In this document: piece by piece, positions 1-64,000 of the stretch
Numbering within the stretch: position 1 is the stretch's first letter
How the letters are laid out: each line of letters begins with the position of its first letter
NCBI GenBank assembly: GCA_003647275.1
Contig: QMMN01000010.1
Location: 1,121 to 65,120, forward strand
Reading direction: 5' to 3'
Length of the DNA: 64,000 bases
DNA from: Deltaproteobacteria bacterium
GTDB lineage: Bacteria; Desulfobacterota; Desulfobacteria; Desulfobacterales; C00003060
Notes under the pieces: generated by a model
The model's database searches: none
The model's input: the letters and a program-made list of their open reading frames with translations, nothing else
What the model was told of the DNA's origin: nothing
Translations under genes and position numbers: made by a program

Positions 1-1
1 G

Positions 2-670
2 CTGGAGTTGGTCCGCACCAGCAGGGTCTATTTTGTCCTTGGAAGTCCTTCTTTTCAAAAAACCGGTCAAGGAATCCACTATTATAACAGCGCCTATCTG
101 GTTGACCCCTTTGGCAAAGTTGTGGGCAAGTATGACAAGGCACACCTAGTGCCCTATGGTGAATATGTCCCTCTCAAGCGCTACTTTCCCTTCCTGGGAA
201 AGATGGTTGAGGCTGCAGGGGATTTCGAACCAGGCAACAAGGGCCAAGTCCTATTGTGGGAGCATAAAAAGATCGGCGTCCTGATCTGTTTTGAGGTAAT
301 CTTTCCGGAGCTTGCCCGTTCAATGGTTCAAAACGGTGCTCAACTCTTGATCAATATTACAAACGATGCGTGGTTCGGGACCTCAAGTGCCCCTTACCAG
401 CATCTTTCGATGGTCGTGTTTCGGGCAGTTGAAAACCACTTAGCCGTAGCCAGAGCAGCCAATACCGGTATTAGCGCCTTTGTCGATCCTGTAGGCAGGC
501 TCCTGGACAAAACGCCCCTGTTTCAAGAGGCGATTCGAATCCGTTCGCTCCCTATGATGAACCACAAGAGCTTCTATGCTCGCCACGGCGACTTTTTTGC
601 TATAGGCTGCATTTTAATGGGTTTAGCCATGTGCATAGGCGCTTTTCGGCACAGGTTGTTTCTTGGGTAG
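2..670 (+). CDS. lnt: apolipoprotein N-acyltransferase, C-terminal part (5' end outside window)
   Basis: The ORF is open to the window edge. It has CN-hydrolase motifs (KAHLVPYGEYVP, ICFEVIFPE, NITNDAWFG, RAANTGIS) and a terminal TM helix. Confidence 0.85.
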   Translation: MELVRTSRVYFVLGSPSFQKTGQGIHYYNSAYLVDPFGKVVGKYDKAHLVPYGEYVPLKRYFPFLGKMVEAAGDFEPGNKGQVLLWEHKKIGVLICFEVIFPELARSMVQNGAQLLINITNDAWFGTSSAPYQHLSMVVFRAVENHLAVARAANTGISAFVDPVGRLLDKTPLFQEAIRIRSLPMMNHKSFYARHGDFFAIGCILMGLAMCIGAFRHRLFLG

Positions 671-1013
671 TGCTGGTTGATCGTTGTCAGGCGTGCGTTG
701 GTGTGATCTCAAAATCGGTTAATTTAGATAGATAGCAAAAAAAATAGGGCAATGATATCTCGTCCCGTTAGATACTTTGATGGCCATATAGGATGGTATG
801 ATATGTGCATGCATCCAATGGTGAGAGAGTCCCAAATCAACGCTTAATTTATCGAACTGGACTTTACTAACTAATTGAAAATATGGCCACAGTTGACTAA
901 TAACAACGGTCAACTGACTTAATTATTTCTTAATCAGTTATAGAATTACATCCGAAATTGGGAGACTGAATGAAGACCAACAACATAAATTATATAACCA
1001 AGGAGGCACTGTC

Positions 1014-2118
1014 ATGTCACTTGAATTAAAAAGCAGGATCCAATCTCTTCACAATCAACTAGAACAACTCAGGGGTTATCTTTGACATAGATGGAAAGCA
1101 AAAACGGCTTAACGAAATCGAGGCGATTATATCTAAAAAAGGCTTTTGGAATGTTCCAGAGGAAACAAAAGAAATCCTGAAAGAAAGAACGACCCTTTCC
1201 GATACAATTAATGCCTGGCAAAAGCTTCACCATGAACTCGAGGATGCTGGGGTCCTTTTAGACCTTGCCATAGAAGAGGCTGACGAAGCGACTATCCAGG
1301 AAGTCTCTGAAACACTTCAGGCGCTGGAAGATGCCATGAATCAAATGGCTATGGCGCGGATGCTAAGTGGCAAGGACGATGACAAAAATGCCATTGTCTC
1401 GATTAACGCCGGCGCAGGAGGGACTGAAGCTCAGGACTGGGCTGAGATGCTCTTCCGCATGTACGTGCGCTGGGCTGAGCGCAAAAACTACAAAACCAGC
1501 GTAGTGGACTTCCAGCCCGGTGAAGAAGCTGGGATCAAGAGTGTCACTTTTATCGCCAGTGGCCCCTATGCTTATGGTTATTTGAAAGGTGAGACCGGGA
1601 TCCATCGCCTTGTGCGTCTGTCCCCGTTCGATGCCAGTAATCGTCGACACACCTCCTTTGCGTCGGTCTCTGTGTCTCCGGAAGTCAACGAGGAGGTTGT
1701 CATAGACATTGACGAAAAGGACCTTCGCATTGAGACCTTCCGTTCCAGCGGTGCAGGCGGCCAGCACGTCAATAAGACCAGTTCAGCCGTCCGCCTCACA
1801 CATCTGCCAACAGGGATCGTGGTTCAGTGTCAGCAGGAATCTTCACAACACCGAAACAAGGCAATTGCCATGAAGGTCTTGAGGTCCCGGCTGTATGAAT
1901 ACGAACAATCGAAAAGGGCGAATGAAAAGCAAGCGCTTTATGAAAGCAAAGAAGAGATTGCCTGGGGGAGCCAGATCAGGTCCTATACCCTGCACCCTTA
2001 TCAGATGGTGAAAGACCATCGAATCAATCTTGAGATAGGAAACGTCAATGCTGTTCTGGATGGAAACCTCGATCTTTTTATAGAAGGGGTGCTTCTGGCA
2101 ACCAGTCAGCCCCATTAG
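1014..2118 (+). CDS. prfB: peptide chain release factor 2, requires programmed +1 frameshift at 1083
   Basis: ATG 1014 follows an AGGAGG RBS. Twenty-three codons (MSLELKSRIQSLHNQLEQLRGYL) end at the in-frame TGA 1083-1085. The +1 frame continues DIDGKQKRLNEIE... into ORF 1336..2118, which carries SPF and GGQ (SSGAGGQHVNK) motifs. Confidence 0.93.
1071..1086 (+). promoter_or_regulatory. RF2 autoregulatory +1 frameshift site (SD-like AGGGGT, then TAT CTT TGA C)
   Basis: The sequence AGGGGTTATCTTTGAC is almost identical to the E. coli prfB shift site AGGGGGTATCTTTGAC. Confidence 0.9.
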
Positions 2119-2200
2119 AAGCTCAAGAGGAACATTGTGACGCAATGCGATACAACGCTTAATAAGGAACCTCTAATAGGGGTAAAAAAAGGGAGGACTC

Positions 2201-2566
2201 ATGGCAAAGATATTGGTCGTTGATGACGAAAAAAGCATCAGGGCCCTTTGTAAAGAAGAACTGGAAGAGGAAGGTTACGAGGTCATCACAACTGGCCAAT
2301 GTAAAGATGTACTGGAACTCATTGCCTCTACCCGGCCATCTGCTGTGGTTTTGGACATCCGTATGGAGGATTGCAATGGGCTGGACCTGCTTCAGGAAGT
2401 ACGGAATGCCAACCCAACTCTGCCGATTATTCTCAACACGGCCTACGACTCATACAGTGAGGACATTAAATCCGTTGCTGCTGACTGTTACGTGGTCAAG
2501 TCCTATGACCTCTTAGAGCTGAAGGCCAAGATAGCTGAACTCGTGAATAAAGAAGGTCGGTCATGA
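2201..2566 (+). CDS. single-domain response regulator (CheY-like receiver)
   Basis: It starts MAKILVVDDE, has the LDIRM phospho-acceptor Asp context and a conserved Lys region (YVVKS). The GGGAGG RBS is present and the stop overlaps the glgP start (ATGA). Confidence 0.85.
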   Translation: MAKILVVDDEKSIRALCKEELEEEGYEVITTGQCKDVLELIASTRPSAVVLDIRMEDCNGLDLLQEVRNANPTLPIILNTAYDSYSEDIKSVAADCYVVKSYDLLELKAKIAELVNKEGRS

Positions 2567-5142
2567 AGGCCATATATAAGTATAACGTCCTTGCGAAGCT
2601 GCCAGACAGGCTAAAGCCCCTGGAAAGGCTCGCCTACAATTTATGGTTTAGTTGGCACCATGACATCGGCTACCTGTTCAGCCGGATGGACGCTGAGCTC
2701 TGGGAGTCTTCAAAACATAATCCCGTCTATATGCTGGGGGCCATCAGCCAAAAGCGCTTGGAGCAGCTGGCAGAAGATGCAGGCTTTTTGGCTCAGATGG
2801 ACCGGGTTTATGAACAGTTGGAACAGTACCTTTCCGTTCAACCCTCTCCGATCCCTGAAGCCCGGGATCTGGCTCGATTCGGTGTTGCCTATTTTTCGGC
2901 AGAGTTCGGCCTGGCCGAGTGTTTGCCTATTTATTCTGGAGGACTGGGCGTCCTTGCGGGTGACTACCTGAAATCTGCCAGCGACTTGAATTTTCCCGCC
3001 GTAGGTGTCGGCCTTTTTTACCACGAAGGCTATTTTCAGCAGTACTTGAATGCCGACGGGTGGCAGCAGGAAGCCTATCCTGAGAACGATATTTCCACCA
3101 TGCCGGCCAGTCTTATGACAGATGAAAATGGCCAACCGGTCATGGTGGAGGTATCTATACAGGGCGAACCCGTCAAAATTCAGATATGGCGCCTCATGGT
3201 AGGGCGTGTTCCCCTGTACTTGCTCGACACGAATATCAAGGAAAACTCGCCTGAGCATCGTTACATCACCTCGCGGCTTTATGGCGGAGACTGGGATATG
3301 CGACTCAGGCAAGAGATCGTCCTGGGCATTGGTGGCGTCCGCGCACTCCGGGCCCTCGGCGTAGAAGCCTCAGCATACCACATGAATGAAGGCCACTCTG
3401 CCTTTTCTGCCTTGGAACGAATCCGCATCCTCAAAAATGAGCATAGCCTGTCCTTTGATGCTGCAAGGGAATTCGTGGTCGCCACCAATACCTTTACGAC
3501 CCACACACCTGTGCCAGCGGGAAACGACATGTTTTCACCAGACCTTATGCACACATATTTCGAAGATTATGTGCAGTCTCTCGGCATTGCTTTTAAGGTT
3601 TTTTTGGGATTTGGCCGCCAGGAGCCTGGAAACGACCAGGAGACTTTTTCTATGACAGTGCTGGCCTTAAGGCTGTCTGCCCATTCGAATGGGGTAAGCC
3701 GATTACATGCCAGCGTTTCCCGCAACATGTGGCACAAAATCTGGCCCAAGAATCCTATGGAAGATATCCCTATCTACCCTATAACCAACGGGATTCACAT
3801 CCCATCGTGGATTTCGAAAGACATGGCAGAACTCTTTGATCGTTATCTGGGGCCAAACTGGATCGAAGATCCGGACAGCCAGAAGGTGTGGAAACAGGTG
3901 AAACAAATCCCAGATTCAGAACTATGGCGGACCCATGAAAGGCGGCGGGAACGCCTCGTCGCCTTTGCAAGACGAAGGCTGCAGACCCAGCTTAAAAGCC
4001 ATGGCGCATCAGCCCAAGAGCTTGAGACTGCCGCCCAGGTGCTCAATCCGGAAATTCTCACCATCGGATTCGGCCGTCGCTTTGCCAACTATAAACGCGC
4101 AACCCTTATCCTGCAGGACCAGGATCGGCTTGTTAAATTGCTGACCCATCCCGAACGTCCCATCCAGATTATTATAGCAGGTAAGGCCCATCCCCAGGAT
4201 GCCCCAGCCAAGGAGCTTATTAGAAGGATTATCCATTTTGCCAATCTGGAAGAGGTTCGCCATCGGTTTGTATTCATCCAGGACTACAATATCAGGGTGG
4301 CACGCATGATGCTTCAGGGCTGCGATGTGTGGATCAACACCCCCCGGAGGCCCCTGGAAGCGTGCGGTACCAGCGGCATGAAGGCCATCCCTAACGGCGT
4401 GTTAAACTTAAGCACCCTGGATGGATGGTGGGATGAAGGTTATGACCCAAGTTATGGATGGGCCATTGGTCGGGGTGAGACCTATGAAGATCATCACTTG
4501 CAAGACGAGGTGGAAAGCCGAGACATTTACAATCTCTTAGAACGAGAGATCGTACCGCTGTTTTATGACCGAGGCTTGGATAATCTGCCCCGTGGTTGGC
4601 TGGAAAAGATGAAGGCAGCCATGTGTTATCTTTGCCCGATTTTTAACTGCCACCGGATGCTACAGGACTACACCAATCAATGCTACATCAGTGCCTCAAG
4701 GCGATACAATGAGCTTTCAAGAGACGACATGAAGGGTGCCAACGAGCTGGCCCAGTGGCGACAAAAAATCTTGACCAACTGGGACCAGATTCGGATCAAT
4801 CGTATCCATGTGCACGGAGGCACACCTGTGCCGGTGTCGGGTTACCTCAAAATCGGGACCGATATCTTTCTCAATGAGCTTAAACCTGAAGACGTGGATG
4901 TGGATATCTATTTCGGACCATTGAGCTTTAAGGATGAGTTCACGGAAAGAGAGACTATCCAGATGAAAGCTGTGGATTCTGACGGCAATGGCAACCATCA
5001 TTTTGAGGGCGAGATACCATGTACCGAGACAGGCAAATACGGGTTTACTATCAGGGTCATGCCGAGTCGTCAAAAGATGGAAACCCCGTATACCACAGGT
5101 CTGGTGATCTGGGCACAGGACCAGGCCATTGTGAACCCGTAG
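2563..5142 (+). CDS. glgP: alpha-glucan phosphorylase (GT35, maltodextrin/glycogen phosphorylase type)
   Basis: An 859 aa ORF with the motifs YFSAEFGL, YSGGLGVLAGDYLKSASDL and EACGTSGMKA (PLP lysine context). Confidence 0.88.
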   Translation: MKAIYKYNVLAKLPDRLKPLERLAYNLWFSWHHDIGYLFSRMDAELWESSKHNPVYMLGAISQKRLEQLAEDAGFLAQMDRVYEQLEQYLSVQPSPIPEARDLARFGVAYFSAEFGLAECLPIYSGGLGVLAGDYLKSASDLNFPAVGVGLFYHEGYFQQYLNADGWQQEAYPENDISTMPASLMTDENGQPVMVEVSIQGEPVKIQIWRLMVGRVPLYLLDTNIKENSPEHRYITSRLYGGDWDMRLRQEIVLGIGGVRALRALGVEASAYHMNEGHSAFSALERIRILKNEHSLSFDAAREFVVATNTFTTHTPVPAGNDMFSPDLMHTYFEDYVQSLGIAFKVFLGFGRQEPGNDQETFSMTVLALRLSAHSNGVSRLHASVSRNMWHKIWPKNPMEDIPIYPITNGIHIPSWISKDMAELFDRYLGPNWIEDPDSQKVWKQVKQIPDSELWRTHERRRERLVAFARRRLQTQLKSHGASAQELETAAQVLNPEILTIGFGRRFANYKRATLILQDQDRLVKLLTHPERPIQIIIAGKAHPQDAPAKELIRRIIHFANLEEVRHRFVFIQDYNIRVARMMLQGCDVWINTPRRPLEACGTSGMKAIPNGVLNLSTLDGWWDEGYDPSYGWAIGRGETYEDHHLQDEVESRDIYNLLEREIVPLFYDRGLDNLPRGWLEKMKAAMCYLCPIFNCHRMLQDYTNQCYISASRRYNELSRDDMKGANELAQWRQKILTNWDQIRINRIHVHGGTPVPVSGYLKIGTDIFLNELKPEDVDVDIYFGPLSFKDEFTERETIQMKAVDSDGNGNHHFEGEIPCTETGKYGFTIRVMPSRQKMETPYTTGLVIWAQDQAIVNP

Positions 5143-5300
5143 CCCAGAGGAAAAGCCCCCTCCTCAACCCACAGAGGTCTCTAACGCATAAATCAGGCTT
5201 ATAGTGCTCTCTGTTCGTTGATACAAATGACTAAGGGGAGCATCAAATCGTTTACATCGAAACAGGCTGTTACCCAAGCAGCCGTACATTGAAACACCTT

Positions 5301-5316
5301 TGGATTATTTGTTGCA
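5301..5316 (+). promoter_or_regulatory. candidate sigma54 (-24/-12) promoter upstream of the fdhA-like gene
   Basis: TGGATTATTTGTTGCA has the GG and GC elements at the exact TGGCAC-N5-TTGCA spacing. It lies about 39 nt upstream of ATG 5355. The -24 hexamer is only a half match. Confidence 0.35.
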
Positions 5317-5354
5317 AACAATATGATGCTCTCCTTAGTACAAGGCGGTCAATC

Positions 5355-7388
5355 ATGCCCAAGGTTTTGACGACCTGCTGTTTTTGCGCCTGCGGGTGCA
5401 ACTTATATCTTCAGGTCGAAGCTGGAAAGGTCATTGGGGTGACCCCCAGCAGAGAACATCCCATTACCCGGGGAAACCTGTGTCTCAAGGGATGGAACAG
5501 CTTTGAGTTTGTCCATCACAAGGACCGTCTCCGATATCCATTGATTCGAAGAAGGGGCCACCTTGTAGAGGCGGATTGGGAAAAAGCGCTGAACTTGGTT
5601 GCACAAAGGCTGGCCGAGGTCAAGGACAAATATGGCCCCCAATCATTGGGGGTACTCTCTTCTGCCAAGTGTACCAATGAGGAGAACTATCTTCTAATGA
5701 AATTTGCGCGGGCCGTGCTGAAGACCAACAATGTGGACCACTGTGCCCGGCTATGTCATTCTCCAAGTGTCATTGGGCTAAGCAATGCCTTTGGTTCCGG
5801 GGCGATGACAAACGCCATATCAGAGCTTGCCAGCGCCGAGGTCATCTTGGTGACCGGCTCCAATACGACCGAGCAGCATCCCCAGATAGCACGGTTTATC
5901 TTTGATGCCCTGGCAAGAGGGGCCAAGCTGATTGTGGTGGACCCGCGACGTATTCCGTTGAGCAGATTCGCCCATATCTATCTGCAGCCACGCCTGGGGA
6001 CTGACGTGATATGGCTAAACGGCATGACGAAAATCATCCTGGAGGAGGGGCTCCTTGACGATGCCTTTATCAAGATGCGCACTGAAAATTTCAGGGCATT
6101 CAGCGAGATGCTGAAAAACTTTGACCTCGAGCAGGTGGAAGCCATCAGCGGGATCCCCCTGGAAGATCTCCGGATGGCAGCACGGGTGTATGCCGGTGTC
6201 AAGCGGGCCATGATCATTTATTCTATGGGGATTACGCAACACATCTCTGGAACGGATAATGTGCAATCCATTGCCAACCTGGCCATGTTGACCGGGCATG
6301 TGGAACAAAAGTATACCGGGGTCGGACCGCTCCGCGGCCAGAACAATGTCCAAGGGGCCTGTGACATGGGGGCACTTCCCGGAATGTTGTCAGGCTATCA
6401 AAATGTTGCAGACGAGGGCATCAGAAAAAAGTTTGAACGCGTATGGAAGACTGATCTGCCAACAGCCCCCGGTCTGACTGAGATTGATATGTTTCATGGA
6501 ACAGGGAATAAAAAAATTCGGGCGATGTTTGTTATGGGAGAAAATCCGGCACTCAGCCACCCTGATCTTAAAGCAACACGTGCCGCCTTACAAGTATTGG
6601 AATTTATGGCAGTATCAGATATCTTCCTGACAGAGACTGCAGCGTTGGCAGACGTGGTACTGCCTGCGGCTTCGTTTGCTGAAAAGAACGGAACCGTCAC
6701 CAGTACTGAACGCCGTATTCAAAGAGTTCGAAAGGCAGTGTCTCCTATTGGTGCAAGCAGGCCAGACTGGCAGATCATATGCGAACTGGCCTCTCGGATG
6801 AATTACCCCATGGCTTACGAATCCCCGGCAGAGATTATGGAAGAGATCGCCATGCTGACCCCCATTTACGGCGGCGTATATTACGATCGGCTGGAACAGG
6901 GGTGGGGGTTGTTTTGGCCGTGCCCGAACCGAGACCATCCGGGAACGCCCTTTTTGCACAAGGGTTCATTTGTACGCGGGAAGGGACGCTTTGAATGTAC
7001 TCTATATCGTCCTCCTGCAGAAATGCCGGATGAGGCGTATCCGTTTTATCTAACCACAGGACGGATCTCCGAACATTGGCATACGGGAAGTATGAGCAGG
7101 CGGATTACGGCCCTTTCCAGAGAACGGCCAGAGGCATTTGTTGAGATCAATCCACAGGATGCAAAGCGCTTGGGGGTGGCAAACAGGAAACCGGTTCGGG
7201 TCGTTTCAAGGCGCGGAGAAATTACAGTCAAGGCACGCCTTACAGACGATGTTCCAGAAAAAACGGTCTATATCCCTTTTCACTTCACAGAGGCTCCGGC
7301 CAATATCCTCACCCATGGTCACTGCGATCCAGAGGCCAAGATCCCGGAATTTAAGGTATGCGCGGTACGGTTGGAAAAGGTGCAGTGA
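5355..7388 (+). CDS. fdhA: formate dehydrogenase alpha subunit-like molybdopterin oxidoreductase (Cys type, no signal peptide)
   Basis: The N-terminal 4Fe-4S motif is CCFCACGC...CLKG. The fold is FdhF-like MopB, and ARLCHSPSV places Cys where Sec or Cys ligates Mo. The internal ATG 5355 (MPKVLTTCCF) is preferred over the TTG at 5289. Confidence 0.82.
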   Translation: MPKVLTTCCFCACGCNLYLQVEAGKVIGVTPSREHPITRGNLCLKGWNSFEFVHHKDRLRYPLIRRRGHLVEADWEKALNLVAQRLAEVKDKYGPQSLGVLSSAKCTNEENYLLMKFARAVLKTNNVDHCARLCHSPSVIGLSNAFGSGAMTNAISELASAEVILVTGSNTTEQHPQIARFIFDALARGAKLIVVDPRRIPLSRFAHIYLQPRLGTDVIWLNGMTKIILEEGLLDDAFIKMRTENFRAFSEMLKNFDLEQVEAISGIPLEDLRMAARVYAGVKRAMIIYSMGITQHISGTDNVQSIANLAMLTGHVEQKYTGVGPLRGQNNVQGACDMGALPGMLSGYQNVADEGIRKKFERVWKTDLPTAPGLTEIDMFHGTGNKKIRAMFVMGENPALSHPDLKATRAALQVLEFMAVSDIFLTETAALADVVLPAASFAEKNGTVTSTERRIQRVRKAVSPIGASRPDWQIICELASRMNYPMAYESPAEIMEEIAMLTPIYGGVYYDRLEQGWGLFWPCPNRDHPGTPFLHKGSFVRGKGRFECTLYRPPAEMPDEAYPFYLTTGRISEHWHTGSMSRRITALSRERPEAFVEINPQDAKRLGVANRKPVRVVSRRGEITVKARLTDDVPEKTVYIPFHFTEAPANILTHGHCDPEAKIPEFKVCAVRLEKVQ

Positions 7389-8644
7389 TGCCAAACGAGC
7401 TCATTCTAAACAAGGAACACCTTACAGGCTTTTTGCGCAAGATCGCAAAAGAACGTGAACTGATCGCGCCGATAAAAAATTCATATGGGGATACGCTCTT
7501 TGAAGTCATCTCCTCTGTGGATGATGTCTCTCTTGACCTGGAAAGCAGACCGGCCATGCCTCCCAAGGATTTCTTTTTACCTCCCACCGAGACACTGTTT
7601 AACTACCAGCGTGAAGGGAAACAATATCGGTTTGAGGAAGTTCTTCCTGATGTGTCAAGGGTCTTATTTGGTCTGCGTTCCTGCGATTTGTGGGCCATTC
7701 TGTTCCTTGACGTGGTATTCCAGGAAAACTTTAAAGACCGATACTATTTAAACAGACGAAGTAACACCATATTGATCAATATTGGGTGCCATGAACCGAT
7801 GCTGAACTGCTTTTGCAAAAGCGCAAAAAGCGGACCTTTTCTGACGCAAGGATACGATCTGCAGCTCACAGACCTGGGGGACCGATTTTTTGTCGAAGTC
7901 GGACGGCCCAGGGGCAGAGAGTTGGTTGACAAATGGGACTATTTTTTCACCTCGGCAACCCAAAAAGATCGGGACGAACAGTATGAGATCGTCCTGGAAG
8001 CGGAGAGCAAATTTGGGCAGACCGTTGATCTTGATATGGCAACCTCCCGACTCATCAATCATGAGGTGGACGACGCCCTGTGGGAGGAACTCGGGAACCG
8101 TTGCCAGGGGTGCGGGGGGTGTGCCTATGTATGCCCCACGTGTTACTGCTTTAATATTGTAGACCGGCCCGTGTCAGAAACTCAAGGGGAAAGGGTCAGA
8201 ATGCACGATGCGTGTACCTTGGCCGGATTTACCCGACTTGCGGGCGGTTACAATCCACGCCAGGAAAGAAGCCGTCGGATTCGAAGGCGCTTTTATCACA
8301 AACTCCCTTTTGCCATAGAGAAATACCATCGTCCCAGCTGCGTGGGATGCGGTCGGTGTATGGAAATATGCTTTGGCCGTGTTGATATGATTCACTTTAT
8401 CAAAATGGTTTGTGAGCGAGGTAAAAAAGCATCTCAAGAAGCCTCTTTGAGGTTAGGAGAAATTCTTGTCCAGGCTGGACTTATAAGCCGTGAAGAACTC
8501 AAGGTCGCCCTTGAGAAACAGGCTGACACCGGTAAGCCACTTGGCATACAGCTCATAGAAGACGGATTGACCACAACGAAAGAGATTGCCCTCGCCCTTG
8601 GTTGTCAACTGAGGATCCCGGAGACAGCGGGAACCGAGGGATAG
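7388..8644 (+). CDS. 4Fe-4S dicluster electron-transfer subunit (AsrA/HydB-like) with C-terminal MshEN/T2SSE_N-type domain
   Basis: TGATG overlap with fdhA. Cys clusters are CQGCGGCAYVCPTCYC and CVGCGRCMEIC. The C-terminus reads RLGEILVQAGLISREELKVALEKQ-ADTGK-PLGIQLIEDGLTTTKEIALALGCQ. Confidence 0.8.
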   Translation: MPNELILNKEHLTGFLRKIAKERELIAPIKNSYGDTLFEVISSVDDVSLDLESRPAMPPKDFFLPPTETLFNYQREGKQYRFEEVLPDVSRVLFGLRSCDLWAILFLDVVFQENFKDRYYLNRRSNTILINIGCHEPMLNCFCKSAKSGPFLTQGYDLQLTDLGDRFFVEVGRPRGRELVDKWDYFFTSATQKDRDEQYEIVLEAESKFGQTVDLDMATSRLINHEVDDALWEELGNRCQGCGGCAYVCPTCYCFNIVDRPVSETQGERVRMHDACTLAGFTRLAGGYNPRQERSRRIRRRFYHKLPFAIEKYHRPSCVGCGRCMEICFGRVDMIHFIKMVCERGKKASQEASLRLGEILVQAGLISREELKVALEKQADTGKPLGIQLIEDGLTTTKEIALALGCQLRIPETAGTEG

Positions 8645-8672
8645 CGGTTTCGCTATTACAGAGGAGGTCTAT

Positions 8673-9536
8673 TTGGAAGATAGGGCTCAGACATTAGTAC
8701 GGAAGATGGTGCCCAATATTTATCAACCCTATCCTGTCTCCGTTCATGGGGTGAAGGAAGAAACCGGGGATATCAAGACCTTTACGCTTGGTTTCAAAGA
8801 CCAAGAAATACAAAATCGCTTTACTTTTCGACCAGGCCAATTTGTTTTGGTCTCTGTATTCAATTGTGGCGAGGCGCCTATCTCCATATGTTCATCCCCC
8901 ACGTTTTCCAAAGGCTTGCAGTTGAGTATAAAAAAAATGGGCCTTTTGACTGGAGAGATACATCGCTACACCGAGGGGGACGAAGTTGGTTTACGGGGGC
9001 CGTATGGCAATGGCTTTCCTCTGGAACAGCTTTGCGGCCACGACCTTTTGTTCGTTGGAGGCGGGATCGGACTAGCCCCCTTGCGCTCTCTCATCCAATA
9101 TGTCCTTTCCAAGCGATCGCAGTTCGGAGGGGTCACCATCCTTTACGGGGCAAGAACCCCTCAGGATATTGTCTTTAAGGACGATTTGGCTGCCTGGGAC
9201 AAAGAAGAAGATGTTCAGGTAACAACCACCGTGTACCGGGACAATCCAACATGGAAAGGAGAGGTTGGTCCGGTGACACGTTTGCTGGAAAAGGCTACAA
9301 TATCTCCTTCAAACACAAAGGCGATCATATGCGGCCATCCGGCTATCATTTCTTATGTGGTTTTCGATCTGCTAAAGATGGGATTTGCTGAAGAGGATAT
9401 TATCACCACCCTTGAGAGAAATATGAAATGTGGCGTTGGCAAATGCGGCCATTGCAGCATAGGAAGCAAATTCACTTGTATGCACGGTCCAGTTTTCACC
9501 TATCGAGAGATTAAGACATTCCCTACCGGGTTCTGA
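8673..9536 (+). CDS. FAD/NAD(P)-binding oxidoreductase subunit with 2Fe-2S cluster (AsrB/HydG-like)
   Basis: TTG start 5 nt after a GAGGAGG RBS. It has ferredoxin-reductase motifs (RPGQFV, GGGIGLAP) and a terminal CGVGKCGHCS motif. Confidence 0.8.
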   Translation: MEDRAQTLVRKMVPNIYQPYPVSVHGVKEETGDIKTFTLGFKDQEIQNRFTFRPGQFVLVSVFNCGEAPISICSSPTFSKGLQLSIKKMGLLTGEIHRYTEGDEVGLRGPYGNGFPLEQLCGHDLLFVGGGIGLAPLRSLIQYVLSKRSQFGGVTILYGARTPQDIVFKDDLAAWDKEEDVQVTTTVYRDNPTWKGEVGPVTRLLEKATISPSNTKAIICGHPAIISYVVFDLLKMGFAEEDIITTLERNMKCGVGKCGHCSIGSKFTCMHGPVFTYREIKTFPTGF

Positions 9537-9863
9537 GGTTGATAGCCCCTTGTTTCGGTCGTGTCCGTTGATACTTGTTCTGCCAGGATGGTTTCATTGC
9601 CGAAATCCTAAACGTCGTTCATTCAGATAGATACCAACAGAGATACAGGCGGCCTCATATCGTTCCTTCCCGTTTAAAACATATAGATAGAATTAACTAT
9701 TTACGGGCTGCTGCTCAAATCGCGACAATACAAATGTTTAATGGTCTTTTACTCTTTGAAGGCTGAATGTATAGCTATCTGGGCAATAGCCTGGTTACAA
9801 CTGACAACAGCCAACCAACATCGAGGATTGACATGGAGTGCACACGTGCTTTAGACATAACGC

Positions 9864-10697
9864 ATGATCCTGTCGTTCCATCCGCGTGTCAAAGGAGATG
9901 TGAATCTCCGGCTGACCTTAAAAGGGTCCTTTTCGGACAAAGAGATCAGGCTGATTGGCTCAGCCCGCGCCATTGTGGTCACACAAAGCATTAAGGCCCA
10001 CCAATACGCATTCTGTCGAACCCATTGTGCCAATCTTTTCCCTGATTATACCTACCGATTTGGTTTTGAAGGAAAATACGGCAATATTCAGCTCTTGCGG
10101 ACATTCAATGCCCCCCATCCTAAAACCACCTGCTACGAATCAGTAGAAGACTTTAAGATTCGCCATTTCAAGAATCATGAGCCACTCATGTCGTTCCCCT
10201 TTGTGTTAAAAGGAGACCGGGGTGGCGGCGGCTGGGCGGTTTTCCTTATAAGAAACGAGCATGACCTCATAAGGCGGCTTAAGATCCTGGCCGATGAGTC
10301 CCTGCATGCGACCAAGCGTTTCATCGCCCAGACTTTTGTCCCTCACCGCGGAAGGGACCTGCGGGTGGTGGTTATTGGCAGGATCACGAAGGCCTACTGG
10401 CGGTGTCAGCACAAGCCGGGGGAGTTTCGAAATAATGTGGGCAGGGGTGCAGTGATCAATTATGACCTGGATCCTGAACTAAAAAACAAGGGAATAAAGT
10501 GTGTGCAGGATTTGTGCTCAAAGACAGGCATCAATTTGGCCGCCTTTGATGTGTTGTTTGACCGGAATCAACCGGAGCCAGAACCACTTCTTTCAGAGAT
10601 CAATTTTCTGTTTGGTCGTAAGGGCCTGGGGGGTTCTCCGCGTTTCTATGAACTCCTGAACCACGCCGTTCAACAATGGACAAGGGAACTGCGATAA
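9864..10697 (+). CDS. ATP-grasp family protein (RimK-like ligase fold)
   Basis: A 277 aa ORF with FVLKGDRGGGGWAVFLI, FIAQTFVP, GRDLRVVVIG and a FRNNVGRGA motif. Confidence 0.65.
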   Translation: MILSFHPRVKGDVNLRLTLKGSFSDKEIRLIGSARAIVVTQSIKAHQYAFCRTHCANLFPDYTYRFGFEGKYGNIQLLRTFNAPHPKTTCYESVEDFKIRHFKNHEPLMSFPFVLKGDRGGGGWAVFLIRNEHDLIRRLKILADESLHATKRFIAQTFVPHRGRDLRVVVIGRITKAYWRCQHKPGEFRNNVGRGAVINYDLDPELKNKGIKCVQDLCSKTGINLAAFDVLFDRNQPEPEPLLSEINFLFGRKGLGGSPRFYELLNHAVQQWTRELR

Positions 10698-10721
10698 CAG
10701 TAATCGTTGTCCATTCAGTGC

Positions 10722-11138
10722 CTACCCGTGCGCTTGATGAGATCCTCGATTCCTCATATAATCGTCCAGGGCCGCCTGTAAGGTCTCAGCAGCCAGGCTA
10801 GCACAATCCATATGGTCTCTGGGAAGACCACCCATGGATGCCTGGATAAGATCAGCGTCAATGGCCAGGATCTCATCCGGGGTTTTCCCCTTGGCAAGAT
10901 CTGCGGCAGCACAAACACAGTTTAGACTATAAACGCATCCATTGGTCTGGTAAGAGGTCTCTGCGACGCGATTTCCGGCAAATGTCAGGCGGATCTCCAT
11001 GGTGTCTCCACACCTTCCTGTCACACACGCTTTCCCGTCGGCCTTTTCTAAATGGGGATTCAGCCAGTAATAAACAAGAAACCATGCCACCACGATGACA
11101 ACAAGGACCCCGCCTGCAATAAGCATATTTGAGCACAT
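10722..11138 (-). CDS. membrane-anchored NifU/IscU-like Fe-S scaffold protein
   Basis: An N-terminal TM helix is followed by IscU-type motifs (CGDTMEI, NGCVYS, HMDCASLAAETL). ATG 11138 overlaps the apbE TAA by 1 nt; the longer ORF to 11198 would overlap apbE by 60 nt. Confidence 0.65.
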   Translation of the reverse strand: MCSNMLIAGGVLVVIVVAWFLVYYWLNPHLEKADGKACVTGRCGDTMEIRLTFAGNRVAETSYQTNGCVYSLNCVCAAADLAKGKTPDEILAIDADLIQASMGGLPRDHMDCASLAAETLQAALDDYMRNRGSHQAHG

Positions 11139-12178
11139 TAAGCCGAAGGCCACCCGTTCGACATAACTCTTGCCCCGGTGGAACTCAAGATCAGACATTC
11201 AGTCCCTGGCACATTTTCTATAAATTTCTTGCCCGCTAAGGGCCCTAAAACAAAACCTGTTGTGGAAAGGGCATCGGCATCCATCGTATTACCAGCCAGG
11301 ACGGTCACACTGGTGCTTTCAAGCGGCGAACGGCCTGTTTCCGGGTTTACAATATGATGGTATAGCTTTTCCTGATCAAAATAGACCTCGTAGTTACCGG
11401 AAGTGGCAATGGCGCCATTCACCATGGTGATGGTGTCAACATAGGGGCCTTCCTTATCGGGATTTTGAATCGCCACCTTCCACGGGATCCTGCTATCCTT
11501 ACCGCCAATGGCTCGAATATCCCCGCCAGCATTAATCAACGCATGTTTCATTCCATGTCGTTCGATCACCTTGGCTCCACAATCAATGATGTACCCCTTG
11601 GCGATTCCATCTAAGGTAACACCCATTCCGTCTTTGGCAAACCGAATGGTATGCCCATCGAACCGGATCTGACTGGCATCTACCAGGTCAAGGACCTTGG
11701 CTAATTCGGCCTCGGACGGAGGGGCCTGATGAGTCGCAAAGTGCGCCTTATAGAAATCAACCAGCGGCTTTACGGTGATGTCAAAGGCACCGTTGCTGGC
11801 CTTATGAAAATAGAGCGAACGGGCAATGACCTCTGACACTTCCAGGGGAAGGTCGGAGATATAGCCGTCCCGGTTGAGCATTCCAATGGCCGAAGCTGAC
11901 TGGTAACGATTCACCAACCGGGCAACCCGATCCATCTCTTCAAAGGCCATCCCGATCACCTCTTCGGCCTCGGCCTTTGAGGGGTGCATCACGGTAATCG
12001 CTGCAAAGGTCCCCATGGAAAGCCGCGCCCTGGTTACTTTATACAGTTTTCTGTTGAAGGCCACACTCTCTGAAACCGGCATCAAGCCACCAAAGGCAAA
12101 TCCCATACCAAGAATGCCTGAGTATTTCAGAAAGGTTCTTCGGTCCATGGTTCGATGGTTTTCTTCTTGAGCATACAT
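11138..12178 (-). CDS. apbE: FAD:protein FMN transferase (flavin-trafficking protein)
   Basis: Tat-type signal (DRRTFLKYSGILGMGFAFG) plus ApbE motifs (LDGIAKGY, ATSGNYE). A GGGGGA RBS precedes ATG 12178. Confidence 0.85.
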   Translation of the reverse strand: MYAQEENHRTMDRRTFLKYSGILGMGFAFGGLMPVSESVAFNRKLYKVTRARLSMGTFAAITVMHPSKAEAEEVIGMAFEEMDRVARLVNRYQSASAIGMLNRDGYISDLPLEVSEVIARSLYFHKASNGAFDITVKPLVDFYKAHFATHQAPPSEAELAKVLDLVDASQIRFDGHTIRFAKDGMGVTLDGIAKGYIIDCGAKVIERHGMKHALINAGGDIRAIGGKDSRIPWKVAIQNPDKEGPYVDTITMVNGAIATSGNYEVYFDQEKLYHHIVNPETGRSPLESTSVTVLAGNTMDADALSTTGFVLGPLAGKKFIENVPGTECLILSSTGARVMSNGWPSA

Positions 12179-12202
12179 AGATTATCCCCCACTTCGTAAC
12201 TG

Positions 12203-12317
12203 TTCAGGAGGTAAGGAATACTGCTGACAAGGATAACAGCATACCTCTTACGAAAGGCATTGGATGCCGGCGGGTCTGCTGCAGGCGGATTCCTTACCCC
12301 AGATACTGAACGATTAC
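12203..12317 (-). repeat. structured intercistronic repeat, type X, copy A (between rnfB and apbE)
   Basis: Four blocks are shared with 16966..17096 (22/25, 13/13, 14/15 and 25/27 nt). The GGGGTAAGGAAT and ATTCCTTACCTCC arms can pair. Confidence 0.75.
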
Positions 12318-12324
12318 CCCACTT

Positions 12325-13194
12325 TTAAGAAGCTACGGCTTCTTTTGCCTTTTCCATCCTTTCCTCAAGGTGGAATGGTTGCACGACATGGATTATATCG
12401 CAGGCCTCTATACAGATTTCCTTGCAAGCAGGTCCGTATTCCATGCATTTGTTCTGGTCGATGGTTACCACACCATCCACCTCAGAGATCGCATTGGCCG
12501 GGCATTCCCTGATGCAGGCCCCACAATGAATACACCCGTTCTCGCAGATGGTTCGCGTGACTTTACGGCTATCCTTGGTGCTGCACCGGATCAGTACCCG
12601 GGCGTTCCTGGGGACCAAGCTGATAATCCCTTTAGGGCAGGTCTTGACACATATGCCGCAGCCTACACAGAGATCTTTCGTGATAACCGGGAAATTGTCC
12701 ACCATGGTGATCGCGTCAAAGGGACAAGCTTTGGCACATTCCCCAAATCCAACGCAGCCGTACTGGCACTCCATGGGACCGGCAAAGGCCAGATCCGCTC
12801 CAGAGCACGCCCCATAGCCGATATAGTTATATTTTTTGTGTACGTGTCCCTGGACCCTGGAGCAGTGGACAGCGGCTACGAGGTCCTCGACGGCGCCTGG
12901 TTTCTTTCCCGTAATTTCAGCCACGGCATCAGCCACTTCCTTTTTGCCAGGAAAACAGAGATTTGGTGGAACATCTGGTTCGGTCACCACAGCTTCGGCG
13001 TATGCTTCACACCCGGGGAAGCCGCACCCGCCTCATTGCGCCCCGGCCAGGGTCTCCTTCACCTCTTCAATCTTGGGATTAATTTCCACCGCAAATTTAT
13101 GGGCGGCCAGGGCAAGCCCAATACCAAAGAACAGGCCGATAACGCCGAGGACGGTCAAGCCACCAAGGGCTAATTTGACTAATGCTGGATCCAT
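12325..13194 (-). CDS. rnfB: Rnf complex subunit B with in-frame TGA (13033-13035) at a conserved Cys position; putative selenoprotein
   Basis: ATG 13194 with a GGAAGGGA RBS opens MDPALVKLALGGLTVLGVIGLFFGIGLALAAHKFAVEINPKIEEVKETLAGAQ. This is followed by TGA and then, in frame, GGCGFPGCEAYAEAVVTEPD... running into ORF 12325..12990, which carries several 4Fe-4S ferredoxin motifs. Confidence 0.7.
12990..13024 (-). other. candidate bacterial SECIS-like hairpin downstream of the rnfB UGA
   Basis: An imperfect hairpin starts 9 nt after the UGA. The outer stem is CGGCUUC/GAAGCUG and the inner stem is GGGUGU/AUACGCC with a bulge, folded by eye. Confidence 0.3.
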
Positions 13195-13216
13195 ATACGT
13201 TCCCTTCCTTGTTTAA

Positions 13217-14176
13217 TCAGAAAATCGACATGCCTGAAAAGCCCAGAAAGGCCAGGGCGAAAAGCCCTGCCACGACAAAAGCAATGGGCAGCCCTCTGAA
13301 CGTGGGCGGCACATTAGCCAGTTCCAGCTTTTCCCGTACAGAGGACATCAAAAACAGTGCGATCAAAAATCCTGTCCCGGCTCCGAGGGAAAGCATTAAG
13401 CTCTCCCATGCATTGTATTCGTTGTCTGCCAGTATCAGGGGAACCGCTATGATGATGCAGTTTGCAATGACAAGGACAAGGTACACTCCAAACGCCTTAA
13501 ATAAGGCAGGGTTGACCTTCCTTAAGATGGTATCCACCGCCTGGACTGAAAGGGAAACCAGTCCGATAAAGACAACCACCTGTAAGAAGTCGAGGTGGTA
13601 GGGTTTCAGGACAAACTGGTAGAGAAACCACGACATCATGGAGGCAAAGACAATAACAATCGTAAAGGTTATGCCCATTCCGACAGCCGTTGTCTTCTTC
13701 TGAGAAGTGCCGAAAAACACGCAAAGGCCTAGATACTTGGTAAAGACAAAGTTATTAATGATCATTGCCCCGATTAGAATAGAAAAGAGATACCCAAAAT
13801 AGAGCTTCTTCACCGTTAGGATCGCTGTCCCCTGGGACCTTCCTGCAGACATCATTTCTGTGACGGTTAAGATATGGGCTTGGTCCTGGTTCAGAGCATC
13901 TTCAAAGGTCAGGGTTACCGTTCTCTTATCAGGGCTCAGGGCGATGTCGGTAATTTTCAACAGGATGTCCGGGTCTTGTTTTTCGTAAACCGAATAGTTG
14001 GCCACATCTTTTGCCCAGGTCTCATCTACAGGCCCTGCAAAGGTCATCACAACCTTGTTTTTGTCCTTGAACGCGACCTTTTTGACAAAACGATGTTCTG
14101 TTGCACATCCGGTTAAAAGGAGTACCCATATAAAGAACGTACACACCAGTATATGATGCCGTCTATCCATTCTCAT
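13217..14176 (-). CDS. rnfA: Rnf complex subunit A with an N-terminal lipoprotein-type extension of about 125 aa
   Basis: The C-terminal 190 aa or so is canonical RnfA (INNFVFTKYLGLCVFFG..., AFVVAGLFALAFLGF). The N-terminus has a signal plus lipobox (LLLTGC) and a beta-rich domain. ATGA overlap with rnfE. Confidence 0.8.
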   Translation of the reverse strand: MRMDRRHHILVCTFFIWVLLLTGCATEHRFVKKVAFKDKNKVVMTFAGPVDETWAKDVANYSVYEKQDPDILLKITDIALSPDKRTVTLTFEDALNQDQAHILTVTEMMSAGRSQGTAILTVKKLYFGYLFSILIGAMIINNFVFTKYLGLCVFFGTSQKKTTAVGMGITFTIVIVFASMMSWFLYQFVLKPYHLDFLQVVVFIGLVSLSVQAVDTILRKVNPALFKAFGVYLVLVIANCIIIAVPLILADNEYNAWESLMLSLGAGTGFLIALFLMSSVREKLELANVPPTFRGLPIAFVVAGLFALAFLGFSGMSIF

Positions 14177-14793
14177 AACCCTTTTTTCCTTCGGTTATAA
14201 ACGACTTCTATATAGTTGAACATCGCCATCATGAGGCCAACCAAAAAGAACCCTGCGGCCGGGAGGGCAAAGAAAAGGAGCGGTCGGAAACCGAGGATAT
14301 CATACCCTAAGAGCGTGCCCATCCCCAAAAGCTCCCGGACAAAACCGAGGGTCATCATCGCAAACATAAACCCGAGTCCCATGCCAAGACCGTCCCAGAA
14401 GGAGGCGGTGACCGTATTCTTGCAGGCAAACATCTCCAAACGCATGGTAATAATCGCAAAGGCTACGATTAACTTTACAAAGATACCCATGGCCTTATAT
14501 GCCACCGGGACATAGGCGGCCAAAACCAGGTCGATCACCGTGACCCATGTGGCGATGGTCAGCGTATAAGTGGGGATCCGGATACGGGGGTGAATGTAAT
14601 CCTTAATGAGTGCGATGGTACAACTCGAAAAAACCTGTACGAAAAGGACGGCGATCCCAAGGAGGAGGCCGTTCATAACGCTTGTGCTGATCCCCACAGC
14701 CGGGCACATCGAAAGGGCCAAACGGAAGATCGGGTTCTCATTTAGGATGCCGTTAACAAACAGTTCTTTGTTCGTCTTAGTTGTAGGTGCCAA
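14173..14793 (-). CDS. rnfE: Rnf complex subunit E
   Basis: RnfE/NqrD family (NGILNENPIFRLALSMCPAVGIST). TTG 14793 with an AGGGAG RBS is preferred; the GTG-initiated ORF to 14847 would run into a repeat element. Confidence 0.8.
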   Translation of the reverse strand: MAPTTKTNKELFVNGILNENPIFRLALSMCPAVGISTSVMNGLLLGIAVLFVQVFSSCTIALIKDYIHPRIRIPTYTLTIATWVTVIDLVLAAYVPVAYKAMGIFVKLIVAFAIITMRLEMFACKNTVTASFWDGLGMGLGFMFAMMTLGFVRELLGMGTLLGYDILGFRPLLFFALPAAGFFLVGLMMAMFNYIEVVYNRRKKGL

Positions 14794-14822
14794 TCTCTTT
14801 CTCCCTGCACGAAGTCTACGTT

Positions 14823-14950
14823 GTGAAGCCTCCCTGTGTTTCTGCACAGGGGCCCTGCCTTACGGCAGTGCTTTGGCGTCCGGGGAGCAAGCCGGTCAAA
14901 ACTGATAGGCCTTTCGGTTCGCAGAGGCGTGAGTCACCCCGGACAGTGAA
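14823..14950. repeat. hairpin-rich intergenic repeat, type Y, copy 1 (between rnfG and rnfE)
   Basis: GTGAAGCC, then hairpin CCCTGTG/CACAGGG, then CTGCC-TTAC-GGCAG, then GCGTCCGGGGAGCAAGCCGGTCAA. This is shared with 49053.., 51587.. and, inverted, 26533... Confidence 0.7.
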
Positions 14951-14959
14951 ACCTTTATA

Positions 14960-15874
14960 CTAAAAGGTTACTGCAATATGTTGACTTGCGATCACCTTGT
15001 TCAGCTTACCCATGCGGTATGCAAACTTTTTTATGATATTTTTAACACCATTTGTCACCGACCTACTGGAGATGGTCGCCCCGGTTAGGGCATAGATATC
15101 ATGGTCTTGATATTTGCTCCGTATGCTTTCAATCTCTTGTTCGGAAAACATGCCTTTTTTCCATTTCTTTGTCTCCAGGTATCTTTTATACTTATCCGGG
15201 AGGGGTTCCTTGATAACTTTGAGCCTCTTCACCTTCTCAAAGGACTTTCCTTTAAACTGATTCTTAAAATATTCCTGTTCGATCTCAGCACCCAGCCCTG
15301 GGTCTTCCTCGTGTTCCATGATCTCCAGGCCAAGGATTTTGAAGTTTGGATCCAAGGCCAACATGACCGAGATGAATGTCTTGAAACCAGGAAATTCACC
15401 AGGAAGCAGGTAGGCCAATTGCTTATCCCCCAGCCTGGCAATGATCGTGGTATCAGCGTAGGTAAAGGTCTTTGGATGCCTTAGCACTGTTTTCAAGGCC
15501 GTCTCACGTTCTCCTTCTTCAATAGCTGCTTCGGGTGAGATGGGCACCTCAAGCTTCTCTACGAATTTCCCTGCCAGGTTAATCACCACCAACTCGTAAC
15601 CCTCTGTAGCCCCCTTTTTTACGGGGACCATGTATCCGATGTACTTCGCCTCTCCATCTTCAATAATATAGCGGTATACGCTATGAAACCTAAGGTCTGA
15701 AGGAGCGGGATTGGCCTTGGTGTATCCCAGCAAAGCAAGCATGGTCTCCTGCACATTTAGATGTTCGTTGTGCTTCTTAGCTTTGGCAGTTATGGTAAAG
15801 ACCAGCCCCATGATTGAACCAGCAATCAGACAAGAAATGGTCAGGCCTATGGTAATTCGTAGGATCTGCTTCAT
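14960..15874 (-). CDS. rnfG: Rnf complex subunit G (FMN-binding), longer than usual (304 aa)
   Basis: N-terminal TM helix and the FMN_bind motif ALTGATISSRSV. ATGA overlap with rnfD. Confidence 0.82.
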   Translation of the reverse strand: MKQILRITIGLTISCLIAGSIMGLVFTITAKAKKHNEHLNVQETMLALLGYTKANPAPSDLRFHSVYRYIIEDGEAKYIGYMVPVKKGATEGYELVVINLAGKFVEKLEVPISPEAAIEEGERETALKTVLRHPKTFTYADTTIIARLGDKQLAYLLPGEFPGFKTFISVMLALDPNFKILGLEIMEHEEDPGLGAEIEQEYFKNQFKGKSFEKVKRLKVIKEPLPDKYKRYLETKKWKKGMFSEQEIESIRSKYQDHDIYALTGATISSRSVTNGVKNIIKKFAYRMGKLNKVIASQHIAVTF

Positions 15875-16938
15875 TTTTGAGCACCTTCTTGTGGTTGCGG
15901 GGCAAAACGTCTGGGTTTAAACCATTGGTCTATGGCAGGCGTCAGGGTGTTCATCAGCAAGATGGCATAACAAACCCCTTCCGGATAGCCTCCCTTCAAC
16001 CGGATCAGAACGGTCAGGGCGCCGATCCCGGCTCCAAAGAATAATTGGCCTGCCTTCTGGTTGGGAGATGTGACGTAATCGGTGGCCATGAAAAAGGCTC
16101 CCAGTATCACGCCTCCTGACAGCACAGCCAACAAGGGGTTGCCTGTAAAGAGTTTTTCACCGCCGAAAACCCAGGTAAAAAAACCAACAGACACAATGAC
16201 TGATACCGGGATATGCCAGGTGATGTATTTCTTATAAATCAGAAAAAGTCCGCCAATAATAAGCAAAAAGGCGGAAGTCTCACCAATACAGCCGGGTCTC
16301 CAACCAATAAAGAAATTGCCGTAGATAGAAGCCAATGACCCAAATTTTTCAATCACCGCCCCAATGCCGTAATGCTTTAGGACATAAAGCGGCGTGGCGG
16401 TCGTGATGGCATCAACCCCGGTTCCCATGTATTTGAAAATCGAGGCGTCCCGAATGGGTAGGAGCCAGGCCGACGTCATGGCCACCGGATATGTGGCAAC
16501 CAGAAAGGCCCGACCAATAAGGGCAGGATTGAATATGTTAAATCCAATGCCACCCATGAGAACCTTTGTCACAAAGATGGCCATGACCGCACCCAGGATA
16601 GGCATCCAGTAGGGCACGCCAGGCGGGATGATGTAGGCCAGCAGGACCCCTGTAATCACTGCGCTGCCATCTTTGACTGTAACAGGACGATGCAAAAGCT
16701 TCTGAGATATCGCCTCGGTTGCAACGCAGCTTGCCACACTGATGACAGTGATGATTAGCGTTTGGAAACCAAAGATGAAAACAGACAAAATAAGCGGCGG
16801 CATCAAGCAGGCCACAACCGTCCACATGATCTTGTTAATGGTTTCCGCGCTTTTGACATGCGGCGAAACCGACACAAACAAGCGAGCTGGCTTCTCTACT
16901 TCTGTTATAGCGGTTGTTTCAGTTTGTGTTTCCACCAT
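15871..16938 (-). CDS. rnfD: Rnf complex subunit D
   Basis: Polytopic NqrB/RnfD family protein (GGVILGAFFMATDYVTSP) with an AGAGGA RBS. Confidence 0.88.
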   Translation of the reverse strand: MVETQTETTAITEVEKPARLFVSVSPHVKSAETINKIMWTVVACLMPPLILSVFIFGFQTLIITVISVASCVATEAISQKLLHRPVTVKDGSAVITGVLLAYIIPPGVPYWMPILGAVMAIFVTKVLMGGIGFNIFNPALIGRAFLVATYPVAMTSAWLLPIRDASIFKYMGTGVDAITTATPLYVLKHYGIGAVIEKFGSLASIYGNFFIGWRPGCIGETSAFLLIIGGLFLIYKKYITWHIPVSVIVSVGFFTWVFGGEKLFTGNPLLAVLSGGVILGAFFMATDYVTSPNQKAGQLFFGAGIGALTVLIRLKGGYPEGVCYAILLMNTLTPAIDQWFKPRRFAPQPQEGAQK

Positions 16939-16965
16939 CCTGGTCCTCTTGTTATTTCATAGCTC

Positions 16966-17096
16966 TTCAGGGAGTAAGGAATACCGCTGAACGTAGGCAT
17001 CCAGTCCCATTTCCAGCAAGGATAACAGCCCAGCGACTAAAGACATTGGATGCTGAGGAGAAGTGGTTGTCCTTACCCCAGATGCTAAACGATTAC
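16966..17096 (-). repeat. structured intercistronic repeat, type X, copy B (between rnfC and rnfD)
   Basis: Homologous to 12203..12317 and begins 1 nt after the rnfC stop. It carries a 25-nt insertion that can pair internally (GCATCCA/TGGATGC). Confidence 0.75.
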
Positions 17097-17097
17097 G

Positions 17098-18519
17098 TTA
17101 TTTCTTTTTGGATTCCCTGATCTTCATCTTGGCCAGCCTTATAAATTGCACCAAAGGCCTCTTTGCGGGGCACACAAAGGCGCACGAGCCACACTCAAAA
17201 CAATCATCAATGCCAAATTGTTCTGTCTCGGCACCACGTCCTGCCTCCACATAGATGCCAATATTGTTTGGCTCAAGCCCCATGGGACAGGCCTCAAGGC
17301 AAAATCCGCATCGAATACAAGGATAATAAGACTCGGTGTCGACCTCATCTTTTGTGAGGAAAAGCACCCCCGAGGTGGTCTTGGTTATGGGGATATCGAA
17401 GGTGGAGACCGAAAATCCCATCATTGGGCCGCCGATGACTACCTTGACAAGGTCTGGCGTGGTTCCCCCTAAATAGTCCACGATATCGGCAAGGCTTGTT
17501 CCCACCTTCACCATGAGATTTGCTGGCCGCTTGATCCCCTTGCCAGCAATGGTGACCACTCTTTCGTAAAATGGTTTACCAAAAGCGACCGCATCGTAAA
17601 TCGCCTTTGTGGTGTATACGTTTTGAACAATGATACCAATTGCTGAGGAGCGCGCACCTGCAGGCCGCACCCGGCCGGTTAGACTCTGCATGATCTGGTC
17701 TGCAGACCCCTGAGGATATTTGACTTTAAGGGGCTTTACAGCAATTTTGTAACCATTTTTCGACGTGTCTTGAGCAATGGCCCGATTTAAAGCCTCTATG
17801 GCATCGGGCTTGTTGTTCTCAATGCCAATGGCGCAATAGTCGATGCCAAGAATCTTCAAAATGATCTTGGCCCCTTCGATAATATCATGGGGATGTTCGA
17901 CCATGATGCGGTGATCACTGGTCAGATATGGCTCACACTCCGCTCCATTCAATATCAGGGTATCGACCTTGACATCTGGCCCAAGGGTAAGTTTAGCATG
18001 AGCAGGGAACCCGGCACCGCCCAACCCAACGATTCCAGCATCTTTGATCCTGGCAATAAGCTCTTCTCTGGAAAACTTCTTCCAGTCTACCGAAGAATAC
18101 GACCTTGGCTCCGCCTCTGGATCCGCAGAAATTACCAGGGCAGGCGCCTTTCCCACCATGGGATGCTGGACATTCTCAACACCCTCCAGCGTACCGCTCA
18201 AACTGGCATGGAGGTTTGCACCCAGGCCCTTCTCAACGGATCCGACTAGATCCCCCTCGAAGACCTTGTCCTTTTTCTTGACCAAAAGCTGGTAGAGATC
18301 CCCTGCATGTCGCTTCAAAAAAAGACGCTCCTCTGAAGGCGTCGTCATGACCCTTTTCTTGACCGAAACTCGGCAGGGCGCTCCTGCGTGTTGCTTCAAA
18401 AATAGGCGCACTTGCGAGGGAGGCGGCATGACCTCCACAGGAAGCTTTTCGGTCAGTTCCTTGGATTCTTTGGGGTGGATGCCCCCTTTTGGGAATGTCG
18501 CCAATGTCTCAGCAGCCAT
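17098..18519 (-). CDS. rnfC: Rnf complex subunit C
   Basis: GLGGAGFPAHAK and two 4Fe-4S motifs (CIRCGFCLEACP, CFECGSCAFVCP), with an AGGGAGAG RBS. The N-terminus contains a tandem duplication of about 26 aa. Confidence 0.88.
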   Translation of the reverse strand: MAAETLATFPKGGIHPKESKELTEKLPVEVMPPPSQVRLFLKQHAGAPCRVSVKKRVMTTPSEERLFLKRHAGDLYQLLVKKKDKVFEGDLVGSVEKGLGANLHASLSGTLEGVENVQHPMVGKAPALVISADPEAEPRSYSSVDWKKFSREELIARIKDAGIVGLGGAGFPAHAKLTLGPDVKVDTLILNGAECEPYLTSDHRIMVEHPHDIIEGAKIILKILGIDYCAIGIENNKPDAIEALNRAIAQDTSKNGYKIAVKPLKVKYPQGSADQIMQSLTGRVRPAGARSSAIGIIVQNVYTTKAIYDAVAFGKPFYERVVTIAGKGIKRPANLMVKVGTSLADIVDYLGGTTPDLVKVVIGGPMMGFSVSTFDIPITKTTSGVLFLTKDEVDTESYYPCIRCGFCLEACPMGLEPNNIGIYVEAGRGAETEQFGIDDCFECGSCAFVCPAKRPLVQFIRLAKMKIRESKKK

Positions 18520-18565
18520 AAACTCTCCCTTGTAAAGATGGGGTCATAGCACACGTATAGGCACT

Positions 18566-19078
18566 CTACCCTGCAAAGCCCTTTGATAGCACAGCCTGAC
18601 CGTATGCCTCCCTTGTCTCCTGGGAAAGCTCGCCCGGTTTGCCAAAACGCAAGGCGTTGGTGGTGCAGGCCGCTACACAGGCCGGTTCCAGTCCCTCATC
18701 GATCCTATCCATACAAAGATCGCATTTGATGGCTTTGCCTGTTTGGGGATTCCACTGGGGAATATTCCAGGGACAGGCCGTGATGCACGCTTTGCAGCCC
18801 GCACATAGATCGGCCACGATGTACACGATGCCGTCTTTGGCTCTCCTTCGGATGGCCTCGGTCGGGCAGGCACCTATGCACCAGGCGTCCTCACAGTGAA
18901 AGCAAGGAAGAAACAGGGCCGACATCCTTGGTACGCCATTTACCAGTTTCGGCCCGAGTATGACGATCTTTCCCAGGCTTGCGCCCTGGGGGACATTGTT
19001 CTTGGCCTTGCAGTGTACCTCACAGGCGTGACAGGCAATGCATCGCTGTGGATCCGTAGAAATACAATAAGCTCCCAT
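18566..19078 (-). CDS. 4Fe-4S multi-cluster ferredoxin subunit (DmsB/PsrB-like) of the molybdopterin enzyme
   Basis: A 170 aa ORF with Cys groups CIACHACEVHC, CFHCEDAWCIGACP, CAGCKACITACP and CDLC...C. Confidence 0.8.
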   Translation of the reverse strand: MGAYCISTDPQRCIACHACEVHCKAKNNVPQGASLGKIVILGPKLVNGVPRMSALFLPCFHCEDAWCIGACPTEAIRRRAKDGIVYIVADLCAGCKACITACPWNIPQWNPQTGKAIKCDLCMDRIDEGLEPACVAACTTNALRFGKPGELSQETREAYGQAVLSKGFAG

Positions 19079-19163
19079 ATCCTTACCTCCTCAGAATATG
19101 TTTTTCATGTGAATCGGGCTTTCTTCCTGAGCGTCCTTTGTGTACGCATGGAGCACTAAACCA

Positions 19164-21251
19164 TCACGCCTTTTTCACGCTCACCAGGGTGTGATCAAGG
19201 GCCGGACTTCCGCCTATGGTATCCATGATGTGTTCCTGAAGCAATGTATCGGCCACACCCCGCTTGTAGCTCCTGGTGCATCCGGCCTCCTGGTGACCAA
19301 AACCATGGAGTATAAAGACCGCTTCAGGATGAATCAGATCGGTGACAAAGGCCCTTAATGTTCCTTTACCCACCTTTGAACTTACCTCTACCATCTCGTT
19401 GTTCTTAATCCCCAAAGCTTCGGCTTTCTTGTTGTTGATCCAGAGCACGTTTTCGGATACGAGTTCGTTCAAGTAAGGGTTGTTCTGGGTAGCGACATGG
19501 GTGTGGGCCGCACAGCGGCCAACCATAAGCCGGAAAGTACTCTCAGGGGTTTCCAGCTTTTCATAGGGAGGAAAAGAGGGAAAGCCGTGTTCCTCCATCA
19601 AGCTTGAAACAAACTCAATCTTGCCCGAAGGGGGCTTGAACTTGAGGCCGTCTTTTCGGTCCCACCATATGGGTTTGTCGCTCAGCTCAACAAATCCCTT
19701 TGCTTCAAAATCCTCTGGTTTGAGTCCCAGATCAGCCAGTTGATAATTCCAAATATCCTCGATGGATTCATAGGGGAAATATTCACCCGCTCCCAGCCTT
19801 TCAGCCAGGGCCTTTACAATCCACCACCCCGGCTTCGTGTCATACCGAGGCGTCACGCACTGCACCCGCCGGTAGGGAGCCGGTTTCAGGCCCGGGAACA
19901 TCTTGATAGGATCTGACCGTTCCAAGAATGTGGACTCTGGCAAAACCACATCGCTCATCCAGGTGATTCCGCCCCAGTTGATATCAATACTGACAATGAG
20001 GTCCAGTTTTTCAAGGGCCTTGAGGTTTTGGTTAAGGTCGGGGATCGAGTACAAGGGGTCAAAACGGAAGGCGAAAAGGACCTTGATGGGATAGGGGTCC
20101 TCATTTAGTACAGCCAAGGGGAACATGCCCCCAACGCCGTGAGCTGGATCCGCAATAGGGTACTTATCCTGCCCGCAACCGTCGAACCTACGGGTATCCT
20201 CCATCTTGGGAAACTTCTGGCTTGAATAGTTGCGCAATCCAGCCTTATGACCGGCATCCTTGGGGCCCTTCTTGAAGAAGATGCCGCCCTTTGCCTCAAT
20301 ACTCCCCATAAGGGCGTTTAAGATCAAGAGCGAACGCCTAAAATAGATCTCATTAGGGTGATTCGCGCCCCTGTAACCATAGTGAAAGATAACAGACGGT
20401 TTGGCCTCGCCTAGTTCCTGCGCCAGTGCAACAATTTCATTGGCCGGGATACCGGTTTCCTCTTCTGCCCACTCCGGGGTGTAACGATCGACAAAGGTAC
20501 GGAGCTTCTCGAAACCATCGACCCACCGATCCACATATTCCGCGTCAAAGAGGCGCTCCTTGATAATGACGTTCATCAGGGCATAATTGAGGGCAAGGTC
20601 GGTTCCTGGCCGAATCATCAGGTAACGGGTGGACTTTGCGGCTGTGATCGTAACCCGTGGATCCACATAGGTCAGCTTGGCCCCCTTTCCCATGGCGTCG
20701 AGCAGGTTATTAACCGCCTTTACTTCTATGGCCTCAAAGATATTGCGGCCATAGAGCACAATGTGTTTGGTGTTTCCATAGTCAACACTGATCTGGGCGT
20801 CGGTGTACCCGAAAAGGGATCTGCACGCCGTGTTGACCGACCCCTTACATAAAGCGTCATGGGTAAAATAATTGGGGGTTCCTATAGCCTTTGTAAAGGT
20901 CTTGCTCAGGTCTGTAATGAAATTGGTCCTTTCACACCAGACAGCGGATTTGCTTCCGTATTTTGAAAAAATTTCCTTGCATTTCTCGGCCGTGTAATCA
21001 AGGGCCTCATCCCAGCTCACCCTCTTCCACTGGCCCGAACCGCGTGGACCGGTTCTGATCATCGGAGCCTGTAGCCTTTCTGTGTCGTTAAGCAGCCCGG
21101 TGGCCGCTGCGCCCTTGGGGCATACCCCCCCCTTCATGGCCCCTACATAGGGATTGCCCTCTATGCTTACAATTTCATCGTCTTCCACAACGACCTTTAT
21201 GGGGCATCGAATCGAACACATAAAGCAAAGCGTATACACGACCTTTTTCAT
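19164..21251 (-). CDS. molybdopterin (MopB family) oxidoreductase catalytic subunit, no Tat signal, substrate unknown
   Basis: A 695 aa ORF. The N-terminal motif is CFMCSIRC...CPKG, a candidate Mo-ligand Cys lies in THDALCKGS, and the layout resembles PsrA/PhsA/Ttr. Confidence 0.8.
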   Translation of the reverse strand: MKKVVYTLCFMCSIRCPIKVVVEDDEIVSIEGNPYVGAMKGGVCPKGAAATGLLNDTERLQAPMIRTGPRGSGQWKRVSWDEALDYTAEKCKEIFSKYGSKSAVWCERTNFITDLSKTFTKAIGTPNYFTHDALCKGSVNTACRSLFGYTDAQISVDYGNTKHIVLYGRNIFEAIEVKAVNNLLDAMGKGAKLTYVDPRVTITAAKSTRYLMIRPGTDLALNYALMNVIIKERLFDAEYVDRWVDGFEKLRTFVDRYTPEWAEEETGIPANEIVALAQELGEAKPSVIFHYGYRGANHPNEIYFRRSLLILNALMGSIEAKGGIFFKKGPKDAGHKAGLRNYSSQKFPKMEDTRRFDGCGQDKYPIADPAHGVGGMFPLAVLNEDPYPIKVLFAFRFDPLYSIPDLNQNLKALEKLDLIVSIDINWGGITWMSDVVLPESTFLERSDPIKMFPGLKPAPYRRVQCVTPRYDTKPGWWIVKALAERLGAGEYFPYESIEDIWNYQLADLGLKPEDFEAKGFVELSDKPIWWDRKDGLKFKPPSGKIEFVSSLMEEHGFPSFPPYEKLETPESTFRLMVGRCAAHTHVATQNNPYLNELVSENVLWINNKKAEALGIKNNEMVEVSSKVGKGTLRAFVTDLIHPEAVFILHGFGHQEAGCTRSYKRGVADTLLQEHIMDTIGGSPALDHTLVSVKKA

Positions 21252-21437
21252 GGCACATTCCTCCTCTGAGATCTGTTTAGGCTTATCTATTTCATTAACC
21301 CAATCAATTCGTGACTTGATCGGGGAAGTTTCCTTATGCGGGATAAGGGATCTGTTTTTCTCAATCCCTTATCCCACAAGGGATGGAAGGAAGAGTTTAG
21401 GGGGAAAAATCAGTAATCTACCCGGCAGAAAGTGGTG

Positions 21438-21453
21438 AGCAAGAAGGGTGCCA
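21438..21453 (-). promoter_or_regulatory. sigma54 promoter for the molybdopterin-Rnf gene array
   Basis: The minus strand reads TGGCACCCTTCTTGCT, a full match to TGGCAC-N5-TTGCW, about 187 nt upstream of ATG 21251. Confidence 0.75.
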
Positions 21454-21624
21454 GATACCTACAGCAGGATTTATTTGTCATGAATGATAAAAATTACACA
21501 TAGTTAGGTGCAAAATCTTGATCGCGTTTCTGGGTAGACACCCCTAACAGGGGCGTGTGAATGCCATGTTTTGGTGTCACCTGCAAGGAAAATAAGGGAT
21601 ATTTATTTAATGATATCATTTAGA

Positions 21625-21672
21625 TGTGCAACATTAAGCTGCTGGAATTGCAGTGCAATAAGAAACTTGCAC
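21625..21672. promoter_or_regulatory. candidate enhancer (UAS) dyads for the NtrC-type activator
   Basis: The palindrome GTGCAA-N8-TTGCAC (21653-21672) plus TGTGCAAC...TTGCA (21625-21652) lie 170-230 bp upstream of the sigma54 element. Confidence 0.45.
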
Positions 21673-21688
21673 CCCGGGGGTAATCTCC

Positions 21689-21717
21689 TTGACTTTTGGC
21701 GACACTTTATTGATAAT
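21689..21717 (+). promoter_or_regulatory. sigma70-type promoter for the binding-protein/kinase/regulator operon
   Basis: TTGACT, a 17-nt spacer, then GATAAT. An AAGGAG RBS and ATG 21753 follow. Confidence 0.5.
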
Positions 21718-21752
21718 AAGATTAAATATGGCCTGAAGGAGATACATAATAT

Positions 21753-22688
21753 ATGCAAATTATTAAAAATAAGGTCTTCGTAGCGGTTGTTGCGTTAAGC
21801 TGTTTGTTTGCGGCATGCTCCAAAGAAGAGCCAGCCCAAAAAATTGACCTGAGCAAACGAGAAGCAGTTGGCATCAGAGAGGAAGAAGACGTCATTACCT
21901 ATGCCTACCTGCCGCAATATTCCCATACCGTTTCCTATCAGAGGCACTACCTGTTAGTAGAGTATCTCAAGAAGGAAACCGGCCTTAACATCAAGCAGGT
22001 ATTTCCAGATACTTTTGATGAGCACATGAGGATGGTAGGACAGGAAAAGATCGACATTTCATTTTCTAATCCCTTTATTTACGTTAAGATTGCCCATCGT
22101 TACGGGGCGCGCGCGTTTGCGCGCACAGTAGAAGTGTATGGTAAGGAGAACTTTAGAGGACAAATCATATGCCGCGCTGACAACAAGAAGATCAGGACGC
22201 TTGAAGACTGTAAAGGGAAGCGATGGGTTGCCGTCGATCCTTCATCTGCCGGAGGTTATCTTTATGCCTTGGGGCATTTTATTGACCACGGCATTAGCAA
22301 AGAAGACTTTGCAGAGATTGCCTTTGCTCCCGGGCCGGGTGGCAAGCAGGAGAAGGTCGTCCTTGCCGTCTACGCGGGCAAATATGACATAGGCTCTATT
22401 CGGGAAGGGACGCTAAATGTGGTAGCTGACAAGATCGACATAAATCAGATCAGGGTCATTGCCCACACCAAGTGGTATCCGGGGTGGGTATATGCCTCCC
22501 GTCGAGGCCTTGAGCAAGAGATTGTCGACAAAATTAGAGAGGCATTGGTGAGTCTTGATTATGATAATCCCGAGCATAAAAAAATACTCGATATGGCTGA
22601 TATCATAGGTGTTGTCCCCTCGGAAGATTTAGAGTTCGACTCCATCAGAGACTTGGCAGCCAAGGTCGGAATTGATTTGGATGAATAA
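21753..22688 (+). CDS. PhnD-family (phosphonate-type) periplasmic substrate-binding lipoprotein, probable sensor partner
   Basis: Lipobox LFAAC. The overall pattern fits the PhnD/Phosphonate-bd fold, judged by eye. Confidence 0.65.
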   Translation: MQIIKNKVFVAVVALSCLFAACSKEEPAQKIDLSKREAVGIREEEDVITYAYLPQYSHTVSYQRHYLLVEYLKKETGLNIKQVFPDTFDEHMRMVGQEKIDISFSNPFIYVKIAHRYGARAFARTVEVYGKENFRGQIICRADNKKIRTLEDCKGKRWVAVDPSSAGGYLYALGHFIDHGISKEDFAEIAFAPGPGGKQEKVVLAVYAGKYDIGSIREGTLNVVADKIDINQIRVIAHTKWYPGWVYASRRGLEQEIVDKIREALVSLDYDNPEHKKILDMADIIGVVPSEDLEFDSIRDLAAKVGIDLDE

Positions 22689-22697
22689 GGGTAAGCC

Positions 22698-24713
22698 TTG
22701 AGACGATTTCAGATAAAATTTGGCTTTCGAGGCAAGGTCTATGTCGGTACTATCTCTATAGTTCTACTATCCGGGTTTTTGATCGCCTTGTCTGTGAGCA
22801 CAATCGTGTCAGATGTATTATCAAAAGAGTTCAAAAACAGAGGGATATCCATTGCTATAAACCTTGCTGCACGAAGTGAGGAGCCAATCTTGGCCATGGA
22901 TTTCCTTCGCATGAAAGACTTGATTGATGAAGGGGTTAGATCAAGCGATGATATTTCATACGCATTTACCCTTGATCAAAACGGGGAAGTCCTCAGTCAT
23001 ACCTTTGAGGGAGGGTTTCCTGTTGAACTGAAGACAGCAAACAGGGTTTCTGAAGGTCAAGACTACAATATCAAGCTTTTGGACACAGGAAAAGATCTAA
23101 TTTATGATTTTGCCGCGCCTGTGTTTGTAGGGAATCATAGGCTTGGAACCGTACGGATAGGTCTTTCAAGGACAAAAGTTAAAGAGACCATCAATGATCT
23201 CTTATCGACGATTCTCGTATTAATGGGATTATCGATACTGATAGCAGGTCTTGCCGGGGCAGGCTTTGCAGATCAGGTCACAAGACGGATCAAGAAATTG
23301 CATTGGGCATCAGAAGAGGCATTAAGGGGTAATTTAGATGTCCAAGCAGCCCCCCTGTTGAAAAAAAACTGTTGGGAAATCATGAACTGCAACAATGAGG
23401 CATGTCCGGCCTATGGTGAAAGGCACAGGCGTTGCTGGTATGTTGCTGGCACGATGTGTCCAGAGTGTGTTGATGGTGAATATGTAAAAAAGATTGAAAA
23501 CTGTAGGAGCTGTCGAGTTTATAGGAGGAACTCAGGGGATGAAATCCAGCATTTGGCCGAATCCTTTGATGCCATGACACAGTCCCTCAAAGATCACATA
23601 ACCCGAGTGGAAGAATCAAAAGAAGCCATAGAAAAATCGGGGAGGAAATATCGACGTATCTTTGAAGGTTCTATGGACTTTATTTTTGTAGCTGATAACA
23701 AAGGCAATTTTTTGGACATCAATCAAGCTGGCTTGGCCCTGTTGGGCTATGATTCCAAGGAGGCATTCCTTGGAACGGTCAATTTAGGTGATATCCTTGT
23801 CGAACCTGAGCGTATCGAGTCCTTGTTTGAAGAAATTGCCTCCAAAGGGTTCATCAAAGACATGGAATGCACCCTGAGGGCCAGGGATGGTCGTGAGCTT
23901 CAGGTTCTGTTTAGCAGTACGGCCCATAGGGACGAAACAGGTCAGATTATCAGCTACGAAGGGATTATTAAGGATATAACGCAGCGAAGGAATATAAAGC
24001 GGCAATTGTTACAGGCGGATAAGCTGGCATCTATCGGACAGCTTTCAGCTGGTGTGGCTCACGAAATCAATAACCCGCTGGGCTTGATTCTGGGTTATAC
24101 CCAGCTTTTAATTCGCGGAGAGCCCGAAGGATCCGAGAAATATGAGGATTTGAAAAGGATCGAAAAGCATGGACGCAACTGCAAAAGAATCGTGGAGGCC
24201 CTCATTAGCTTTGCCAGGAGAACGGAAACCAAGATGGTCATGATAGACATCAACCAGACGATTCAAGAGGTCATTGCTGTTGTCAGGCATCAATTTGAAC
24301 TCGACAACGTGCGGATTGAGACCGTCTTTGATGAGGCCATACCACCTTTTGGAGGGGACAGCGATAAACTCAAGCAGGTTTTTATGAATCTTCTTATGAA
24401 TGCCAATCAGGCTATTTCGGATTCAGGTCATATCACGATTTCCACCAAGTTTGTTCGGGGACAAGAGGAGGTCCGTATCATCGTTGAGGATACGGGCTCC
24501 GGGATTCCACCAGAGATTATCGACAAGATATTTGATCCCTTCTTTACCACGAAGCCAACGGGCCAGGGAACAGGCCTTGGTCTTTCGGTGAGCTACGGGA
24601 TCGTTAAAGAGCACAATGGTGACATCTTGGTTCACAGTGAACCGGGCAGGGGGGCAATTTTTACGGTTGTTCTCCCTGTGTGTCGAGTTGAAGAAGATGG
24701 AGTCGCTCATTAG
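22698..24713 (+). CDS. sensor histidine kinase: 2 TM + periplasmic domain, HAMP, Cys-rich two-CW module, PAS, HisKA, HATPase
   Basis: TTG start. Motifs are [34 protein letters not shown]...CRSCRVYRR, the H-box [10 protein letters not shown], and the N/G boxes NLLMNANQA and DTGSGI...GTGLGLS. Confidence 0.85.
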
Positions 24714-24714
24714 C

Positions 24715-26103
24715 ATGAAAGCAAAGCTCTTAGTCGTAGATGACGAAGCAGATATGCTTAACCTGTTGAAGAGGTCCATTGGAGAGGATCTTGACTGCCA
24801 TGTCGAGACCGCCTTAAGTGGTGAGGAGGCCTTTCGCCTCATTGAGCGGAAGCCTTTTGATCTGGCGCTTGTGGACATCCGCATGCCTGGTATGGACGGC
24901 ATTGAGCTTCTTGAACGGATCAAACAGGTTGATCCATGGCTTACGGTGGTCATGATGACAGCATATGGGGTCATAGAGGTTGCAGTGGAGTCGATTAAAA
25001 AAGGGGCCTATGACTTTATTACCAAGCCCTTTGATCAAGATGACCTGATACGCGTTTTGCGAAAGGCTCTGGAGCGGAGCCGGTTGTTGCGCGAAAACTT
25101 AAACCTGCGAAAGCGTATCAAGGAAGAGGACACCTTTCAAAATTTTATTGGTGTTAGTCCAAGGATGCAAAAGGTGTACGACACCATACAGATGCTCAGT
25201 AAAACGGATGTTACCGTGCTGATTACCGGAGAGTCAGGGACCGGCAAGAACTTGGCCGCCAAGGCCATCCATGCCTTGAGTCATCGGAGCGCCAAACCTT
25301 ATGTGCGAGTAAGTTGCCCCACACTCCCGGAAAATATATTGGAAAGCGAGCTTTTTGGCTACAAAAAAGGCGCCTTCACCCACGCCACTCAGGATAAGAA
25401 GGGCCTGTTTGAAGAAGCCCATGGCGGTACCATCTATTTGGATGAAATCGGCGACATCAGCCCCTCCATACAAACCAAACTCCTCCAGGTCCTTGAGGAC
25501 AAGGAAATGAAACCACTCGGTCAGACCAAGACCATCTGTGTGGATGTAAGGGTGATTGCCTCTACCAATAGCGACTTAAGGTCCAAGATGGATACGCGCG
25601 AATTTCGGGAAGACCTTTTCTACCGATTGAACGTGGTTAATGTGGAAATGCCTCCATTGAGGGAACGCAAAGAAGATATCCCCCTTTTGGTGCACCACTT
25701 TTTGGACAAATATTGCACTAAGTTCAACAGGAAGAAAAAGCAGATCTCTTCGGATCTGATGCAGTTGTTCTTGGAACGAAACTGGGAAGGGAATGTCAGG
25801 GAATTAAAAAACACGATTAAGGGTGCTGTAGTAATGGCCCCGGAAGACTGGATTCGAATAGAGGACATAGGATGGCATCGCTTCACAGAATCACAGACTT
25901 CCCCAACAGATGAACTTAGTGCGCTTCCGTATCGTGAGGCGAAACAGCGAGTTTTAAAACGGTTTAATGTAAACTATATCAGCAATGCTCTTCGACAAAC
26001 CAGCGGCAATGTGACCAAAGCCGCCCAACAGTGTGGCCTTGAGCGGCAATCTTTGCAACAAATCATGAAGAAATGTGGGATTAAATCGATTGATTTTCGC
26101 TGA
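24715..26103 (+). CDS. sigma54-dependent response regulator (NtrC family)
   Basis: Receiver domain (LLVVDDE...VDIRMPGMDG), AAA+ domain (GESGTGK, GAFTHA, ESELFGY) and a C-terminal Fis-type HTH. ATG 24715 is 2 nt after the kinase stop; ATG 24697 is an alternative. Confidence 0.88.
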   Translation: MKAKLLVVDDEADMLNLLKRSIGEDLDCHVETALSGEEAFRLIERKPFDLALVDIRMPGMDGIELLERIKQVDPWLTVVMMTAYGVIEVAVESIKKGAYDFITKPFDQDDLIRVLRKALERSRLLRENLNLRKRIKEEDTFQNFIGVSPRMQKVYDTIQMLSKTDVTVLITGESGTGKNLAAKAIHALSHRSAKPYVRVSCPTLPENILESELFGYKKGAFTHATQDKKGLFEEAHGGTIYLDEIGDISPSIQTKLLQVLEDKEMKPLGQTKTICVDVRVIASTNSDLRSKMDTREFREDLFYRLNVVNVEMPPLRERKEDIPLLVHHFLDKYCTKFNRKKKQISSDLMQLFLERNWEGNVRELKNTIKGAVVMAPEDWIRIEDIGWHRFTESQTSPTDELSALPYREAKQRVLKRFNVNYISNALRQTSGNVTKAAQQCGLERQSLQQIMKKCGIKSIDFR

Positions 26104-26532
26104 ACTGCAATAAATTACTTGCACCGCAATGAATGCCTGCTAGAACGACAACCTATTAAAATCATTGAAACTAGGCATATACACCCATCGAAGTGTTATT
26201 GTTGAATGGCACCTGCCTATCGCTTTTCCGCCATATGTTTCAGCCACACCACGCCTGCCAAGCAAAAAACAGCAATAAAATCCATCTGTTATAACCTGCA
26301 TATGCCTTGTCCTAGAGAACAGGCGTTCTTGGCATGCCGCTTGCTGAATAGGCCTGAATAGGCTCAAGTGGAGGTTGGTCAAGTTTGACCGCAAAAGCCG
26401 CACTGTCTGTTTGAGCCTCAAAAGTTATATCAGAAACACAACAGGGCCACCCGGAGCCTTCCCAACGGCAGCAGCTTAAGAAACCAAAAAATCCGTAAAA
26501 TTCTAACGGCTTAGATTGAAGCTGCCTGCAGC

Positions 26533-26578
26533 CCGCGAAGCACTGCCGTCAGGCAGAACCTGCGGGGTTAGCGGCCGC
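26533..26578. repeat. type Y repeat, partial copy in inverted orientation
   Basis: CGCGAAGCACTGCCGTCAGGCAGAACCTGCGG aligns with the reverse complement of 51700-51730 (CGCAAAGCGCTGCCGTAAGGCAGAACCCCCG). Confidence 0.55.
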
Positions 26579-26614
26579 TGTGTATTTTCAAAATGAAAAG
26601 GAGACAACCCAGAA

Positions 26615-27364
26615 GTGCATGAAATAAATCGATATAGCCCAGGACTATACGAGTTTATAAAACACAAAGTAGAAGTAGAAAATCTCTATGACTACGAGGT
26701 CGCCACCACATTGAAGGTGAGCAATGCATTCATCAGACGTTTACGAAAAACCTTTAGAATTCAAAAGGCCAATGGATTCTTCAGGCGTTTCGAGCGTACC
26801 TACGGCACAGGGTCGATCGACAGGTTCAAAAGGATGATAGAAGATCCGAGAAACTCCCTGTCCGATGTAGCCAAACATTTTGGGTTCTCTAGGGAAAACG
26901 CCCGGATTGTTTACCAGAAGATCTACGGGTACCCTTACACGATAGCCTACAAGAAAAAACTGCAAATAAGGAGGCGTGAAAAGCGAATCGCCATGATGTC
27001 AAAGCGCCTGAAACGCTTAATGAAGGTAAGCAAGAAAATGAAAGCGATGGGTCTTGATTCTCATATTATGCATGAAGGGCCCGTCTACAGGATTATTGTA
27101 AATGGGTACAAGCTGGCATTCAGATGTGCTTCAAAGCCTGCCTTCATAGGCAATAAACAGTACTTTCGTTTCAATAATGCAAAAAGCGCCAACACCGACT
27201 GCGATTTTTTTATCTGTCTTTGCGGAAAAAACATCCATTATATTATACCACGCCACGCCATGCCGAAATACGGTGTTTTTCTCTCCCCTGCGGCAGGTGC
27301 CAACGAAAGCAAGTATGCTCATTTCAGGGAGGCTTGGCACTTACTGGATAAAAAAGGGTTATGA
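26615..27364 (+). CDS. hypothetical basic protein (possible N-terminal HTH repeats; C-terminal nuclease-like fold is speculative)
   Basis: A 249 aa ORF with a GTG start after a GGAG RBS. No motif was recognised with confidence. Confidence 0.5.
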   Translation: MHEINRYSPGLYEFIKHKVEVENLYDYEVATTLKVSNAFIRRLRKTFRIQKANGFFRRFERTYGTGSIDRFKRMIEDPRNSLSDVAKHFGFSRENARIVYQKIYGYPYTIAYKKKLQIRRREKRIAMMSKRLKRLMKVSKKMKAMGLDSHIMHEGPVYRIIVNGYKLAFRCASKPAFIGNKQYFRFNNAKSANTDCDFFICLCGKNIHYIIPRHAMPKYGVFLSPAAGANESKYAHFREAWHLLDKKGL

Positions 27365-27559
27365 TATTAACAGGTTGGGCAGGAATCATATCAAAAAGGA
27401 GGGCCATTAAATCATCATTTTCGATAATAAATAAGAGAACATAAAATAACTTTAAAAGGGAAGGGGGGGTGACGCTAACCAAATCGTTTATTGATAACGA
27501 TTATACAAGGGATGTTTTAAGCAAGTCATTGTCGAAAATAGACGCTAAGGAGGAACGAA

Positions 27560-29218
27560 ATGTTAAGAAAAACGTATCTGTTTATGTGTTTATTTATTGC
27601 CACGACATTCATGGCAGCCACATCCAGTATGGCTGCGACTGCCACCCTGTCCACCAAAAACCCAAAGGCTGGCAGTCGAATCGAAATAAGTGGCAATATC
27701 GCACCCGGGCAAGATCTTTTTGTGGTCGTGTGCTCGGAGAAGATGTTTAAGCCCGCAGATTCCATAGGATCCAAGGAAAAGGCAAAGCTTACCAAAAAAT
27801 TTGGCGACACGGCTATCCCACCAATTTATTATGTTATTACCAGTGCCCCTGAAAAACTGGCCACGCCAAAGGTGGTACGGAAGGGCAAATGGTTCCCGCC
27901 ATTCAGTTGGAATATGGAAGTCAACAAGATCAAGAAATGGGGAGACATACCTGTAGATGCCAAACAAATGCTCGGTCCCATTAACACAAAAAAACAGTGG
28001 GATTTCTTGATCTTCACACATGAAAAGAAATTCGGAATCAATACGATATCCAAAGAAAGGCCCATTGGCGGCGGTAACGCTCGCATGATTATGAGTGGGG
28101 ATGAGAGCAAAAGCTGGAATAAGGGAGTAAGCCTTTCTTTGAATAAGGCCACAGGCGAATACACGGCATCGTTTAATCTGGGCAAAAGGATCCCTCCAAA
28201 CACGCCACTTCTTGTTTACGTAAACGGCGAGAAGCTTGAAAAGTTAAATGTGCAAAAGAGGGGCTTCTTTTTTAAGATCGGTGGGACCTATATGAACCCT
28301 CTGGTGGTGCTCATTGGCGCCTTTTTGATCGGATGCATGTTTGTTATCGTTGGTGCTGCAGGCGGTCTTTTTACGGCAGCTTTTCAGATTACTGTTATCG
28401 GGACAAACGGCATGGTGGGTGTAAATGCAGCAAATGCGGTTAAGCCTACAAACCTGTTTTTGACCCTCTGTTCACCCATCACGGGCGTCTATACCTACTT
28501 TAAAGAGGGCAGGTTGGCCTGGCCCGTGGCCCTGTTCTTTGTGGGCGGCATCCTGCTCGGCGCATTTTGGATCGGCCCGACATATTCTGCCAAATATCTG
28601 CCAATGAAGGCCTACAAGTTTTACCTCGGGTTCTTCTGCCTGATCCTGTTTGCAAAGCTCTGGTATGAATCAACAAAAAGATCGATCGAGAAGAAGAAGG
28701 CGATTAAGGCGATTATTCAAAAGTTTAACGCAGAGATTAAGCAGGCCAAAGAGGAAGGCCGGGCTGCAGAGCTGGGCAAGGTGATTCTTCAAAAAGGGTG
28801 GAGTGCTACAAGGATCGACTTTACCTTCTGGGGTGAGGCGTTTAAGGCCAATCCGCTAGCCCTGTTCTTTGGCGGTATTATTATCGGGTGTATTGCGTCT
28901 GCTTTTGGGGTTGGCGGCGGCTTTATGCTGGTGCCTTTTATGACCACTATTATGGGATATCCTATGTACTTGGCTGTGCCGATATCGCTGTGTGGGACCT
29001 TCGGTACATCTCTTGGCGGCATATCCAGATATATTATCAACGGCTATCAGCCGGATTGGATCATGGCTGCCCTGATCGCAGCAGGTGCGATTATTGGCGG
29101 CAAGACCGGACCAAAGATTCAGAAGAAGCTGCCGGAGGTATTCTTGAAACGGGCGCTGGCCCTTATCCTCTTTATCGTCTTCCTGAAGTACACTAAGGTG
29201 ATCCCGTTTTTGAGATAA
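27560..29218 (+). CDS. TauE/SafE (TSUP) family permease fused to an N-terminal secreted domain of about 230 aa
   Basis: A signal peptide, then a soluble region of unknown fold, then 8 or so TM helices with GAAGG/GVGGG motifs typical of TSUP. AGGAGG RBS. Confidence 0.7.
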   Translation: MLRKTYLFMCLFIATTFMAATSSMAATATLSTKNPKAGSRIEISGNIAPGQDLFVVVCSEKMFKPADSIGSKEKAKLTKKFGDTAIPPIYYVITSAPEKLATPKVVRKGKWFPPFSWNMEVNKIKKWGDIPVDAKQMLGPINTKKQWDFLIFTHEKKFGINTISKERPIGGGNARMIMSGDESKSWNKGVSLSLNKATGEYTASFNLGKRIPPNTPLLVYVNGEKLEKLNVQKRGFFFKIGGTYMNPLVVLIGAFLIGCMFVIVGAAGGLFTAAFQITVIGTNGMVGVNAANAVKPTNLFLTLCSPITGVYTYFKEGRLAWPVALFFVGGILLGAFWIGPTYSAKYLPMKAYKFYLGFFCLILFAKLWYESTKRSIEKKKAIKAIIQKFNAEIKQAKEEGRAAELGKVILQKGWSATRIDFTFWGEAFKANPLALFFGGIIIGCIASAFGVGGGFMLVPFMTTIMGYPMYLAVPISLCGTFGTSLGGISRYIINGYQPDWIMAALIAAGAIIGGKTGPKIQKKLPEVFLKRALALILFIVFLKYTKVIPFLR

Positions 29219-29246
29219 GATAAAACGCGGACAAGGCATGAATTTT

Positions 29247-29290
29247 GCGACAGCGGCCACAAAAAATAATTGCGGTCGCTGTCGCTTTTT
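29247..29290 (+). terminator. rho-independent terminator
   Basis: The GCGACAGCGGCC...GCGGTCGCTGTCGC stem is followed by TTTTT. Confidence 0.7.
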
Positions 29291-29348
29291 GCCTATAATT
29301 GGCTTATAGTTTTACATCTACCATCCTTAATCACGGAACACGCTGGCC

Positions 29349-29969
29349 ATGGAATACATTGTTGATGCCTTTAATGCCTTTTTTGATCTCCTGTACAATA
29401 ATCTATTAGCCCCTTTCCTCTATTGGATTGCTGCCTTTCTTAACCTTCTCATCTCACCCCTTAGCGCATATCCGCCCCGCACCCAGATCATAGTTGTCTC
29501 GGTTTTTGGCGCTATTGTGTCCAGAATACTTGCAAAAAGATTCAGGGCCAAACAAGAAAAGAGGCTATTGCAAGAATTCAAGGAAAGGCTTTCCACGCTG
29601 GAATACACTAAATATATTGAAGATGATAAATTGAGGAGAGGGTTTAGAAAAGGAATCAATGAGTCGGCTGATGAAGTTTATGAAAAGATCATACTTGATA
29701 AGTTTTTCGAAATGGGCATCTCCTATCTCTTCCCTTTATTCTTTTTCCTCATCTGGTTGCAGTATAGCTTGTTCACTCCTGAAAACCTGAAATCCCTAAC
29801 CGGCTCTCCATACGTATGGGTGACAGACTCCGGATTGAAGCTCAGCGCGGCCTGGGTTTATCTATACTTTTATAATATTTTACTCTTCGGTCTCTGGATA
29901 CTAGAGGTGATTGTCCGAGTTGTTTTAAAGTGGCCAAAAGTAAAAAAACGTAACAGTTTGGCTATCTGA
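29349..29969 (+). CDS. hypothetical membrane protein (TM, basic coiled-coil, 2-3 TM)
   Basis: A 206 aa ORF called from its hydrophobicity pattern only. Confidence 0.5.
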   Translation: MEYIVDAFNAFFDLLYNNLLAPFLYWIAAFLNLLISPLSAYPPRTQIIVVSVFGAIVSRILAKRFRAKQEKRLLQEFKERLSTLEYTKYIEDDKLRRGFRKGINESADEVYEKIILDKFFEMGISYLFPLFFFLIWLQYSLFTPENLKSLTGSPYVWVTDSGLKLSAAWVYLYFYNILLFGLWILEVIVRVVLKWPKVKKRNSLAI

Positions 29970-30256
29970 AAAGGCAGCTAAACTTCGACGCAAAATGCAA
30001 ATTTTAAATCGCCCTTACTATTCGTTGTCTGGATAACGCGGCAAGCTGCGGGGAATGCGCTCGTTTTTGCAGTTCAAAAAAACAGACAAATCATTCATCT
30101 CTGTGGCCTTGCTTTTCATATGGACCCCTCTATGGTCCCAACCGATTCAGCCTATTAAATGGTTAATCTAGATAGGAAATGGTGTTAAAATTCACACAGT
30201 GAAGAGGTTATGTCCGCAAATACTAGTGTACTACTATAAAGAAAGGGGGCAACACG

Positions 30257-31153
30257 ATGAAGAAACTAGTTAATGTTATGAATATTATTTGCCTGGCCGT
30301 GGTTTTTTGTCTTTCTTTTTCCGTTCTTGCAAAAGCGGACTATAAAATTGGAGTGCTGGCAAAACGCGGCGCCCCCAAATGTATGAAGAAATGGGGTGCT
30401 ACCGGTGCCTATTTGACTGAGAAGCTGGGGACAAAGTTTACTATTATCCCACTTAAATTCACTGCAATTGAACCGTCGGTGAAAGAGGGAAGGATTGACT
30501 TTATGCTGGCAAACTCTGCATTTTACGTGGAGATGGAGAAAAAACACAATGTTTATGCAATTGCAACCCTTATTAATTCGAGAAAAGGCAAGGCGTTGAA
30601 AGAATTTGGTGGCGTTATTTTGACGCGCAAGGACAGCCCGATTCAAGACCTTGCCGGGATTAAAGGGAAGAAGTTTATGTGCGTCAAGTATTCGTCTTTT
30701 GGAGGTGCACACATGGCCTGGCGTCTCCTCTTAGAAAACGGTATCGAGCCCAAGACGGACTGCGCTGCCTTCTTAGAGGGAGGGAAGCATGACAACGTGG
30801 TGCTGGCGGTAAAAAACGGCACGGCTGATGTAGGAACGGTAAGAAGCGACACCCTTGAGAGAATGCAGGACGAAGGTAAAATCAAGATGAGTGACTTCAG
30901 GATTATTCATCAGATCAAGGACGATTTTCCTTTTGTTCACAGTACCCGTTTATATCCTGAATGGCCCATGGCTGCCTGCGCTAAAACAGATAAGGGCTTG
31001 GCCCAAAAGGTGGCAGATGCGCTGATTGCCATGCCAAAAGATGCCACGGCCGCCAAGACCGCCAAGATCGTGGGCTGGACCCAACCGGCCGATTATAACA
31101 GCGTGATAGAATGCCTTAAGACCATTAGATACGGTGTTTTTGGAGGAAATTAA
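30257..31153 (+). CDS. PhnD-family periplasmic substrate-binding protein (second copy)
   Basis: Signal peptide present. It has the same family pattern as 21753..22688 and lies directly upstream of a chemoreceptor. Confidence 0.65.
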
Positions 31154-31154
31154 T

Positions 31155-32813
31155 ATGTTATCAAAAATAGGCATTGCGGGTAAGTTCATATTGATTAATT
31201 CCCTTGTAATCATTGTCTTGCTGGCGATTATTACCTTTGTGACCGTTACAACTGCCAATAAGTATCAGTCAAAGCAGGCCAATGTCTTCATTAAGTCGCT
31301 GAAAGCTGAGCAGTCCAATGAAGAGAAGTTGCTCCGGCAAGCCCTTTTTCAGAAGGGTGAATCGATTACAGCCTTGTTGGCCCAGACTGCATCAAGCTTA
31401 ATTATTGGCTATGACTTTGATACCCTAGGCCGGTTAGCCCAGAGTGGGAGCCGTGACCAGGACATTGTATTCGTTACTTTTTACGATAAGGATGAAAAAC
31501 CGATTACTGAACAGGTGAGTCAACAAAGTGGTATCGAAACCATCAAGCAAGAAGTGTTGTTTGAGGAAGAGTTGGTTGGTTTTGTTGAGGTGGGTCTCGA
31601 TTTTGCCTCTGTTAAGAACAATATAAACGAGGTGTCTGCTCGCATTGATAAAATGATACAGGATACCAGTAAGGCTAAGGAAGAGGCATTGAGATCCATT
31701 ATAAACCTGATTGTTGTTTATGCAGCAGTGGGAGTCGTTGCACTTTGTCTGGCTATTTATTTCTCGCTTTCATATATTGTAACTAAGCCGATCAATGGCA
31801 CTATCGATATGCTTAAAGATGTTGCTGAAGGTGAAGGTGATCTCACTGCCCGCCTCGCGGTTAAGAGTAAGGATGAGGTGGGAGAACTATCAAATTGGTT
31901 TAACATATTTGTCGAGAAGCTCCAAGGAATGATTAAAGATATTGCAGAAAACGCCAAAACCTTGAGTACCTCCTCCAGCAACCTTTCCAACCTTTCCGGG
32001 CAGATGTCAGATGGGATCAACAACGTGTCCTCAAAATCGAACATCGTGGCCACAGCAGGTGAAGAGATGAGTTCCAACATGCACTCTGTTGCTACTGCCA
32101 TGGAACAGGCTGCCACCAATGTGAACATGGTGGCAACAACGATTGAAGAGATAGCTGCCACCGTTAACGAGATTGCACAAAATTCCGAGAAGGCACGCGC
32201 CATAACAGGTGAGGCCGTTTCCCAGTCCCAGCGCGCTTCCGACAGGGTCGAAGAACTTGGAAAAGCTGCTCAGGAAATAGGTGAGGTCACCGAAACCATT
32301 ACCGAGATCTCTGAGCAGACAAATCTTCTGGCCTTGAATGCCACCATTGAGGCAGCCAGAGCCGGAGAGGCTGGCAAGGGCTTTGCCGTAGTGGCCAACG
32401 AGATTAAGGAACTGGCCATGCAGACCGCTGAAGCAACCCAGGAAATCAAAGAAAAGATTGACGGTATTCAGGGCTCGACTGCGGGAACGATAACGGAAAT
32501 TGAACAAATCACAAAGATAATCAACGATGTCAATGAAATCGTGACTACCATTGCCGCGGCCGTGGAGGAACAATCTGCGACAACCAAAGAGATCGCAAGC
32601 AATGTGACCCAGGCATCCCAGGGGATTCAGGAAGTCAATGAGAATGTGGCGCAGAGTTCTATGGTTTCCGCAGAGATTGCCAAAGACATTGCTGATGTCC
32701 ACAAGGAAGCCAATGAAATGTCCAACAGCAGTTCGCAGGTCAAGTTGAGTGCAGAAGAATTATCAAAACTAGCTGAACAGTTAAAGGATCTGGTGGGAAA
32801 ATTCAAGGTATAG
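31155..32813 (+). CDS. methyl-accepting chemotaxis protein
   Basis: ATG 31155 follows a GGAGGA RBS. It has 2 TM helices, a HAMP domain and the signalling hairpin [35 protein letters not shown]. Confidence 0.88.
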
Positions 32814-32874
32814 TAGAGCCGATTGGTTGAAAATGCACAGGGAGCGCTAACCCTGCAGCAAGCCGCAGGAAGCT

Positions 32875-33033
32875 TCAATTGTTGGGTGGAAATGGCTGGA
32901 GCCGTAGCCCATGAAGTTTTTCTCTTGCCCGATGTTCTTCCCGCAGCTGAACGTGAGCGGTGATATCTCTTATGGTTCCTATGATGAAGTTTACTTTCCC
33001 TTTATGGTCAAAAACTGCAACCGGTGAGACCAT
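32875..33033 (-). pseudogene. possible remnant of a PAS-domain sensor gene (52 codons)
   Basis: The translation MVSPVAVFDHKGKVNFIIGTIRDITAHVQLREEHRA... resembles the end of a PAS domain plus linker. There is no upstream coding continuation. Confidence 0.25.
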
Positions 33034-33231
33034 CACTTCCAAATACTTTTCCTCTCTGCCCCTTCTATAGCAATTCCACCCTGCTCAGCTACTGCCATAA
33101 TACTTGCGAAATTCGGGGTTAACCGATTGGGTGGATCGTCTGCCTGGGGTGAACCTATTGTCCTGAGGGAGTAGATTTTTTCTTCGTGATGGGTTATCAT
33201 ACTAAAAAAATGGTCTCAAGGGAATGCCCTT

Positions 33232-35802
33232 ATGCTTATAACGAGCTTGTTTAAACATTGGACCTATCAAGTATTTTCCCCGGGAACTATCCTCAGGGAA
33301 AAATACGAAGCATTTAAATCGCTGTTAAGATATGACAAGCGAGCCCATGAACTGATGGCAGAACTGGAGGAGATATATTATAACCAGATCAAAGTTGACT
33401 TTAAGGTAATTGAGGATAAATATGATAAGCTCTCCTGTTGTGTTTCCAACATGATAGAAAATATTTCCAAGATGTGCCCTACATGTTATCCTGGTTTGAG
33501 AGACTATTTCAAGAAATTCGATTTTTATATAAGGTTCATGCTTGCCCCACCAGAGTTTAATTTTTCGCCTCCCTTTACCATTCCACTGAAGGAGATATCT
33601 CCGGATAGCCACACGTTGGTGGGCGGGAAGGCTCTGAACTTGGCTATCATTGAAAGAGATCTTCGGCTTCCCATACCAAATGGGTTTGTTATTACAACCA
33701 ATGCCTTCTATTACTTTATTGAGTTTAATAATCTCAGGAAATCAATCGATGAGCGGCTCTCCAAACTCGACCTCAACTCTACGGCTTCCTTAGATGCCGT
33801 CTCCCACGAGTTAGTGGACATCATGATAAACGCCCAGATTCCTCCAGGCATCGAAGAAGCCATCCTCGATGCCTTCGAGAAACTTCAAGGGGCCACTCGC
33901 AAGGATGTGAGAATAGCCATGCGTAGTAGCGCCGTAGGTGAGGATATGCGGTCGTCATTTGCGGGACAGTATCGTACACTTTTAAATGTAAAAGAAGACG
34001 GTATCCTCGATGCTTACAAAGAAGTCATTGCTAGCAAATATACGCCAAGGGCCCTTTACTACAGGATCAACTACGGACTTTCGGATATTGAAACGCCCAT
34101 GGCCGTTGTAGCCCTTGAAATGATTGATCCAGAGGCAAGCGGGGTGATGTATACTCAAGATCTTGAGGATCCAGAGTCAAAAGCTTTGACCATTCATGCC
34201 ATTTGGGGCCTTGGAGAATTGTTGGTAGGCGGGGAGGTCTCACCCGACGTAATTAGTGTAGCAAAAGAGGAAAAGCCAAGGATTGTCCAGAAAAAAACAG
34301 GGGTCAAATCCAAACAGATGATTTTTTCCCAAAATAATGCAACTGAAATTATTCCTGTTCATGATGACAAAAAGTGTTCCCCCTCACTGGAAGATGCCCC
34401 TGTGCTAATTCTGGCCGAGTGGGGCATAAAACTCGAAAGATTTTACAAAGCACCACAGGATATTGAATGGTGTATGGATAACAAAGGGCATCTTTTTCTC
34501 CTTCAATCAAGACCCCTCAGGATCGAAGAAGCGGGCCATGGGGCCCTGACATGTAAGTTTGAAAACATCAAAAATCCCGTACTTGTTTCAGGTGGAGAAA
34601 GGGCTAGCTCTGGAATCGGAGCGGGGAAGGTTTTCAAGATCGACCGCGAATCCGACCTCAAAGATCTTCCTGAAGGTGCGGTCCTGGTGGCCAGGCATGC
34701 TTCACCCCATTATGTCAAGGTGATGGACAAGCTAAACGCAGTCGTAACCGATATGGGAAGCACTGCTGGGCATTTTGCATCTGTTGCACGCGAATTTGGT
34801 GTTCCCACTTTAGTGAACACCAATGTTGCCACTGCCAACTTGCCCCAGGGGAGAGAGGTTACCGTGTATGCAGAGGGCAAAGTCGTCTATGATGGGATCG
34901 TTGAATCCATGCTGGCGAGTCCCTGTGCCCGACGAAACCTTATATCAGACAGCCCCTTTAGCCGCAAGCTGAAATATATCATGAGCTTTATCTCACCTTT
35001 GAACCTTGTTGATCCTAAGGCTTCCTCTTTTGCTCCAGAAGGATGCAGGTCTCTTCACGATATCATCAGGTTCTGCCATGAAAAGGCTGTGCAGGAGATG
35101 TTTTCCATTGGACAGAAGCGCTCAAGTAAGATAAAGGGCGCCAAAAAGCTCCTTTCAGAGATACCTGTACTGTTTTATCTGATGGATGTAGGTGATGGAT
35201 TGAAAAAAAAGCGGGCGGATGAGAAGGAGGTAAGAATTGATAATATTGTGAGCGTCCCCATGAAGGCGCTATGGAAAGGTCTGAATCACCCTGAAATACG
35301 CTGGTCAGCGTTTACCCATTTTGACTGGGCAGAGTTTGACAATATTGTCATGAGCGGCGGAGTCATAAGCAAGGAATCACCACTCCTTGCAAGCTATGCT
35401 GTGCTGTCGAGCGATTATCTTAATCTTAACATGCGATTCGGCTATCATTTTGTCATCCTGGACACAATCTGTCGAGATCAATCAGAAGACAACTACATTC
35501 TGTTTAGGTTCTCTGGTGGAGGGGCCGATTTTTACAGAAGGTCTTTGAGGGCCAGTTTCTTGGAAGAGGTGTTGCAACGCCTTGGTTTTGAGGTGGATAA
35601 AAAGGGTGATCTCGTAGATGCCCAGCTGAAGGGGGCTGACAGGAAGACAATGGAACAGAAATTGGACATGATTGGACGCCTTCTTGGCGCAACGAGACTG
35701 ATGGATATGTACCTCAAGGATGTGTCAATGGTGGAAAGTTTTGTTGAAGATTTTATGAGTGGACGATATCATTTCGCTTCCGCGGAAAAAACTACCTGTT
35801 AG
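33232..35802 (+). CDS. PEP-utilizing-enzyme-like dikinase (PpsA-type ATP-grasp + swivel His domain) with non-canonical N- and C-terminal domains
   Basis: PPDK_N-type motifs (VGGKALNL, MRSSAVGEDMRSSFAGQY, DIEWCMD). The mobile domain reads VTDMGSTAGHFASVAREFGVPT. The last 300 aa or so lack the PEP/pyruvate TIM-barrel motifs. Confidence 0.75.
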   Translation: MLITSLFKHWTYQVFSPGTILREKYEAFKSLLRYDKRAHELMAELEEIYYNQIKVDFKVIEDKYDKLSCCVSNMIENISKMCPTCYPGLRDYFKKFDFYIRFMLAPPEFNFSPPFTIPLKEISPDSHTLVGGKALNLAIIERDLRLPIPNGFVITTNAFYYFIEFNNLRKSIDERLSKLDLNSTASLDAVSHELVDIMINAQIPPGIEEAILDAFEKLQGATRKDVRIAMRSSAVGEDMRSSFAGQYRTLLNVKEDGILDAYKEVIASKYTPRALYYRINYGLSDIETPMAVVALEMIDPEASGVMYTQDLEDPESKALTIHAIWGLGELLVGGEVSPDVISVAKEEKPRIVQKKTGVKSKQMIFSQNNATEIIPVHDDKKCSPSLEDAPVLILAEWGIKLERFYKAPQDIEWCMDNKGHLFLLQSRPLRIEEAGHGALTCKFENIKNPVLVSGGERASSGIGAGKVFKIDRESDLKDLPEGAVLVARHASPHYVKVMDKLNAVVTDMGSTAGHFASVAREFGVPTLVNTNVATANLPQGREVTVYAEGKVVYDGIVESMLASPCARRNLISDSPFSRKLKYIMSFISPLNLVDPKASSFAPEGCRSLHDIIRFCHEKAVQEMFSIGQKRSSKIKGAKKLLSEIPVLFYLMDVGDGLKKKRADEKEVRIDNIVSVPMKALWKGLNHPEIRWSAFTHFDWAEFDNIVMSGGVISKESPLLASYAVLSSDYLNLNMRFGYHFVILDTICRDQSEDNYILFRFSGGGADFYRRSLRASFLEEVLQRLGFEVDKKGDLVDAQLKGADRKTMEQKLDMIGRLLGATRLMDMYLKDVSMVESFVEDFMSGRYHFASAEKTTC

Positions 35803-35851
35803 ATGTAAACGCTTTGATTCTCCCCTAGTAAAAGTGGAAAAGCTATAGGAT

Positions 35852-36943
35852 ATGCCCGGATATCAACTTACATGGATAACTAAAGATTTGGCCGTTGGCT
35901 ATGCGCCCATGTCATATGCTGAACTCGAATCTATAAGAACACAGGGGATTGATGCCATTGTCAACCTTTGTGCAGAATTCTGCGATCTGCATGAGATTGA
36001 GGAAAAGACAGGCTTTGAGGTCTACTATCTTCCCATTCCGGATGAGAGCGCACCGAACATGGAGGATATGGAAAAGGCCCTTGACTGGCTGGATGAGGCT
36101 ATCTATTTGGGCAAAAAGGTCTTGATTCACTGCCGTCATGGCATCGGGAGAACAGGGACCTTTGTGATCTCTTATTTGCTAAGGAGAGGGCTGGGCTTAA
36201 AGGTTGCATCCAAAAGGATGAAACACACTCGCGCAAGCCCGACTGGTTACAGTCAGTGGAGGCTGTTGAAAAAATATGGGAAGAAATCGGGCACCTTAAA
36301 GATACGAGAGCCTTCCCTTGAAAGCAGAAATGTTGTTGATTTAAGCGCATATTTTGCAGAATATGAGGCATTGGTTCAAAAAATAGATGAAGATATCAAA
36401 AAAGCAAGCAAAACGCTTGGAAATATCCCAAAGTGTGGGTTTGAAACAGATGAGTGCTGCTTTCAATATTTCGACTTGCAATTGATCGAGGTCATTTACA
36501 TAAATAACAAAATGAACAAGACCCTTAAAAGCGATGTAAGGCAAGAAGTCATCCACAAAGCCGTGGAAGTATCCAAAAAGACAAGAGAGATAAAACGTCG
36601 GTTGTGTGAAAAAGGAGACGATTGTGACGATGGCAAAAACGCTCTGGTTGATGCTTACACGAAGGAGAACATTTTGTGCCCGTTAAATAGAGAGTCAAGG
36701 TGCAGCCTGTACGAATACAGGCCCATAAGATGCAGGTTGCACGGTGTTCCCAACAATTTGGTTGATTTTGATCTGATAAATAACGTGCTTTTTGACATCT
36801 CCAAAAACATCTTCCTTGCATTTTCCGGGTATTTTCTTGAAGAAAACCCCTTGTTCTTTTCTTTGGCCGATACTGTTTCAGGAAAGTTCGTTCAGGATTA
36901 CTTCCATTACTTGGCTTATTTGGCAACCAACTCAAATCATTAG
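35852..36943 (+). CDS. dual-specificity (Cys-based) phosphatase fused to a YkgJ/UPF0153-type Cys-rich metal-binding domain
   Basis: P-loop VLIHCRHGIGRTGT (HCxxGxxR[ST]). The C-terminal half carries CGFETDECC... and CPLNRESRCSLYEYRPIRCRLHG. Confidence 0.75.
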   Translation: MPGYQLTWITKDLAVGYAPMSYAELESIRTQGIDAIVNLCAEFCDLHEIEEKTGFEVYYLPIPDESAPNMEDMEKALDWLDEAIYLGKKVLIHCRHGIGRTGTFVISYLLRRGLGLKVASKRMKHTRASPTGYSQWRLLKKYGKKSGTLKIREPSLESRNVVDLSAYFAEYEALVQKIDEDIKKASKTLGNIPKCGFETDECCFQYFDLQLIEVIYINNKMNKTLKSDVRQEVIHKAVEVSKKTREIKRRLCEKGDDCDDGKNALVDAYTKENILCPLNRESRCSLYEYRPIRCRLHGVPNNLVDFDLINNVLFDISKNIFLAFSGYFLEENPLFFSLADTVSGKFVQDYFHYLAYLATNSNH

Positions 36944-37299
36944 TCTTTTAACACGGTTGCCACTTTTTCCTCCAGTTCGTCCTTGTCTATCGGCTTGACA
37001 CAGTACTCGCTGGCTCCCAGCTTCAAAGATTGCCGGGCGGTCTCCAGAGTGGGATAACCGGTCAGCATAATCGCGCGAATTGACGGATCTGTTTTCTTAA
37101 GTTCCTCTAGTACTTCAACACCGCTCATCTTTTTTAACTTGATATCCAAAATGGCCAAGTCTATCTCGTTGGATTGGGCACAATGCAACGCCTCTTCCTC
37201 CTCTGTAAAGGCAAACACCTCGTGTCCTTTTTTTTGTAAAATCTTCTTGATGAGTATGACCGCATCTAACACATCATCCAACACCAATATTTTTGCCAT
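36940..37299 (-). CDS. single-domain response regulator
   Basis: MAKILVLDD..., LDIKL and CVKP, a receiver-domain pattern. It overlaps the upstream kinase stop by 26 nt. Confidence 0.85.
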   Translation of the reverse strand: MAKILVLDDVLDAVILIKKILQKKGHEVFAFTEEEEALHCAQSNEIDLAILDIKLKKMSGVEVLEELKKTDPSIRAIMLTGYPTLETARQSLKLGASEYCVKPIDKDELEEKVATVLKD

Positions 37300-39346
37300 C
37301 CCCTGTTTCCCCCTTCTTGTTTTCGAGGCCTGTAATTTCTGACACAGGTAGATATATTATAAAAACAGCGCCCCCCGCATCTGCTCCCTCTTTGTCTTTT
37401 GAGAACAAGGGTGGGCTCTGGACTTCTATTCTTCCTCCATGCTCCTGAATAATGCCGAAGGTAACCGACAATCCGAGACCAGTCCCTTTACCAACCGCCT
37501 TGGTGGTAAAAAAGGGATCGAAGATCTTATCTATCTTTTCGGGTGGAATGCCACGGCCGGTATCGGCCATAGAGATCACTAACTCACTATTTTTCTTGTC
37601 AAAACTGGTTGTTATAGTAATGGTTCCATCCGTGCCGATCGCATCATGGGCATTGTTAAGCAGGTTAACGAAGACCTGTTTGAGCTTCTCTTTGTCCCCC
37701 TTAACAGGAGGCAAATTGGCATCATAATCTCTTTTGATTGTCACTCTCTCTAACTTGAAAGTATGCTCCACAACAGATACCACTTCTTCAATGCATTGGT
37801 TTATATCGACCGAGGTCACAGTACTTTCCGTATGCCTGGAAAATCTCAGAAGGTCAGCCACAATCCTGCGGCATATCTTACTTTGCTTTTCTATGGTCTG
37901 AAGCCCTTCATAGATATCTCCACCCTCTGGCGCTTCCTCCAACAATAGTTGGGCATAGCCTAAGATAATCCCAATAGGCGTGTTAATCTCATGGGCGATA
38001 CCAGCGGCCAATTGTCCGATAGATTCCATCTTCTGAGATTGAACCAGTCTCGCCTGGATTTCTTTGAGTTCGGTTATATCTCTTCCACTCCAAAGAATAC
38101 CGGTTACATTTCCATCAGTATCATATACGGGTATCTTAACCACGTGGAACCACTTCTTGCCTTTGGCAGCCTGTACTTCGTCCTGCCTTTCAAACGGTTT
38201 ACCGGTCTCCATAACCCTCAAGTTTTCCTCATGGTTCTTCTCAGCAAGATCCCTAGGGAAAAGTTCAAAATCTGTCTTGCCGATAACATCTTTTTCTTCC
38301 TTAGAAATAAACTTACAGAATGCCTTATTAACAGCCCGGTATATTGATTCCCGATCTTGCAGGCAAACAATGTCAGGCGTTGCATCGAGAATGGTTTGAA
38401 GGAGCTGACTCTGCTGCCTCAATCTCTCTTCCGTTTCTTTCAGACCAGAAATGTGTTCATTGAGGGACAGGGCCATGACGTCAAAGGATTCAGCAAGATG
38501 CTGAATCTCATCCCCTGCATTTTTCCTGTAAACCTTACATTTTCGACAAGTGTCAATCTTCTGCGCATAGTCCCCTGCAACACAGGTTGGACACATGGTG
38601 CCAGCAAGATACCAGCAGCGACGGCGGGTATCGCCATAAGCCGGACACTGCTTCTTGTCGCACGACATGATTTCCCAGCAGTCTTGTTTCAACAAGGGGG
38701 CTGTTTGAGCGTCGAGATTCCCCTTGACAGCCTCTTCTGATGAACGACGGAGGATATTGATCCTTTTGGTCACCGTGCGGGCAAAGAATGTTCCCACAAA
38801 CCCTGCTATGATGATAACAAACCCGGTGGCTAAAAAGATGGTTCGCAAAAGTCTATTGATCGTTTCTTGTACTTTGGTCCTTGAAATGCCTATGTGTACT
38901 GCGCCAAATCGATCGCCGCCGATAAAAATAGGAACAGCAAAATCATATATAAGTTCCTTTCCTGTATTCAGAAGCTTTACATTAAAGTTTTTTTCAAGGG
39001 GCACGATGTTTGCCATTTTCAGCTCAACTGGAAAGCCCCCCTTAAACGAATGAACCAAGGTCTCCTTACCCTTATCGAGAATGAAAGTATAAGAAACATC
39101 GTCACTGAGGCGAGCGACTTCATCTAATAGATCATTCATCCGAAGGAAATCCATGGCCAAGATAGGTTCCCTTATGCGGGCAGCAAGATTTACAGCAATA
39201 GCAATCCCTCTCTTCTTATTTTCTTCTAAAAGTGAGTCTGTTACTATTTCACTCACGATCACCGATAAAACAATTCCAAACATAAGGAGTATAGAGATGA
39301 TCACAGTATAGATTTTAGTCCTAAAACTAAATTTTAATGTTATCAT
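37274..39346 (-). CDS. sensor histidine kinase, paralog of 22698..24713 (TM/periplasmic, HAMP, two-CW Cys module, PAS, HisKA, HATPase)
   Basis: [34 protein letters not shown]...CRKCKVYRK, the H-box [10 protein letters not shown], and DTGRGI...GTGLGLS. Confidence 0.85.
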
Positions 39347-39413
39347 GCTAGGCAGTTAATCGTTCCGTTACTCTTCAATTTAAATTAATAGGATCCAGTT
39401 TTGTCTATTACAT

Positions 39414-39944
39414 TTAAAGTTTTTTTATTTTGGCATGGCTTCTACGCTCGCGCTTGGATGGACGGCGTGATGGTCCCTTCTTTTTTGTAGTGGGTATCCA
39501 GCTTATGTCCTCTTCTTCGCTAAAATCGGCAGGGGGAATGAACTCTCCATAAATGGCCATCGTCATCTTGTTTTCAAACTCGATTGAGTCTATGGTTGCC
39601 GATCCGTGTTTGGCAGCAAAATGGGCAATCTCCTTATCAGAAGTGACCACAACGACCCGCTCCCGTTCCCGGGTTATGATGCGCTTAATAACACTATCAG
39701 CCAACTCCCCTGGACGCGAAAAGACAACATGGATTCCCTTCCAGCGGGTCCTGGCTTCCATCAAACTGCCCGCACCTGCCCCATCAAAAACCACTGTCAT
39801 GGGATAGCGTTTCACTTTTTTATAAGAAACCAGCCGCTGCAGAAGGGCCTCCCGCCCTTCTGCCAGACTGCGGTGTTCAATGATGCTCAAGGTAGGAGAC
39901 TGACGGATCAGGTTGTATCCATCTATCACAATGTGAACAGACAT
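39414..39944 (-). CDS. NYN-domain protein (YacP/Rae1-like putative RNase)
   Basis: HIVIDGYNLI, VVFDGAG and VVVVTSDKEI. Confidence 0.7.
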   Translation of the reverse strand: MSVHIVIDGYNLIRQSPTLSIIEHRSLAEGREALLQRLVSYKKVKRYPMTVVFDGAGAGSLMEARTRWKGIHVVFSRPGELADSVIKRIITRERERVVVVTSDKEIAHFAAKHGSATIDSIEFENKMTMAIYGEFIPPADFSEEEDISWIPTTKKKGPSRRPSKRERRSHAKIKKL

Positions 39945-39953
39945 GAGAAGTTG

Positions 39954-40814
39954 TCACGAGGCCTTCAACCGGGCAATCAGCCGGCCCAGGTCATCATGGC
40001 TGTAAAACTCAATCTCAACCTTTCCCCGCTTTCCCCGGCGTATGATACGCACCTTGGTGCCAAGATGCCGGGTCAGCTCATCGGCCAGGTTCTCCACATA
40101 GATGTCCTCTGACGAGAGGGCCTTTGCCTTCGAAGCCTTGGGCTTGCGGGTTTTGAGTTTTTTGACCAGGACCTCTGCGGCCCGAACAGAAAGATTCCCA
40201 GAAACGATGCGGCGCCAAGCCTCTTTTTGCTGAGCAGGAGTCTCAGCACCTAAAAGCGCCCTCGCATGGCCCATGGTTAAGGTATTGTTGACAATATCAG
40301 CCTGGATCGGCTTGGGCAGATTCCGAAGCCGCAAAAAATTGGCCACCGTAGAGCGATCTTGGCCCACACGCTTGGCAACCCCTTCTTGGGTAAGGCCAAA
40401 TTCCTTGATCAGGCGATAATAGGCCTCGGCCTTCTCCACAGGATTCAGGTCTTGCCGTTGGATATTTTCAACCAAGGCCATCTCCAGCATTTCGGCCCCG
40501 GAGACATCCTTGACGACCACTGGAACCTGTTTGAGCCCGACCACCCGGGCTGCCCGCCAGCGGCGCTCTCCAACAATCAATTCATAGCCCGTGGAGGCTG
40601 GGCGCACAACAAGGGGCTGAATAACCCCTTGCTCCTTGATGGACACCCCCAAATCCCTTAGCTCCTGTTCGGTGAAGCGCCGCCTCGGCTGATATGGATT
40701 GGGCCGGATGGCATTAATATCACAGTAGAAAAAAGATCTCGGCTCCAGATCTGATGTGTCTACGTCAGCTATGAGGGCATCGAGTCCTCGACCTAACACC
40801 TGTTTTTTAGGCAT
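39954..40814 (-). CDS. parB: chromosome partitioning protein ParB
   Basis: LGRGLDALI, the ParB box GERRWRAA, and an HTH region. ATG 40814 overlaps the parA end. Confidence 0.9.
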   Translation of the reverse strand: MPKKQVLGRGLDALIADVDTSDLEPRSFFYCDINAIRPNPYQPRRRFTEQELRDLGVSIKEQGVIQPLVVRPASTGYELIVGERRWRAARVVGLKQVPVVVKDVSGAEMLEMALVENIQRQDLNPVEKAEAYYRLIKEFGLTQEGVAKRVGQDRSTVANFLRLRNLPKPIQADIVNNTLTMGHARALLGAETPAQQKEAWRRIVSGNLSVRAAEVLVKKLKTRKPKASKAKALSSEDIYVENLADELTRHLGTKVRIIRRGKRGKVEIEFYSHDDLGRLIARLKAS

Positions 40815-41583
40815 GGCGTGTCTCCCCACCGTTCATGATCTCTTGGGCCAGTGCCAGATAGCTCTTGGCTCCCCGGGATGTGATATCGTAAAGGAGTATG
40901 GGCTTTCCAAAACTGGGGGCCTCTCCCAGTCTCACGTTTCTCGGGATACGTGTCTTGAAAACCAGATTCTTAAAGTATTTCTCAGCCTCTTCGGCAACCT
41001 GATGCGAAAGGTTGTTTCGCCTGTCAAACATGGTCAGGAGCACCCCCTCCATGACAAGGCCGGGGTTCAGGTGCCTCTTGATGCGTCTGAAGGTTTGAAG
41101 GAGCTGGCTTAGACCTTCTAACGCATAAAATTCGCACTGCAGCGGAATCAACAAGGTGTGGGCCGCGGTCAGGGCGTTTACCGTAAGAAGGTTTAAGGAT
41201 GGAGGGCAATCAAGCAGGATGTAAGCAAAATCATCAGCAAGGGGTCTTAGGAGGTCCCGGAGGAAGGTTTCCCGATTTGGCTGTGAAATCAACTCCACCT
41301 CAACGCCAATCAGGTCAATACACGCAGGAATAACTTTTAGATAAGTCAAGTCCGTATCTACCACAAGACCTTCAACGGGATCCTTTTGAATCAAACCGTG
41401 ATAGAGGTTCTTTGTGAGTTCCGCCTTGTTGATACCCACGCCAGTTGTAGCGTTTCCCTGGGGGTCGCAGTCAACGAGCAGGGTTTTGCGCTCGGCCACA
41501 GCAAGGGCAGCGCCAAGGTTCACTGCGGTCGTGGTTTTGCCTACGCCCCCCTTTTGATTGGCTATACAAATAATGTGACTCAT
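40807..41583 (-). CDS. parA: chromosome partitioning ATPase ParA/Soj
   Basis: MSHIICIANQKGGVGKTTT, the deviant Walker A motif. The internal ATG 41583 is preferred. Confidence 0.9.
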   Translation of the reverse strand: MSHIICIANQKGGVGKTTTAVNLGAALAVAERKTLLVDCDPQGNATTGVGINKAELTKNLYHGLIQKDPVEGLVVDTDLTYLKVIPACIDLIGVEVELISQPNRETFLRDLLRPLADDFAYILLDCPPSLNLLTVNALTAAHTLLIPLQCEFYALEGLSQLLQTFRRIKRHLNPGLVMEGVLLTMFDRRNNLSHQVAEEAEKYFKNLVFKTRIPRNVRLGEAPSFGKPILLYDITSRGAKSYLALAQEIMNGGETRHA

Positions 41584-41812
41584 GGGGAAAATTTGTATTA
41601 CGACAGCCAGATACAAAATAAGCTGTCATTTTTAGCAACAAATACAGTAAAATTTTCTACCACAAAATCGGCTTTTTTCAAAGTCATAACCCCTTGGTCG
41701 AAAAAAAGGGGGCCCCCAAGTTTTTCTTGATTTGTTCGTTGCCCGCGATTATGTTAAAAATTAAAGGGTATTTAGCGTATCTTGAGGGAGGCCCGTACCT
41801 GACCAGCGTACC

Positions 41813-43255
41813 ATGCACCTTACAAAAATAGCCACATTAGCGCTTCTTATAACTGTCATTGCCATGAGAAACGGCCTTGAAGCCTACGCATTTCTCTCCT
41901 CCCAGATTTACTTGACGACCAAAGAAGAAGAGAAGCTGGGCAAGGAATTCATGCGCTATGTGAAGAAGCACTATGTATTTATTGAAGATCCTTTTATTGT
42001 AAGCTACGTCAACAAGATAGGTCACCATATCGTGGCACAGCTCCCATCCCCACCCTTTGACTTTCATTTCTATATTCTCGAGGAAGATGTTTACAATGCC
42101 TTTGCCGCGCCCGCCGGCCACGTATTCCTTCACAGTGGCCTACTTGCTGCCATGGAGAGTGAAGAAGAACTGGCTGGTATTCTCGCCCACGAGATTGCCC
42201 ATGTGTTGTGCCGCCATATCTCCAAGCAGATGAAACAGTCTCAAAAAATCGGTCTTGCCACACTGGCTGGTGCGCTGGCCGGAATTTTTTTGGGCGGAAG
42301 TCCCACAGCCACAGGCGCTATTACGTCGAGCTCCATTGCAGCCGGCATGTCCCTTTCCCTGAAGTACAGCCGAGAAAACGAAATCGAGGCCGACCAGGTC
42401 GGCCTCAAGTACCTGACCAAGGCTGGATACAGCGGTGGGGGACTCTTGAAGATTTTACAAAAGATACGCGCCAAACGATGGTTCGGCCCTGAACAAATCC
42501 CCTCTTATATGAGCACCCACCCAGCCATTGAGGATAGGATGGCTTATCTTGACACATGGATCCAGACCCACCCCGAAGCAGCCAAATCTGTGCGCCACAT
42601 GGATCCAACAGATTTTTGCAAGGTTCGAACCAAGTTAATCGCTCTGTATGGCGATCCCGGGGCAGCCCACAACACATTTGATGCCCAACTCCGAAAAAAC
42701 CCTAAAGACGCCCTGGCATATTATGGCAAAGGGCTTGTTCTTGACCGAGACGGTAAAAAGGAAGAGGCTGTGGAAAATCTTAAAAGGGCTGTGCAATTGC
42801 GCCCCGTAGATTCAGACATTCTCCGGGATTTAGGCAAGGCCTATTTTCACATGGGCGACTATGCTATCGCCTTGAAGACCCTGAAGGGAGCCCTTGCGTT
42901 TAGCCCCAAAGACCCGGAGGGATGGTTTCTCTTAGGGCGAGCACAAATGGAGATGGGGAATCTGCAAGGGGCCCTCGAAAGCTTCAAGACCCTGGTGAAT
43001 ACCGCCCCCGATTATTTGCCCGGCACCTATTATCTGGGGGAAGTTTACGGAAAGCTCGGCAACCTGGGAGAGGCCCACTACCACCTCGGCATTTACTATA
43101 AGGAAAAAGGACGATTAAAAAATGCTAAATTCCACCTGAATCGTGCCCTGGATTTGCTGACCAAAGACCCTGAAAAGAGGCTGACCATTGAGAAGGCCCT
43201 CAAAGAGCTTTCGGGGGCTCAAGGACACGATCGTAATGAGAAAAGTGCATGGTAA
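41813..43255 (+). CDS. M48-family zinc metalloprotease with C-terminal TPR repeats (BepA-like)
   Basis: Signal peptide, HEIAHV zinc motif, and TPR-like repeats in the C-terminal half. Confidence 0.8.
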
Positions 43256-45257
43256 AAGTTCCGCGGCCTTGGGTGGCCGACCGGAGGGCCGTTGAATAGC
43301 CAAACATTTTCGACAACGGGACGGTTGCATCTATGATCTGCATTTCGCCCCTCCGATGTAAGTGCTCAATTTTACCTCCCCGTGCGTTGACATCACCGAT
43401 CACATCCCCCATAAAGTCCGCAGGTACCAGGATCTCCACAGCCATAATGGGTTCCAACAAAACCGGCCTCGCCTTTTGAAGACCCTCCTTGCAAGCCATG
43501 GACGCAGCGACCTTGAAAGCCAAAGGGCTGGAAAGAGATTCTTTATACGTGCCATCAACCAGAGCAACCGCCACATCCACAACAGGATATCCCAGAAGCA
43601 CGCCACTTTCCAATGACTCCATTACACCCTGCTCAATCGCCGGAACAAATTCGCTCAGCAATGATTCATCAGGTAAGTTGTTTACAAACCAGTTTCCCTG
43701 ACCTCGTTCTCTGGGTGACAGCTCAAGTACCACCTCGCCAAAGTGACGAATTCCCCCAATCTCTTTTTCGAATATGGCAGATGCTTGAGCCGCCTGCTCA
43801 ATGGCCTCCTTATAGACAACACGAGGCTTGCCCACATTAACCTGTGTATTAAACTCACGCTTTAGGCGGCTTACCAGGATCTCAAGATGAAGCTCTCCCA
43901 TACCAGAAATAATGATTTGACCTGTGTCTTCATCATGCTTGACCCGAAACGTAGGGTCTTCAGCTTCCAGCTTGCTAAGGGCCTGCTCAATTTTTTCCTG
44001 ATCAGCATGCGTCTTTGGCTCCACAGCCACAGAGATGACAGGCTCATAAGCATCGATTGGCTCAAGTACAATCGGGTTTGACGGATCACACAGGGTGTCG
44101 CCAGTACCCGAAGCCTTCAGGCCAACGACCCCCACAATATTCCCCACCCGTGCCTCACTGATACGCTCGCGCTTGTTGGCATGCATGGCAAGAATTCTCG
44201 CCACTTTTTCCTTTGCTTGCTTTGTAGAGTTGAAAACTTCGTCACCTGTATTTAGCCGGCCTGAATAGACCCGCACATAGGTTAATCTGCGGCCCTGATC
44301 CATCTTGACCTTAAATACCAAAGCAGCCAGGGGTGACTGGTCTGAGGGGCTGGCCGTCTTCACTTGCCCTGTGTCGGGGTCTACGCCCTCGACAGGTGGT
44401 ACGTCCAGAGGGCTCGGGAGAAAGTCGACAATACCGTCCAGCAGTAGTTGTATCCCCTTATTCTTGAGCGCAGCGCCACAAAACACAGGGACAAGTTTTA
44501 AGGAGCTGGTGGCTTTTCGGATACTGGAAACAAGCGCCTCAGGCGTTATGGGAACTTCGGATAGATAGGCTTCCATGATTTGATCGTCAATCTCTGCCAC
44601 TGATTCAACAAGTTTTTCCCGGTATTCAAGGGCCGTTTCCATCAAACCTTCGGGAATGTCTGTGACTCTGAAAGTTGCCCCCAGGGTCTCTTGATCCCAG
44701 ATGAGTTGTTTCATGTTTAGCAGATCAATCACCCCTTGAAAGGATTCCTCAATCCCTACCGGTATTTGCATCATGAGAGGATTGGCGCCCAGACGATCCC
44801 GCATCATCTGAACGGTTCCAAAGAAATCAGCACCAGCACGATCCAGTTTATTGACAAAGGCAATCTTTGGCACGCGGTACTTATCCGCCTGATGCCACAC
44901 AGTTTCTGACTGCGGTTGTACACCCCCCACTGCACAGAATACGCCGATCGCCCCATCCAAAACCCGGAGGGACCGCTCCACCTCAATGGTAAAATCGACG
45001 TGTCCTGGTGTATCAATGATGTGAATCTCGGCACCTCTCCAGTGGCAAGTTGTCACTGCCGAGGTAATGGTGATCCCGCGCTCTTGCTCATCCGGCATCC
45101 AGTCCATGACCGCCTCACCATTGTGGACCTCGCCCATCTTGTAAGATCGACCTGTATAGTAGAGTATACGCTCTATGATGGTGGTCTTGCCTGCATCAAT
45201 ATGGGCAATGATGCCGATGTTTCTGATTTTACTGGTGGATAAAGTTTTTTTCCCCAT
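43200..45257 (-). CDS. fusA: elongation factor G paralog
   Basis: [17 protein letters not shown] and NKLDR. It is not in an str-operon context. ATG 45257 ([15 protein letters not shown]) is preferred. Confidence 0.88.
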
Positions 45258-45347
45258 TGGCTGTTCGTTATTCGGACACGGGGTGCTTGTTTTGAAGCCG
45301 TCAGGCACAATTTTGTGCTAAATCATTATCCCATTGACGATTTGCGA

Positions 45348-45917
45348 CTATTTGATCATAAGCATGTCTGGCCGAAAAGGAAATCGGATATCGATGTGAC
45401 CTGCCAGTGTTTTCGCCTCCTGCCCCTCGATCAGGATCTTTACAGCCTCGACCTCAGGGACGTTGAGGACCACTGTGTTAACAATCGAAAATATGGTAAG
45501 CAGCTCGCACAAGCTACCCCCTGGATGCTGCTCGCTGATGGCCCTGTCAAAATCTACATAGGCGATACCATCTTTTGTGACATAGAGCGCTAAGAGCTTT
45601 GTTTCGGCCGGAACGGTTGGGGTCAATGGCCCCTTTGGTCCCTCGATGAGAGCCTGCACGATGACCTTTACGCGCTCAACTACGCTATCTGGTTGAGCCA
45701 GGAGGCGTTCTTCAGCTGTAAGAAACCGGTGATCGGCATCCGAAAAGTAAAGATGTACCCTCGCCTCGGTCGATTTTAGGAGGAAACTGCGGGGACCCGC
45801 TTCAGGCCCCTTATTTGCATTTGCCAACCACAAGGCCCTGTAGCGATAGGCAAGGAGTCCAGCTGTGGCGATGCAAATAACCAGTGTAGCTATCAGACCA
45901 TGGTGTCGTATTGTCAT
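45348..45917 (-). CDS. GerMN-domain lipoprotein-like protein
   Basis: An N-terminal TM/signal region followed by a GerMN-like pattern (VIVQALIEGP...LLALYVTKDGIAYVDF...ILIEG). Confidence 0.6.
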   Translation of the reverse strand: MTIRHHGLIATLVICIATAGLLAYRYRALWLANANKGPEAGPRSFLLKSTEARVHLYFSDADHRFLTAEERLLAQPDSVVERVKVIVQALIEGPKGPLTPTVPAETKLLALYVTKDGIAYVDFDRAISEQHPGGSLCELLTIFSIVNTVVLNVPEVEAVKILIEGQEAKTLAGHIDIRFPFRPDMLMIK

Positions 45918-46066
45918 GATTCGTCTCTATCCCCTAAGATAGAATAAAATGAAAGGTTTTTACGCAACTATCGTCTCTATGTCAAGGATAAGACAACCAA
46001 ACCAACTGGTACATTGCCACATCATCTAGCCAGGGATAAAAAATCTGTAAAAAAATGAAATAAGCC

Positions 46067-46096
46067 TCAAGTTCTTTAACTAAAATGCCGATCTAA
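46067..46096 (+). promoter_or_regulatory. candidate sigma28 (FliA)-type promoter
   Basis: TCAAGTTC-N12-GCCGATCT compared with the consensus TAAAGTTT-N11-GCCGATAA. It lies about 20 nt upstream of the riboswitch. Confidence 0.35.
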
Positions 46097-46116
46097 GAAC
46101 AGGTATAGTTTATGAA

Positions 46117-46214
46117 ATATCGTTGAAGGGCAAACCTCCCGAAAGGTAGGGGCGCAAAGCTTCCGGTCTAAATCCCCCTGATGCGGATAGGACAGCGGGG
46201 CTACCAAACGATAG
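46117..46214 (+). promoter_or_regulatory. c-di-GMP-I (GEMM-I) riboswitch aptamer
   Basis: GAAGGGCAAACCUCCCGAAAGGUAGGGGCGCAAAGCUUCCGGUCUAAAUCC...GGACAGCGGGGCUACCAAACG aligns block by block with V. cholerae Vc2 (CAGGGCAAACCAUUCGAAAGAGUGGGACGCAAAGCCUCCGGCCUAAACC...GGUAGCGGGGUUACCGAUGG). P1 is UAUCGUU/AACGAUA. Confidence 0.88.
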
Positions 46215-46221
46215 CAAGGAA

Positions 46222-46257
46222 CAGCCTGCTTCTTTCCTTTCGAGAGCGGCTTTTTTT
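46222..46257 (+). terminator. intrinsic terminator forming the riboswitch expression platform
   Basis: The GCCTGCT...AGCGGC stem is followed by T7, 20 nt before ATG 46277. Confidence 0.6.
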
Positions 46258-46276
46258 AGGGCCAAGGAGGTGGATC

Positions 46277-47551
46277 ATGCAAGTTACCGGTACCTATAAT
46301 AATTACCTGTCCGTGACCAATCTCCTTTCACCTCTGGGTGTAAGGGGCTCCGGGACCTTGGTCATGCAGGTCTTTTCATCGGCCATGAAAAATCTCCAAG
46401 ACAAGACGAACCAGCAAATATTTTCCCAGGAATCTGATGCTGCCCTAAAACAACTTTACAACGAAGTTTCGAATTTAAATAGCCAGGCTGAAAAATTGAC
46501 ACTCACCGATTTCTATTCCGTTTTCAACGACCGCACGCCAACCTCTTCGGACCCCAACGTGTTGACGGCTACGGCCGTGGACGCCTTTTCGCCGGATTCC
46601 GGAGCGGCAGAGGCCACCTATAATGTTTCGGTTACCGATCTGGCTCTAGCCCAGGAAAATACCGGCCTGGCATTGAATGCGGCTGATCCCAGCGTGGTTA
46701 ACCTGGGAAGCAATACCTTCAATATTAACATTAACGGCCAGGACCATGAACTCGGCATTGAGGTCGTGGATGGCGATACAAACGAGGCTGTCCTCCAAAA
46801 AATGGCAGCAGCCATTAATGACGCGAGCATCGGTGTGACCGCGCAAATAACCAACGGCAGTGTGGATGGGACTCAACATTTAGTGATCACGGCCGATCAA
46901 ACCGGAACGGCCAGTTCCTTTGCTGTCTCCGATATATCCGGTAACGCCGTGACCGCGACCGGTGCCGACACCGTGTCAACTGCGGCTCAGAATGCGGCAT
47001 ATACGGTTGATGGAACCGGCTATACGTCTGAAACCAACACCATTTATCTGGATGATGGCCTAGTTACGGTGAACCTAAAAGGAACGGGAGAAGCGATATT
47101 GACAGTAGCCCCGGATCAAAATGAGGTCAAGGATGCCATAACCGCCTTTGTGTCCGAGATAAATTCATTTATCGGCTTTCTGGAAAACAATAGTGATTAC
47201 ATCCAGGATGAGGTCCTTTCATCCGTGAACTCTTTTATCGCCAAGCACAGGGGTGAGCTTGAGTCCTTTGGTATCACCCAAGCAGAAGATGGAAAGCTTG
47301 TGATAGATACCGACAAACTGGGTACAGCCGTGAGAGATAACCTTTCAGATATTAAAGACACGTTTGGTGGTTTGGACGGATTGGCCATACAGACAAAAAA
47401 CTATACCTCTCATATAGCAACTGACTCCCCTCTTAATTATGCCAAAGAAGCAGAGGGTATGAGTATGAATTTTGTTGATTATATCTACGATACTTCCGCA
47501 ACAATGCTGGAAGGCATTGTCCAGGGAATGCTGCTCAACACCTTTGGTTGA
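46277..47551 (+). CDS. FliD (flagellar cap/HAP2)-like domain protein, orphan context
   Basis: AAGGAGG RBS. Central and C-terminal segments resemble FliD (ATYNVSVTDLALAQ, AYTVDGTGYTSETN, KLVIDTDKLGTAVRDNLSDIKDTF). The N-terminus is atypical. Confidence 0.6.
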   Translation: MQVTGTYNNYLSVTNLLSPLGVRGSGTLVMQVFSSAMKNLQDKTNQQIFSQESDAALKQLYNEVSNLNSQAEKLTLTDFYSVFNDRTPTSSDPNVLTATAVDAFSPDSGAAEATYNVSVTDLALAQENTGLALNAADPSVVNLGSNTFNININGQDHELGIEVVDGDTNEAVLQKMAAAINDASIGVTAQITNGSVDGTQHLVITADQTGTASSFAVSDISGNAVTATGADTVSTAAQNAAYTVDGTGYTSETNTIYLDDGLVTVNLKGTGEAILTVAPDQNEVKDAITAFVSEINSFIGFLENNSDYIQDEVLSSVNSFIAKHRGELESFGITQAEDGKLVIDTDKLGTAVRDNLSDIKDTFGGLDGLAIQTKNYTSHIATDSPLNYAKEAEGMSMNFVDYIYDTSATMLEGIVQGMLLNTFG

Positions 47552-47961
47552 TCTGGATTACTCAAAAAAATATCCATCAGCATCTCAATTCTTCCCTTTG
47601 ACCGGGCAGGAGTCCTTTGTGCCAAGGAAGGGTAGATGGATCGAGGATAGCCAAAAGATTTTATCTCATCCCTTCCTGTAAGGATCAATTTACCTGGCGT
47701 GTCGCGACTCGTTCCACCTCTAGAGATGCAGGTCCAGTTGACAGATTTCCTTTCTCATGTTTCCTTTTTCATCCACCCAATCTTCAAAAAACATCCGGAA
47801 AAGTGAGCCCGCACGTTCGATGACCTTTCTACGACGAAGCTCTACACCTGCCTGAGAAAGCAATCTCACGGGGAGGTTTTGATATGTCCTTCGAGGTTAC
47901 GGCTCATTGTGGGGGGTGCGAGTATTTCGGCACCCATCTTTCAGAATGGGCAAGGCAAACC

Positions 47962-48249
47962 TTAATCACGGTGGACAAGAAATCCAATTGAGGCGAGAAT
48001 AACAATGATGAAACCGAATCCAAAATAGATCGCAGTAAAGTGGTCTATCTTTTCAAGGTTGGGACCAAGCAACTCATCTCGGTTAAAGATATATCCCCAG
48101 TACAACGTGAAAAGGTAATTTATAAGCAGTGCCAGTTTTATCCGTCCAAAAAGCATGGCGAGTGTGCTCAGCGCCAGGAGCAACGCTATTTGAAAAAGAG
48201 GTACAGACAGTTCGGTTGCATGAAGAAACGCCATAAGCCCCTCTCTCAT
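47962..48249 (-). CDS. small hypothetical membrane protein
   Basis: A 95 aa ORF with three hydrophobic helices and no recognised family. Confidence 0.4.
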   Translation of the reverse strand: MREGLMAFLHATELSVPLFQIALLLALSTLAMLFGRIKLALLINYLFTLYWGYIFNRDELLGPNLEKIDHFTAIYFGFGFIIVILASIGFLVHRD

Positions 48250-48790
48250 AAAGTTTTACATTGATTTGTATTATACGAAATCTCTTTTTTAAAGTCAACA
48301 TGGATATGATTCTTGATACTGGAACCCAGTCTACCACCCTTTAAAAAATATAAGCGTGTGTCTCTGCGGCACCTGCAGAAACTTACAGGACTTCCCCCAA
48401 AAATTGATCTATAAATTAGTGAAGGATTATAATATCGGGCAGTTACTGGTGTTAGAAAGTAGAAAAGTGATTTTTTGAAAAATAGGGAAATTGTTTGTTG
48501 GGTTAATTAAAGGTGAGCCTCCTGTATGATAGATATCGGGGCGGTAGGTTGAATAGACCAAGTAATATACACCGGATACACCAGAGGAATCAAATGGAGG
48601 ATAGCAAAGTGACGGTCAAATTACAAGAGAAAATTGTTCATTTCTTTATGATACCGCCCATTACACTTTCAGCGTAAGCCGCACATCTCATCCGTAACAA
48701 TCCTCACTCAGAGAGTGCCGACCTATATATGAAAAAAATCGAAAAAATACTATATCTCGTATTTTGTTGTCCTAAAACCACAATATATGC

Positions 48791-48819
48791 TTGACATCTC
48801 CATTTTGGTGTGCTAAAGA
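48791..48819 (+). promoter_or_regulatory. sigma70-type promoter (extended -10) in ORF-free region
   Basis: TTGACA, a 17-nt spacer, then TGcTAAAGA. Confidence 0.4.
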
Positions 48820-48825
48820 AATAAT

Positions 48826-48931
48826 AGACAGGCCATGTGTGCGTGTGCCTGTTCACATCCCCCTCAGAGGCCCCTGAGCTTGGTGAAAGGTGTAAGACCT
48901 GCTGTGGCTGTTTTCTCAGGGGCTCTCTTTT
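48826..48931 (+). ncRNA. candidate small RNA (promoter to terminator-like hairpin)
   Basis: Hairpin ACAGGC/GCCTGT, then GAGGCCCCTGAG...CTCAGGGGCTC followed by TCTTTTT. No ORF is present and no known RNA family was recognised. Confidence 0.25.
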
Positions 48932-49052
48932 TCACGCTCGTCGGCTTCTCGCTTACCTCAAGACCACAAACCTAAATGTCGAGACCCTTTGCAAAACGTT
49001 CAATTTTATTCAAGGTCAAGGGTAATTCCGCGAGATAGCGGAATTGGACAAC

Positions 49053-49114
49053 TGTGAAGTTCCCCGCCCATAGGGCGGAGGTTCGCTTCGCGTCCGGAAA
49101 GCAGGCCGGTCAAG
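49053..49114. repeat. type Y repeat, copy 2
   Basis: GTGAAG, hairpin CCGCCC-ATA-GGGCGG, then GGTTCGCTTCGCGTCCGGAAAGCAGGCCGGTCAAG. Confidence 0.65.
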
Positions 49115-50375
49115 TTGCCTTCAAGTGCGAGGGGCATGGATGCCTCGAGTCAACACAAAGATTTTATCCATTCCAGAGAAATATGCTTCGCCCTAGTGAA
49201 ATATATTTCGTATTTCATAGAACAAGCATTTTACAGGGTAGGCAGGAATACTTTCGAGTATTTTGAGGACAGCGCTGACGGTTGCGCGTAACCGCTTGAA
49301 AAGAGGCACTTCGTGCAAAATCTGAGCCTGACGTAGAGATTGGGCAAAAGCGGAACATTCTCAAAACCCCTCCAACGAATATCCAAGAACGAGTGATTAC
49401 CAAACGCAGAGTTCATAACATGGTCCATGATAGAAGAACAATCAACCTCTTCTCGAGGACCCAGAAGGGGTAAATCGGGAAAGGAGGTAAACATGAGAAT
49501 ATTTTAAAGCTTAGCATACGTGAGACAAAGTATAATATCATACTGTTTGGGGCCCAAGATATCTGCGAAAAGTGCTTTGTGAAAAAGTTTGGTGCAAGCT
49601 AGTCGTTACGTGGTGGGACACCTCAAAAAAAACCTGAAAATTTCAAGTATAGGTAGTGTGTTCCGACGATAGAAGGTTGGAGGCAATTGATCGACACAAA
49701 AAAATAACATTTTCTCCTGGTTGCCTCATCTACTCATGCACTGTAATGCTCTGGCTGGGAATATTAATCACAAAAATAAAAGCGAGATGGCATTTGTCTT
49801 GCCTGTCCGTTCGATAGATTAACGGTTTGGCTGAAGTAGAATACGTCCAAGAATGACTTGATTAATGAAAGTGGTCTCAGAGGCAAATCTTCGGGTATTT
49901 GCAGAGAAAAATTCATTTCGTAATCACGCTAAATACAATTTGACTAAAATGAAGAAGACTGGCTAAATAAAGGTAGCAACGTCCAGGTCAAATTTAGCCT
50001 TCTCCTATGTGAGCTTATGCCACCTCATCTGCTCATTTGCTCTTAATGCACCTTAATCGAGTGAAAATGCCATTTCACTTCTGATAAAGTGCTTACCCAC
50101 AAAGACATCTAGGGTGATCAGCACGGTTTTTGTAAATCACCTGTTAACGTGTTTTGGTGATTCAATTGATTGGGCCAAATATCCCGTCCGTTCTTCGTTT
50201 ACGGCGGATGGAAGCAGATTTTTGACTCAATTAAGATGCACAAAAGTGGTATTTCTCTTTTTCCAATGAAATTTCTCAAAACATACGGATTTATTTTGAC
50301 TCTGTGCCAAACGCTGCATTTTAATCACATCGAATATAGTTTTGCTTAAACCTTCAAATAAACGGTTAATAGTCA

Positions 50376-50404
50376 TTGACTTTATTTCATCAATCTTTTA
50401 TAAT
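50376..50404 (+). promoter_or_regulatory. near-consensus sigma70 promoter of the IHF/HU-like gene
   Basis: TTGACT, a 17-nt spacer, then TATAAT. Confidence 0.6.
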
Positions 50405-50436
50405 TATTACTTAAGGGATTTTATCAGGAGGACCCT

Positions 50437-50715
50437 ATGAACAAGGCAGAGCTCATAGAAGCCCTTAGAGAGGAGGCTAGCCTCTCAAGAACCAAGGCGA
50501 GGGAAGTCGTTGAGCTGTTCTTTGATGAAATGGCCAATACCCTTACAAGTGGCGGCCGGGTGGAGATCCGTGGATTGTGCTCTTTTTTTGTGAAGGAATA
50601 TAAGGCTTACACCGGCAGAAACCCCAAGACCGGAGAACCGACGCTCGTGAAACCCAAGAAGTTGCCCTTCTTCAAATGCGGTAAGGAATTGAAAGAGAGG
50701 GTAGATTACAAATAA
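50437..50715 (+). CDS. IHF/HU-family DNA-binding protein
   Basis: MNKAELIEAL..., RVEIRGLCSFFVKEYKAYTGRNPKTGE and KKLPFFKCGKELKERV. CAGGAGG RBS. Confidence 0.88.
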   Translation: MNKAELIEALREEASLSRTKAREVVELFFDEMANTLTSGGRVEIRGLCSFFVKEYKAYTGRNPKTGEPTLVKPKKLPFFKCGKELKERVDYK

Positions 50716-50741
50716 ACCCAAGTATAAGGAGGAAAGCGAGA

Positions 50742-51107
50742 ATGAAAAGTCTGAAAAAGGATTTGGTGGCTGTAACCAAAGAACTCAAGGCACTTACAAA
50801 GAAGACGGAAAAGATCATGAAGGCGGTTGACAAGCTTGAAAAAGCTCAAGCTGTGAAGAAACCAACAACCAAGGCCAAAACAACAAAAAAGGCTCCTGCT
50901 AAGAAAGCTGCAGCCAAGAAAGCAACTGCATTGACCGCCACTGACCAAATACTCAAAATTATCAAGCGGGCAAAGAAAGGCGTTGATGTCCCCACGCTGA
51001 TAAAGAAGACAGGGTTTGCGGACAAGAAAGTCAGGAATATCGTCTTCAGGTCTTCCAAGCAGGGAAAAATCAAGAAAGCAGGCAGGGGGATTTATGTGGC
51101 CGCATAA
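50742..51107 (+). CDS. Lys/Ala-rich histone-H1-like protein with C-terminal winged-helix-like domain
   Basis: AAGGAGG RBS. It has a coiled-coil N-terminus, a KAKTTKKAPAKKAAAKKA tract, and the C-terminal GVDVPTLIKKTGFADKKVRNIVFRSSKQGKIKKAGRGIYV. Confidence 0.7.
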   Translation: MKSLKKDLVAVTKELKALTKKTEKIMKAVDKLEKAQAVKKPTTKAKTTKKAPAKKAAAKKATALTATDQILKIIKRAKKGVDVPTLIKKTGFADKKVRNIVFRSSKQGKIKKAGRGIYVAA

Positions 51108-51586
51108 TTGCTAACCGTTAGGTTTTCAAATACACAAAAGTAGGCCACTGGGATACGGTCCTGGTTGGCTCTCTTCAGGTCCAGCCCTTGGTGTTTCACA
51201 TCAGGGGCTTTTCTTTTGTTCGTTTCTCGACTTGATTCTCGCCCAAACGAGCTAATCCATGCGTATCCTTGACCTGAATCGGAGCCTTGTGATGGCCTAT
51301 CCCGAAATTCTTCAGTAATACATTACATAAAACTCGGTATATAAGGTTATGCATTTTGAATCCTTCACCAAACTTGCCTCGCAACCGAAAACGTTACTGC
51401 ATTATAGCGGAGGCAATTTCTTTGCAGAGAAAGTAGCGATGTGTATTGGCAATAAGTAGTATTATAATATATTGTTATCCACTATATTCTTATCTATGAT
51501 TTTCCATTTACTAGCATCAGTAACCTTTCAAATACCATTACGGGTTGACGGAAGAGTGTGCAATTTGTTAGGTAGGGGACAGTTAA

Positions 51587-51752
51587 GGACAGTGAAGCCT
51601 CCCCGTGCTTCCGCACGGGGGTTCGCTTCGCGGGCTTACGCGCCCGGTAAAGAAGAGAAACATTTCATTATAGCTCCCCTCGACCCCGCCCTTCCGGACG
51701 GGGGTTCTGCCTTACGGCAGCGCTTTGCGTCCGGGGAGTAAGCCGGTCAAGA
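51587..51752. repeat. type Y repeat, tandem double copy (3a+3b)
   Basis: Copy 3a is GTGAAGCC, hairpin CCCCGTG/CACGGGG, then GGTTCGCTTCGCG.... Copy 3b is hairpin CCCCG../..CGGGG, CTGCC-TTAC-GGCAG, then GCGTCCGGGGAGTAAGCCGGTCAAG. Confidence 0.7.
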
Positions 51753-51780
51753 GGAGTTCACACATAGTTCACACCGATTC

Positions 51781-51815
51781 AAAAAGGGGTCAACCGCAAT
51801 CGGCTACCCCTCCTT
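51781..51815 (-). terminator. rho-independent terminator after the tRNA pair
   Basis: The minus strand reads GGGGTAGCCGATTGCGGTTGACCCC followed by TTTTT. Confidence 0.65.
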
Positions 51816-51824
51816 AAATTCATT

Positions 51825-51902
51825 TGGCGTCCCCAACCGGATTTGAACCGGTGTTGCCGGCGTGAAAGGCCGGTGTCCTGGACCTGGCTAGACGATGGGG
51901 AC
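51825..51902 (-). tRNA. tRNA-Glu (anticodon UUC), CCA encoded
   Basis: Cloverleaf folded by hand: acceptor GTCCCCA/TGGGGAC, anticodon arm CCGGC-CTTTCAC-GCCGG, T arm ACCGG-TTCAAAT-CCGGT. Confidence 0.92.
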
Positions 51903-51904
51903 GC

Positions 51905-51980
51905 TGGTGGGCCGTGCTGGACTCGAACCAGCGACTCTCTGCTTAAAAGGCAGATACTCTACCACCTGAGTTAACGGCCC
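51905..51980 (-). tRNA. tRNA-Lys (anticodon UUU), CCA encoded
   Basis: Acceptor GGGCCGT/ACGGCCC, anticodon arm TCTGC-CTTTTAA-GCAGA, T arm GCTGG-TTCGAGT-CCAGC. Confidence 0.92.
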
Positions 51981-51993
51981 TAAGGAACTTCTT

Positions 51994-52022
51994 TTGCTAA
52001 CATCTTATTAGGTTACTGTCAA
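51994..52022 (-). promoter_or_regulatory. candidate promoter of the tRNA-Lys/tRNA-Glu unit
   Basis: The minus strand has TTGACA, a 17-nt spacer, then TAGCAA, about 14 nt upstream of the tRNA-Lys 5' end. Confidence 0.4.
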
Positions 52023-52059
52023 GGAGAAAGGATCGTCCGGTCAAACACGGCAGTTCATG

Positions 52060-52089
52060 TTGACAAAGCGCGAATAGTGTGCTTATACA
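52060..52089 (+). promoter_or_regulatory. candidate sigma70 promoter of trxA-trxB
   Basis: TTGACA, a 17/18-nt spacer, then TTATAC/TATACA. Confidence 0.45.
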
Positions 52090-52147
52090 TAAAAAGTTGA
52101 GATCGGGTGCATGCTTGGCAAATCCAAAGAAAATAAGGAGTGTTTCC

Positions 52148-52474
52148 ATGACACAAGGTGTTCTGGATGTTGACGACACAAACTTTGAATCACAGATATT
52201 AAAGGCTGATAAGCCCGCCTTAGTCGATTTTTGGGCACCATGGTGCGGACCCTGTAAAGCCATTGCTCCAGTTATCACGGAACTGGAAAAGGCTTATGGG
52301 GACAGAATAATTTTTGCCAGATGTAATGTCGACACCAGTCCCAATACCCCCACACAATACAGTATTCGTGCCATCCCTACCCTCATCCTGTTTCAAAACG
52401 GCAAAGTGGTTGACCAGATCGTTGGCGCCGTACCAAAATCCCATCTGGAAGAGGCCGTAAAAAAGATACTCTGA
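52148..52474 (+). CDS. trxA: thioredoxin
   Basis: The WCGPC active site is present. The internal ATG 52148 (MTQGVLDVDD) follows an AGGAG RBS. Confidence 0.92.
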   Translation: MTQGVLDVDDTNFESQILKADKPALVDFWAPWCGPCKAIAPVITELEKAYGDRIIFARCNVDTSPNTPTQYSIRAIPTLILFQNGKVVDQIVGAVPKSHLEEAVKKIL

Positions 52475-53386
52475 ATGACTCAAGACCTGTACGATGTTGC
52501 CATAATCGGCTGTGGACCTGCCGGACTTCAGGCAGCTATCCATGCTGCCAGCAAGAAGGCAAAGGTTATCGTCTTTGGAAAACCAACCAAGAGTAGCCTT
52601 TACAAGGCCCACATAGCCAATTTTTGCTGCTATGAAAAGCCCATCTCGGGAAAGGACATACTCGAGGCGGGCAGGAAGCAGGCTGAAAGCTTTGACGCAG
52701 TATTCCTGGAAGAGGATATCGTCAAAACGAAAAAAGAGAATAATCTTTTCAGCCTCGTTACAGAAAGCGGTGAAACCTTTACCTCCAGGAGTCTTCTCCT
52801 TTGCATGGGCATTGCCCGAAAAAAGCTCCGCGTCAAAGGAGAAAAGAAGTTTGAAGGCCGCGGTGTGAGCTATTGCGTGGATTGTGATGCGAATTTTTAC
52901 AAGGGTCTAGACGTGGCTGTCGTGGGCAACGAAAGCGCGGCCGCGACCGGCGCCTTGACCCTCTTATTGTATGCCAAGACAGTGTATCTCATTTGCCGGA
53001 AACTTATGATTAGCGATATGCTTTACGAGGAACTGAAAAATAGTCAGGTCAAGATCATACAAGACACCTGGGTTAAGGAGATCTTTGGAACGAATGAGGT
53101 CGAAGGCATATTGTTGAAAAACGATAACACACTGAAGGTAAACGGTATTTTTGTTGAGTTGGGTGCAAAGGGTGCCATGGAGCTAGCCGCTAACCTGGGT
53201 GTCGCCTTTGACCCGGAGACCTTTAGCCATGTTGAGACCAATAGGAAACAGGAGACCAACATCCCGGGCCTTTACGCGGCCGGAGATATTACGGGGCAAC
53301 CATGGCAAATCGCGAAGGCGGTAGGCGAAGGCTGCATAGCAGGAATTGAGGCAGCAGAGTATGCAAAGAAGCTGGCCAACCGTTAA
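52475..53386 (+). CDS. trxB: thioredoxin-disulfide reductase-like flavoprotein
   Basis: GCGPAG FAD motif and the redox motif CVDCDA (a CxxC). The ATG directly follows the trxA stop. Confidence 0.8.
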   Translation: MTQDLYDVAIIGCGPAGLQAAIHAASKKAKVIVFGKPTKSSLYKAHIANFCCYEKPISGKDILEAGRKQAESFDAVFLEEDIVKTKKENNLFSLVTESGETFTSRSLLLCMGIARKKLRVKGEKKFEGRGVSYCVDCDANFYKGLDVAVVGNESAAATGALTLLLYAKTVYLICRKLMISDMLYEELKNSQVKIIQDTWVKEIFGTNEVEGILLKNDNTLKVNGIFVELGAKGAMELAANLGVAFDPETFSHVETNRKQETNIPGLYAAGDITGQPWQIAKAVGEGCIAGIEAAEYAKKLANR

Positions 53387-53396
53387 GGGTATTTGT

Positions 53397-54071
53397 GTGA
53401 ACCTCAGGAAAATCATCTATTTTGCTATCATACTATGGTTGACAGGACAGCTGTTGGGTTGTGCCTGGTTTCAGGCCAAAAAGGAAAAGACAGCCCGAGA
53501 GCTCGCTGAGGAGGGAATGGAGGCCTTCAAGAACGAAGACTATAAAAAAGCCATAGCCTCCTTTGAAAAACTGAAGGACTGGTACCCATTCAGTCAGTAC
53601 GCCATGTTAGCCGAACTCAAGCTTGGGGATGCCCACTACCACCGTAAAGAATACGACGAAGCCATTTTTGCATATGAAGAGTTCGAAAACCTTCATCCCA
53701 AAAATGAGGCCATCCCCTATGTGATTTATCAAACCGGCCGCTGCTATTTTGAGCGACTCCAAACCATTGACCGGGATCAAACCATGACCCGAGAGGCCCT
53801 TCAGACCTTTGAAAGGCTAATCCGCACCTATCCCGCCAGCCCATATGCCAAGAAGGCCAGGGACCACCTGAAGGTCTGTAATAGAAACCTGGCTGAACAT
53901 GAGTTCTATGTAGGCTTGTTTTATTATAAGAGCAAACACTACAAGGCCGCCCTAGAACGTTTCAAAACAGTGGTGAAGTCTTACCCGGACCTGGGGGTTC
54001 ATCATAAGGCCCTTCAGTACATTTCACTGTGTCATGCCAAAATCGACAACGCTGCCAGCGGCAAGAATTAA
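53397..54071 (+). CDS. bamD: outer membrane protein assembly factor BamD (TPR lipoprotein)
   Basis: Lipobox LLGC and TPR-like repeats. The start is uncertain: the GTG at 53397 was chosen to avoid a 41-nt overlap with trxB. Confidence 0.7.
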   Translation: MNLRKIIYFAIILWLTGQLLGCAWFQAKKEKTARELAEEGMEAFKNEDYKKAIASFEKLKDWYPFSQYAMLAELKLGDAHYHRKEYDEAIFAYEEFENLHPKNEAIPYVIYQTGRCYFERLQTIDRDQTMTREALQTFERLIRTYPASPYAKKARDHLKVCNRNLAEHEFYVGLFYYKSKHYKAALERFKTVVKSYPDLGVHHKALQYISLCHAKIDNAASGKN

Positions 54072-54086
54072 GTACATTTAACCAAC

Positions 54087-54695
54087 ATGATCTCCAAGGC
54101 CATAATCTTACTGCCATTCGCCTATATTTTGGGTTCTGTGCCCTGGGGCGTGATCCTGACCCGTATGTTTAGTGATGTGGATGTCAGATCTGCCGGCAGC
54201 AAAAATATAGGGGCTTACAATGTATTTCGGGTTGCCGGAACAAAGCTCGGGGTCATGACGCTTGCGGGAGACCTCTTAAAGGGTGCGGTCCCGGTGCTGG
54301 TGGCGGTCTCCTGGTTTGGGGTCTCAGATTGGAAAGGAGAGGTTTGGGTCTGTCTGATAGCTCTTTCGGCCTTTGCCGGTCATCTCTTTCCCCTATTCTT
54401 GGGCTTTAAGGGAGGCAAAGGAGTGGCTACTGCAGCTGGATGTTTCCTGGTTATCACACCTTTTGTGTTCCTGGTTTGCGTACTGGTCTATGTCTTAGTG
54501 CTGTGCTATTGGGGATACTCCTCAGCAGGCTCGCTTTCTGCGGCAGCTATTCTACCCGGGGCTACATGGCTTGCTATGCACTCGGTTCCCATAACAGCCT
54601 GCGCCTTTATCATGGCAGTGCTCATATTCATTCGCCATGCAGATAACATCAGGCGCTTACTCAAGGGGACAGAACACTCATCACTCCGCCCATAA
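54087..54695 (+). CDS. plsY: glycerol-3-phosphate acyltransferase PlsY
   Basis: YILGSVPWG, GSKNIGAYNV and FKGGKGVAT. Confidence 0.9.
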   Translation: MISKAIILLPFAYILGSVPWGVILTRMFSDVDVRSAGSKNIGAYNVFRVAGTKLGVMTLAGDLLKGAVPVLVAVSWFGVSDWKGEVWVCLIALSAFAGHLFPLFLGFKGGKGVATAAGCFLVITPFVFLVCVLVYVLVLCYWGYSSAGSLSAAAILPGATWLAMHSVPITACAFIMAVLIFIRHADNIRRLLKGTEHSSLRP

Positions 54696-54856
54696 GCGTA
54701 GAGAGCTTTGCAGAGCTCCTTTTCACTTATCTGCATGAACTTTTTGACCCCTCTACGGGCGCTTGCCTCACTAAATCCTGCAAACTCGGCCTAATGGCCT
54801 AAAGAGCGCTGAGCTTGGTATAAGGAAGGAGGGAAGAGAGGAGGGTTAAGCAGATA

Positions 54857-55327
54857 CTATGCGATGGCCTTGTAAACCCCGCGTCCGGTCCTCTTGACCT
54901 TACGTTTCTTGCTAAGCCTGAAAACAATGTTACGGATCTTCTTGTCTTCAAAACCCGTGATTGTCTTAAGTGTCGCCACATCCACGCCAGCCGGGTATTT
55001 CTTCATGGCTGCCAAGACTTTTTCTGAATCTGTCATTTGAGGTTTGGCCTTTGATACCGGCCTTTTTTTGACGCCAGCCTTCTTGTGCACTTTTGCAGGC
55101 CCTGCAACCTTTGTTGCCCGCTTCTGGGCCTTAAGGGCCTTTTCCAATGCCTCTACCCGCTTTGTCAACTGGTCAAAAGCGGCCCTTGTTGGCACCTTTA
55201 ACGACTCAAGAGATTGCTCGGTCTTTTTTATGAGTTTATCGATTTCTTTTTTGGTTGGAATTTTGAAACGATTGGTCATGAACTCGACCACCGGCTCAAG
55301 ATTAAAGGGTTTTTGCTTCTTTTTCAT
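54857..55327 (-). CDS. Lys-rich nucleoid/phasin-like protein with C-terminal winged-helix-like domain (paralog of 50742..51107)
   Basis: MKKKQKPF.... It has phasin-like repeats (IPTKKEIDKLIKK, VPTRAAFDQLTKRVEALEKAL), a K-rich tract, and GVDVATLKTITGFEDKKIRNIVFRLSKKRKVKRTGRGVY. Confidence 0.65.
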   Translation of the reverse strand: MKKKQKPFNLEPVVEFMTNRFKIPTKKEIDKLIKKTEQSLESLKVPTRAAFDQLTKRVEALEKALKAQKRATKVAGPAKVHKKAGVKKRPVSKAKPQMTDSEKVLAAMKKYPAGVDVATLKTITGFEDKKIRNIVFRLSKKRKVKRTGRGVYKAIA

Positions 55328-55365
55328 AAGGCCTCTCCCCCATTGCTTGGAATTTTGAGAAATCT

Positions 55366-55641
55366 TCAGTAATCGACCCGTTCTTTCAACTCTTTGCCGC
55401 ACTTGAAGAAAGGAAGCTTTTTGGGCGGTATTTCAACTGGCGTGCCGGTCTTTGGGTTTCGTCCAATGTAGCCTTTGTAATCCTTTACGAAGATACTGCA
55501 AAAGCCACGTATTTCCACCCTGTCACCCCTGGCAAGGGCCTCTGAAATAGTATCAAAGAAGATGTCGACCACCTGCTCGGCCTTGGCCTTGCTAAGGCCT
55601 GTTTCACTTTGTAAAGAATCAATGAGACCTGACTTGTTCAT
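55366..55641 (-). CDS. IHF/HU-family DNA-binding protein (paralog of 50437..50715)
   Basis: MNKSGLIDSL..., RVEIRGFCSIFVKDYKGYIGRNPKTGT and KKLPFFKCGKELKERVDY. Confidence 0.88.
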   Translation of the reverse strand: MNKSGLIDSLQSETGLSKAKAEQVVDIFFDTISEALARGDRVEIRGFCSIFVKDYKGYIGRNPKTGTPVEIPPKKLPFFKCGKELKERVDY

Positions 55642-55690
55642 AAGCCCTCCATCTGAGCTGTCTTGTCGTCCTTTTTGCGACCCAGGCCAT

Positions 55691-55720
55691 TTAATACATA
55701 ATAACATTTTGAAAAGTCAA
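55691..55720 (-). promoter_or_regulatory. candidate sigma70 promoter of the second IHF/HU-like gene
   Basis: The minus strand has TTGACT, an 18-nt spacer, then TATTAA. Confidence 0.35.
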
Positions 55721-55731
55721 GAGAAATTTCT

Positions 55732-57096
55732 CTACAAACGGCACGAATATCTCTCCTGGATCTCAGCTAACACCGACTCCACCAGGGATTGGATTTCAGA
55801 AAGTCGCGCCTGTGAAAGGGCCTCAAATCGCAGTACCAACACCGGCTGGGTATTGGAAGCCCTGACCAGACCCCAGCCATCTTCAAAAATGACGCGGGCC
55901 CCGTCTATATCAATCACTTTATACCGCTGGCGGAAGTACCCGGTGACATCTTTTACAATCTGAAACTTCTTGTCATCAGGACAGGGCACGCGGATCTCAG
56001 GCGTGGTGTAAGTCCTGGGCACGTCACTTAACAGCTCTGCAATCGTCTTTCCTGTTGCTGCCAAGATCTCCAACAAACGACAAGAGGCATAGAGGGCATC
56101 GTCGTAGCCAAAGTATCGGTCAGCAAAAAACATATGCCCGCTCATCTCCCCTGCCAGTTCAGCCTTGACTTCTTTCATCTTCTGTTTGATGAGGGAGTGT
56201 CCTGTCTTCCACATAATGGCGCGTCCACCGTGTTTTTCTATGTCATCATACAGGGTCTGGGAACACTTGACCTCTGAGATGAACGTGGCACCCGGTTTTC
56301 GGGAAAGGACGTCCCTTGCGTATATGATCATCAACTGGTCGCCCCATATGATATCGCCTTTTTCGTCAACCACGCCAATCCGATCGCCGTCGCCGTCATA
56401 GCCGATCCCAACATCAAGCCCCTTTTCCCGTACCAATGCGATCAAATCCTGCATGTTCTTTACCACTGTAGGATCCGGCTCATGATTGGGAAAATTTCCA
56501 TCCATGTCGCAATAAAGGTCAAAGACCTCGCAGCCCAAGCTCCGCATGATCGGCACCGCCACTGCACCCGCAGTCCCATTCCCAGCATCGATGCCGACCT
56601 TCAAGGGCCTGGCAAGCTTGACATTGTCTTGAAGAAACTGCTTGTATGGCGTTATCACATCAGCAGCCTCCACGCTTCCGCGCCCCTCAGCAAAGGCCCC
56701 GTCCTCAATAATCTTTCGCAGCTTTTGTATCTGCTCTCCAAAAAGTGTGTTATAACCGACACATAACTTAAAACCGTTGTACTCAGGAGGGTTATGGCTT
56801 GCCGTGACCATGATGCCGCCCTCCTGTTTTAGATGCCTGATCGAAAAGTAAAGAACCGGGGTCGGACAGGTGCCGATATCCACCACATGACAGCCCGTGG
56901 CAAGGAGCCCCTCGATCAAAAGATCTCGATACCTCTTAGAACTCAAACGGCAGTCCCGACCTATGGTGACCTTAGAGCGGTTTTCACCCCGAAGGTAAGT
57001 GCCAAATGCCTTACCAATCAAAACCACATCCTGATCGGTTAAGTCTTTGTCGACAATCCCTCTAATGTCGTATTCTCTAAAGATTTCAGAATTCAT
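55732..57096 (-). CDS. phosphomannomutase/phosphoglucomutase
   Basis: TASHNPPEYNGFK (active-site Ser), GIGYDGDGDR (metal site), and GEMSGH. Confidence 0.9.
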   Translation of the reverse strand: MNSEIFREYDIRGIVDKDLTDQDVVLIGKAFGTYLRGENRSKVTIGRDCRLSSKRYRDLLIEGLLATGCHVVDIGTCPTPVLYFSIRHLKQEGGIMVTASHNPPEYNGFKLCVGYNTLFGEQIQKLRKIIEDGAFAEGRGSVEAADVITPYKQFLQDNVKLARPLKVGIDAGNGTAGAVAVPIMRSLGCEVFDLYCDMDGNFPNHEPDPTVVKNMQDLIALVREKGLDVGIGYDGDGDRIGVVDEKGDIIWGDQLMIIYARDVLSRKPGATFISEVKCSQTLYDDIEKHGGRAIMWKTGHSLIKQKMKEVKAELAGEMSGHMFFADRYFGYDDALYASCRLLEILAATGKTIAELLSDVPRTYTTPEIRVPCPDDKKFQIVKDVTGYFRQRYKVIDIDGARVIFEDGWGLVRASNTQPVLVLRFEALSQARLSEIQSLVESVLAEIQERYSCRL

Positions 57097-57149
57097 AATA
57101 ACACCGCTTCAAACCGGGTGCCACACCGGCATTTTCTCAATATCCATCC

Positions 57150-57986
57150 TCAAAATGACCCGACGATTGCCAGTATCCCCAGGAGCCAGCAATAGGGAGC
57201 AAAGGCGTAGAGGTTTCCTTTCTTCACCAGGTGTATCAGGATCTTCAGGGCAGCAAACCCCACGGCCGCAGCCATGAAGGTCCCCAGCAGTACCACGCCC
57301 GCGGGTGGAAAACCCGAAGTCAGGGCCCCGCCCAATTCCAGGAGCATGGCCCCCAAGATGGCTGGAATAGACAGAAGAAATGAATATCTGACTGCAGTCT
57401 CACGGCTGAGGCCTCTGAATAGCCCCATGGCAATGGTCGCTCCTGAACGAGAGATCCCTGGCAAAATAGCCAATCCCTGGATTGTACCGATCAACAGGGC
57501 ATCCCAGATCATGAGCTGGCCCACATGACGCCCCTCCCTTTTGAGTCCCCGGGTCAACCACAGCAACAGCCCAGTGACCAAAAGCATGCTTCCCACAATT
57601 TGGACCGACGAAAAAAGCTTCTCGGCCATGGGTCGAAACACCAACCCCAAGAAGGCGGTTGGCACCGTTCCCAACAGGATAAGACCCAGCAATCGCATTT
57701 CCGGCTTTTGGCGAAGGCGTTTCCAAAGCGTATCCTCCTGGCCAGACCAGGTAGAAACCGAAAAAAGTGTGGTGGCAATCCCCTTAAGGTCTTCAAAGAA
57801 GAACACACACAGGGCGATCAATGTCCCCACGTGAAGCGAGACATCAAAAAAGATTTCTGGTTCTGTTAAACCCAGGAGGTTTTGAAAGAGCACTAAATGT
57901 CCAGAGCTGCTAACAGGCAAAAATTCGGTCAACCCCTGAATAATACCCAACACAGCCGCATATCCCATCCCTATGTCCATTCTCAC
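57150..57986 (-). CDS. uppP: undecaprenyl-diphosphate phosphatase
   Basis: GLTEFLPVSSSGH and PGISRSGATI. Confidence 0.9.
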   Translation of the reverse strand: MRMDIGMGYAAVLGIIQGLTEFLPVSSSGHLVLFQNLLGLTEPEIFFDVSLHVGTLIALCVFFFEDLKGIATTLFSVSTWSGQEDTLWKRLRQKPEMRLLGLILLGTVPTAFLGLVFRPMAEKLFSSVQIVGSMLLVTGLLLWLTRGLKREGRHVGQLMIWDALLIGTIQGLAILPGISRSGATIAMGLFRGLSRETAVRYSFLLSIPAILGAMLLELGGALTSGFPPAGVVLLGTFMAAAVGFAALKILIHLVKKGNLYAFAPYCWLLGILAIVGSF

Positions 57987-58366
57987 TCCGTGGAGGACTC
58001 GGAGGGGATATGTCCCTCTAATGCCATTTTGATTTTTTGCTTCAACTCGCTCAGATCTGCACTCTTGACCACGTAGTAATCGGCTGCGACCGATTTCAGG
58101 TCGCCCTTAAAGGAAGAGTAGGCTGAACAAAGAATGACGGGGATGTTATAGAACTCCTTCCGGATTTCCTGTAATAAGTCCAACCCGTCATGTTCGGCCA
58201 TTTTGATATCCAAGATGATCAGGTCTGGTTTTTGCTGCTCAACCAACTCGATCAACCCGTGACCAGTCCCTGTGGTGACCACATCATACCCTTCATCATC
58301 CAACTCCTCGGCGTAGAGCATACGGATAACCTCTTCATCATCAACAATAAGAATTTTCTTCATCAA
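57983..58366 (-). CDS. single-domain response regulator (paralog of 2201..2566)
   Basis: MMKKILIVDDEE..., LDIKM and DLKSVAADYYVVKS. Confidence 0.85.
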   Translation of the reverse strand: MMKKILIVDDEEVIRMLYAEELDDEGYDVVTTGTGHGLIELVEQQKPDLIILDIKMAEHDGLDLLQEIRKEFYNIPVILCSAYSSFKGDLKSVAADYYVVKSADLSELKQKIKMALEGHIPSESSTE

Positions 58367-58399
58367 AGCCCTCCATTTGCGATCTATGAGCGCAAAGCT

Positions 58400-59617
58400 T
58401 CACTTCGTGTCAAACCATTTCTTTAGCAAATAAGGCTTACTCCGCTCAAACACAATGCACTGATCTTCTATCACTTCCTCAGCCTGCTGAATGGTCATCG
58501 GCTCCAGTTCAATCACAAAGGAACATGTACGGCCATAATAGAGCGGGATTAAACTTTCCATGATCTTCTCTCTATCATGCGCACTTTTCTTGTAGGCGAC
58601 CGCAAAGTCAATTAATATTTCGGCCCACAGGTTGGCGGGAAGCTCAAAATCCGCAAAGCCCAATGTTCTTACTTCGGAGAGTTTCTTGTAAACATTCGTG
58701 GAAAGGATTTCCTTCCACAGGGCATCATAACCTGTAAAGCCTGCCTGAAATTCGTCATAAAGTCTTTCCACATTGACTTCAACCGGCGGAGGCATTTCCA
58801 TCTCCCCAAGTCCGAAACCGAAAATCGCTGTTGGCTTACTCCACCGGACCTCTTGCCAGAAAGCAAATTTTTTGGTCATAATATCAAAAATGGTTCCCAC
58901 GACCTGCGAGAACATGGGACCTAAAGATTCTCCAGGATCTTTTGGTTTGTGGATCTTGGGCCTCCCCATGTAAGACTGGCAAGTTGGTATGCCGTGACAC
59001 ATGGCCATGGTGGTCATCCAAATATCAATACCAAATTCTGCAACCGCGGGGGTCCAATCCTCCTGCTTCAAGTAGATCTCTGCCAGTTTTCCAGAAAAGC
59101 CAAAGTCTCCACCAATGGGCTGGCGAACTCTGCGCCCGTAAATGGAGCGTGTCATGGGATAGGCGATGTTGTTCGTTATGGTGCCATCATACTTGTGCCG
59201 AACGTACAGGGGTGCCACAAAACCAAAGTCTTCAAAAAGCGGTTGCCCCAGATTTTTTATCCAGCGCGGTGTGATGCTTTTGAGATCAGCATCCACCATA
59301 ATAATGGCCTCTGCCTCGAGATCACAACTTTTTTTAAAAAGGTTTTTAAGGTTGTTTCCTTTCCCCCTGACACCCGGTGGTGTTGACAGGTAGATCTTAG
59401 GGACTTCTGTAGGCGTATTCATGAATGCCTCGCGGGTGCCGTCCGGGGAGTTATTATCACAGTTAATGATAACACTGTTTTTATCCCCAAAATATTTAAT
59501 GAGGCCTTCGTTTGCCATCTGGGTAGGGTAAGAAATCAGTTCTGCTTCATTGTACGACGGAATTCCCACAATCACGTCAGCAGATCGTACATCGTTTGGA
59601 TTCTCCTCTATGTGCAT
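58400..59617 (-). CDS. GT-A glycosyltransferase resembling mannosylglycerate / glucosyl-3-phosphoglycerate synthases
   Basis: VGIPSYNE, GKGNNL, VDADLKSITPRWI, QPIGGDFGF and FGIDIWMT follow the same motif order as Rhodothermus MGS, recalled from memory. The internal ATG 59617 is preferred. Confidence 0.6.
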   Translation of the reverse strand: MHIEENPNDVRSADVIVGIPSYNEAELISYPTQMANEGLIKYFGDKNSVIINCDNNSPDGTREAFMNTPTEVPKIYLSTPPGVRGKGNNLKNLFKKSCDLEAEAIIMVDADLKSITPRWIKNLGQPLFEDFGFVAPLYVRHKYDGTITNNIAYPMTRSIYGRRVRQPIGGDFGFSGKLAEIYLKQEDWTPAVAEFGIDIWMTTMAMCHGIPTCQSYMGRPKIHKPKDPGESLGPMFSQVVGTIFDIMTKKFAFWQEVRWSKPTAIFGFGLGEMEMPPPVEVNVERLYDEFQAGFTGYDALWKEILSTNVYKKLSEVRTLGFADFELPANLWAEILIDFAVAYKKSAHDREKIMESLIPLYYGRTCSFVIELEPMTIQQAEEVIEDQCIVFERSKPYLLKKWFDTK

Positions 59618-59787
59618 ACCGCAACCCCCTTGTAGCCTTCGAACCAATTTAACTCACAAAGGAAAACAGATACCAGAAAAGCAAGGTCTTCCAATGACAA
59701 ATATATACTACATATCCCAAGCCCGGTCAACTTGACAGGTGATAACTATGCAGATAATATAAATATAATTATATCTCAAGCTTGATT

Positions 59788-60597
59788 ATGGAACAAATAC
59801 TCATTTTCACCGATCTGGATGGCACGTTGATCGATCATGATACTTACGATTTCGAAGCGGCACGGCCTGCCTTGGATCAGATCAGATCAAGGTCTATCCC
59901 AGTAATCATTTGCAGTAGCAAGACGCGGGCAGAAATCGAAGTCTATCGCCAGCGGATGGGCCTTAGTGATCCGTTTATCGTAGAAAACGGTGGTGCTGTC
60001 TTTATCCCTGCCCACGCTCTTAACTTAACGGGTGTAAACTTTGTTGAAAGGGGCGGGTACCACGTGGTGGAGCTGGGACTGGCCTACGCTGAGCTGTGCG
60101 CTACCTGGAAAAAGATCAAAACCAAGGGAAACTTTCGCATGAAAGGGTTTTGCGAAATGACGGTTGAGGAAATTGCCATACTTTCAGGGCTGCCGCCTGA
60201 AGAAGCCCGATGGGCTGCCAGCCGCGAGTATTCAGAACCCTTCACGTTTTCTGACGCTCCCGAGCGACTCGCCCTCCTGAGACGCCTTTTACAAGAAAAG
60301 GGCCTTACCGTTACCAGGGGAGGACGCTTTTACCACGTCACGGGAAAACACGACAAGGGCAAGGCCGTCCAGATTTTAACAAAGGCTTACGCCAGAACAT
60401 ACCCCGAAAGCAGGCTTTGCTCTGTCGGGCTGGGGGACAGCGCAAATGATATCCCCATGCTCAGGAACGTGGACAAACCGATTTTAATCCGGAAGAAGAC
60501 CGGAGGCTGCGAGCGCATCCCCGGGATCAAGCCGTTCCTGTGTTCCGAGCAACCCGGTCCAAGGGGATGGGCTGAGGCCATTCAGAAAATCTTGTAG
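59788..60597 (+). CDS. HAD-IIB phosphatase, mannosyl/glucosyl-3-phosphoglycerate phosphatase family
   Basis: IFTDLDGTLID, ICSSKTRAE and GLGDSANDIPML. Confidence 0.75.
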   Translation: MEQILIFTDLDGTLIDHDTYDFEAARPALDQIRSRSIPVIICSSKTRAEIEVYRQRMGLSDPFIVENGGAVFIPAHALNLTGVNFVERGGYHVVELGLAYAELCATWKKIKTKGNFRMKGFCEMTVEEIAILSGLPPEEARWAASREYSEPFTFSDAPERLALLRRLLQEKGLTVTRGGRFYHVTGKHDKGKAVQILTKAYARTYPESRLCSVGLGDSANDIPMLRNVDKPILIRKKTGGCERIPGIKPFLCSEQPGPRGWAEAIQKIL

Positions 60598-60766
60598 GCC
60601 ACATCGATGTGTGCCCCTCCGGGCCAGAGGCCCCTGGGCCGGCGGCTGGTCCGGGTGATGCGATGCATTCTGCTCTTGACAAGCAGGATGAGATTTGACC
60701 TGCCTCAAAAAGAGATCCCCTTTGACGGCCGACAAACACCAAAAGAGGGCTGAAACTTGAATTGTT

Positions 60767-61471
60767 GTGCATTGTGAGATAAACTTAGAAATCAAATACT
60801 TCGGTGAATTGCGAGAGGAATTAAACGTGGATGCCCCAAAAAAGAGTGCTGAGAATCATGCCTCACCCCACATAGACCGTGAATACTGGACCCTCACAGG
60901 GTGGGTGAGAAGTTGGTCGGACGTTATTCTCGATCCGCTTTCTCGCCTGTTCGCACGCGTGGGGATTCAACCCAATCTCCTGTCTATGATCGGTTTTTTT
61001 GCCGCATCTGCTGCTGGTGCGGTGGTGGCTGCAGGCCACATTTCGCTGGGGGGGTGGTTATTCCTCCTTTCCGGCCCCTTTGATGCCCTGGACGGGGCCC
61101 TGGCCCGAACAGCAGGTCTTGAGTCACGCTTTGGGGCCTTCCTCGATTCCGTCATAGACCGTTACTCGGAAGCGGCCGTCTTGTTCGGAATACTGTGCTG
61201 GTCCACCTTTCATGGGCAACACATCCTGGTGCTGGTCACCTTTTTGACCTTGATCGGCTCATTCATGGTCAGCTATACCCGGGCCAGGGCCGAGGGGTTG
61301 AACATCTCATGCAAGGTAGGCCTTTTTACCCGACTGGAACGCTTTATTGTGCTGACCCTTACCCTGATCACCGAACAACTCCTAGTCGGTCTTGTGATTC
61401 TTGCCTTTTTGACAAACTTTACTGCCTTGCAGCGGATGTTCCATGTCTATCGGCAGTCTCTGGATCAGTAA
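60767..61471 (+). CDS. CDP-alcohol phosphatidyltransferase family protein
   Basis: DALDGALAR...G...DSVIDRYSE (the DGxxAR...D...D motif). The GTG start is uncertain. Confidence 0.75.
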   Translation: MHCEINLEIKYFGELREELNVDAPKKSAENHASPHIDREYWTLTGWVRSWSDVILDPLSRLFARVGIQPNLLSMIGFFAASAAGAVVAAGHISLGGWLFLLSGPFDALDGALARTAGLESRFGAFLDSVIDRYSEAAVLFGILCWSTFHGQHILVLVTFLTLIGSFMVSYTRARAEGLNISCKVGLFTRLERFIVLTLTLITEQLLVGLVILAFLTNFTALQRMFHVYRQSLDQ

Positions 61472-61613
61472 CTCGGGTTAGCCCATTCAGACCGTTGGCA
61501 AGCCCCAACAGCCTGTTGACAAACAAACCTGCTTCTGTTTTAAGGGGTCTCTAAGAGATATTATGCACCAGCCACGCCGGCCTGCGGTGTGAAAATCATT
61601 GAGGGTAGGATAC

Positions 61614-62042
61614 ATGTATTCAAGAATGCTCGTGCTCCGGTTTCCAAAGGCGGAGGTTGAAAAACCGATCGTCTGTTATCTTGCCAAAGATTTTGATCTT
61701 ACATTCAACATCCTTAAGGCGACCATACTCCCCCGCAAGGAGGGGGTTATGGTCTTGGAACTGTCTGGGGCCAGAAAGGACTTTAATAAAGGGGTTCAAT
61801 ACCTGAAAAACTGTGGGGTGCAGGTCCAGGCAGTCGGGCAAGAAATCAAACGCAACAGGAGCAAATGCACCCACTGTGGCGCCTGTACCGCAGTGTGTCC
61901 CACTGGCGCCCTGTCAATCAAGCGGCCTGAGATGACGGTTGCGTTCAATCAGAAGAAATGCAGTGTATGCGGACTCTGTGTTCCTGGTTGTCCCCCAAGG
62001 GCCATGGAGGTCCGCACAGTAGCAAGCTCCATCCTGAAATGA
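61614..62042 (+). CDS. NIL-domain / 2x[4Fe-4S] ferredoxin fusion protein
   Basis: A NIL-like N-terminal half (VLRFPKAEVEKPIVCYL...VMVLELSG) and CTHCGACTAVCP plus CSVCGLCVPGCP. Confidence 0.7.
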   Translation: MYSRMLVLRFPKAEVEKPIVCYLAKDFDLTFNILKATILPRKEGVMVLELSGARKDFNKGVQYLKNCGVQVQAVGQEIKRNRSKCTHCGACTAVCPTGALSIKRPEMTVAFNQKKCSVCGLCVPGCPPRAMEVRTVASSILK

Positions 62043-63106
62043 AAACAACTGTGGCCGTTGCCTTAAGCGGCGGCCTGGATTCCGCTGTTGCAGCTGCTCT
62101 CCTTAAAAAGAAAAGCTACCGAGTCATTGGACTTTATTTCCAAACGGGCTATGAACTTCCCCCCGGCGACTCAACCCCGCCCAGGCCATTGTCCCGCATC
62201 CATACTCGGGCCCAGATGGCTGCAAAACAGATCGGCATACCCCTTGAAGTGCTCGATTGTTCTCAACCTTTCGAAAGGGAGGTTGTGCGATACTTTATCG
62301 ATACTTACCGCTCAGGGAAAACGCCAAACCCATGCGTGGTGTGCAATCAGTGTATCAAGTTTGGCTTCATTCTTGATCGGGCCATGGCGCTTGGCGTCTC
62401 AGCCCTGGCAACAGGCCACTATGCCAGAATACGCCAGGAACCCAACGGGCGGTTTTGCCTGCTAAAGGGCGTGGATCGGGCCAAAGACCAGTCCTACTTC
62501 CTGGCCCGCCTGAGCCAGAAACAGTTAAGCCGGGTCTTGTTTCCCCTAGGAACCTATACGAAAAAACAAGTCAGGGAGATGGCCGAGGCATGGGGATTCG
62601 GGACTTTTATGGACAGTGAAAGCCAGGAGCTATGCTTCGTACGCCACCCCAGTTATAAAGACTTTCTTTCCAGCCTGGCGGAAGTTCCCCCCAAGCCGGG
62701 ACCCATTGTCAATACCAGAGGGGACATCATAGGACACCACCAGGGTCTCCATGCCTATACCGTCGGACAGCGCAGGGGGATTGGCATTCCCGGACCAGAG
62801 CCTTACTATGTCATCCGTCTTGACAATAAGCAAAATAGGCTGGTCATCGGGTCCAAATCCGAGCTGGCAGCCACAGAGTGTAGGGTGACCGACATCAATT
62901 GGATCGAGACAAAAGTGCCCGACAAACCCATATCGGTCCAAACCCGTATCCGGTATCGACATCAAGAGGCAGCGTCCACCCTAACGCCTCTTGGCCCCTC
63001 CACGGCCACGGTCCGTTTTTCCGAAGCACAATATGCCATTACGCCCGGGCAGGCCGCTGTCTTCTATAAGGGCGAACGGGTTCTAGGCGGAGGGTGGATC
63101 GCCTAA
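62039..63106 (+). CDS. mnmA: tRNA 2-thiouridine(34) synthase MnmA (CxxC 'C-type')
   Basis: ATGA overlap with the ferredoxin gene. PP-loop VALSGGLDSAV, NPCVVCNQCIKF and SQELCF. Confidence 0.88.
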   Translation: MKTTVAVALSGGLDSAVAAALLKKKSYRVIGLYFQTGYELPPGDSTPPRPLSRIHTRAQMAAKQIGIPLEVLDCSQPFEREVVRYFIDTYRSGKTPNPCVVCNQCIKFGFILDRAMALGVSALATGHYARIRQEPNGRFCLLKGVDRAKDQSYFLARLSQKQLSRVLFPLGTYTKKQVREMAEAWGFGTFMDSESQELCFVRHPSYKDFLSSLAEVPPKPGPIVNTRGDIIGHHQGLHAYTVGQRRGIGIPGPEPYYVIRLDNKQNRLVIGSKSELAATECRVTDINWIETKVPDKPISVQTRIRYRHQEAASTLTPLGPSTATVRFSEAQYAITPGQAAVFYKGERVLGGGWIA

Positions 63107-63119
63107 GAGAGATGATATC

Positions 63120-64000
63120 ATGAAGTCTTTTACCATCACCACTCTGGGATGCAAGGTAAACCGCTATGAATCGGAAGCGATTTCCGAGCAGTTGGTGGAC
63201 CAAGGATGGCACCTGATAGACAAGGGGGCCAGGGCAAATCTTTGTATTGTCAATACCTGCACGGTCACCGGGAAAGCAGCCATGCAGTCCAGGCAGGCCG
63301 TAAGAAAGGCCATCCGCACCCATCCAGGGGCCCTTATGGTGGTCACGGGCTGCTATGCCCAGATAGCCCCCGAGGTCTTCAGTGCCCTGCCGGGCGTACA
63401 TTTTGTCGTAGGCCATACCTTCAAAGACCGGATTGCACGACTGGCCAGCCCCAATAAGGACCACGGGCCTGCAATGATCCTTGTTGAAGATCTTTCGGCC
63501 CCCTGCCCGTTTCAGGATCTTCCGATCACCAGGTTTGGAAATCGAACGCGCCCCTTTGTAAAGATCCAGGACGGTTGCGATGCTTTTTGTGCCTACTGCA
63601 TCATTCCGTATGCCCGGGGGCGAAGCCGGTCTCTGAGACCGGAAGTGGTTGTTAAGAGGATAAGGGAGCTCAAGGCGCAGGGGTACGCCGAAGTCGTGCT
63701 TTGCGGCATCAACTGCGGCCGGTATGGTCAAGATCTCACCCCGGCGACCTCACTGTGCGGACTCATGCAGTTGATCGATGGTCCCCAAGGGGTTGAACGG
63801 TTGCGCCTGAGCTCTATTGAACCGACCGAGCTATCAGAAGCGCTCATTGACCAGTTGGCAACCTCTAAGCACATTTGTCCGCACCTCCATATCCCCTTAC
63901 AGAGCGGAGACGACGAGGTGCTCAAGTCCATGAACCGGCCCTATACTTCAAAATTTTACAGGGACTTGGTTCACCACATCATGAATGTGATGCCAGATGC
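63120..64000 (+). CDS. mtaB: radical-SAM methylthiotransferase (MtaB/MiaB family), 3' end outside window
   Basis: I read this frame by hand and it stays open to the window end: MKSFTITTLGCKVNRYESE..., VNTCTVT, and the radical-SAM motif CDAFCAYC. It is absent from the ORF track because it has no stop codon. Confidence 0.82.
   Translation, partial: MKSFTITTLGCKVNRYESEAISEQLVDQGWHLIDKGARANLCIVNTCTVTGKAAMQSRQAVRKAIRTHPGALMVVTGCYAQIAPEVFSALPGVHFVVGHTFKDRIARLASPNKDHGPAMILVEDLSAPCPFQDLPITRFGNRTRPFVKIQDGCDAFCAYCIIPYARGRSRSLRPEVVVKRIRELKAQGYAEVVLCGINCGRYGQDLTPATSLCGLMQLIDGPQGVERLRLSSIEPTELSEALIDQLATSKHICPHLHIPLQSGDDEVLKSMNRPYTSKFYRDLVHHIMNVMPD

What the first reader, a model, noticed from the sequence alone, without database searches (positions are those of the whole stretch)
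12325..13194. rnfB interrupted by an in-frame TGA exactly at a conserved Fe-S cysteine: candidate selenocysteine-containing RnfB
Reading the minus strand from ATG 13194 gives a TM helix followed by ...EEVKETLAGAQ-[TGA]-GGCGFPGCEAYAEAVV..., which continues in frame into the ferredoxin-domain ORF 12325..12990. In E. coli RsxB the equivalent segment is [21 protein letters not shown]. The TGA (13033-13035) therefore aligns with the first Cys of the CxxCxxxxC cluster motif. The conserved residues between the TGA and the annotated GTG would be lost if the stop were real. An imperfect hairpin begins 9 nt downstream of the UGA (12990..13024), the position expected for a bacterial SECIS. The alternatives are a pseudogene or a TGC/TGT-to-TGA sequencing error. 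A Sec ligand to the N-terminal Fe-S cluster of RnfB would be mechanistically unusual.
Basis: partly seen in the sequence, partly recalled or inferred. Interest (0 to 1): 0.72.

Follow-up and report, generated by a model that had tools for sequence, protein, structure and literature searches.

The report
Selenocysteine-containing RnfB, split by annotators
The "stop" codon inside this rnfB gene most likely encodes selenocysteine in place of a cysteine that holds an essential iron-sulfur cluster of the Rnf energy-conserving complex; the same arrangement recurs in over a hundred environmental sequences, and public databases annotate the gene as two fragments.

Summary
rnfB (12325-13194, minus strand) has one in-frame TGA at codon 54 (13033-13035). 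It lies in an intact rnfC-D-G-E-A-B-apbE operon.

In three solved Rnf structures this codon aligns with the first Cys of the CxxCxxxxC...C motif. That motif binds the [4Fe-4S] cluster of the mobile N-terminal ferredoxin-like domain.

It is not an error or a pseudogene:
- Seven reference MAGs and about 105 metagenome contigs, in at least four RnfB subfamilies, carry TGA at the same column. Close and distant homologs carry TGC/TGT there.
- Both sides of the TGA are under purifying selection in one frame.
- The window's own 53-aa N-terminal product is on 4 contigs from three sources.

A 19-nt hairpin (13004-13022) starts 10 nt after the UGA. It keeps at least 6 of 7 pairs in all 93 non-redundant TGA genes, against 5 of 61 Cys genes. 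One pair covaries (C-G, G-C, A-U), and synonymous constraint is confined to the stem. This behaves like a bacterial SECIS.

RnfB is absent from the 2016 catalogue of bacterial selenoprotein families, which lists RnfC, and from every paper I could search. Databases hold the 53-aa fragment as a separate protein.

Not shown: Sec machinery in this genome (none in the 64 kb) and selenium in the protein. I read it as a new selenoprotein family, with Sec probably ligating an Fe-S cluster.

The parts
12325..13194 (-). Full-length rnfB coding sequence read through the UGA (289 codons plus stop)
   Evidence: for the ORF. for Pfam PF04060 plus the Fer4 domains. for NCBIfam NF005503 at 380.9 bits against a cutoff of 252.
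13033..13035 (-). In-frame UGA, codon 54: proposed selenocysteine, in the position of the first Cys of the CxxCxxxxC...C motif
   Evidence: It aligns to Cys in 9ERI_B, 7ZC6_B and 8AHX_B. The same column is TGA in L003, L004, L005, L007, L011, L014 and L045 and in about 105 metagenome loci.
13004..13022 (-). SECIS-like hairpin. 5' arm 13022..13016 (GCUUCCC), loop 13015..13011 (CGGGU), 3' arm 13010..13004 (GUGAAGC). In this window there is one C.U mismatch (13017/13009). A 10-nt spacer (13032..13023) separates it from the UGA.
   Evidence: RNAalifold consensus. All 93 Sec genes keep at least 6 of 7 pairs, against 5 of 61 Cys genes. 90.6% of cells are paired, against 28-48% in slid registers, and 0 of 500 shuffles reach the observed covariation score. 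Pair 21-37 is C-G 63, G-C 22, A-U 5, U-G 2. The stem Gly codon is GGC in 59 of 60 and the stem Glu codon is GAA in 58 of 60, while the same amino acids nearby vary freely.
13102..13173 (-). N-terminal transmembrane anchor helix (about residues 8-31)
   Evidence: Hydrophobic stretch LALGGLTVLGVIGLFFGIGLALAA. It aligns to the TM helix region of 9ERI_B and 7ZC6_B. RnfB is described with one TM anchor in PMC9588780.
12952..13050 (-). FdI / 'B8' domain (PF04060, residues 49-81), carrying the single mobile [4Fe-4S] cluster
   Evidence: PF04060, E = 7.7e-9. The domain's role comes from PMC9588780 and PMC11889175.
13024..13026 (-). Cys57, second ligand of the motif
   Evidence: Invariant TGY in all aligned homologs.
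13009..13011 (-). Cys62, third ligand. Its codon lies inside the SECIS hairpin.
12955..12957 (-). Cys80, fourth ligand (U-x2-C-x4-C-x17-C). There is no other Cys in the domain.
   Evidence: Motif spacing as in PMC9588780.
12409..12759 (-). C-terminal polyferredoxin part of RnfB (about residues 146-262)
   Evidence: Fer4_7, Fer4_9 and Fer4 hits. Alignment to 9ERI_B and 7ZC6_B.
13217..18519 (-). Upstream operon genes: rnfC (17098-18519), rnfD (15871-16938), rnfG (14960-15874), rnfE (14173-14847) and rnfA (13217-14176). All are intact.
   Evidence: Pfam hits, gene calls, and no conserved internal stops in homologs.
11138..12178 (-). apbE (flavin transferase) immediately downstream of rnfB
   Evidence: PF02424, E = 2.4e-74.

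Best explanation
rnfB here encodes a 289-residue selenoprotein. The ribosome reaches UGA-54. SelB carrying Sec-tRNA(Sec) is recruited by a 19-nt stem-loop that starts 10 nt downstream, inside the codons for G58-A64. Selenocysteine is inserted and translation continues through the rest of the FdI domain and the polyferredoxin part.

Sec54 takes the place of the first Cys of the U-x2-C-x4-C-x17-C motif. Together with Cys57, Cys62 and Cys80 it ligates the single [4Fe-4S] cluster of the mobile N-terminal ferredoxin-like domain. This cluster is called RnfB-1 in C. tetanomorphum and B8 in A. woodii. It is the last RnfB cluster, and it swings onto RnfA/E to pass the electron to the membrane-embedded Fe/[2Fe-2S] centre, the step proposed to gate Na+ uptake.

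Shown here:
- the conserved in-frame UGA at a Cys column;
- purifying selection on both sides of it;
- a conserved, covarying hairpin at SECIS distance;
- an intact operon;
- wide recurrence, with Sec and Cys forms interleaved.

Inferred:
- that the inserted residue is Sec, rather than another residue inserted by read-through;
- that it binds iron;
- that selenium tunes the potential or the electron-transfer kinetics of this gating cluster.
For: Sequence and family.

The column is Cys in the solved structures 9ERI_B, 7ZC6_B and 8AHX_B.

Sec/Cys pairs:
- 7 genome loci have TGA and 66 have TGC/TGT.
- 119 or more metagenome stretches match a TGA-containing motif, and about 105 of them are genuine rnfB in at least 4 subfamilies.

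Coding constraint is the same on both sides of the UGA.

SECIS:
- consensus hairpin;
- 93 of 93 Sec genes against 5 of 61 Cys genes with at least 6 of 7 pairs, Fisher p about 1e-36;
- covarying pair 21-37, C-G/G-C/A-U;
- 90.6% paired against 28-48% when slid, and 0 of 500 shuffles reach the score;
- synonymous entropy of 0.12 and 0.21 bits at the stem codons, against 0.86-1.86 bits at equivalent codons nearby.

TGA is a normal stop for neighbouring genes (rnfA, rnfE, EF-G), so the genetic code is standard.

The other Rnf subunits have no conserved internal stop.

The identical split products appear in ENA, Logan and JGI assemblies.

Function of the cluster: PMC9588780. In PMC11889175, mutating the B8 Cys ligands abolishes growth and activity and removes 4 Fe.

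The domain has no spare Cys that could replace Sec54 as a ligand.
Against: - No selA, selB, selD or tRNA-Sec in the 64-kb window or in any fetched locus. This is expected for unlinked genes, but the machinery is unverified for this genome.
- No other selenoprotein gene in the window.
- The window's own hairpin is a weaker version, with a C.U mismatch and -5.1 kcal/mol against a group mean of -9.3. Its single-sequence fold is not significant.
- No Rfam SECIS family matches.
- Part of the hairpin, including the loop GG, is fixed by the amino-acid sequence and by the search pattern I used. Only the unconstrained columns (21, 25-27, 34-38) are independent evidence.
- The covariation rests on about two clade-level events.
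- There is no biochemical precedent, in what I could search, for a natural Sec-ligated [4Fe-4S] cluster.
Confidence: 0.88

Rival explanations
1. Two-piece RnfB, as public pipelines currently annotate it. The UGA terminates a 53-aa membrane-anchor peptide, and a separate soluble ferredoxin starts at an internal GTG (codon 68/69, or codon 86 as in the gene call).
For: Gene callers produce exactly these products: 53 aa plus 203 or 221 aa. In-frame GTG codons exist downstream.
Against: - The 14 codons between the UGA and the first possible start encode two of the four cluster ligands (C57, C62) and are conserved at protein level with wobble-position variation across more than 90 genes.
- A product starting at Val68 or later would lose three of the four ligands of a cluster shown to be essential.
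- It would also lose its membrane tether.
- The hairpin's covariation has no role in this model.
Confidence: 0.03
2. UGA is read through as a standard amino acid (Trp, Cys or Gly), by near-cognate suppression or a reassigned code, not as Sec.
For: Read-through is required by the conservation data. The tools cannot show which residue is inserted.
Against: - TGA functions as the stop of rnfA, rnfE, EF-G and other genes in the same window, so the code is not reassigned.
- The UGA sits exactly on a metal-ligand Cys column and interchanges only with TGC/TGT.
- A conserved hairpin at SECIS distance accompanies TGA but not TGC/TGT.
- The lineages involved (Desulfobacterota, Nitrospirota-like) belong to phyla reported as Sec users, with Deltaproteobacteria selenoprotein-rich.
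Confidence: 0.04
3. Pseudogene: rnfB was inactivated by a nonsense mutation.
For: A premature stop at codon 54 of 289. Two metagenome contigs (L145, L174) show rnf operons riddled with stops.
Against: - There is exactly one in-frame stop, always at the same codon, in more than 100 otherwise intact genes across at least 4 subfamilies that are only 40-75% identical.
- There is a strong excess of third-position changes on both sides of it.
- All the other rnf genes are intact.
Confidence: 0.01
4. Sequencing or assembly error turning TGC/TGT into TGA.
For: It is a single-base difference from a Cys codon.
Against: - The identical 53-aa product is on 4 contigs from JGI, Logan and ENA, and the matching C-terminal product is on further contigs.
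- The same TGA is present in more than 100 unrelated samples.
- About 160 database entries are 53-aa RnfB fragments.
Confidence: 0.01

Closest known systems
Cys-type RnfB of structurally solved Rnf complexes (A. woodii 9ERI, C. tetanomorphum 7ZC6, A. vinelandii 8AHX)
   Same: Same architecture: a TM anchor, a PF04060 FdI/B8 domain with the x2-C-x4-C-x17-C motif, and polyferredoxin domains. Same operon (rnfCDGEAB-apbE). E = 3e-56 and 1e-51 to the first two.
   Different: The first cluster ligand is encoded by UGA instead of TGC/TGT, and the mRNA carries a SECIS-like hairpin inside the motif's codons. The nearest Cys-type relatives are 72-75% identical.
[quoted passage not shown] 2016, PMC5029168, Table S3)
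   Same: A subunit of the same complex that is already catalogued as having Sec forms in some anaerobes. So selenium dependence of Rnf as such is not new.
   Different: It is a different subunit. RnfC in this window has no in-frame TGA. RnfB is absent from that 71-family list.
Bacterial SECIS elements (for example E. coli fdhF, from my own knowledge: a stem-loop starting 11 nt after the UGA, with G and U in the apical loop contacted by SelB)
   Same: A short stem-loop inside the coding sequence, with a 10-nt spacer, an apical loop 17 nt after the UGA, and G residues in the loop.
   Different: It is only 7 bp with a 5-nt NGGNU loop. No bulged U is evident, and the loop GG is also dictated by a Gly codon. 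No Rfam model recognises it. SelB binding is untested.
Sec as a metal ligand in formate dehydrogenase (Mo/W) and [NiFeSe] hydrogenase (Ni)
   Same: Sec replaces a metal-binding Cys in a low-potential redox enzyme of anaerobes. Sec and Cys isoforms coexist in nature.
   Different: There the metal is a catalytic Mo, W or Ni. Here it would be an iron of an electron-transfer [4Fe-4S] cluster, for which the selenium redox-biology review I read describes no natural case.
HdrA Sec197 (M. maripaludis Hdr-Vhu-Fwd structure, PMC13518236)
   Same: Sec in an Fe-S flavoprotein of low-potential electron transfer, and not conserved in all lineages.
   Different: There Sec forms a Cys-Sec pair between a cluster and FAD. 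It is not a cluster ligand.
N-terminal [4Fe-4S] domain of the corrinoid iron-sulfur protein (same Pfam family, PF04060)
   Same: The same small fold and Cys motif, as noted in PMC9588780.
   Different: A different protein context. I know of no Sec forms, and I did not test for them.

Membership tests
RnfB (Rnf complex subunit B) | Sequence match above the curated cutoff of an RnfB equivalog model | tested here: met
   NF005503 scores 380.9 bits against a cutoff of 252. TIGR01944 scores 102.4 against 68.7 (with Cys substituted for the stop).
RnfB (Rnf complex subunit B) | N-terminal TM anchor, then a PF04060 Fe-S domain with the C-x2-C-x4-C-x16/17-C motif, then ferredoxin domains | tested here: met
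   The first motif position is the UGA.
RnfB (Rnf complex subunit B) | Located in an rnfCDGEAB operon | tested here: met
   The context is conserved in related loci.
Bacterial selenoprotein gene | In-frame UGA aligned with Cys in homologs (Sec/Cys pairs), recurring across species | tested here: met
   112 TGA genes (93 non-redundant) against Cys in all the others.
Bacterial selenoprotein gene | Coding constraint maintained on both sides of the UGA | tested here: met
   differences per codon position are 0.15/0.06/0.58 upstream and 0.18/0.12/0.58 downstream.
Bacterial selenoprotein gene | SECIS stem-loop immediately downstream of the UGA | tested here: met
   (conservation, covariation and localised synonymous constraint; absent from most Cys genes).
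Bacterial selenoprotein gene | selA, selB, selD and tRNA-Sec present in the same genome | not testable with these tools
   None in the 64-kb window or in any fetched locus.
Bacterial selenoprotein gene | Selenium demonstrated in the polypeptide | not testable with these tools
   Needs 75Se labelling or mass spectrometry.
Bacterial SECIS element | Stem-loop at a fixed short distance from the UGA (apical loop roughly 16-37 nt downstream; from my own knowledge of the bSECISearch model) | tested here: met
   10-nt spacer. The loop starts 17 nt after the UGA in all 93 genes, with no indels.
Bacterial SECIS element | Conserved G (or GU) in the apical loop for SelB contact | tested here: inconclusive
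   The loop is NGGNU with an invariant GG. However, GG is the Gly61 codon and was also fixed by my search pattern.
Bacterial SECIS element | Match to a curated SECIS RNA family | tested here: not met
   No Rfam hit at gathering score or at E <= 10. Short bacterial SECIS hairpins are poorly covered by such models.
Catalogued selenoprotein families | Listed as a known or predicted bacterial selenoprotein family | tested here: not met
   Absent from Table S3 of PMC5029168, which has 71 families and includes RnfC. No paper pairs RnfB with selenocysteine or selenoprotein in this sense. Databases split the gene.

The most novel reading that the evidence does not exclude
RnfB is a widespread, so far uncatalogued selenoprotein family in sediment Desulfobacterota and Nitrospirota-like bacteria. 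In it, selenocysteine directly ligates the [4Fe-4S] cluster of the mobile gate domain that hands electrons to the membrane core. That would be the first natural selenolate-ligated iron-sulfur cluster in a respiratory ion pump. It would make energy conservation in these organisms selenium-dependent, and it would tune the potential or kinetics of the step that triggers Na+/H+ uptake.
Probability: 0.55. Interest if true: 0.78.

Novelty: new member of a known kind. Interest (0 to 1): 0.66.

Why it matters
1. Annotation. About 160 database proteins in five 90%-identity clusters, on hundreds of contigs, are 53-aa "RnfB" or "hypothetical" fragments, each paired with an N-terminally truncated ferredoxin. 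Metabolic reconstructions of many sulfate reducers and relatives therefore see a broken Rnf complex. A Sec-aware model would repair them.

2. Bioenergetics. The affected cluster is not a bystander. It is the terminal RnfB cluster on the swinging domain, its reduction is proposed to trigger docking on RnfA/E and Na+ uptake, and removing its ligands kills the enzyme. A natural S-to-Se swap at one ligand, with Cys-type sister enzymes 72-75% identical, is a ready-made experiment on how ligand chemistry sets potential and gating at about -500 mV.

3. Selenium biology. It extends Sec metal ligation from Mo, W and Ni to an Fe-S cluster, and it links selenium supply to energy conservation in anoxic sediments.

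4. Evolution. Sec and Cys forms are finely interleaved, with roughly 19 changes on a crude tree. Some Cys forms still carry the hairpin. This makes it a good system for studying Sec-to-Cys and Cys-to-Sec turnover where the SECIS overlaps codons for other cluster ligands.

Tried and rejected
- Single-sequence folding of the 66 nt after the UGA: z = -0.40, uninformative.
Column 21 pairs in it in only 70% of Sec genes, without covariation. I rejected it as the conserved element.
- Rfam at gathering score and at E <= 10: no SECIS family.
- RNAalifold run locally on all 93 sequences did not recover the hairpin. The 8-sequence run did. I therefore tested the named structure explicitly.
- tRNA-Sec search in the window and in about 200 loci: none.
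- Scan of the window for other genes split by a single TGA: only rnfB is convincing.
- Pfam annotation of the rest of the window for sel genes: none.
- tblastn of the other Rnf subunits for conserved internal stops, including the known Sec family RnfC: none.
- Look-up of EF-G, to get more contig annotation: no exact match.
- Whether RnfA's N-terminal extension tracks the Sec state: it does not.
- I did not run structure prediction. The tools return no inter-residue geometry, and the sequence alignment to solved RnfB chains already places residue 54.
Full report
**Observation**

On the minus strand an ORF runs from ATG 13194 to TAA 12325. It has one in-frame TGA at 13035..13033, which is codon 54. 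A mechanical ORF list splits it into a 53-aa piece (13033..13194) and a 221-aa piece that starts at GTG 12990.

The read-through protein is a textbook RnfB:
- an N-terminal hydrophobic helix;
- the PF04060 Fe-S domain at residues 49-81, straddling the TGA;
- several 4Fe-4S ferredoxin domains;
- 380.9 bits to the NCBIfam RnfB equivalog NF005503, against a cutoff of 252.

It is the last gene of an rnfC-D-G-E-A-B cluster and is followed by apbE. The local sequence is ...LAGAQ-[TGA]-GGCGFPGCEAYAEAVV...(17 residues)...C. That gives the motif U-x2-C-x4-C-x17-C, with no other Cys in the domain.

**What the residue corresponds to**

phmmer against PDB chains aligns codon 54 with a Cys in RnfB of three organisms:
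- A. woodii, 9ERI_B, E = 3e-56;
- C. tetanomorphum, 7ZC6_B, E = 1e-51;
- A. vinelandii, 8AHX_B, ...GSQCGQCGFPGC...

The C. tetanomorphum structure paper describes residues 40-90 as the small, highly mobile FdI domain. It carries a CxxCxxxxC...C motif for a [4Fe-4S] cluster, RnfB-1. The domain is proposed to swing between cluster RnfB-2 and the iron centre held between RnfA and RnfE (PMC9588780).

The higher-resolution A. woodii work calls this the B8 domain and B8 cluster, the terminal RnfB cluster that reduces the membrane [2Fe-2S] AE1 centre. Mutating the cysteines that coordinate B8 gives strains unable to grow autotrophically and purified enzyme without activity that lacks four Fe (PMC11889175). 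So the TGA sits on a ligand of an essential cluster.

**Not an error, not a pseudogene**

A scan of one genome per species found 80 related loci. In seven of them (L003, L004, L005, L007, L011, L014, L045) the codon at this column is TGA. These are Desulfobacterales, Ca. Desulfacyla and related MAGs, 61-68% identical to the window protein. In the 66 other loci where the motif was found, the codon is TGC or TGT. That includes the two closest loci, L001 and L002, at 72%. All seven TGA genes are otherwise complete ORFs of about 289 codons.

About 105 of them are rnfB with one in-frame TGA at this codon. They fall into at least four subfamilies with different lengths and flanking residues:
- ...LAGAQ-U-GGCGF/Y...
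- ...LAHAH-U-GACGF...EQYAEAVV, with 294 codons downstream
- ...LPGAN-U-GACGF...ES...
- ...LAGGQ-U-GACGF...

Among 52 genes of the largest subfamily, differences per codon position are 0.15/0.06/0.58 in the 40 codons upstream of the TGA and 0.18/0.12/0.58 in the 60 codons downstream. Both halves are therefore translated in this one frame and are under purifying selection.

The window's own 53-aa product is on record on 4 contigs from JGI/IMG, Logan and ENA. The matching 203- or 221-aa C-terminal products are on further contigs.

TGA is also the ordinary stop codon of rnfA, rnfE, EF-G and other genes in the window, so the genetic code is standard.

tblastn with the other Rnf subunits shows no conserved internal stop anywhere else in these operons. 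Two contigs, L145 and L174, are riddled with stops and are simply degraded.

**The downstream RNA element**

Folding the window sequence alone says nothing (z = -0.40).

RNAalifold on the eight genome-derived TGA genes gives a 7-bp hairpin, GCUUCGC-[NGGNU]-GYGAAGC, at alignment columns 20-26/32-38. In the window this is 13022..13004. It begins 10 nt after the UGA, and its loop begins 17 nt after it.

I then compared 93 non-redundant TGA genes with 61 Cys genes, selected with the same motif regex:
- Every TGA gene forms at least 6 of the 7 pairs. Only 5 Cys genes do, and the Cys distribution centres on 3-4 pairs (Fisher p about 1e-36).
- Two of those five Cys genes are L001 and L002, the nearest Cys relatives. 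That looks like a fossil SECIS.
- The mean MFE of the 24-nt window is -9.3 kcal/mol in Sec genes against -4.2 in Cys genes.

The formal pair count on alignment A3 gives 90.6% of cells paired, against 28-48% when the 3' partner is slid by 1 to 3 columns. None of 500 shuffles reaches the observed covariation score.

The informative pair is 21-37. Column 21 is the synonymous third base of the Gly58 codon. Column 37 is the first base of the codon after Glu63.
- Where that codon starts with G (Ala/Gly), Gly58 is GGC or GGU in 65 genes; one further gene has unpaired GGG.
- Where it starts with C (Gln), Gly58 is GGG in 22 of 22 genes.
- Where it starts with U (Ser), Gly58 is GGA in 5 of 5 genes.
- In Cys genes the two positions are unrelated.

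Within the 60-member AQ-U-GG family:
- the stem Gly codon is GGC in 59 of 60 (0.12 bits), while the two Gly codons just upstream vary freely (1.50 and 1.86 bits);
- the stem Glu is GAA in 58 of 60 (0.21 bits), while the Glu four codons later has 0.86 bits.

So constraint at silent sites is confined to the stem.

Caveats on the hairpin:
- Several stem and loop bases, including the loop GG, are fixed by the amino-acid sequence and by my retrieval pattern.
- The covariation reflects roughly two clade-level events.
- The window's own hairpin has a C.U mismatch, because residue 60 is Pro rather than Ala.
- No Rfam SECIS model matches.
- The alternative outer helix (GGCUUC with the GAAGCN of the A-E-A codons) uses the same 5' bases. 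It loses column-21 pairing in 30% of Sec genes and shows no compensation.

**Evolutionary pattern**

On a crude average-linkage tree of 176 RnfB sequences, TGA and Cys forms are interleaved. Fitch parsimony gives a minimum of 19 state changes. The window protein's nearest neighbours include both states, at 72-75% identity. This dynamic Sec/Cys exchange is what established selenoprotein families show.

**Mechanism, and what is inferred**

The best reading is standard bacterial Sec decoding. SelB with Sec-tRNA(Sec) is recruited by the hairpin and Sec is inserted at codon 54, giving a full-length membrane-anchored RnfB.

Sec54, Cys57, Cys62 and Cys80 then bind the [4Fe-4S] cluster of the mobile domain. 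Ligation by Sec is inferred from the exact replacement of a ligand Cys and from the absence of any spare Cys.

What selenium achieves there is speculation. Possibilities are a shifted potential, faster electron transfer, or altered stability of the reduced, docking-competent state.

The Sec machinery could not be checked. There are no sel genes and no tRNA-Sec in the window or in any fetched locus, and the rest of the genome is out of reach.

**Comparison with what is known**

Peng et al. 2016 list 71 known or predicted bacterial selenoprotein families. RnfC is among them, with 25 organisms. RnfB is not (PMC5029168).

Full-text searches pairing RnfB with selenocysteine or selenoprotein returned only papers that mention the two separately.

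Public pipelines do not recognise the gene. Five 90%-identity clusters, with 7, 41, 84, 25 and 2 members, consist of 53-aa proteins. These are named 'electron transport complex protein RnfB' by IMG, and NCBI has MCD4715627.1 as 'hypothetical protein' and MDQ1333531.1. None of the 120 best full-length homologs carries U or X.

As for Sec at metal sites, a 2023 review covers Mo/W in formate dehydrogenase and Ni in hydrogenase, but no Fe-S cluster. Sec197 of HdrA forms a Cys-Sec pair near FAD rather than ligating a cluster.

The literature library is limited to open-access text, so an earlier mention elsewhere cannot be excluded.

**Verdict**

It is a new member of a known kind: a bacterial selenoprotein family with a coding-region SECIS. 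Its unusual feature is that the Sec position is a ligand of an essential, mobile [4Fe-4S] cluster in a respiratory ion pump.

I put about 0.88 on Sec decoding and about 0.75 on Sec being the cluster ligand given decoding.

Noticed in passing
window 46119-46208 (+), with the ORF at 46181-47551 (+): A c-di-GMP-I riboswitch (RF01051, 73.6 bits against a gathering score of 35) overlaps the start of a FliD-like flagellar cap gene (PF07195/PF02465). This suggests c-di-GMP control of a flagellar filament-cap gene.
   Followed up: partly
window 13217-14176 (-), residues 1-125 of RnfA: RnfA is 319 aa. A roughly 125-aa N-terminal extension with a lipoprotein-like signal (...LLLTGC...) precedes the Rnf-Nqr membrane domain, and it has no Pfam match. 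It is conserved at 74-80% identity over the full length in many Desulfobacterota-type rnf operons, next to both Sec-type and Cys-type rnfB. It is absent from the Nitrospirota-like clade, so it is a lineage trait unrelated to Sec.
   Followed up: partly
window 17098-18519 (-), about residues 35-85 of RnfC: RnfC contains a tandem duplication of about 27 aa in its N-terminal barrel-sandwich domain (RLFLKQHAGAPCRVSVKK / RLFLKRHAGDLYQLLVKK). Pfam reports two RnfC_N stretches.
   Followed up: no
window 18566-21251 (-) and 5289-9536 (+): The rnf operon is flanked by two molybdopterin-oxidoreductase modules. One, with a Fer4_11 subunit, lies directly upstream of rnfC on the same strand. The other comes with Fer4_22 and DHODB-like NAD-binding subunits. 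Substrate unknown. This may be a ferredoxin/NAD-linked redox module working with Rnf.
   Followed up: no
L001:3172-3192 and L002:3159-3179: The two closest Cys-type (TGT) orthologs still carry the SECIS-like hairpin, with 6 of 7 pairs and the same GGCTTCCCAGGTTGTGAAGC sequence. This may be a fossil SECIS left after a recent Sec-to-Cys conversion.
   Followed up: partly
L145 and L174 (metagenome contigs Ga0124853_1172789 and another): The rnfA, rnfB and apbE regions here are riddled with stops and frame breaks, unlike all the other loci. They are either low-quality assemblies or genuinely decaying rnf operons.
   Followed up: no
window 14960-15874 (-): RnfG is 304 aa, with the FMN_bind domain only at residues 163-282. 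The roughly 160-aa N-terminal part is longer than a simple TM anchor and linker.
   Followed up: no
window 52064-53386 (+): A thioredoxin (WCGPC, Cys-type) and a thioredoxin-reductase-like flavoprotein are adjacent and are separated by a TGA that is a genuine stop. This is not a selenoprotein candidate.
   Followed up: yes

Follow-up and report, generated by a model that had tools for sequence, protein, structure and literature searches.

A PpsA-like dikinase with a novel C-terminal domain and its co-encoded cysteine phosphatase form a widespread module near sulfur-oxyanion genes

The closest described relative, in both sequence and fold, of the dikinase presented here (DIK) is PpsA (EC 2.7.9.2), in which an ATP-grasp domain is followed by a swivel-His domain and a C-terminal PEP/pyruvate TIM barrel. 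The ATP-grasp and swivel-His chassis also serves non-pyruvate acceptors in RPH, PigC/RedH, HpeI and phenylphosphate synthase. In the systems of plant glucan,water dikinase with SEX4/LSF2 and of animal laforin, the phosphate added by a dikinase is taken off again by a DSP-family phosphatase, and the activity of PPDK and PpsA is set by a dedicated partner, PDRP/PSRP (DUF299), through reversible phosphorylation.

The locus analyzed here lies in a 64,000-nucleotide contig stretch (the window) from a Deltaproteobacteria bacterium of the sulfate-reducer type. DIK shares the PpsA domain order over aa 117-560 (NCBIfam PRK06464, E 9e-106; Foldseek 2ols, E 1e-24), whereas its C-terminal region is an unrelated alpha/beta domain, and it adds a helical N-terminal domain and an obligate link to a phosphatase. 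The ATP-grasp domain superposes well on the RPH group (5hv6, TMt 0.88; 9goj), but RPH, unlike DIK, has its His domain at the C-terminus, with the acceptor domain lying between that and the ATP-grasp domain, and no part of the RPH-group acceptor domains matched the DIK C-domain in Foldseek or PDB profile searches. In contrast to PDRP/PSRP, the partner fold in this family is DSP, ArsC-like or PP2C rather than DUF299. The first-pass annotation had drawn a parallel with the glucan dikinase/laforin pairs; the kinase/DSP logic is indeed alike, but the parallel is one of analogy only, as the window pair is bacterial, has another domain order, and lacks both a carbohydrate-binding module and nearby glycan or glycogen genes.

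A PpsA-like chassis with a novel C-terminal domain

Both open reading frames were recovered as first annotated (Table 1); they encode proteins of 856 and 363 aa, are separated by 49 nt (35803-35851), and are real genes rather than chance ORFs. Orthologues of the dikinase and of the phosphatase number more than 100 each at 61-80% identity, and the MAG protein JRJ42_05225 is 100% identical to DIK. The PpsA-type ATP-grasp domain and phospho-His swivel described for DIK were borne out by the PPDK_N and PEP-utilizers matches and by the motif GSTAGHFASVAREFGVPT, with G513-H514 invariant in 55 orthologues. Foldseek returned PpsA 2ols and RPH 5hv6 as the best matches to the ATP-grasp part. The top NCBIfam model is PpsA, matched at model positions 8-468 only and at 355 bits, short of its cutoff of 598; DIK falls below every PpsA/PPDK equivalog cutoff.

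Table 1. Features of the dikinase locus and its surroundings (window positions)
Feature	Position	Strand	Basis
Rnf-type genes	13217..18519	-	Pfam
4Fe-4S subunit	18566..19078	-	Pfam
Cytoplasmic PhsA/PsrA-like molybdopterin oxidoreductase	19164..21251	-	Pfam
Exact sigma-54 promoter consensus TGGCACCCTTCTTGCT	21438..21453	-	~190 nt upstream of PhsA-like gene
Second binding protein, paralogous sCache/PAS histidine kinase, sigma-54 activator	21753..26103	+	Pfam
Two unannotated genes flanking TauE	26615..27364 and 29349..29969	+	
TauE-family permease, long N-terminal domain	27560..29218	+	TauE E 2e-32
TtrS-like periplasmic binding protein	30257..31153	+	Phosphonate-bd (Pfam)
Chemoreceptor gene, overlaps binding-protein gene	31134..32813	+	MCPsignal (Pfam)
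Atypical His-swivel dikinase (DIK), 856 aa	33232..35802	+	ORF, Pfam
DIK N-terminal extension, family-specific, aa 1-120	33232..33591	+	AF2
DIK ATP-grasp nucleotide-binding domain, aa 128-433	33613..34530	+	PPDK_N E 7e-89 (Pfam)
DIK mobile phospho-His domain, aa 479-546	34666..34869	+	PEP-utilizers E 1e-16 (Pfam)
DIK catalytic His514 codon	34771..34773	+	
DIK novel C-terminal alpha/beta domain, presumed acceptor/catalytic domain, aa 560-856	34909..35799	+	
Dual-specificity phosphatase fused to Cys-rich domain, 363 aa	35852..36943	+	ORF, Pfam, 49-sequence alignment
DSP catalytic domain, aa 8-145	35873..36286	+	DSPc, Tc-R-P, PTP-SAK matches
Phosphatase P-loop Cys94 codon	36131..36133	+	
Divergent YkgJ/CxxCxxCC-like Cys-rich region	36434..36733	+	Invariant Cys pattern, weak recurrent PF03692
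Stand-alone receiver protein, 119 aa	36940..37299	-	Response_reg E 4e-25
Sensor histidine kinase: sCache_3_2, Cys-rich CW segment, PAS, HisKA, HATPase	37274..39346	-	Pfam

The N-terminal extension of about 120 aa and the C-terminal region of about 300 aa, both singled out in the first-pass annotation, gave no Pfam match (aa 1-120 and 560-856) even at E<=10. The extension is predicted to form four long helices, with AlphaFold2 helices at residues 20-50, 57-81 and 88-104, and Y25, F28, L32, D35 and E46 are conserved family-wide while H39 is not. For the C-domain, AlphaFold2 gave antiparallel beta structure mixed with helices rather than a (beta/alpha)8 fold, and Pfam found no PEP-utilizers_C match in DIK, in agreement with the original view that the protein is without a PEP/pyruvate TIM barrel. 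Foldseek of this domain against the PDB returned nothing better than E 0.06, a profile search against PDB sequences nothing better than E 0.5, and Pfam matched the C-domain of none of 14 diverse family members. A divergent but functional PEP/pyruvate domain, raised initially as the finding that would overturn the proposal, was not found by any of these routes, and the AlphaFold2 topology together with the lack of Foldseek, PDB or Pfam matches rules out a divergent barrel.

The usual PEP/pyruvate TIM barrel is instead replaced in DIK by a conserved novel domain, which has 1237 representatives at 50% clustering and almost always occupies the same position within the same protein architecture. 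Residues H609, D610, R613, H616, E617, S721, Y729 and F736-G737-Y738-H739 are invariant family-wide, as are D744, N754, F760, G762, G763, R773 and D825, and the invariant His, Asp, Glu, Arg, Ser and Tyr residues look like those of an active site.

A cysteine phosphatase linked to the dikinase

The phosphatase carries the DSP P-loop HCRHGIGRTG, as had been claimed, and its DSPc match, at 53.5 bits, clears the gathering score of 33.5. C94, R100 and D64, the last a putative general acid, are invariant in 49 orthologues, as is C40. The solved structures nearest to the DSP domain are archaeal-type PTPs (9e9l, 5z59), DUSP10/23 and PTEN. Because the catalytic residues C94, R100 and D64 are invariant and the closest solved relatives are active PTP/DSPs, the phosphatase appears to be catalytically intact.

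Assignment of the downstream region to YkgJ held in part. Apart from phosphatase families, PF03692 alone recurs in the orthologues (22/49, best E 0.0015), and the invariant CPLxxxxxCxLYxxRPxxCR with six conserved Cys matches the second half of its signature; the window protein itself, however, scores 9-10 bits against a gathering score of 23. Conserved residues in this region are C195, C202, C203, C276, C284, C294 and R290-P291. The region is missing in 22/74 loci, which encode a short DSP, and its presence tracks the receiver and kinase genes: a receiver orthologue was found at 35/39 long-phosphatase loci versus 2/15 short-phosphatase loci. The receiver gene is convergent with the phosphatase gene, the stop ends overlapping by 4 nt, and its orthologues are 72-90% identical, a conservation above that of the dikinase. 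Pfam corroborated both convergent genes, while the two CW motifs of the kinase were recognized by reading the sequence; the kinase is co-conserved with the receiver and elsewhere also with a PhnD/TtrS-like binding protein.

Co-occurrence was assessed in 80 loci from species-representative genomes. At all 74 whose contig runs past the dikinase, the phosphatase lies directly downstream on the same strand, and in two metagenomic proteins (P0285, P0329) dikinase, DSP and YkgJ-like domain form one polypeptide, bearing out the expectation that the two genes co-occur across genomes. Desulfosarcina alkanivorans PL12 (L078) is among the carriers of the pair. The two genes constitute an obligate module, and because a Cys phosphatase gene invariably adjoins the dikinase gene or is fused with it, this is a real and widespread enzyme module, unstudied so far.

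The same dikinase family is coupled independently to other phosphatases. A paralogous subfamily in Nitrospirota and others has the same C-domain with a ConA-like tail (in P0301, Glyco_hydro_59_C at 30.1 bits, above its gathering score of 27, a ConA-like lectin/glucanase beta-sandwich). An ArsC-type LMWPc is encoded directly upstream of the paralog dikinase in L081-L084 and L088 and is fused to it in P0492, P0495, P0497 and P0508. PP2C adjoins the dikinase in L088 and L090 and is fused in P0434. At one paralog locus, L089, no phosphatase gene lies next to the dikinase. The LMWPc partner aligns with the thioredoxin-coupled ArsC structures 1jl3/1ljl (E 1e-20), and the equivalents of P-loop Cys10, the Cys82/Cys89 pair and Asp105 are kept in 7/7 examined. 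Unlike ArsC, it scores 85-90 bits, below the equivalog cutoffs of 174-215, it comes coupled with a dikinase or fused to one, and the loci read contained no ars genes; in the window itself, DIK is partnered by a DSP rather than an LMWPc protein.

A sulfur-oxyanion gene neighbourhood

In two phyla the module adjoins genes for TauE, a cytoplasmic PhsA/PsrA-like molybdoenzyme and TtrS-like sensor proteins, and the window has the full set. Among NCBIfam models, the binding protein upstream of the chemoreceptor best fits TtrS, the tetrathionate sensor, in its periplasmic part (E 4.5e-40). The same TauE gene with a gene for a membrane protein of ~200 aa lies beside the dikinase elsewhere (clusters c7, c8 and c12; L085, L087), and TauE genes start the paralog operon. 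The PhsA-like protein aligns with PDB 2vpw (E 5e-108) from a point after the signal region of 2vpw, and scores 562 bits with NCBIfam PhsA, under the cutoff of 694; this enzyme type also flanks the dikinase in Desulfobacula-type loci and Nitrospirota operons. PhsA-like and TauE genes occur near the module in many loci, not all. The promoter consensus TGGCACCCTTCTTGCT before the PhsA-like gene is the only zero-mismatch sigma-54 match within the window; no sigma-54 promoter that would place the dikinase in the same regulon was found before it. The TauE permeases, cytoplasmic PhsA-like molybdoenzyme, TtrS-like binding proteins and paralogous subfamily had been missed in the first-pass annotation. 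In Dissulfuribacter thermophilus, a 'PEP synthase' listed beside TauE genes was ~10-fold more abundant in thiosulfate disproportionation (PMC13490349); this protein is a candidate family member and a lead only, its locus tag being inconsistent within that paper.

Candidate functions of the module

The ArsC redox triad of the paralog partners, together with the thioredoxin (L088) or thioredoxin-reductase-like (L081) gene that adjoins, suggests thiol-redox chemistry rather than plain hydrolysis, which counts against a phosphorylation cycle and would suit a scheme in which the dikinase transfers phosphate to a tetrahedral oxyanion or a sulfur species, giving a mixed phospho-anhydride. The partner would then act not by hydrolysis but as a thiol reductase or transferase, forming a Cys-S-X adduct whose disulfide is recycled by thioredoxin or the Cys-rich domain in an ArsC/PAPS reductase-like manner, with sulfate activation as APS/PAPS and selenide,water dikinase as analogues. 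The second invariant Cys (C40) and six-Cys YkgJ-like domain of the DSP, the oxyanion-themed neighbours (TauE, PhsA/PsrA-like reductase, TtrS-like proteins; ChrA/ChrB in L089) and the place of the pair at the end of an eight-gene metabolic operon in Nitrospirota are consistent with this. We nevertheless regard it as unlikely, since PP2C, a metal-dependent protein phosphatase without thiol chemistry, is also a recurrent partner, the Cys-rich domain is missing from the short DSPs, we know of no phospho-oxyanion intermediate of that kind in biology, and the Sat/Apr route is presumably already available in these organisms. DSP, LMW-PTP and PP2C are all classical bacterial protein-phosphatase families, which favors a protein target over a small-molecule cycle, and it is conceivable, if doubtful, that the phosphatase acts on the dikinase itself or a third protein while the dikinase has a separate acceptor. 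In the former case the dikinase would bear an inhibitory or misdirected phospho-Ser/Thr/Tyr, as with PDRP on PPDK/PpsA. The presence of both PP2C and LMWPc in one operon with the dikinase (L088) suggests different roles for them, and fusion and translational coupling of the partner genes suggest a physical complex; against this, the Thr position by the catalytic His at which PPDK/PpsA are regulated is not conserved in DIK, with no conserved Thr/Ser two residues before His514 (motif GSTAGH), an ArsC-type triad would be needless in a protein phosphatase, and no candidate third protein is conserved at all loci.

Transient phosphorylation of a storage or surface polysaccharide by a glycan,water dikinase with a laforin/SEX4-like phosphatase would follow the same kinase-plus-DSP logic as the plant and animal systems, and the ConA-like tail of the paralogs could speak for it, but this is very improbable given that neither window protein has a carbohydrate-binding module recognized by Pfam, their dikinase orders its domains as PpsA does and not as GWD does, and no glycogen or polysaccharide genes are among the annotated neighbours. 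Little credence can be given to a PTS-like relay, in which His514~P would pass to the partner P-loop Cys as from EIIA to the EIIB Cys and the partner would be a phospho-carrier, handing the group on to a transported substrate, rather than a phosphatase. EIIB resembles the LMW-PTP fold, both main subfamilies invariably have a P-loop Cys protein as partner, and permease genes (TauE, MFS) lie nearby; yet these are not PTS permeases, PP2C partners do not fit, and hydrolases and reductases typically have a conserved general-acid Asp such as that found here (D64; Asp105 equivalent). Database names such as 'pyruvate, water dikinase' or 'PEP/pyruvate-binding domain-containing protein' would agree with an ordinary divergent PEP synthase mis-read as atypical, an identity to which we attach almost no probability and which is refuted by the missing PEP-utilizers_C domain, the sub-cutoff scores, the non-barrel C-domain and the genuine barrel-containing PPDK that adjoins a family member in L088.

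The phosphorylation-dephosphorylation pair first proposed for this locus gains support from the retained gene linkage and the non-barrel C-domain, and we put at roughly even chances a coupled module of this kind whose acceptor is tied to sulfur-oxyanion metabolism. A kinase and a phosphatase co-expressed on one small molecule would create a futile cycle unless one were regulated, which weighs against such a cycle; counted against it as well were the paralog locus without an adjacent phosphatase, the loci without PhsA-like or TauE genes, and the dikinase's lack of a sigma-54 promoter.

The catalytic steps and the common substrate of this coupled module we infer from the conserved chassis and the neighbourhood. 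DIK would keep the first half of the PEP-synthase mechanism, its ATP-grasp domain loading the ATP beta-phosphate onto swivel His514 with release of AMP and Pi, and the swivel domain would then hand the phosphoryl group to an acceptor in the C-domain rather than to pyruvate in a TIM barrel. The co-encoded Cys94 phosphatase would take off, or otherwise consume, that group. In this lineage, in which the phosphatase bears a YkgJ-like metal/thiol domain and the receiver and sensor kinase are genetically tied to it, these elements may adjust the balance of dikinase and phosphatase activities. With TtrS-like proteins, TauE and a PhsAB-like reductase nearby, a neighbourhood whose role would be the sensing, transport and reduction of a sulfur-type oxyanion, the most probable acceptor is a small anionic compound, a metabolite or an intermediate in that process, rather than pyruvate, a glucan or an antibiotic, and the outcome would be a phosphorylation cycle open to control instead of a pathway that runs one way.

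The dikinase chassis and its C-terminal domain

Both genes drawn in the first-pass annotation, a dikinase of 856 aa and a phosphatase-like partner of 363 aa, are present exactly as open reading frames on the forward strand, separated by a 49-nt gap (coordinates in the table below). The domain assignments made for the dikinase also stand: aa 128-433 form a PpsA/PPDK ATP-grasp domain (PF01326, E 7e-89), aa 479-546 match the mobile phospho-His family (PF00391, E 1e-16), the PEP/pyruvate TIM-barrel family PF02896 gives no match even at E<=10, and the N-terminal extension (aa 1-120) and C-terminal region (aa 560-856), to which the first pass had drawn attention, have zero Pfam matches even at E<=10. 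The catalytic H514 is invariant across 55 sequences, and one database protein (P0001, annotated JRJ42_05225) is 100% identical to the window dikinase, whose source is a Desulfobacterales-type MAG. In NCBIfam the PEP synthase alignment is limited to model positions 8-468, and the protein falls far under all equivalog cutoffs for PpsA, PPDK, RPH and PigC (PRK06464, 354.8 vs 598; TIGR01418, 349 vs 740; PPDK TIGR01828, 59 vs 843); the rifampin phosphotransferase model NF041857 gives 222.8 vs a cutoff of 999, with the match confined to the ATP-grasp and His parts. An enzyme of the ordinary PEP synthase type is ruled out, and that name is inappropriate, because the defining third domain is missing and the protein lies under all curated cutoffs. 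Pfam identified no carbohydrate-binding module in the dikinase or its partner.

The AlphaFold2 model of the dikinase (55 orthologues; pLDDT 81, pTM 0.73) places a four-helix N-terminal extension before the expected ATP-grasp and swivel domains and builds the C-domain from antiparallel beta-hairpins packed on long helices. The earlier remark that recognisable PEP/pyruvate TIM-barrel motifs are lacking is borne out by the topology of this region, which is not (beta/alpha)8, and by the Foldseek matches, which include no barrel. Compared with the PDB, the whole model matched PpsA (2ols, 461 columns), RPH, HpeI and PPDK only through the ATP-grasp and His domains, and the isolated aa 560-856 model (pLDDT 70) reached a best Foldseek E of 0.06; weak C-domain matches to YbjN/T3SS-chaperone-like folds and to the AlaRS C-Ala domain (TM about 0.2-0.33, E>0.05) do not count as evidence. 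A profile built from 14 diverse C-domains gave a best PDB sequence E of 0.5 and matched no Pfam family. A divergent TIM barrel was accordingly rejected by Pfam, AlphaFold2 topology, Foldseek and the PDB-sequence profile search. An HPt-like phospho-His reading of the N-terminal four-helix bundle was also dropped, because H39 is invariant in close orthologues and fails to be conserved family-wide.

Searched exhaustively with HMMER, 1.84 billion cluster representatives include 1237 proteins with the C-domain, 619 of them at E<=1e-30, which puts the family at no fewer than 1237 clusters (50% identity); among these matches the domain nearly always lies at residues ~550-850 of proteins sharing the same architecture. 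H609, D610, R613, H616, E617, S721, Y729, the FGYH motif (736-739), D744, N754, FxGG (760-763), R773 and D825 are each conserved in at least 90% of 119 representatives, and on sequence conservation these positions look like a catalytic or ligand-binding site, not a docking surface. Together, these data show a large dikinase family in which the acceptor domain has been swapped for one without a known relative.

To our knowledge, few acceptors are established for the ATP-grasp/swivel-His chassis, namely pyruvate, rifampin, glucans, phenols and prodiginine precursors. The window dikinase is by sequence and fold a derivative of PpsA, from which it differs in missing the TIM barrel. Rifampin phosphotransferase is ordered as ATP-grasp, RIF-binding domain and C-terminal His domain, whereas here the His domain precedes the novel domain; in glucan, water dikinase, which also has starch-binding modules, the His domain comes before the nucleotide-binding domain, whereas here ATP-grasp comes first. 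By analogy with both enzymes, to neither of whose families it belongs, the dikinase would use the chassis on a different acceptor. In one relative's locus (L088, 9727..12495) a canonical PPDK/PpsA with its PEP-utilizers_C barrel lies directly beside a family member, which shows distinct functions within one genome. Databases name family members 'pyruvate, water dikinase' or 'PEP/pyruvate-binding domain-containing protein', and a full-text literature search returned no paper describing the family.

The phosphatase-fold partner

One genome per species was scanned for 185,579 species, yielding relatives in 187 and 80 retained loci, among them that of the cultured Desulfosarcina alkanivorans PL12. 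All except one of the 80 (79/80) are labelled Desulfobacterales, Thermodesulfobacteriota or 'delta proteobacterium', and the carriers of the family are sulfate reducers and sulfur disproportionators. The exception, L018, bears a Gammaproteobacteria MAG label; its dikinase has 65% identity to that of the window, and its 5-kb contig at ~1x coverage may be mis-binned. Co-occurrence of the two genes, which the first-pass annotation had proposed to check, was found in 74/74 loci in which the contig continues, the phosphatase lying directly downstream on the same strand; the other six contigs stop at the dikinase. In P0285 (1252 aa) and P0329 (1205 aa), both of metagenomic origin, a single chain holds dikinase, dual-specificity phosphatase (DSP) and Cys-rich domain. 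Two observations had been named beforehand as speaking against a functional pair, namely genes that do not co-occur elsewhere and a C-region that is a PEP/pyruvate-binding domain; the constant pairing or fusion and the non-barrel C-domain therefore leave that hypothesis unrefuted. No terminator-like site was found in the 49-nt gap, and a search of 32700..37400 for sigma-54 or sigma-70 promoters or a terminator of the dikinase transcription unit gave nothing above chance.

The DSP P-loop HCRHGIGRTG reported for the partner is present, with DSPc (PF00782) at 53.5 bits vs a gathering score of 33.5, and all of 49 DSP orthologues keep C94, R100 and D64, the last a putative general acid. The same 49 share an invariant six-Cys pattern in the C-terminal half, ending CPLxxxxxCxLYxxRPxxCR. 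The YkgJ domain assigned to this half survived in part: PF03692 scores 9-10 bits, under its gathering score of 23, but weak matches occur in 22/49 orthologues (best E 0.0015). The PF03692 signature, which we take to be CxxCxxCC at its N-terminal end and CP..(5)C.(I/L)Y..RP..CR at its C-terminal end, is invariantly present in its C-terminal half (CPLNRESRCSLYEYRPIRCR), and its N-terminal half reads CGxExxxCC in the partner, followed by a ~70-aa insert. Despite the low score, "YkgJ-like" appears a fair, if unproven, label, because PF03692 is the sole non-phosphatase family recurring among the orthologues.

The Cys-rich extension is optional, being present in 52 loci and absent from 22 that carry a ~150-aa DSP alone. 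Its presence goes with that of a highly conserved stand-alone receiver (72-90% identity) and the accompanying sCache/PAS kinase: a receiver orthologue occurs in 35/39 long-DSP loci with room for it (adjoining in 25) vs 2/15 short-DSP loci, counts that are not corrected for phylogeny. The receiver was rejected as a general acceptor because it is absent from short-DSP loci and from the paralogous subfamily. In the window the phosphatase and convergent receiver genes share 4 nt at their stop ends (36940..36943), so there is no space for an intervening terminator. In D. alkanivorans PL12 (L078, 8605..10318) the DSP is short (155 aa) and its stop is overlapped by the start of the next gene, an MFS transporter gene; an MFS gene also comes after the PP2C partner in L090.

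Longer family representatives (~1040-1085 aa), mostly of Nitrospirota, Thermodesulfovibrionales and Dissulfurispiraceae MAGs, have a ConA-like beta-sandwich following the C-domain. Directly upstream of this paralogue in L081/82, L083, L084 and L088 lies a ~150-240-aa LMWPc protein, often with adjacent stop and start codons, and in P0492, P0495, P0497 and P0508 LMWPc is fused to the N-terminus of the dikinase. All seven LMWPc partners retain the P-loop CxGNxxRS, the (L/I)CxDxxxxCP pair and the DP/DDP motif. Their best alignments are to thioredoxin-coupled arsenate reductases (1jl3, 1ljl, E about 1e-20), with scores under the ArsC family cutoffs. A thioredoxin gene (L088) or thioredoxin-reductase-like gene (L081) lies beside the pair. 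PP2C phosphatases also serve as partners of the paralogue, encoded next to it in L088 and L090 and joined to it in one chain in P0434. One ConA-type member (L089, 6368..8705) has no adjacent phosphatase and lies in divergent orientation beside ChrB_N, ChrB_C and chromate-transporter genes; chromate is another tetrahedral oxyanion. What stays constant across the family is thus a dikinase carrying the C-domain together with a partner of phosphatase fold, and the kind of partner is interchangeable. In nearly every examined locus the dikinase travels with such a partner, sometimes as one polypeptide.

Genomic neighbourhood

The window holds the whole set of genes that recurs around the family: a PhsA/PsrA-like enzyme, TauE and binding proteins, then the pair, then the convergent receiver and kinase.

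Features of the window around the dikinase and its partner
Feature	Position	Strand	Remarks
Molybdoenzyme and 4Fe-4S subunit, then RnfC/D/G/E-type genes	13217..21251	-	all on the same strand
PhsA/PsrA-like molybdoenzyme	19164..21251	-	no signal region; 2vpw E 5e-108; PhsA model 562 bits, under cutoff
Exact sigma-54 consensus, TGGCACCCTTCTTGCT	21438..21453	-	about 190 nt upstream of the PhsA-like gene
Binding protein, kinase, sigma-54 activator	21753..26103	+	
Sigma-54 site, one mismatch	26330..26345	+	upstream of the 249-aa/TauE operon
TauE with two companion genes	26615..29969	+	
Binding protein and chemoreceptor	30257..32813	+	binding protein's best match is the periplasmic part of tetrathionate sensor TtrS, E 4.5e-40
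Dikinase	33232..35802	+	856 aa
Phosphatase-fold partner	35852..36943	+	363 aa
Receiver	36940..37299	-	
sCache/PAS kinase	37274..39346	-	

TauE and companion membrane proteins recur in L001, L015, L070-L077, L085 and L087. In three Nitrospirota-type loci the operon runs TauE, TauE, molybdopterin oxidoreductase, 4Fe-4S, Fer2/Fer4, GltD-like NAD(P)H subunit, LMWPc and dikinase, the last two genes being the pair; genes of these same kinds surround the DSP-type pair in L087 and in Desulfobacula-type loci. Elsewhere the place of the Rnf genes beside the PhsA/PsrA-like reductase is taken by a GltD-like NAD(P)H module, which suggests that the two are interchangeable electron-input modules. The two sigma-54 sites flank the binding-protein, kinase and activator genes on both sides, and so suggest, as predicted sites, a single regulon; no sigma-54 site precedes the dikinase.

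Several further features accompany this arrangement. Two sCache_3_2/PAS/HisKA kinases are paralogous, one within 21753..24713 (+) paired with the sigma-54 activator and the convergent one with the stand-alone receiver. The two TtrS/PhnD-like binding proteins are encoded at 21753..22688 and 30257..31153, and one overlaps the chemoreceptor gene by 20 nt. Genes for CBS-domain proteins are found repeatedly close to the dikinase or a short way upstream (L085, 8441..9810; L086, 8736..9143; cluster c10 of the Desulfobacula-type loci). YacP-like NYN, ParB-like and ParA-like genes (39414..41616, -) directly follow the kinase gene and are not conserved beside the module in other loci.

A 2026 proteomic study of thiosulfate disproportionation reported greater abundance of a cytoplasmic PhsAB-like enzyme, TauE, a companion membrane protein and a 'PEP synthase', the last induced 10-fold on thiosulfate (PMC13490349). 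This last protein, A0A1B9F8F1 of Dissulfuribacter thermophilus, is only a lead as a candidate family member, because its locus tags are inconsistent in the paper, being DITHS69_1988 in Table 2 and DITHS69_1161 in the text; only the former would put it next to TauE genes (PMC13490349).

Proposed reaction and its significance

Given the intact PpsA chassis, ATP would phosphorylate H514 with release of AMP and Pi. The phosphoryl group would then pass to an acceptor in the C-domain, which takes the position of the pyruvate barrel and carries invariant polar residues, and the phosphatase may act on the resulting phospho-compound, as obligate linkage and fusion suggest. That the two proteins carry out coupled phosphorylation and dephosphorylation of an acceptor is a reading to which we give an even chance. 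The partner may instead act on the dikinase or another protein, consistent with DSP, LMWPc and PP2C all being classical protein-phosphatase families and with PP2C and LMWPc coexisting in one operon. Alternatively, it may perform thiol-redox chemistry on a phospho-activated oxyanion, to which the ArsC triad, the thioredoxin genes, the Cys-rich domain and the oxyanion-themed neighbours point and against which the PP2C partners argue. In its boldest form, the dikinase would be an oxyanion (or sulfur-species), water dikinase making a phospho-activated inorganic intermediate that the Cys-phosphatase-fold partner then reduces or transfers, this partner being a DSP with a Cys-rich domain in the window and an ArsC-type protein with thioredoxin in other loci, a proposal that we consider improbable.

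By analogy, the system may also work like glucan dikinase with laforin, for which the one supporting feature is the ConA-like tail of the paralogue. Reduction of phosphate to phosphite on the partner's Cys was set aside by reasoning as energetically too unfavourable. A defence or toxin role, prompted by matches to Tc-R-P and PTP-SAK phosphatase models, was rejected given the housekeeping-type neighbourhood and a PADLOC search in which dikinase and partner matched 0 defence families.

In summary, the pair joins a known catalytic chassis to a new presumed acceptor domain and an obligate phosphatase-fold partner, in a sulfur-oxyanion setting. For these genes 'pyruvate, water dikinase' is a wrong database name, and it distorts gluconeogenesis reconstructions of these MAGs. 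Identifying the acceptor would establish both a new enzyme activity and a new protein domain, and could fill a regulatory or catalytic gap in anaerobic sulfur cycling; should the acceptor be an inorganic species, the system could count as categorically new. Were the dikinase to act on an oxyanion or sulfur species, it would provide a new activation step whose product feeds the cytoplasmic PhsAB-like reductase and the TauE system of sulfate-reducing and sulfur-disproportionating bacteria; next to adenylylation (APS) and selenophosphate synthesis, oxyanions would then have a third activation route.

What the first reader, a model, noticed from the sequence alone, without database searches (positions are those of the whole stretch)
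46067..47551. c-di-GMP-I riboswitch with terminator controlling an orphan FliD-like gene
Positions 46117..46214 match the GEMM-I aptamer almost block for block with the V. cholerae Vc2 sequence (GGCAAACC, GAAAG, GGGRCGCAAAGCYUCCGGYCUAAA, AGCGGGGYUACC). The G equivalent to Vc2 G20 is retained, which is the c-di-GMP-selective state rather than the cGAMP-selective one. A hairpin plus T7 follows (46222..46257). The AAGGAA segment next to the 3' P1 strand can alternatively pair with TTCCTT inside the terminator stem, so a transcriptional switch is plausible, though its direction is unknown. The regulated ORF resembles the central and C-terminal parts of flagellar cap protein FliD, but it stands alone with no flagellar neighbours and has an atypical N-terminus. 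A sigma28-like element (TCAAGTTC-N12-GCCGATCT) lies upstream. This gene could encode a c-di-GMP-regulated surface or filament-cap-like protein with a non-flagellar role.
Basis: partly seen in the sequence, partly recalled or inferred. Interest (0 to 1): 0.6.

Follow-up and report, generated by a model that had tools for sequence, protein, structure and literature searches.

The report
c-di-GMP riboswitch gating orphan fliD gene
A well-known RNA sensor of the bacterial signal c-di-GMP sits in front of a lone flagellar-cap-type gene in a sulfate-reducer-like sediment bacterium, and the pairing is conserved in dozens of relatives; the sensor is ordinary, but a cap gene that always stands alone is a modest curiosity.

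Summary
Window 46119-46208 (+) is a full-length c-di-GMP-I (GEMM-I) aptamer: Rfam RF01051, 73.6 bits against a gathering score of 35. It is followed by a hairpin plus U7 terminator (46223-46257), a Shine-Dalgarno site, and a 424-aa gene (46277-47551). The gene passes Pfam FliD_N and FliD_C, and its predicted fold matches solved FliD caps over their full length.

The whole cassette is conserved: sigma28-type promoter, aptamer, terminator, FliD-like gene. The aptamer is present in 34 of 38 orthologous loci from Desulfobacterales, Desulfatiglandales and Syntrophales. P1 and the terminator show compensatory changes, and the ligand-contact nucleotides G20, A47 and C92 are (near-)invariant.

The gene is always an orphan. 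There are no flagellar genes in the 64-kb window or in any related locus. The only recurring partner is a 112-117-aa "mini-rod" axial protein.

The terminator is self-contained and can coexist with the aptamer, which is the Cd1-type OFF architecture. So c-di-GMP most likely shuts the gene off. This direction is inferred, not shown.

Whether the hosts are flagellated could not be tested. This is a new member of a known kind, of moderate interest.

The parts
46067..46094 (+). Sigma28 (FliA)-type promoter: -35-like TCAAGTTC (46067-46074), 12-nt spacer, -10-like GCCGATCT (46087-46094). The predicted transcription start is near 46102.
   Evidence: 12 of 16 matches to TAAAGTTT-N11/12-GCCGATAA in the window. 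At the homologous position, 23 of 30 orthologous leaders score 14-16 of 16, against a shuffle null of P(>=14) = 0.0003. Dependence on FliA was not tested.
46118..46213 (+). c-di-GMP-I (GEMM-I) aptamer including P1. Helices: P1 is 46118-46124 with 46207-46213; P2 is 46130-46155 with a GAAA tetraloop at 46141-46144; P3 is 46158-46202. Ligand-contact equivalents are G20 = 46129, A47 = 46156 and C92 = 46204.
   Evidence: RF01051, 73.6 bits against GA 35. On 25 leaders, P2 and P3 are 98% paired and all 6 P1 pairs show compensatory changes; 0 of 500 shuffles reach the observed covariation. G20 and A47 are invariant and C92 is C in 24/25.
46223..46257 (+). Intrinsic terminator. The stem is 46223-46231 with 46244-46251 (bulged U46227), the loop is 12 nt and pyrimidine-rich (contains CCUUUCG), and the U7 run is 46251-46257.
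   Evidence: -9.1 kcal/mol. Equivalent hairpins of -9 to -22 kcal/mol plus a U-run are found in orthologous leaders. 8 of 11 stem pairs change on both sides.
46264..46270 (+). Shine-Dalgarno sequence AAGGAGG, 6 nt upstream of the start codon.
   Evidence: Read directly from the sequence. GGAGG-type sites are at the same position in orthologues.
46277..47551 (+). Monocistronic gene for a 424-aa FliD-family (flagellar filament cap, HAP2) protein of a distinct, length-conserved clade.
   Evidence: Pfam FliD_N and FliD_C are above their gathering scores. All NCBIfam FliD equivalogs are far below cutoff (79 against 387). The AF2 model has pLDDT 85.3. The top Foldseek PDB hits are all FliD, E 3e-21. 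The profile against PDB sequences gives 5h5v_A at E 3e-23. 154 family members were found, mostly exactly 424 aa.

Best explanation
This is a self-contained regulatory cassette for a late flagellar-type gene.

Transcription starts at a sigma28 (FliA)-type promoter (46067-94). It produces a 5' leader of about 170 nt that folds into a c-di-GMP-I aptamer (46118-46213). A separate intrinsic terminator (46223-57) lies between the aptamer and the ribosome-binding site of a 424-aa FliD-family cap protein gene (46277-47551).

The terminator shares no nucleotides with the aptamer, so the two folds can coexist. The switch therefore most likely works like the Clostridioides difficile Cd1 (Cdi-1-3) flgB riboswitch. 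Without ligand, the pyrimidine-rich 5' arm and loop of the terminator pairs with a purine-rich 3' strand of the unfolded aptamer (AGCGGGG of P3 or GAAAGG of P2), and the polymerase reads through. With c-di-GMP bound, the aptamer is locked, the terminator forms and the gene is switched off.

Biologically, high c-di-GMP would stop synthesis of the filament-cap-type protein and so halt filament assembly, in line with the general rule that c-di-GMP represses motility.

Shown: the aptamer, the terminator, the promoter element, the FliD fold, and conservation of the whole cassette.

Inferred: ligand binding, the OFF direction (about 0.65-0.7), FliA dependence, and that the protein really caps a flagellar-type filament (about 0.6).
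For: - Aptamer: RF01051 at 73.6 bits. The same aptamer lies directly upstream of the orthologous gene in 34 of 38 loci, with proteins 44-80% identical, from Desulfobacterales, Desulfatiglandales and Syntrophales.
- Structure: 82.6% of cells are paired against 39-56% when partners are slid; covariation is 0.279 against 0.162 or less; 0 of 500 shuffles reach it. P1 and the terminator are rich in compensatory changes.
- Ligand specificity: G20, A47 and C92 are (near-)invariant, which is the c-di-GMP state (PMC6140456).
- Architecture: a self-contained terminator 10-25 nt after P1 in all leaders. PMC9262584 states that aptamer and terminator coexist in the OFF switch Cd1 but are mutually exclusive in the ON switch pilM.
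- Antiterminator candidate: in every leader the terminator 5' arm is complementary to an aptamer 3' strand.
- Precedent: the class I riboswitch upstream of flgB terminates transcription on c-di-GMP binding (PMC6200980).
- Promoter: the sigma28 consensus is conserved at a fixed position.
- Protein: full FliD fold and domain set.
Against: - The direction is not demonstrated. Thermodynamic modelling of truncated transcripts gives only a weak excess of terminator-arm pairing with the aptamer (0.51 against 0.44 in controls, p = 0.07).
- A cognate versus non-cognate test of the P2/terminator pairing is not significant (p = 0.107).
- The window's own terminator and aptamer energies are no better than shuffles.
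- A flagellar role is not demonstrated. No flagellar gene lies within 64 kb here or within +-10 kb in any related locus.
- All NCBIfam FliD equivalog cutoffs are missed by a wide margin.
- Related lineages include genomes without flagella (PMC6129605).
- A non-flagellated relative keeps a FliA/WhiG sigma factor (PMC3570798), so the promoter does not prove the host is flagellated.
Confidence: 0.6

Rival explanations
1. ON switch for a surface or contact protein. c-di-GMP binding prevents termination, so the FliD-like protein (with the mini-rod) is made in the sessile, high-c-di-GMP state. It would serve adhesion, aggregation or partner contact rather than swimming.
For: - The gene is an orphan in every lineage examined and its only recurring partner is another orphan axial-type protein.
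- It misses all FliD equivalog cutoffs.
- It carries a conserved N-terminal extension.
- Carriers belong to groups that are often non-motile or lack flagella.
- FliD of Pelotomaculum has been proposed to contact methanogen partners (PMC8892533).
- Neither energy modelling nor covariation proves the OFF direction.
Against: - The terminator does not overlap the aptamer. In the studied ON switch pilM the overlap is what makes ligand binding anti-terminate (PMC9262584).
- No conserved linker/terminator antiterminator that would be freed by P1 formation was found; the AAGGAA/UUCCUU pairing is specific to the window.
- The promoter is of the class used for late flagellar genes.
- The protein has no signal peptide. 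It keeps the D0 termini that FliD uses for export and assembly through the flagellar apparatus.
Confidence: 0.2
2. Evolutionary relic. The hosts have lost flagella and the cassette is a leftover that is still transcribed and regulated. The protein would have no extracellular function, or an unknown intracellular one.
For: - The context is always orphan.
- Aptamers have decayed in L004 and L031 while the terminator is kept. A truncated paralogue remnant with a decayed aptamer is present in L013.
- Non-flagellated relatives retain FliA and che genes.
Against: - There is strong purifying selection. The length is exactly 424 aa in most of 120 listed homologues down to about 50% identity, many columns are invariant, and the reading frames are intact.
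- The promoter, aptamer and terminator all persist across orders.
- Compensatory changes in the RNA helices show ongoing selection on structure.
Confidence: 0.08
3. The riboswitch acts mainly on translation. The pyrimidine-rich segment of the expression platform (CUGCUUCUUU, 46226-46235) sequesters the Shine-Dalgarno AAGGAGG, and ligand binding changes that pairing. The hairpin plus U-run would be secondary.
For: Folding 46225-46280 pairs 46226-46235 with 46264-46273 at -14.1 kcal/mol. The MFE fold of the whole leader also pairs aptamer and platform pyrimidines with the SD region.
Against: - These folds are no better than shuffles (z +0.33 and +0.88).
- What is conserved across the family is the hairpin plus U-run with compensatory changes, not an anti-SD pairing. 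The SD lies 7-25 nt beyond the U-run at variable distance.
Confidence: 0.1

Closest known systems
Cd1 / Cdi-1-3 c-di-GMP-I riboswitch upstream of the flgB flagellar operon of Clostridioides difficile
   Same: Same aptamer class (RF01051). It sits in the leader of a flagellar-family gene, is followed by an intrinsic terminator that can coexist with the folded aptamer, and has a transcriptional OFF logic (PMC6200980; PMC9262584).
   Different: Cd1 controls an operon of early flagellar genes in a Firmicute. Here a single late-type gene (cap) is controlled in Thermodesulfobacteriota, from a sigma28-type promoter. The OFF direction here is inferred from architecture only.
Vc2 c-di-GMP-I riboswitch of Vibrio cholerae (structural reference for the class)
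   Same: Nearly identical conserved blocks. It has the GAAA tetraloop in P2 and the G20, A47 and C92 ligand contacts.
   Different: The downstream gene and the expression platform differ. No binding data exist for the window's RNA.
GEMM-Ib 3',3'-cGAMP riboswitches of Geobacter (pgcA, pilM)
   Same: Same fold and clan, in related deltaproteobacterial-type lineages. They often use terminator-based platforms, and tandem arrangements occur (PMC6456294).
   Different: Those have A at position 20 and are ON switches whose terminator overlaps the aptamer. Here position 20 is G in all 25 leaders and the terminator is separate.
Flagellar filament cap FliD (HAP2) of Salmonella, E. coli, Pseudomonas and Campylobacter
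   Same: Pfam FliD_N and FliD_C are present. The predicted D0-D1-D2-D3 architecture aligns over 436-461 columns with full-length Salmonella FliD.
   Different: - About 20-25% identity only.
- All NCBIfam equivalog cutoffs are missed.
- It has a conserved N-terminal extension of about 14-17 aa.
- It is never next to fliS, flaG or flagellin.
- It forms a tight clade (4 representatives at 50% clustering) inside a halo of FliD-like proteins of about 410-440 aa.
FliD of Pelotomaculum thermopropionicum as a proposed signal to methanogenic partners (Shimoyama et al. 2009, as cited in PMC8892533)
   Same: A cap protein in an anaerobic, often syntrophic, poorly motile organism, with a suggested role beyond swimming.
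   Different: That organism encodes a complete flagellum, and no riboswitch is reported there. The link to the present family is speculative.

Membership tests
c-di-GMP-I riboswitch (Rfam RF01051, GEMM-I) | Covariance-model score at or above the curated gathering score, over the full model | tested here: met
   73.6 bits against 35, model positions 1-87 of 87, E 1.5e-12
c-di-GMP-I riboswitch (Rfam RF01051, GEMM-I) | Three-helix junction (P1, P2, P3) supported by covariation | tested here: met
   On 25 orthologous leaders P2 and P3 are 98% paired and P1 shows compensatory change in 6 of 6 pairs. 0 of 500 shuffles reach the observed score, and slid controls are far lower.
c-di-GMP-I riboswitch (Rfam RF01051, GEMM-I) | Ligand-contact nucleotides G20, A47, C92 (Vc2 numbering) | tested here: met
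   G46129 is G in 25/25, A46156 is A in 25/25, C46204 is C in 24/25. The roles come from PMC6140456. The position mapping is my inference.
c-di-GMP-I riboswitch (Rfam RF01051, GEMM-I) | Selective binding of c-di-GMP with a structural change | not testable with these tools
   Needs in-line probing or ITC.
GEMM-Ib cGAMP riboswitch | Adenine at position 20 | tested here: not met
   G in the window and in all 25 leaders. The G/A variation seen among orthologues is at position 19.
c-di-GMP-I-GGC variant (RF03167) | Best clan match to RF03167, with G at the A47 position (model consensus CGCGAAG) | tested here: not met
   The window's best clan hit is RF01051 and its sequence is CGCAAAG. Some orthologues (L007, L011, L039, L047) score best on RF03167 but still have A47.
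Rho-independent (intrinsic) terminator as expression platform | G+C-rich hairpin directly followed by a U-run, between the aptamer and the start codon, conserved with compensatory changes | tested here: met
   Window stem 46223-46251 plus U7, -9.1 kcal/mol. Orthologues have hairpins of -9 to -22 kcal/mol plus a U-run. 8 of 11 pairs change on both sides. The window's hairpin alone is not significant (z -0.47).
Transcriptional OFF riboswitch (Cd1 type) | Aptamer and terminator can coexist, and an antiterminator forms between the terminator 5' arm and an aptamer 3' strand | tested here: inconclusive
   Coexistence is met, because the strands do not overlap. Complementarity to AGCGGGG or GAAAGG is present in all leaders. 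The statistics are weak (p = 0.07; p = 0.107).
Sigma28 (FliA) class III flagellar promoter | TAAAGTTT-N11/12-GCCGATAA at a suitable distance upstream | tested here: met
   The window matches 12 of 16 (weak alone). 23 of 30 orthologous leaders match 14 or more of 16 at the homologous position, against a null of P = 0.0003. FliA dependence itself is not testable here.
FliD / HAP2 flagellar filament cap | FliD_N and FliD_C domains above the Pfam gathering scores | tested here: met
   FliD_N 35.2 against 24.8, and FliD_C 55.2 against 25.4
FliD / HAP2 flagellar filament cap | D0-D1-D2-D3 fold | tested here: met
   AF2 pLDDT 85.3. The top 36 Foldseek PDB hits are all FliD, best E 3e-21, and the D2-D3 TM score normalised to the target is 0.70-0.78.
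FliD / HAP2 flagellar filament cap | Equivalog-level sequence match (NCBIfam FliD models) | tested here: not met
   The best is NF005955 at 79.1 bits against a cutoff of 387. The Desulfatibacillum orthologue scores 67 against 387.
FliD / HAP2 flagellar filament cap | Location in a flagellar locus (flaG-fliD-fliS, flagellin neighbours) | tested here: not met
   None in the 64-kb window or within +-10 kb of any related locus.
FliD / HAP2 flagellar filament cap | The host encodes a flagellar export apparatus and filament, and the protein sits at the filament tip | not testable with these tools
The literature shows patchy flagellation in these orders.

The most novel reading that the evidence does not exclude
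The short orphan FliD-like protein and the D0-only 'mini-rod' protein may form a two-gene module that has been uncoupled from the swimming flagellum. The module would be gated by c-di-GMP and driven by a sigma28/WhiG-type factor. It would persist in Thermodesulfobacteriota (and, for the FliD-like part, in Bacillota such as Gelria) that lack a full flagellum. Its function would be in surface or cell-to-cell contact, for example contact with syntrophic partners, as once proposed for Pelotomaculum FliD.
Probability: 0.12. Interest if true: 0.75.

Novelty: new member of a known kind. Interest (0 to 1): 0.4.

Why it matters
The riboswitch class and the theme "c-di-GMP represses flagellar genes through a terminator" are established, so the RNA itself adds little.

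What the comparative work adds is a cleanly defined, widely conserved regulon unit in poorly studied sediment and syntrophic Thermodesulfobacteriota. A single late gene is controlled by both a sigma28-type promoter and a c-di-GMP aptamer. That gene, a compact FliD clade, is never found in a flagellar locus and is sometimes paired with a minimal axial protein.

If the hosts are flagellated, this is an economical checkpoint: blocking only the cap stops filament growth. If some are not, it would be a case of a flagellar cap protein kept for another purpose. That is directly testable in the cultured Desulfatibacillum and in the complete MAG contigs.

Tried and rejected
It was checked in 25 leaders. 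Only L003 has an analogous linker/loop pairing (GCAAAAGC/GCUUUUGC) and most have none, so I rejected it as the conserved switch element.

2. **Thermodynamic determination of switch direction.**
   - Best duplex partner of the terminator 5' arm: z between -2.4 and +0.75.
   - Truncated-transcript base-pair probabilities: 0.51 against 0.44, p = 0.07.
   - Cognate versus non-cognate P2/terminator duplex energies: p = 0.107, and the automatic terminator picker mis-called the window and L047.
   - None of these is decisive.

3. **cGAMP variants.** I first read the G/A variation among orthologous aptamers as position 20, implying possible cGAMP variants. After anchoring on A18-G19-G20|G21-C22 and A47, it is position 19. 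G20 is invariant.

4. **Context look-ups.** Three look-ups for other window genes failed, presumably because the gene caller chose different start codons. I replaced them with direct Pfam scans.

5. **Literature on Desulfatibacillum flagella.** The AK-01 genome paper is not held, and the other hits were uninformative.

6. **Literature on this pairing.** I found no paper describing a GEMM riboswitch in front of fliD in these lineages.

7. **Mini-rod or 'cluster 1' homologue in the window.** None found (tblastn, best E 0.43).

8. **ORF-poor 47.6-50.4 kb stretch.** Permissive Rfam and repeat scans found nothing credible.

9. **Stand-alone mini-rod loci L053-L055.** They have no riboswitch.

10. 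**Gelria homologue.** It has no riboswitch upstream.
Full report
**Observation check**

The window holds one riboswitch. It is a full-length match to Rfam RF01051 (c-di-GMP-I) at 46119-46208 on the + strand, at 73.6 bits against a gathering score of 35.

Read with the Rfam alignment, the helices are:
- P2: 46130-46155, with a GAAA tetraloop at 46141-46144.
- P3: 46158-46202.
- P1: 46118-46124 (UAUCGUU) paired with 46207-46213 (AACGAUA), seven base pairs.

Downstream lie the following features:
- A hairpin, 46223-46231 with 46244-46251, carrying a bulged U46227, at -9.1 kcal/mol.
- A U7 run at 46251-46257.
- AAGGAGG at 46264-46270.
- ATG at 46277.

The longest ORF starts at 46181 inside the aptamer. 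The real start is 46277, because every orthologue begins MQITGSY at that position behind a GGAGG.

Taken alone, the window's folding energies are no better than shuffled sequence, and its sigma28-like element matches only 12 of 16 consensus positions. The case for the terminator and the promoter therefore rests on comparison with relatives.

**Comparative evidence**

The 424-aa protein belongs to a well-populated family. There are 154 hits, mostly exactly 424 aa and 49-80% identical. Where named, they come from Desulfobacterales or Thermodesulfobacteriota MAGs.

I fetched 17 genome loci and 29 metagenome loci, plus contexts for long contigs. Rfam scans at gathering threshold place a c-di-GMP-I-clan aptamer directly upstream of a FliD-like start codon in 34 of 38 loci that have enough upstream sequence. 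Some of these loci are near-identical to one another.
- The window itself.
- 14 of 17 genome loci.
- 18 of 19 metagenome loci.
- L049.

The exceptions are instructive:
- L004 and L031 carry visibly decayed aptamers but keep the terminator.
- The two Desulfatibacillum loci (L015, L016) have the promoter 70 nt from the ATG and no aptamer.

I aligned 25 leaders and annotated P1, P2, P3 and the terminator. The counts are:
- 82.6% of cells form standard pairs, against 39-56% when the 3' partners are slid by one to three columns.
- The covariation score is 0.279, against 0.162 or less for the slid controls.
- None of 500 shuffles reaches the observed values.
- All six inner P1 pairs and 8 of 11 terminator pairs change on both sides.

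The ligand-contact nucleotides are (near-)invariant: G20, A47 and C92 in Vc2 numbering, with roles from PMC6140456. G46129 is G in 25/25, A46156 is A in 25/25, and C46204 is C in 24/25. A G/A polymorphism that I first took for position 20 is at position 19.

**Promoter**

About 20-30 nt upstream of P1, most leaders carry T[A/C]AAGTTT-N11/12-GCCGATAA. Five leaders match the textbook sigma28 consensus at 16 of 16 positions, and 23 of 30 match at 14 or more. Mononucleotide shuffles of the same 330-nt upstream regions reach 14 with probability about 0.0003. The window's TCAAGTTC-N12-GCCGATCT (46067-46094) is the homologous, slightly degenerate copy.

The assignment to sigma28 is based on the established consensus for FliA-dependent class III flagellar promoters. 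Dependence on FliA was not tested.

**Direction of the switch**

The terminator is a self-contained hairpin that begins 10-25 nt after the 3' strand of P1 in every leader. It shares no nucleotides with the aptamer.

Landgraf et al. (PMC9262584) contrast two homologous switches. In the OFF switch Cd1, the aptamer and terminator folds coexist and compete with an antiterminator made from the terminator's switching strand and an aptamer strand. In the ON switch pilM, the aptamer and terminator are mutually exclusive. The present architecture is of the Cd1 type.

In every leader, the pyrimidine-rich 5' arm and loop of the terminator (CCCGCUU, CCUUUC and similar) is complementary to an aptamer 3' strand. 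The partner is AGCGGGG of P3, or GAAAGGNNGGG of P2 in the Syntrophales group.

There are anecdotal compensatory changes:

| Leader | P2 loop region | Terminator loop |
|---|---|---|
| window | CGAAAG | CUUUCG |
| L003 | CAAAAG | CUUUUG |
| L006 | AAAGACA | UGUCUUU |
| L004 | AAAAACAG | CUGUUUUU |

The formal tests are weak, however: p = 0.07 and p = 0.107. I therefore take OFF as the most likely direction (about 0.65-0.7). It rests on architecture plus the precedent that the class I riboswitch upstream of the C. difficile flgB operon terminates transcription on c-di-GMP binding (PMC6200980). I leave the exact antiterminator unresolved.

**The protein**

- Pfam FliD_N (residues 28-126) and FliD_C both pass their gathering scores.
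- All NCBIfam FliD equivalogs are far below cutoff.
- An AlphaFold2 model built on 86 family members has mean pLDDT 85.3. Only the terminal helices have low confidence.
- The best 36 Foldseek hits in the PDB are all FliD. They include full-length Salmonella cap-filament complexes (E 3e-21, 436-461 aligned columns) and the D2-D3 crystal structures (TM score normalised to the target 0.70-0.78).
- A family profile hits E. coli FliD at E 3e-23.

So this is a complete, compact FliD, not a fragment. Its one peculiarity at the N-terminus is a conserved extension of about 14-17 residues (MQITGSYNNYL...) ahead of the usual LGVxGSG motif.

An exhaustive search of 1.84 billion cluster representatives finds a tight core clade, only four full-length representatives at 45% identity or more. 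Around it is a halo of several hundred FliD-like proteins of about 410-440 aa at 28-41% identity. The nearest halo group is in Bacillota (Gelria sp. Kuro-4, Thermodesulfitimonas). The Gelria gene is again an orphan, and it has no riboswitch upstream.

**Context and hosts**

The window encodes an Rnf complex, molybdopterin oxidoreductases, ParAB, an EF-G paralogue, one MCP and other housekeeping genes. It has no flagellar structural gene. Neighbours differ in every lineage.

The only recurring neighbour is a 112-117-aa protein carrying just the N- and C-terminal signatures of flagellar axial proteins (Flg_bb_rod and Flg_bbr_C). It is below all FlgB, FlgC, FlgF, FlgG and FlgE equivalog cutoffs.
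- It follows the FliD-like gene in the Syntrophales loci (L009, L010, L052; in L011 the two genes are separated by an inserted ORF).
- A degenerate copy precedes the FliD-like gene in the L021/L023-26/L039/L040 clade. That clade has two riboswitches in series about 580 nt apart, one before each gene.
- A genuine copy with its own riboswitch lies at L025 698-1051 (-).
- It forms a family of its own, with 325 hits all about 112-117 aa.
- Its stand-alone copies are also orphans, with sigma28- or sigma54-type promoters and no riboswitch.

The literature shows that the answer varies:
- Syntrophobacter fumaroxidans lacks all flagellar structural genes but keeps a FliA/WhiG sigma factor and che genes (PMC3570798).
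- Desulfatiglans anilini, strain NaphS2 and most single-cell genomes lack a flagellum (PMC6129605).
- One single-cell genome (SAG13) and Ca. Desulfatiglans TRIP_1 (43 flagellar genes) have one (PMC6129605 and PMC6849830).

Hence the sigma28 promoter does not prove flagellation, and the non-flagellar reading survives as a minority possibility.

**Comparison with what is known, and novelty**

The RNA is a standard member of RF01051 and would be picked up by any Rfam annotation. Control of a flagellar gene by a class I c-di-GMP riboswitch through termination is known from C. difficile.

What is new is the target and its conservation: a compact FliD clade that is always monocistronic, always outside flagellar loci, doubly controlled by a sigma28-type promoter and c-di-GMP, and sometimes paired with a D0-only axial protein. 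This holds across at least three orders of Thermodesulfobacteriota. I found no description of this in the searchable literature.

I file it as a new member of a known kind, with moderate interest (0.4). The most novel reading not excluded is a flagellum-independent, c-di-GMP-gated FliD/mini-rod module. I give it about 0.12 probability.

Noticed in passing
L009 11276-11638; L010 3979-4332; L052 11300-11638; L011 12697-13059; L025 698-1051 (-); stand-alone copies at L053, L054 and L055, 10001-10354: A family of 112-117-aa 'mini-rod' proteins. They have only the N-terminal (ANNIANVNT) and C-terminal (VDLAEE..LI..QR) signatures of flagellar rod/hook proteins. They pass Pfam Flg_bb_rod and Flg_bbr_C but are far below all FlgB/C/F/G/E equivalog cutoffs. 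There are 325 homologues of the same length. They are often adjacent to the FliD-like gene and otherwise orphan.
   Followed up: partly
L023 9264-9353 and 9845-9934 (also L021, L024, L025, L026, L039, L040): Two c-di-GMP-I aptamers in series, about 580 nt apart, each followed by its own terminator. Only the first has a sigma28 promoter in front. Between them lies a 94-aa ORF that is a degenerate mini-rod: the C-terminal SAQR..EAN...TIVDILS is kept and the N-terminal motif is replaced by low-complexity sequence.
   Followed up: partly
L014 9995-11269 and 11509-12780; L013 about 10000-10110 and 10414-11682: Tandem FliD-like paralogues. In L014 the first copy (MEITGAY...) has an AT-rich upstream region without an aptamer, and the second copy has promoter, aptamer and terminator. 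In L013 the first copy is reduced to a fragment of about 35 codons, preceded by the 3' half of a decayed aptamer.
   Followed up: partly
L004 about 6180-6360; L031 about 1160-1260: Decayed aptamers in front of intact FliD-like genes. L004 has lost the P3 3' strand and L031 keeps only P2. In both the sigma28 promoter and the terminator hairpin remain. If the switch is OFF-type, these genes may be constitutively attenuated or may have found another antiterminator.
   Followed up: no
L015 and L016 (Desulfatibacillum MAG and D. alkenivorans DSM 16219), 9770-10001: The only cultured carrier of the family (44% identity) has a perfect sigma28 consensus (TAAAGTTT-N12-GCCGATAA) 70 nt from the ATG, but no riboswitch and no terminator. 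It is a natural comparison for experiments.
   Followed up: partly
L056 (Gelria sp. Kuro-4, AP024619.1) 10001-11281 and 11556-11644: The nearest out-group of the FliD clade (41% identity, 426 aa) is in Bacillota. It is also an orphan and has no riboswitch upstream. A c-di-GMP-I-GGC aptamer (63.7 bits) lies just downstream of it, in front of a TPR / Cu_amine_oxidN1 gene.
   Followed up: partly
L033 2976-3054: A second c-di-GMP-I-clan aptamer (RF03167, 65.1 bits) lies about 750 nt downstream of the FliD-like gene. It sits in front of an HD-domain gene (3248-4021) that clusters with the CHASE/HD_5/HD protein of L051. That would be a possible c-di-GMP feedback loop on a phosphodiesterase.
   Followed up: no
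L053 about 9940-9965: A perfect sigma54 -24/-12 element (TGGCAC-N5-TTGC) lies about 60 nt upstream of a stand-alone mini-rod gene, with a sigma54 activator gene 1.5 kb upstream. L054 has a sigma28-type element instead. Both sigma factors belong to flagellar regulatory hierarchies in related bacteria.
   Followed up: no
window 47552-50436: About 2.9 kb directly downstream of the FliD-like gene has no ORF longer than 95 aa and a lower G+C (36-42% in parts). No terminator-like site, Rfam hit above threshold or notable repeat was found. The 95-aa ORF (47962-48249, -) looks like a small membrane protein with no Pfam family.
   Followed up: partly
window 38259-38286 (+): This is the only other sigma28-consensus match in the window (AAAAGTTC-N12-GCCGATAA, 2 mismatches). 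It lies inside a histidine-kinase gene on the opposite strand, and about 0.7 such matches are expected by chance, so it is probably meaningless.
   Followed up: no
L011 11495-12658: A 387-aa ORF (possibly a transposase; not annotated) is inserted between the FliD-like gene and the mini-rod gene. It splits what is a two-gene unit in L009, L010 and L052.
   Followed up: no
L039 1069-1629 (-); L040 760-993 (+): Group II intron domains (RF02005, RF01999, RF00029) lie a few hundred bases upstream of the tandem-riboswitch region in two metagenome contigs.
   Followed up: no
PMC6129605 supplementary Table S9: In the Desulfatiglans single-cell genomes, the one 'FlgC' entry carries a locus tag of SAG8 (Ga0151390_1002610), a genome otherwise listed without flagellar genes. 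That would fit a lone mini-rod, but the SAGs are incomplete and I could not read the sequence.
   Followed up: no
window 51828-51980 (-): Two adjacent tRNA genes (70.1 and 60.6 bits), unrelated to the finding.
   Followed up: no
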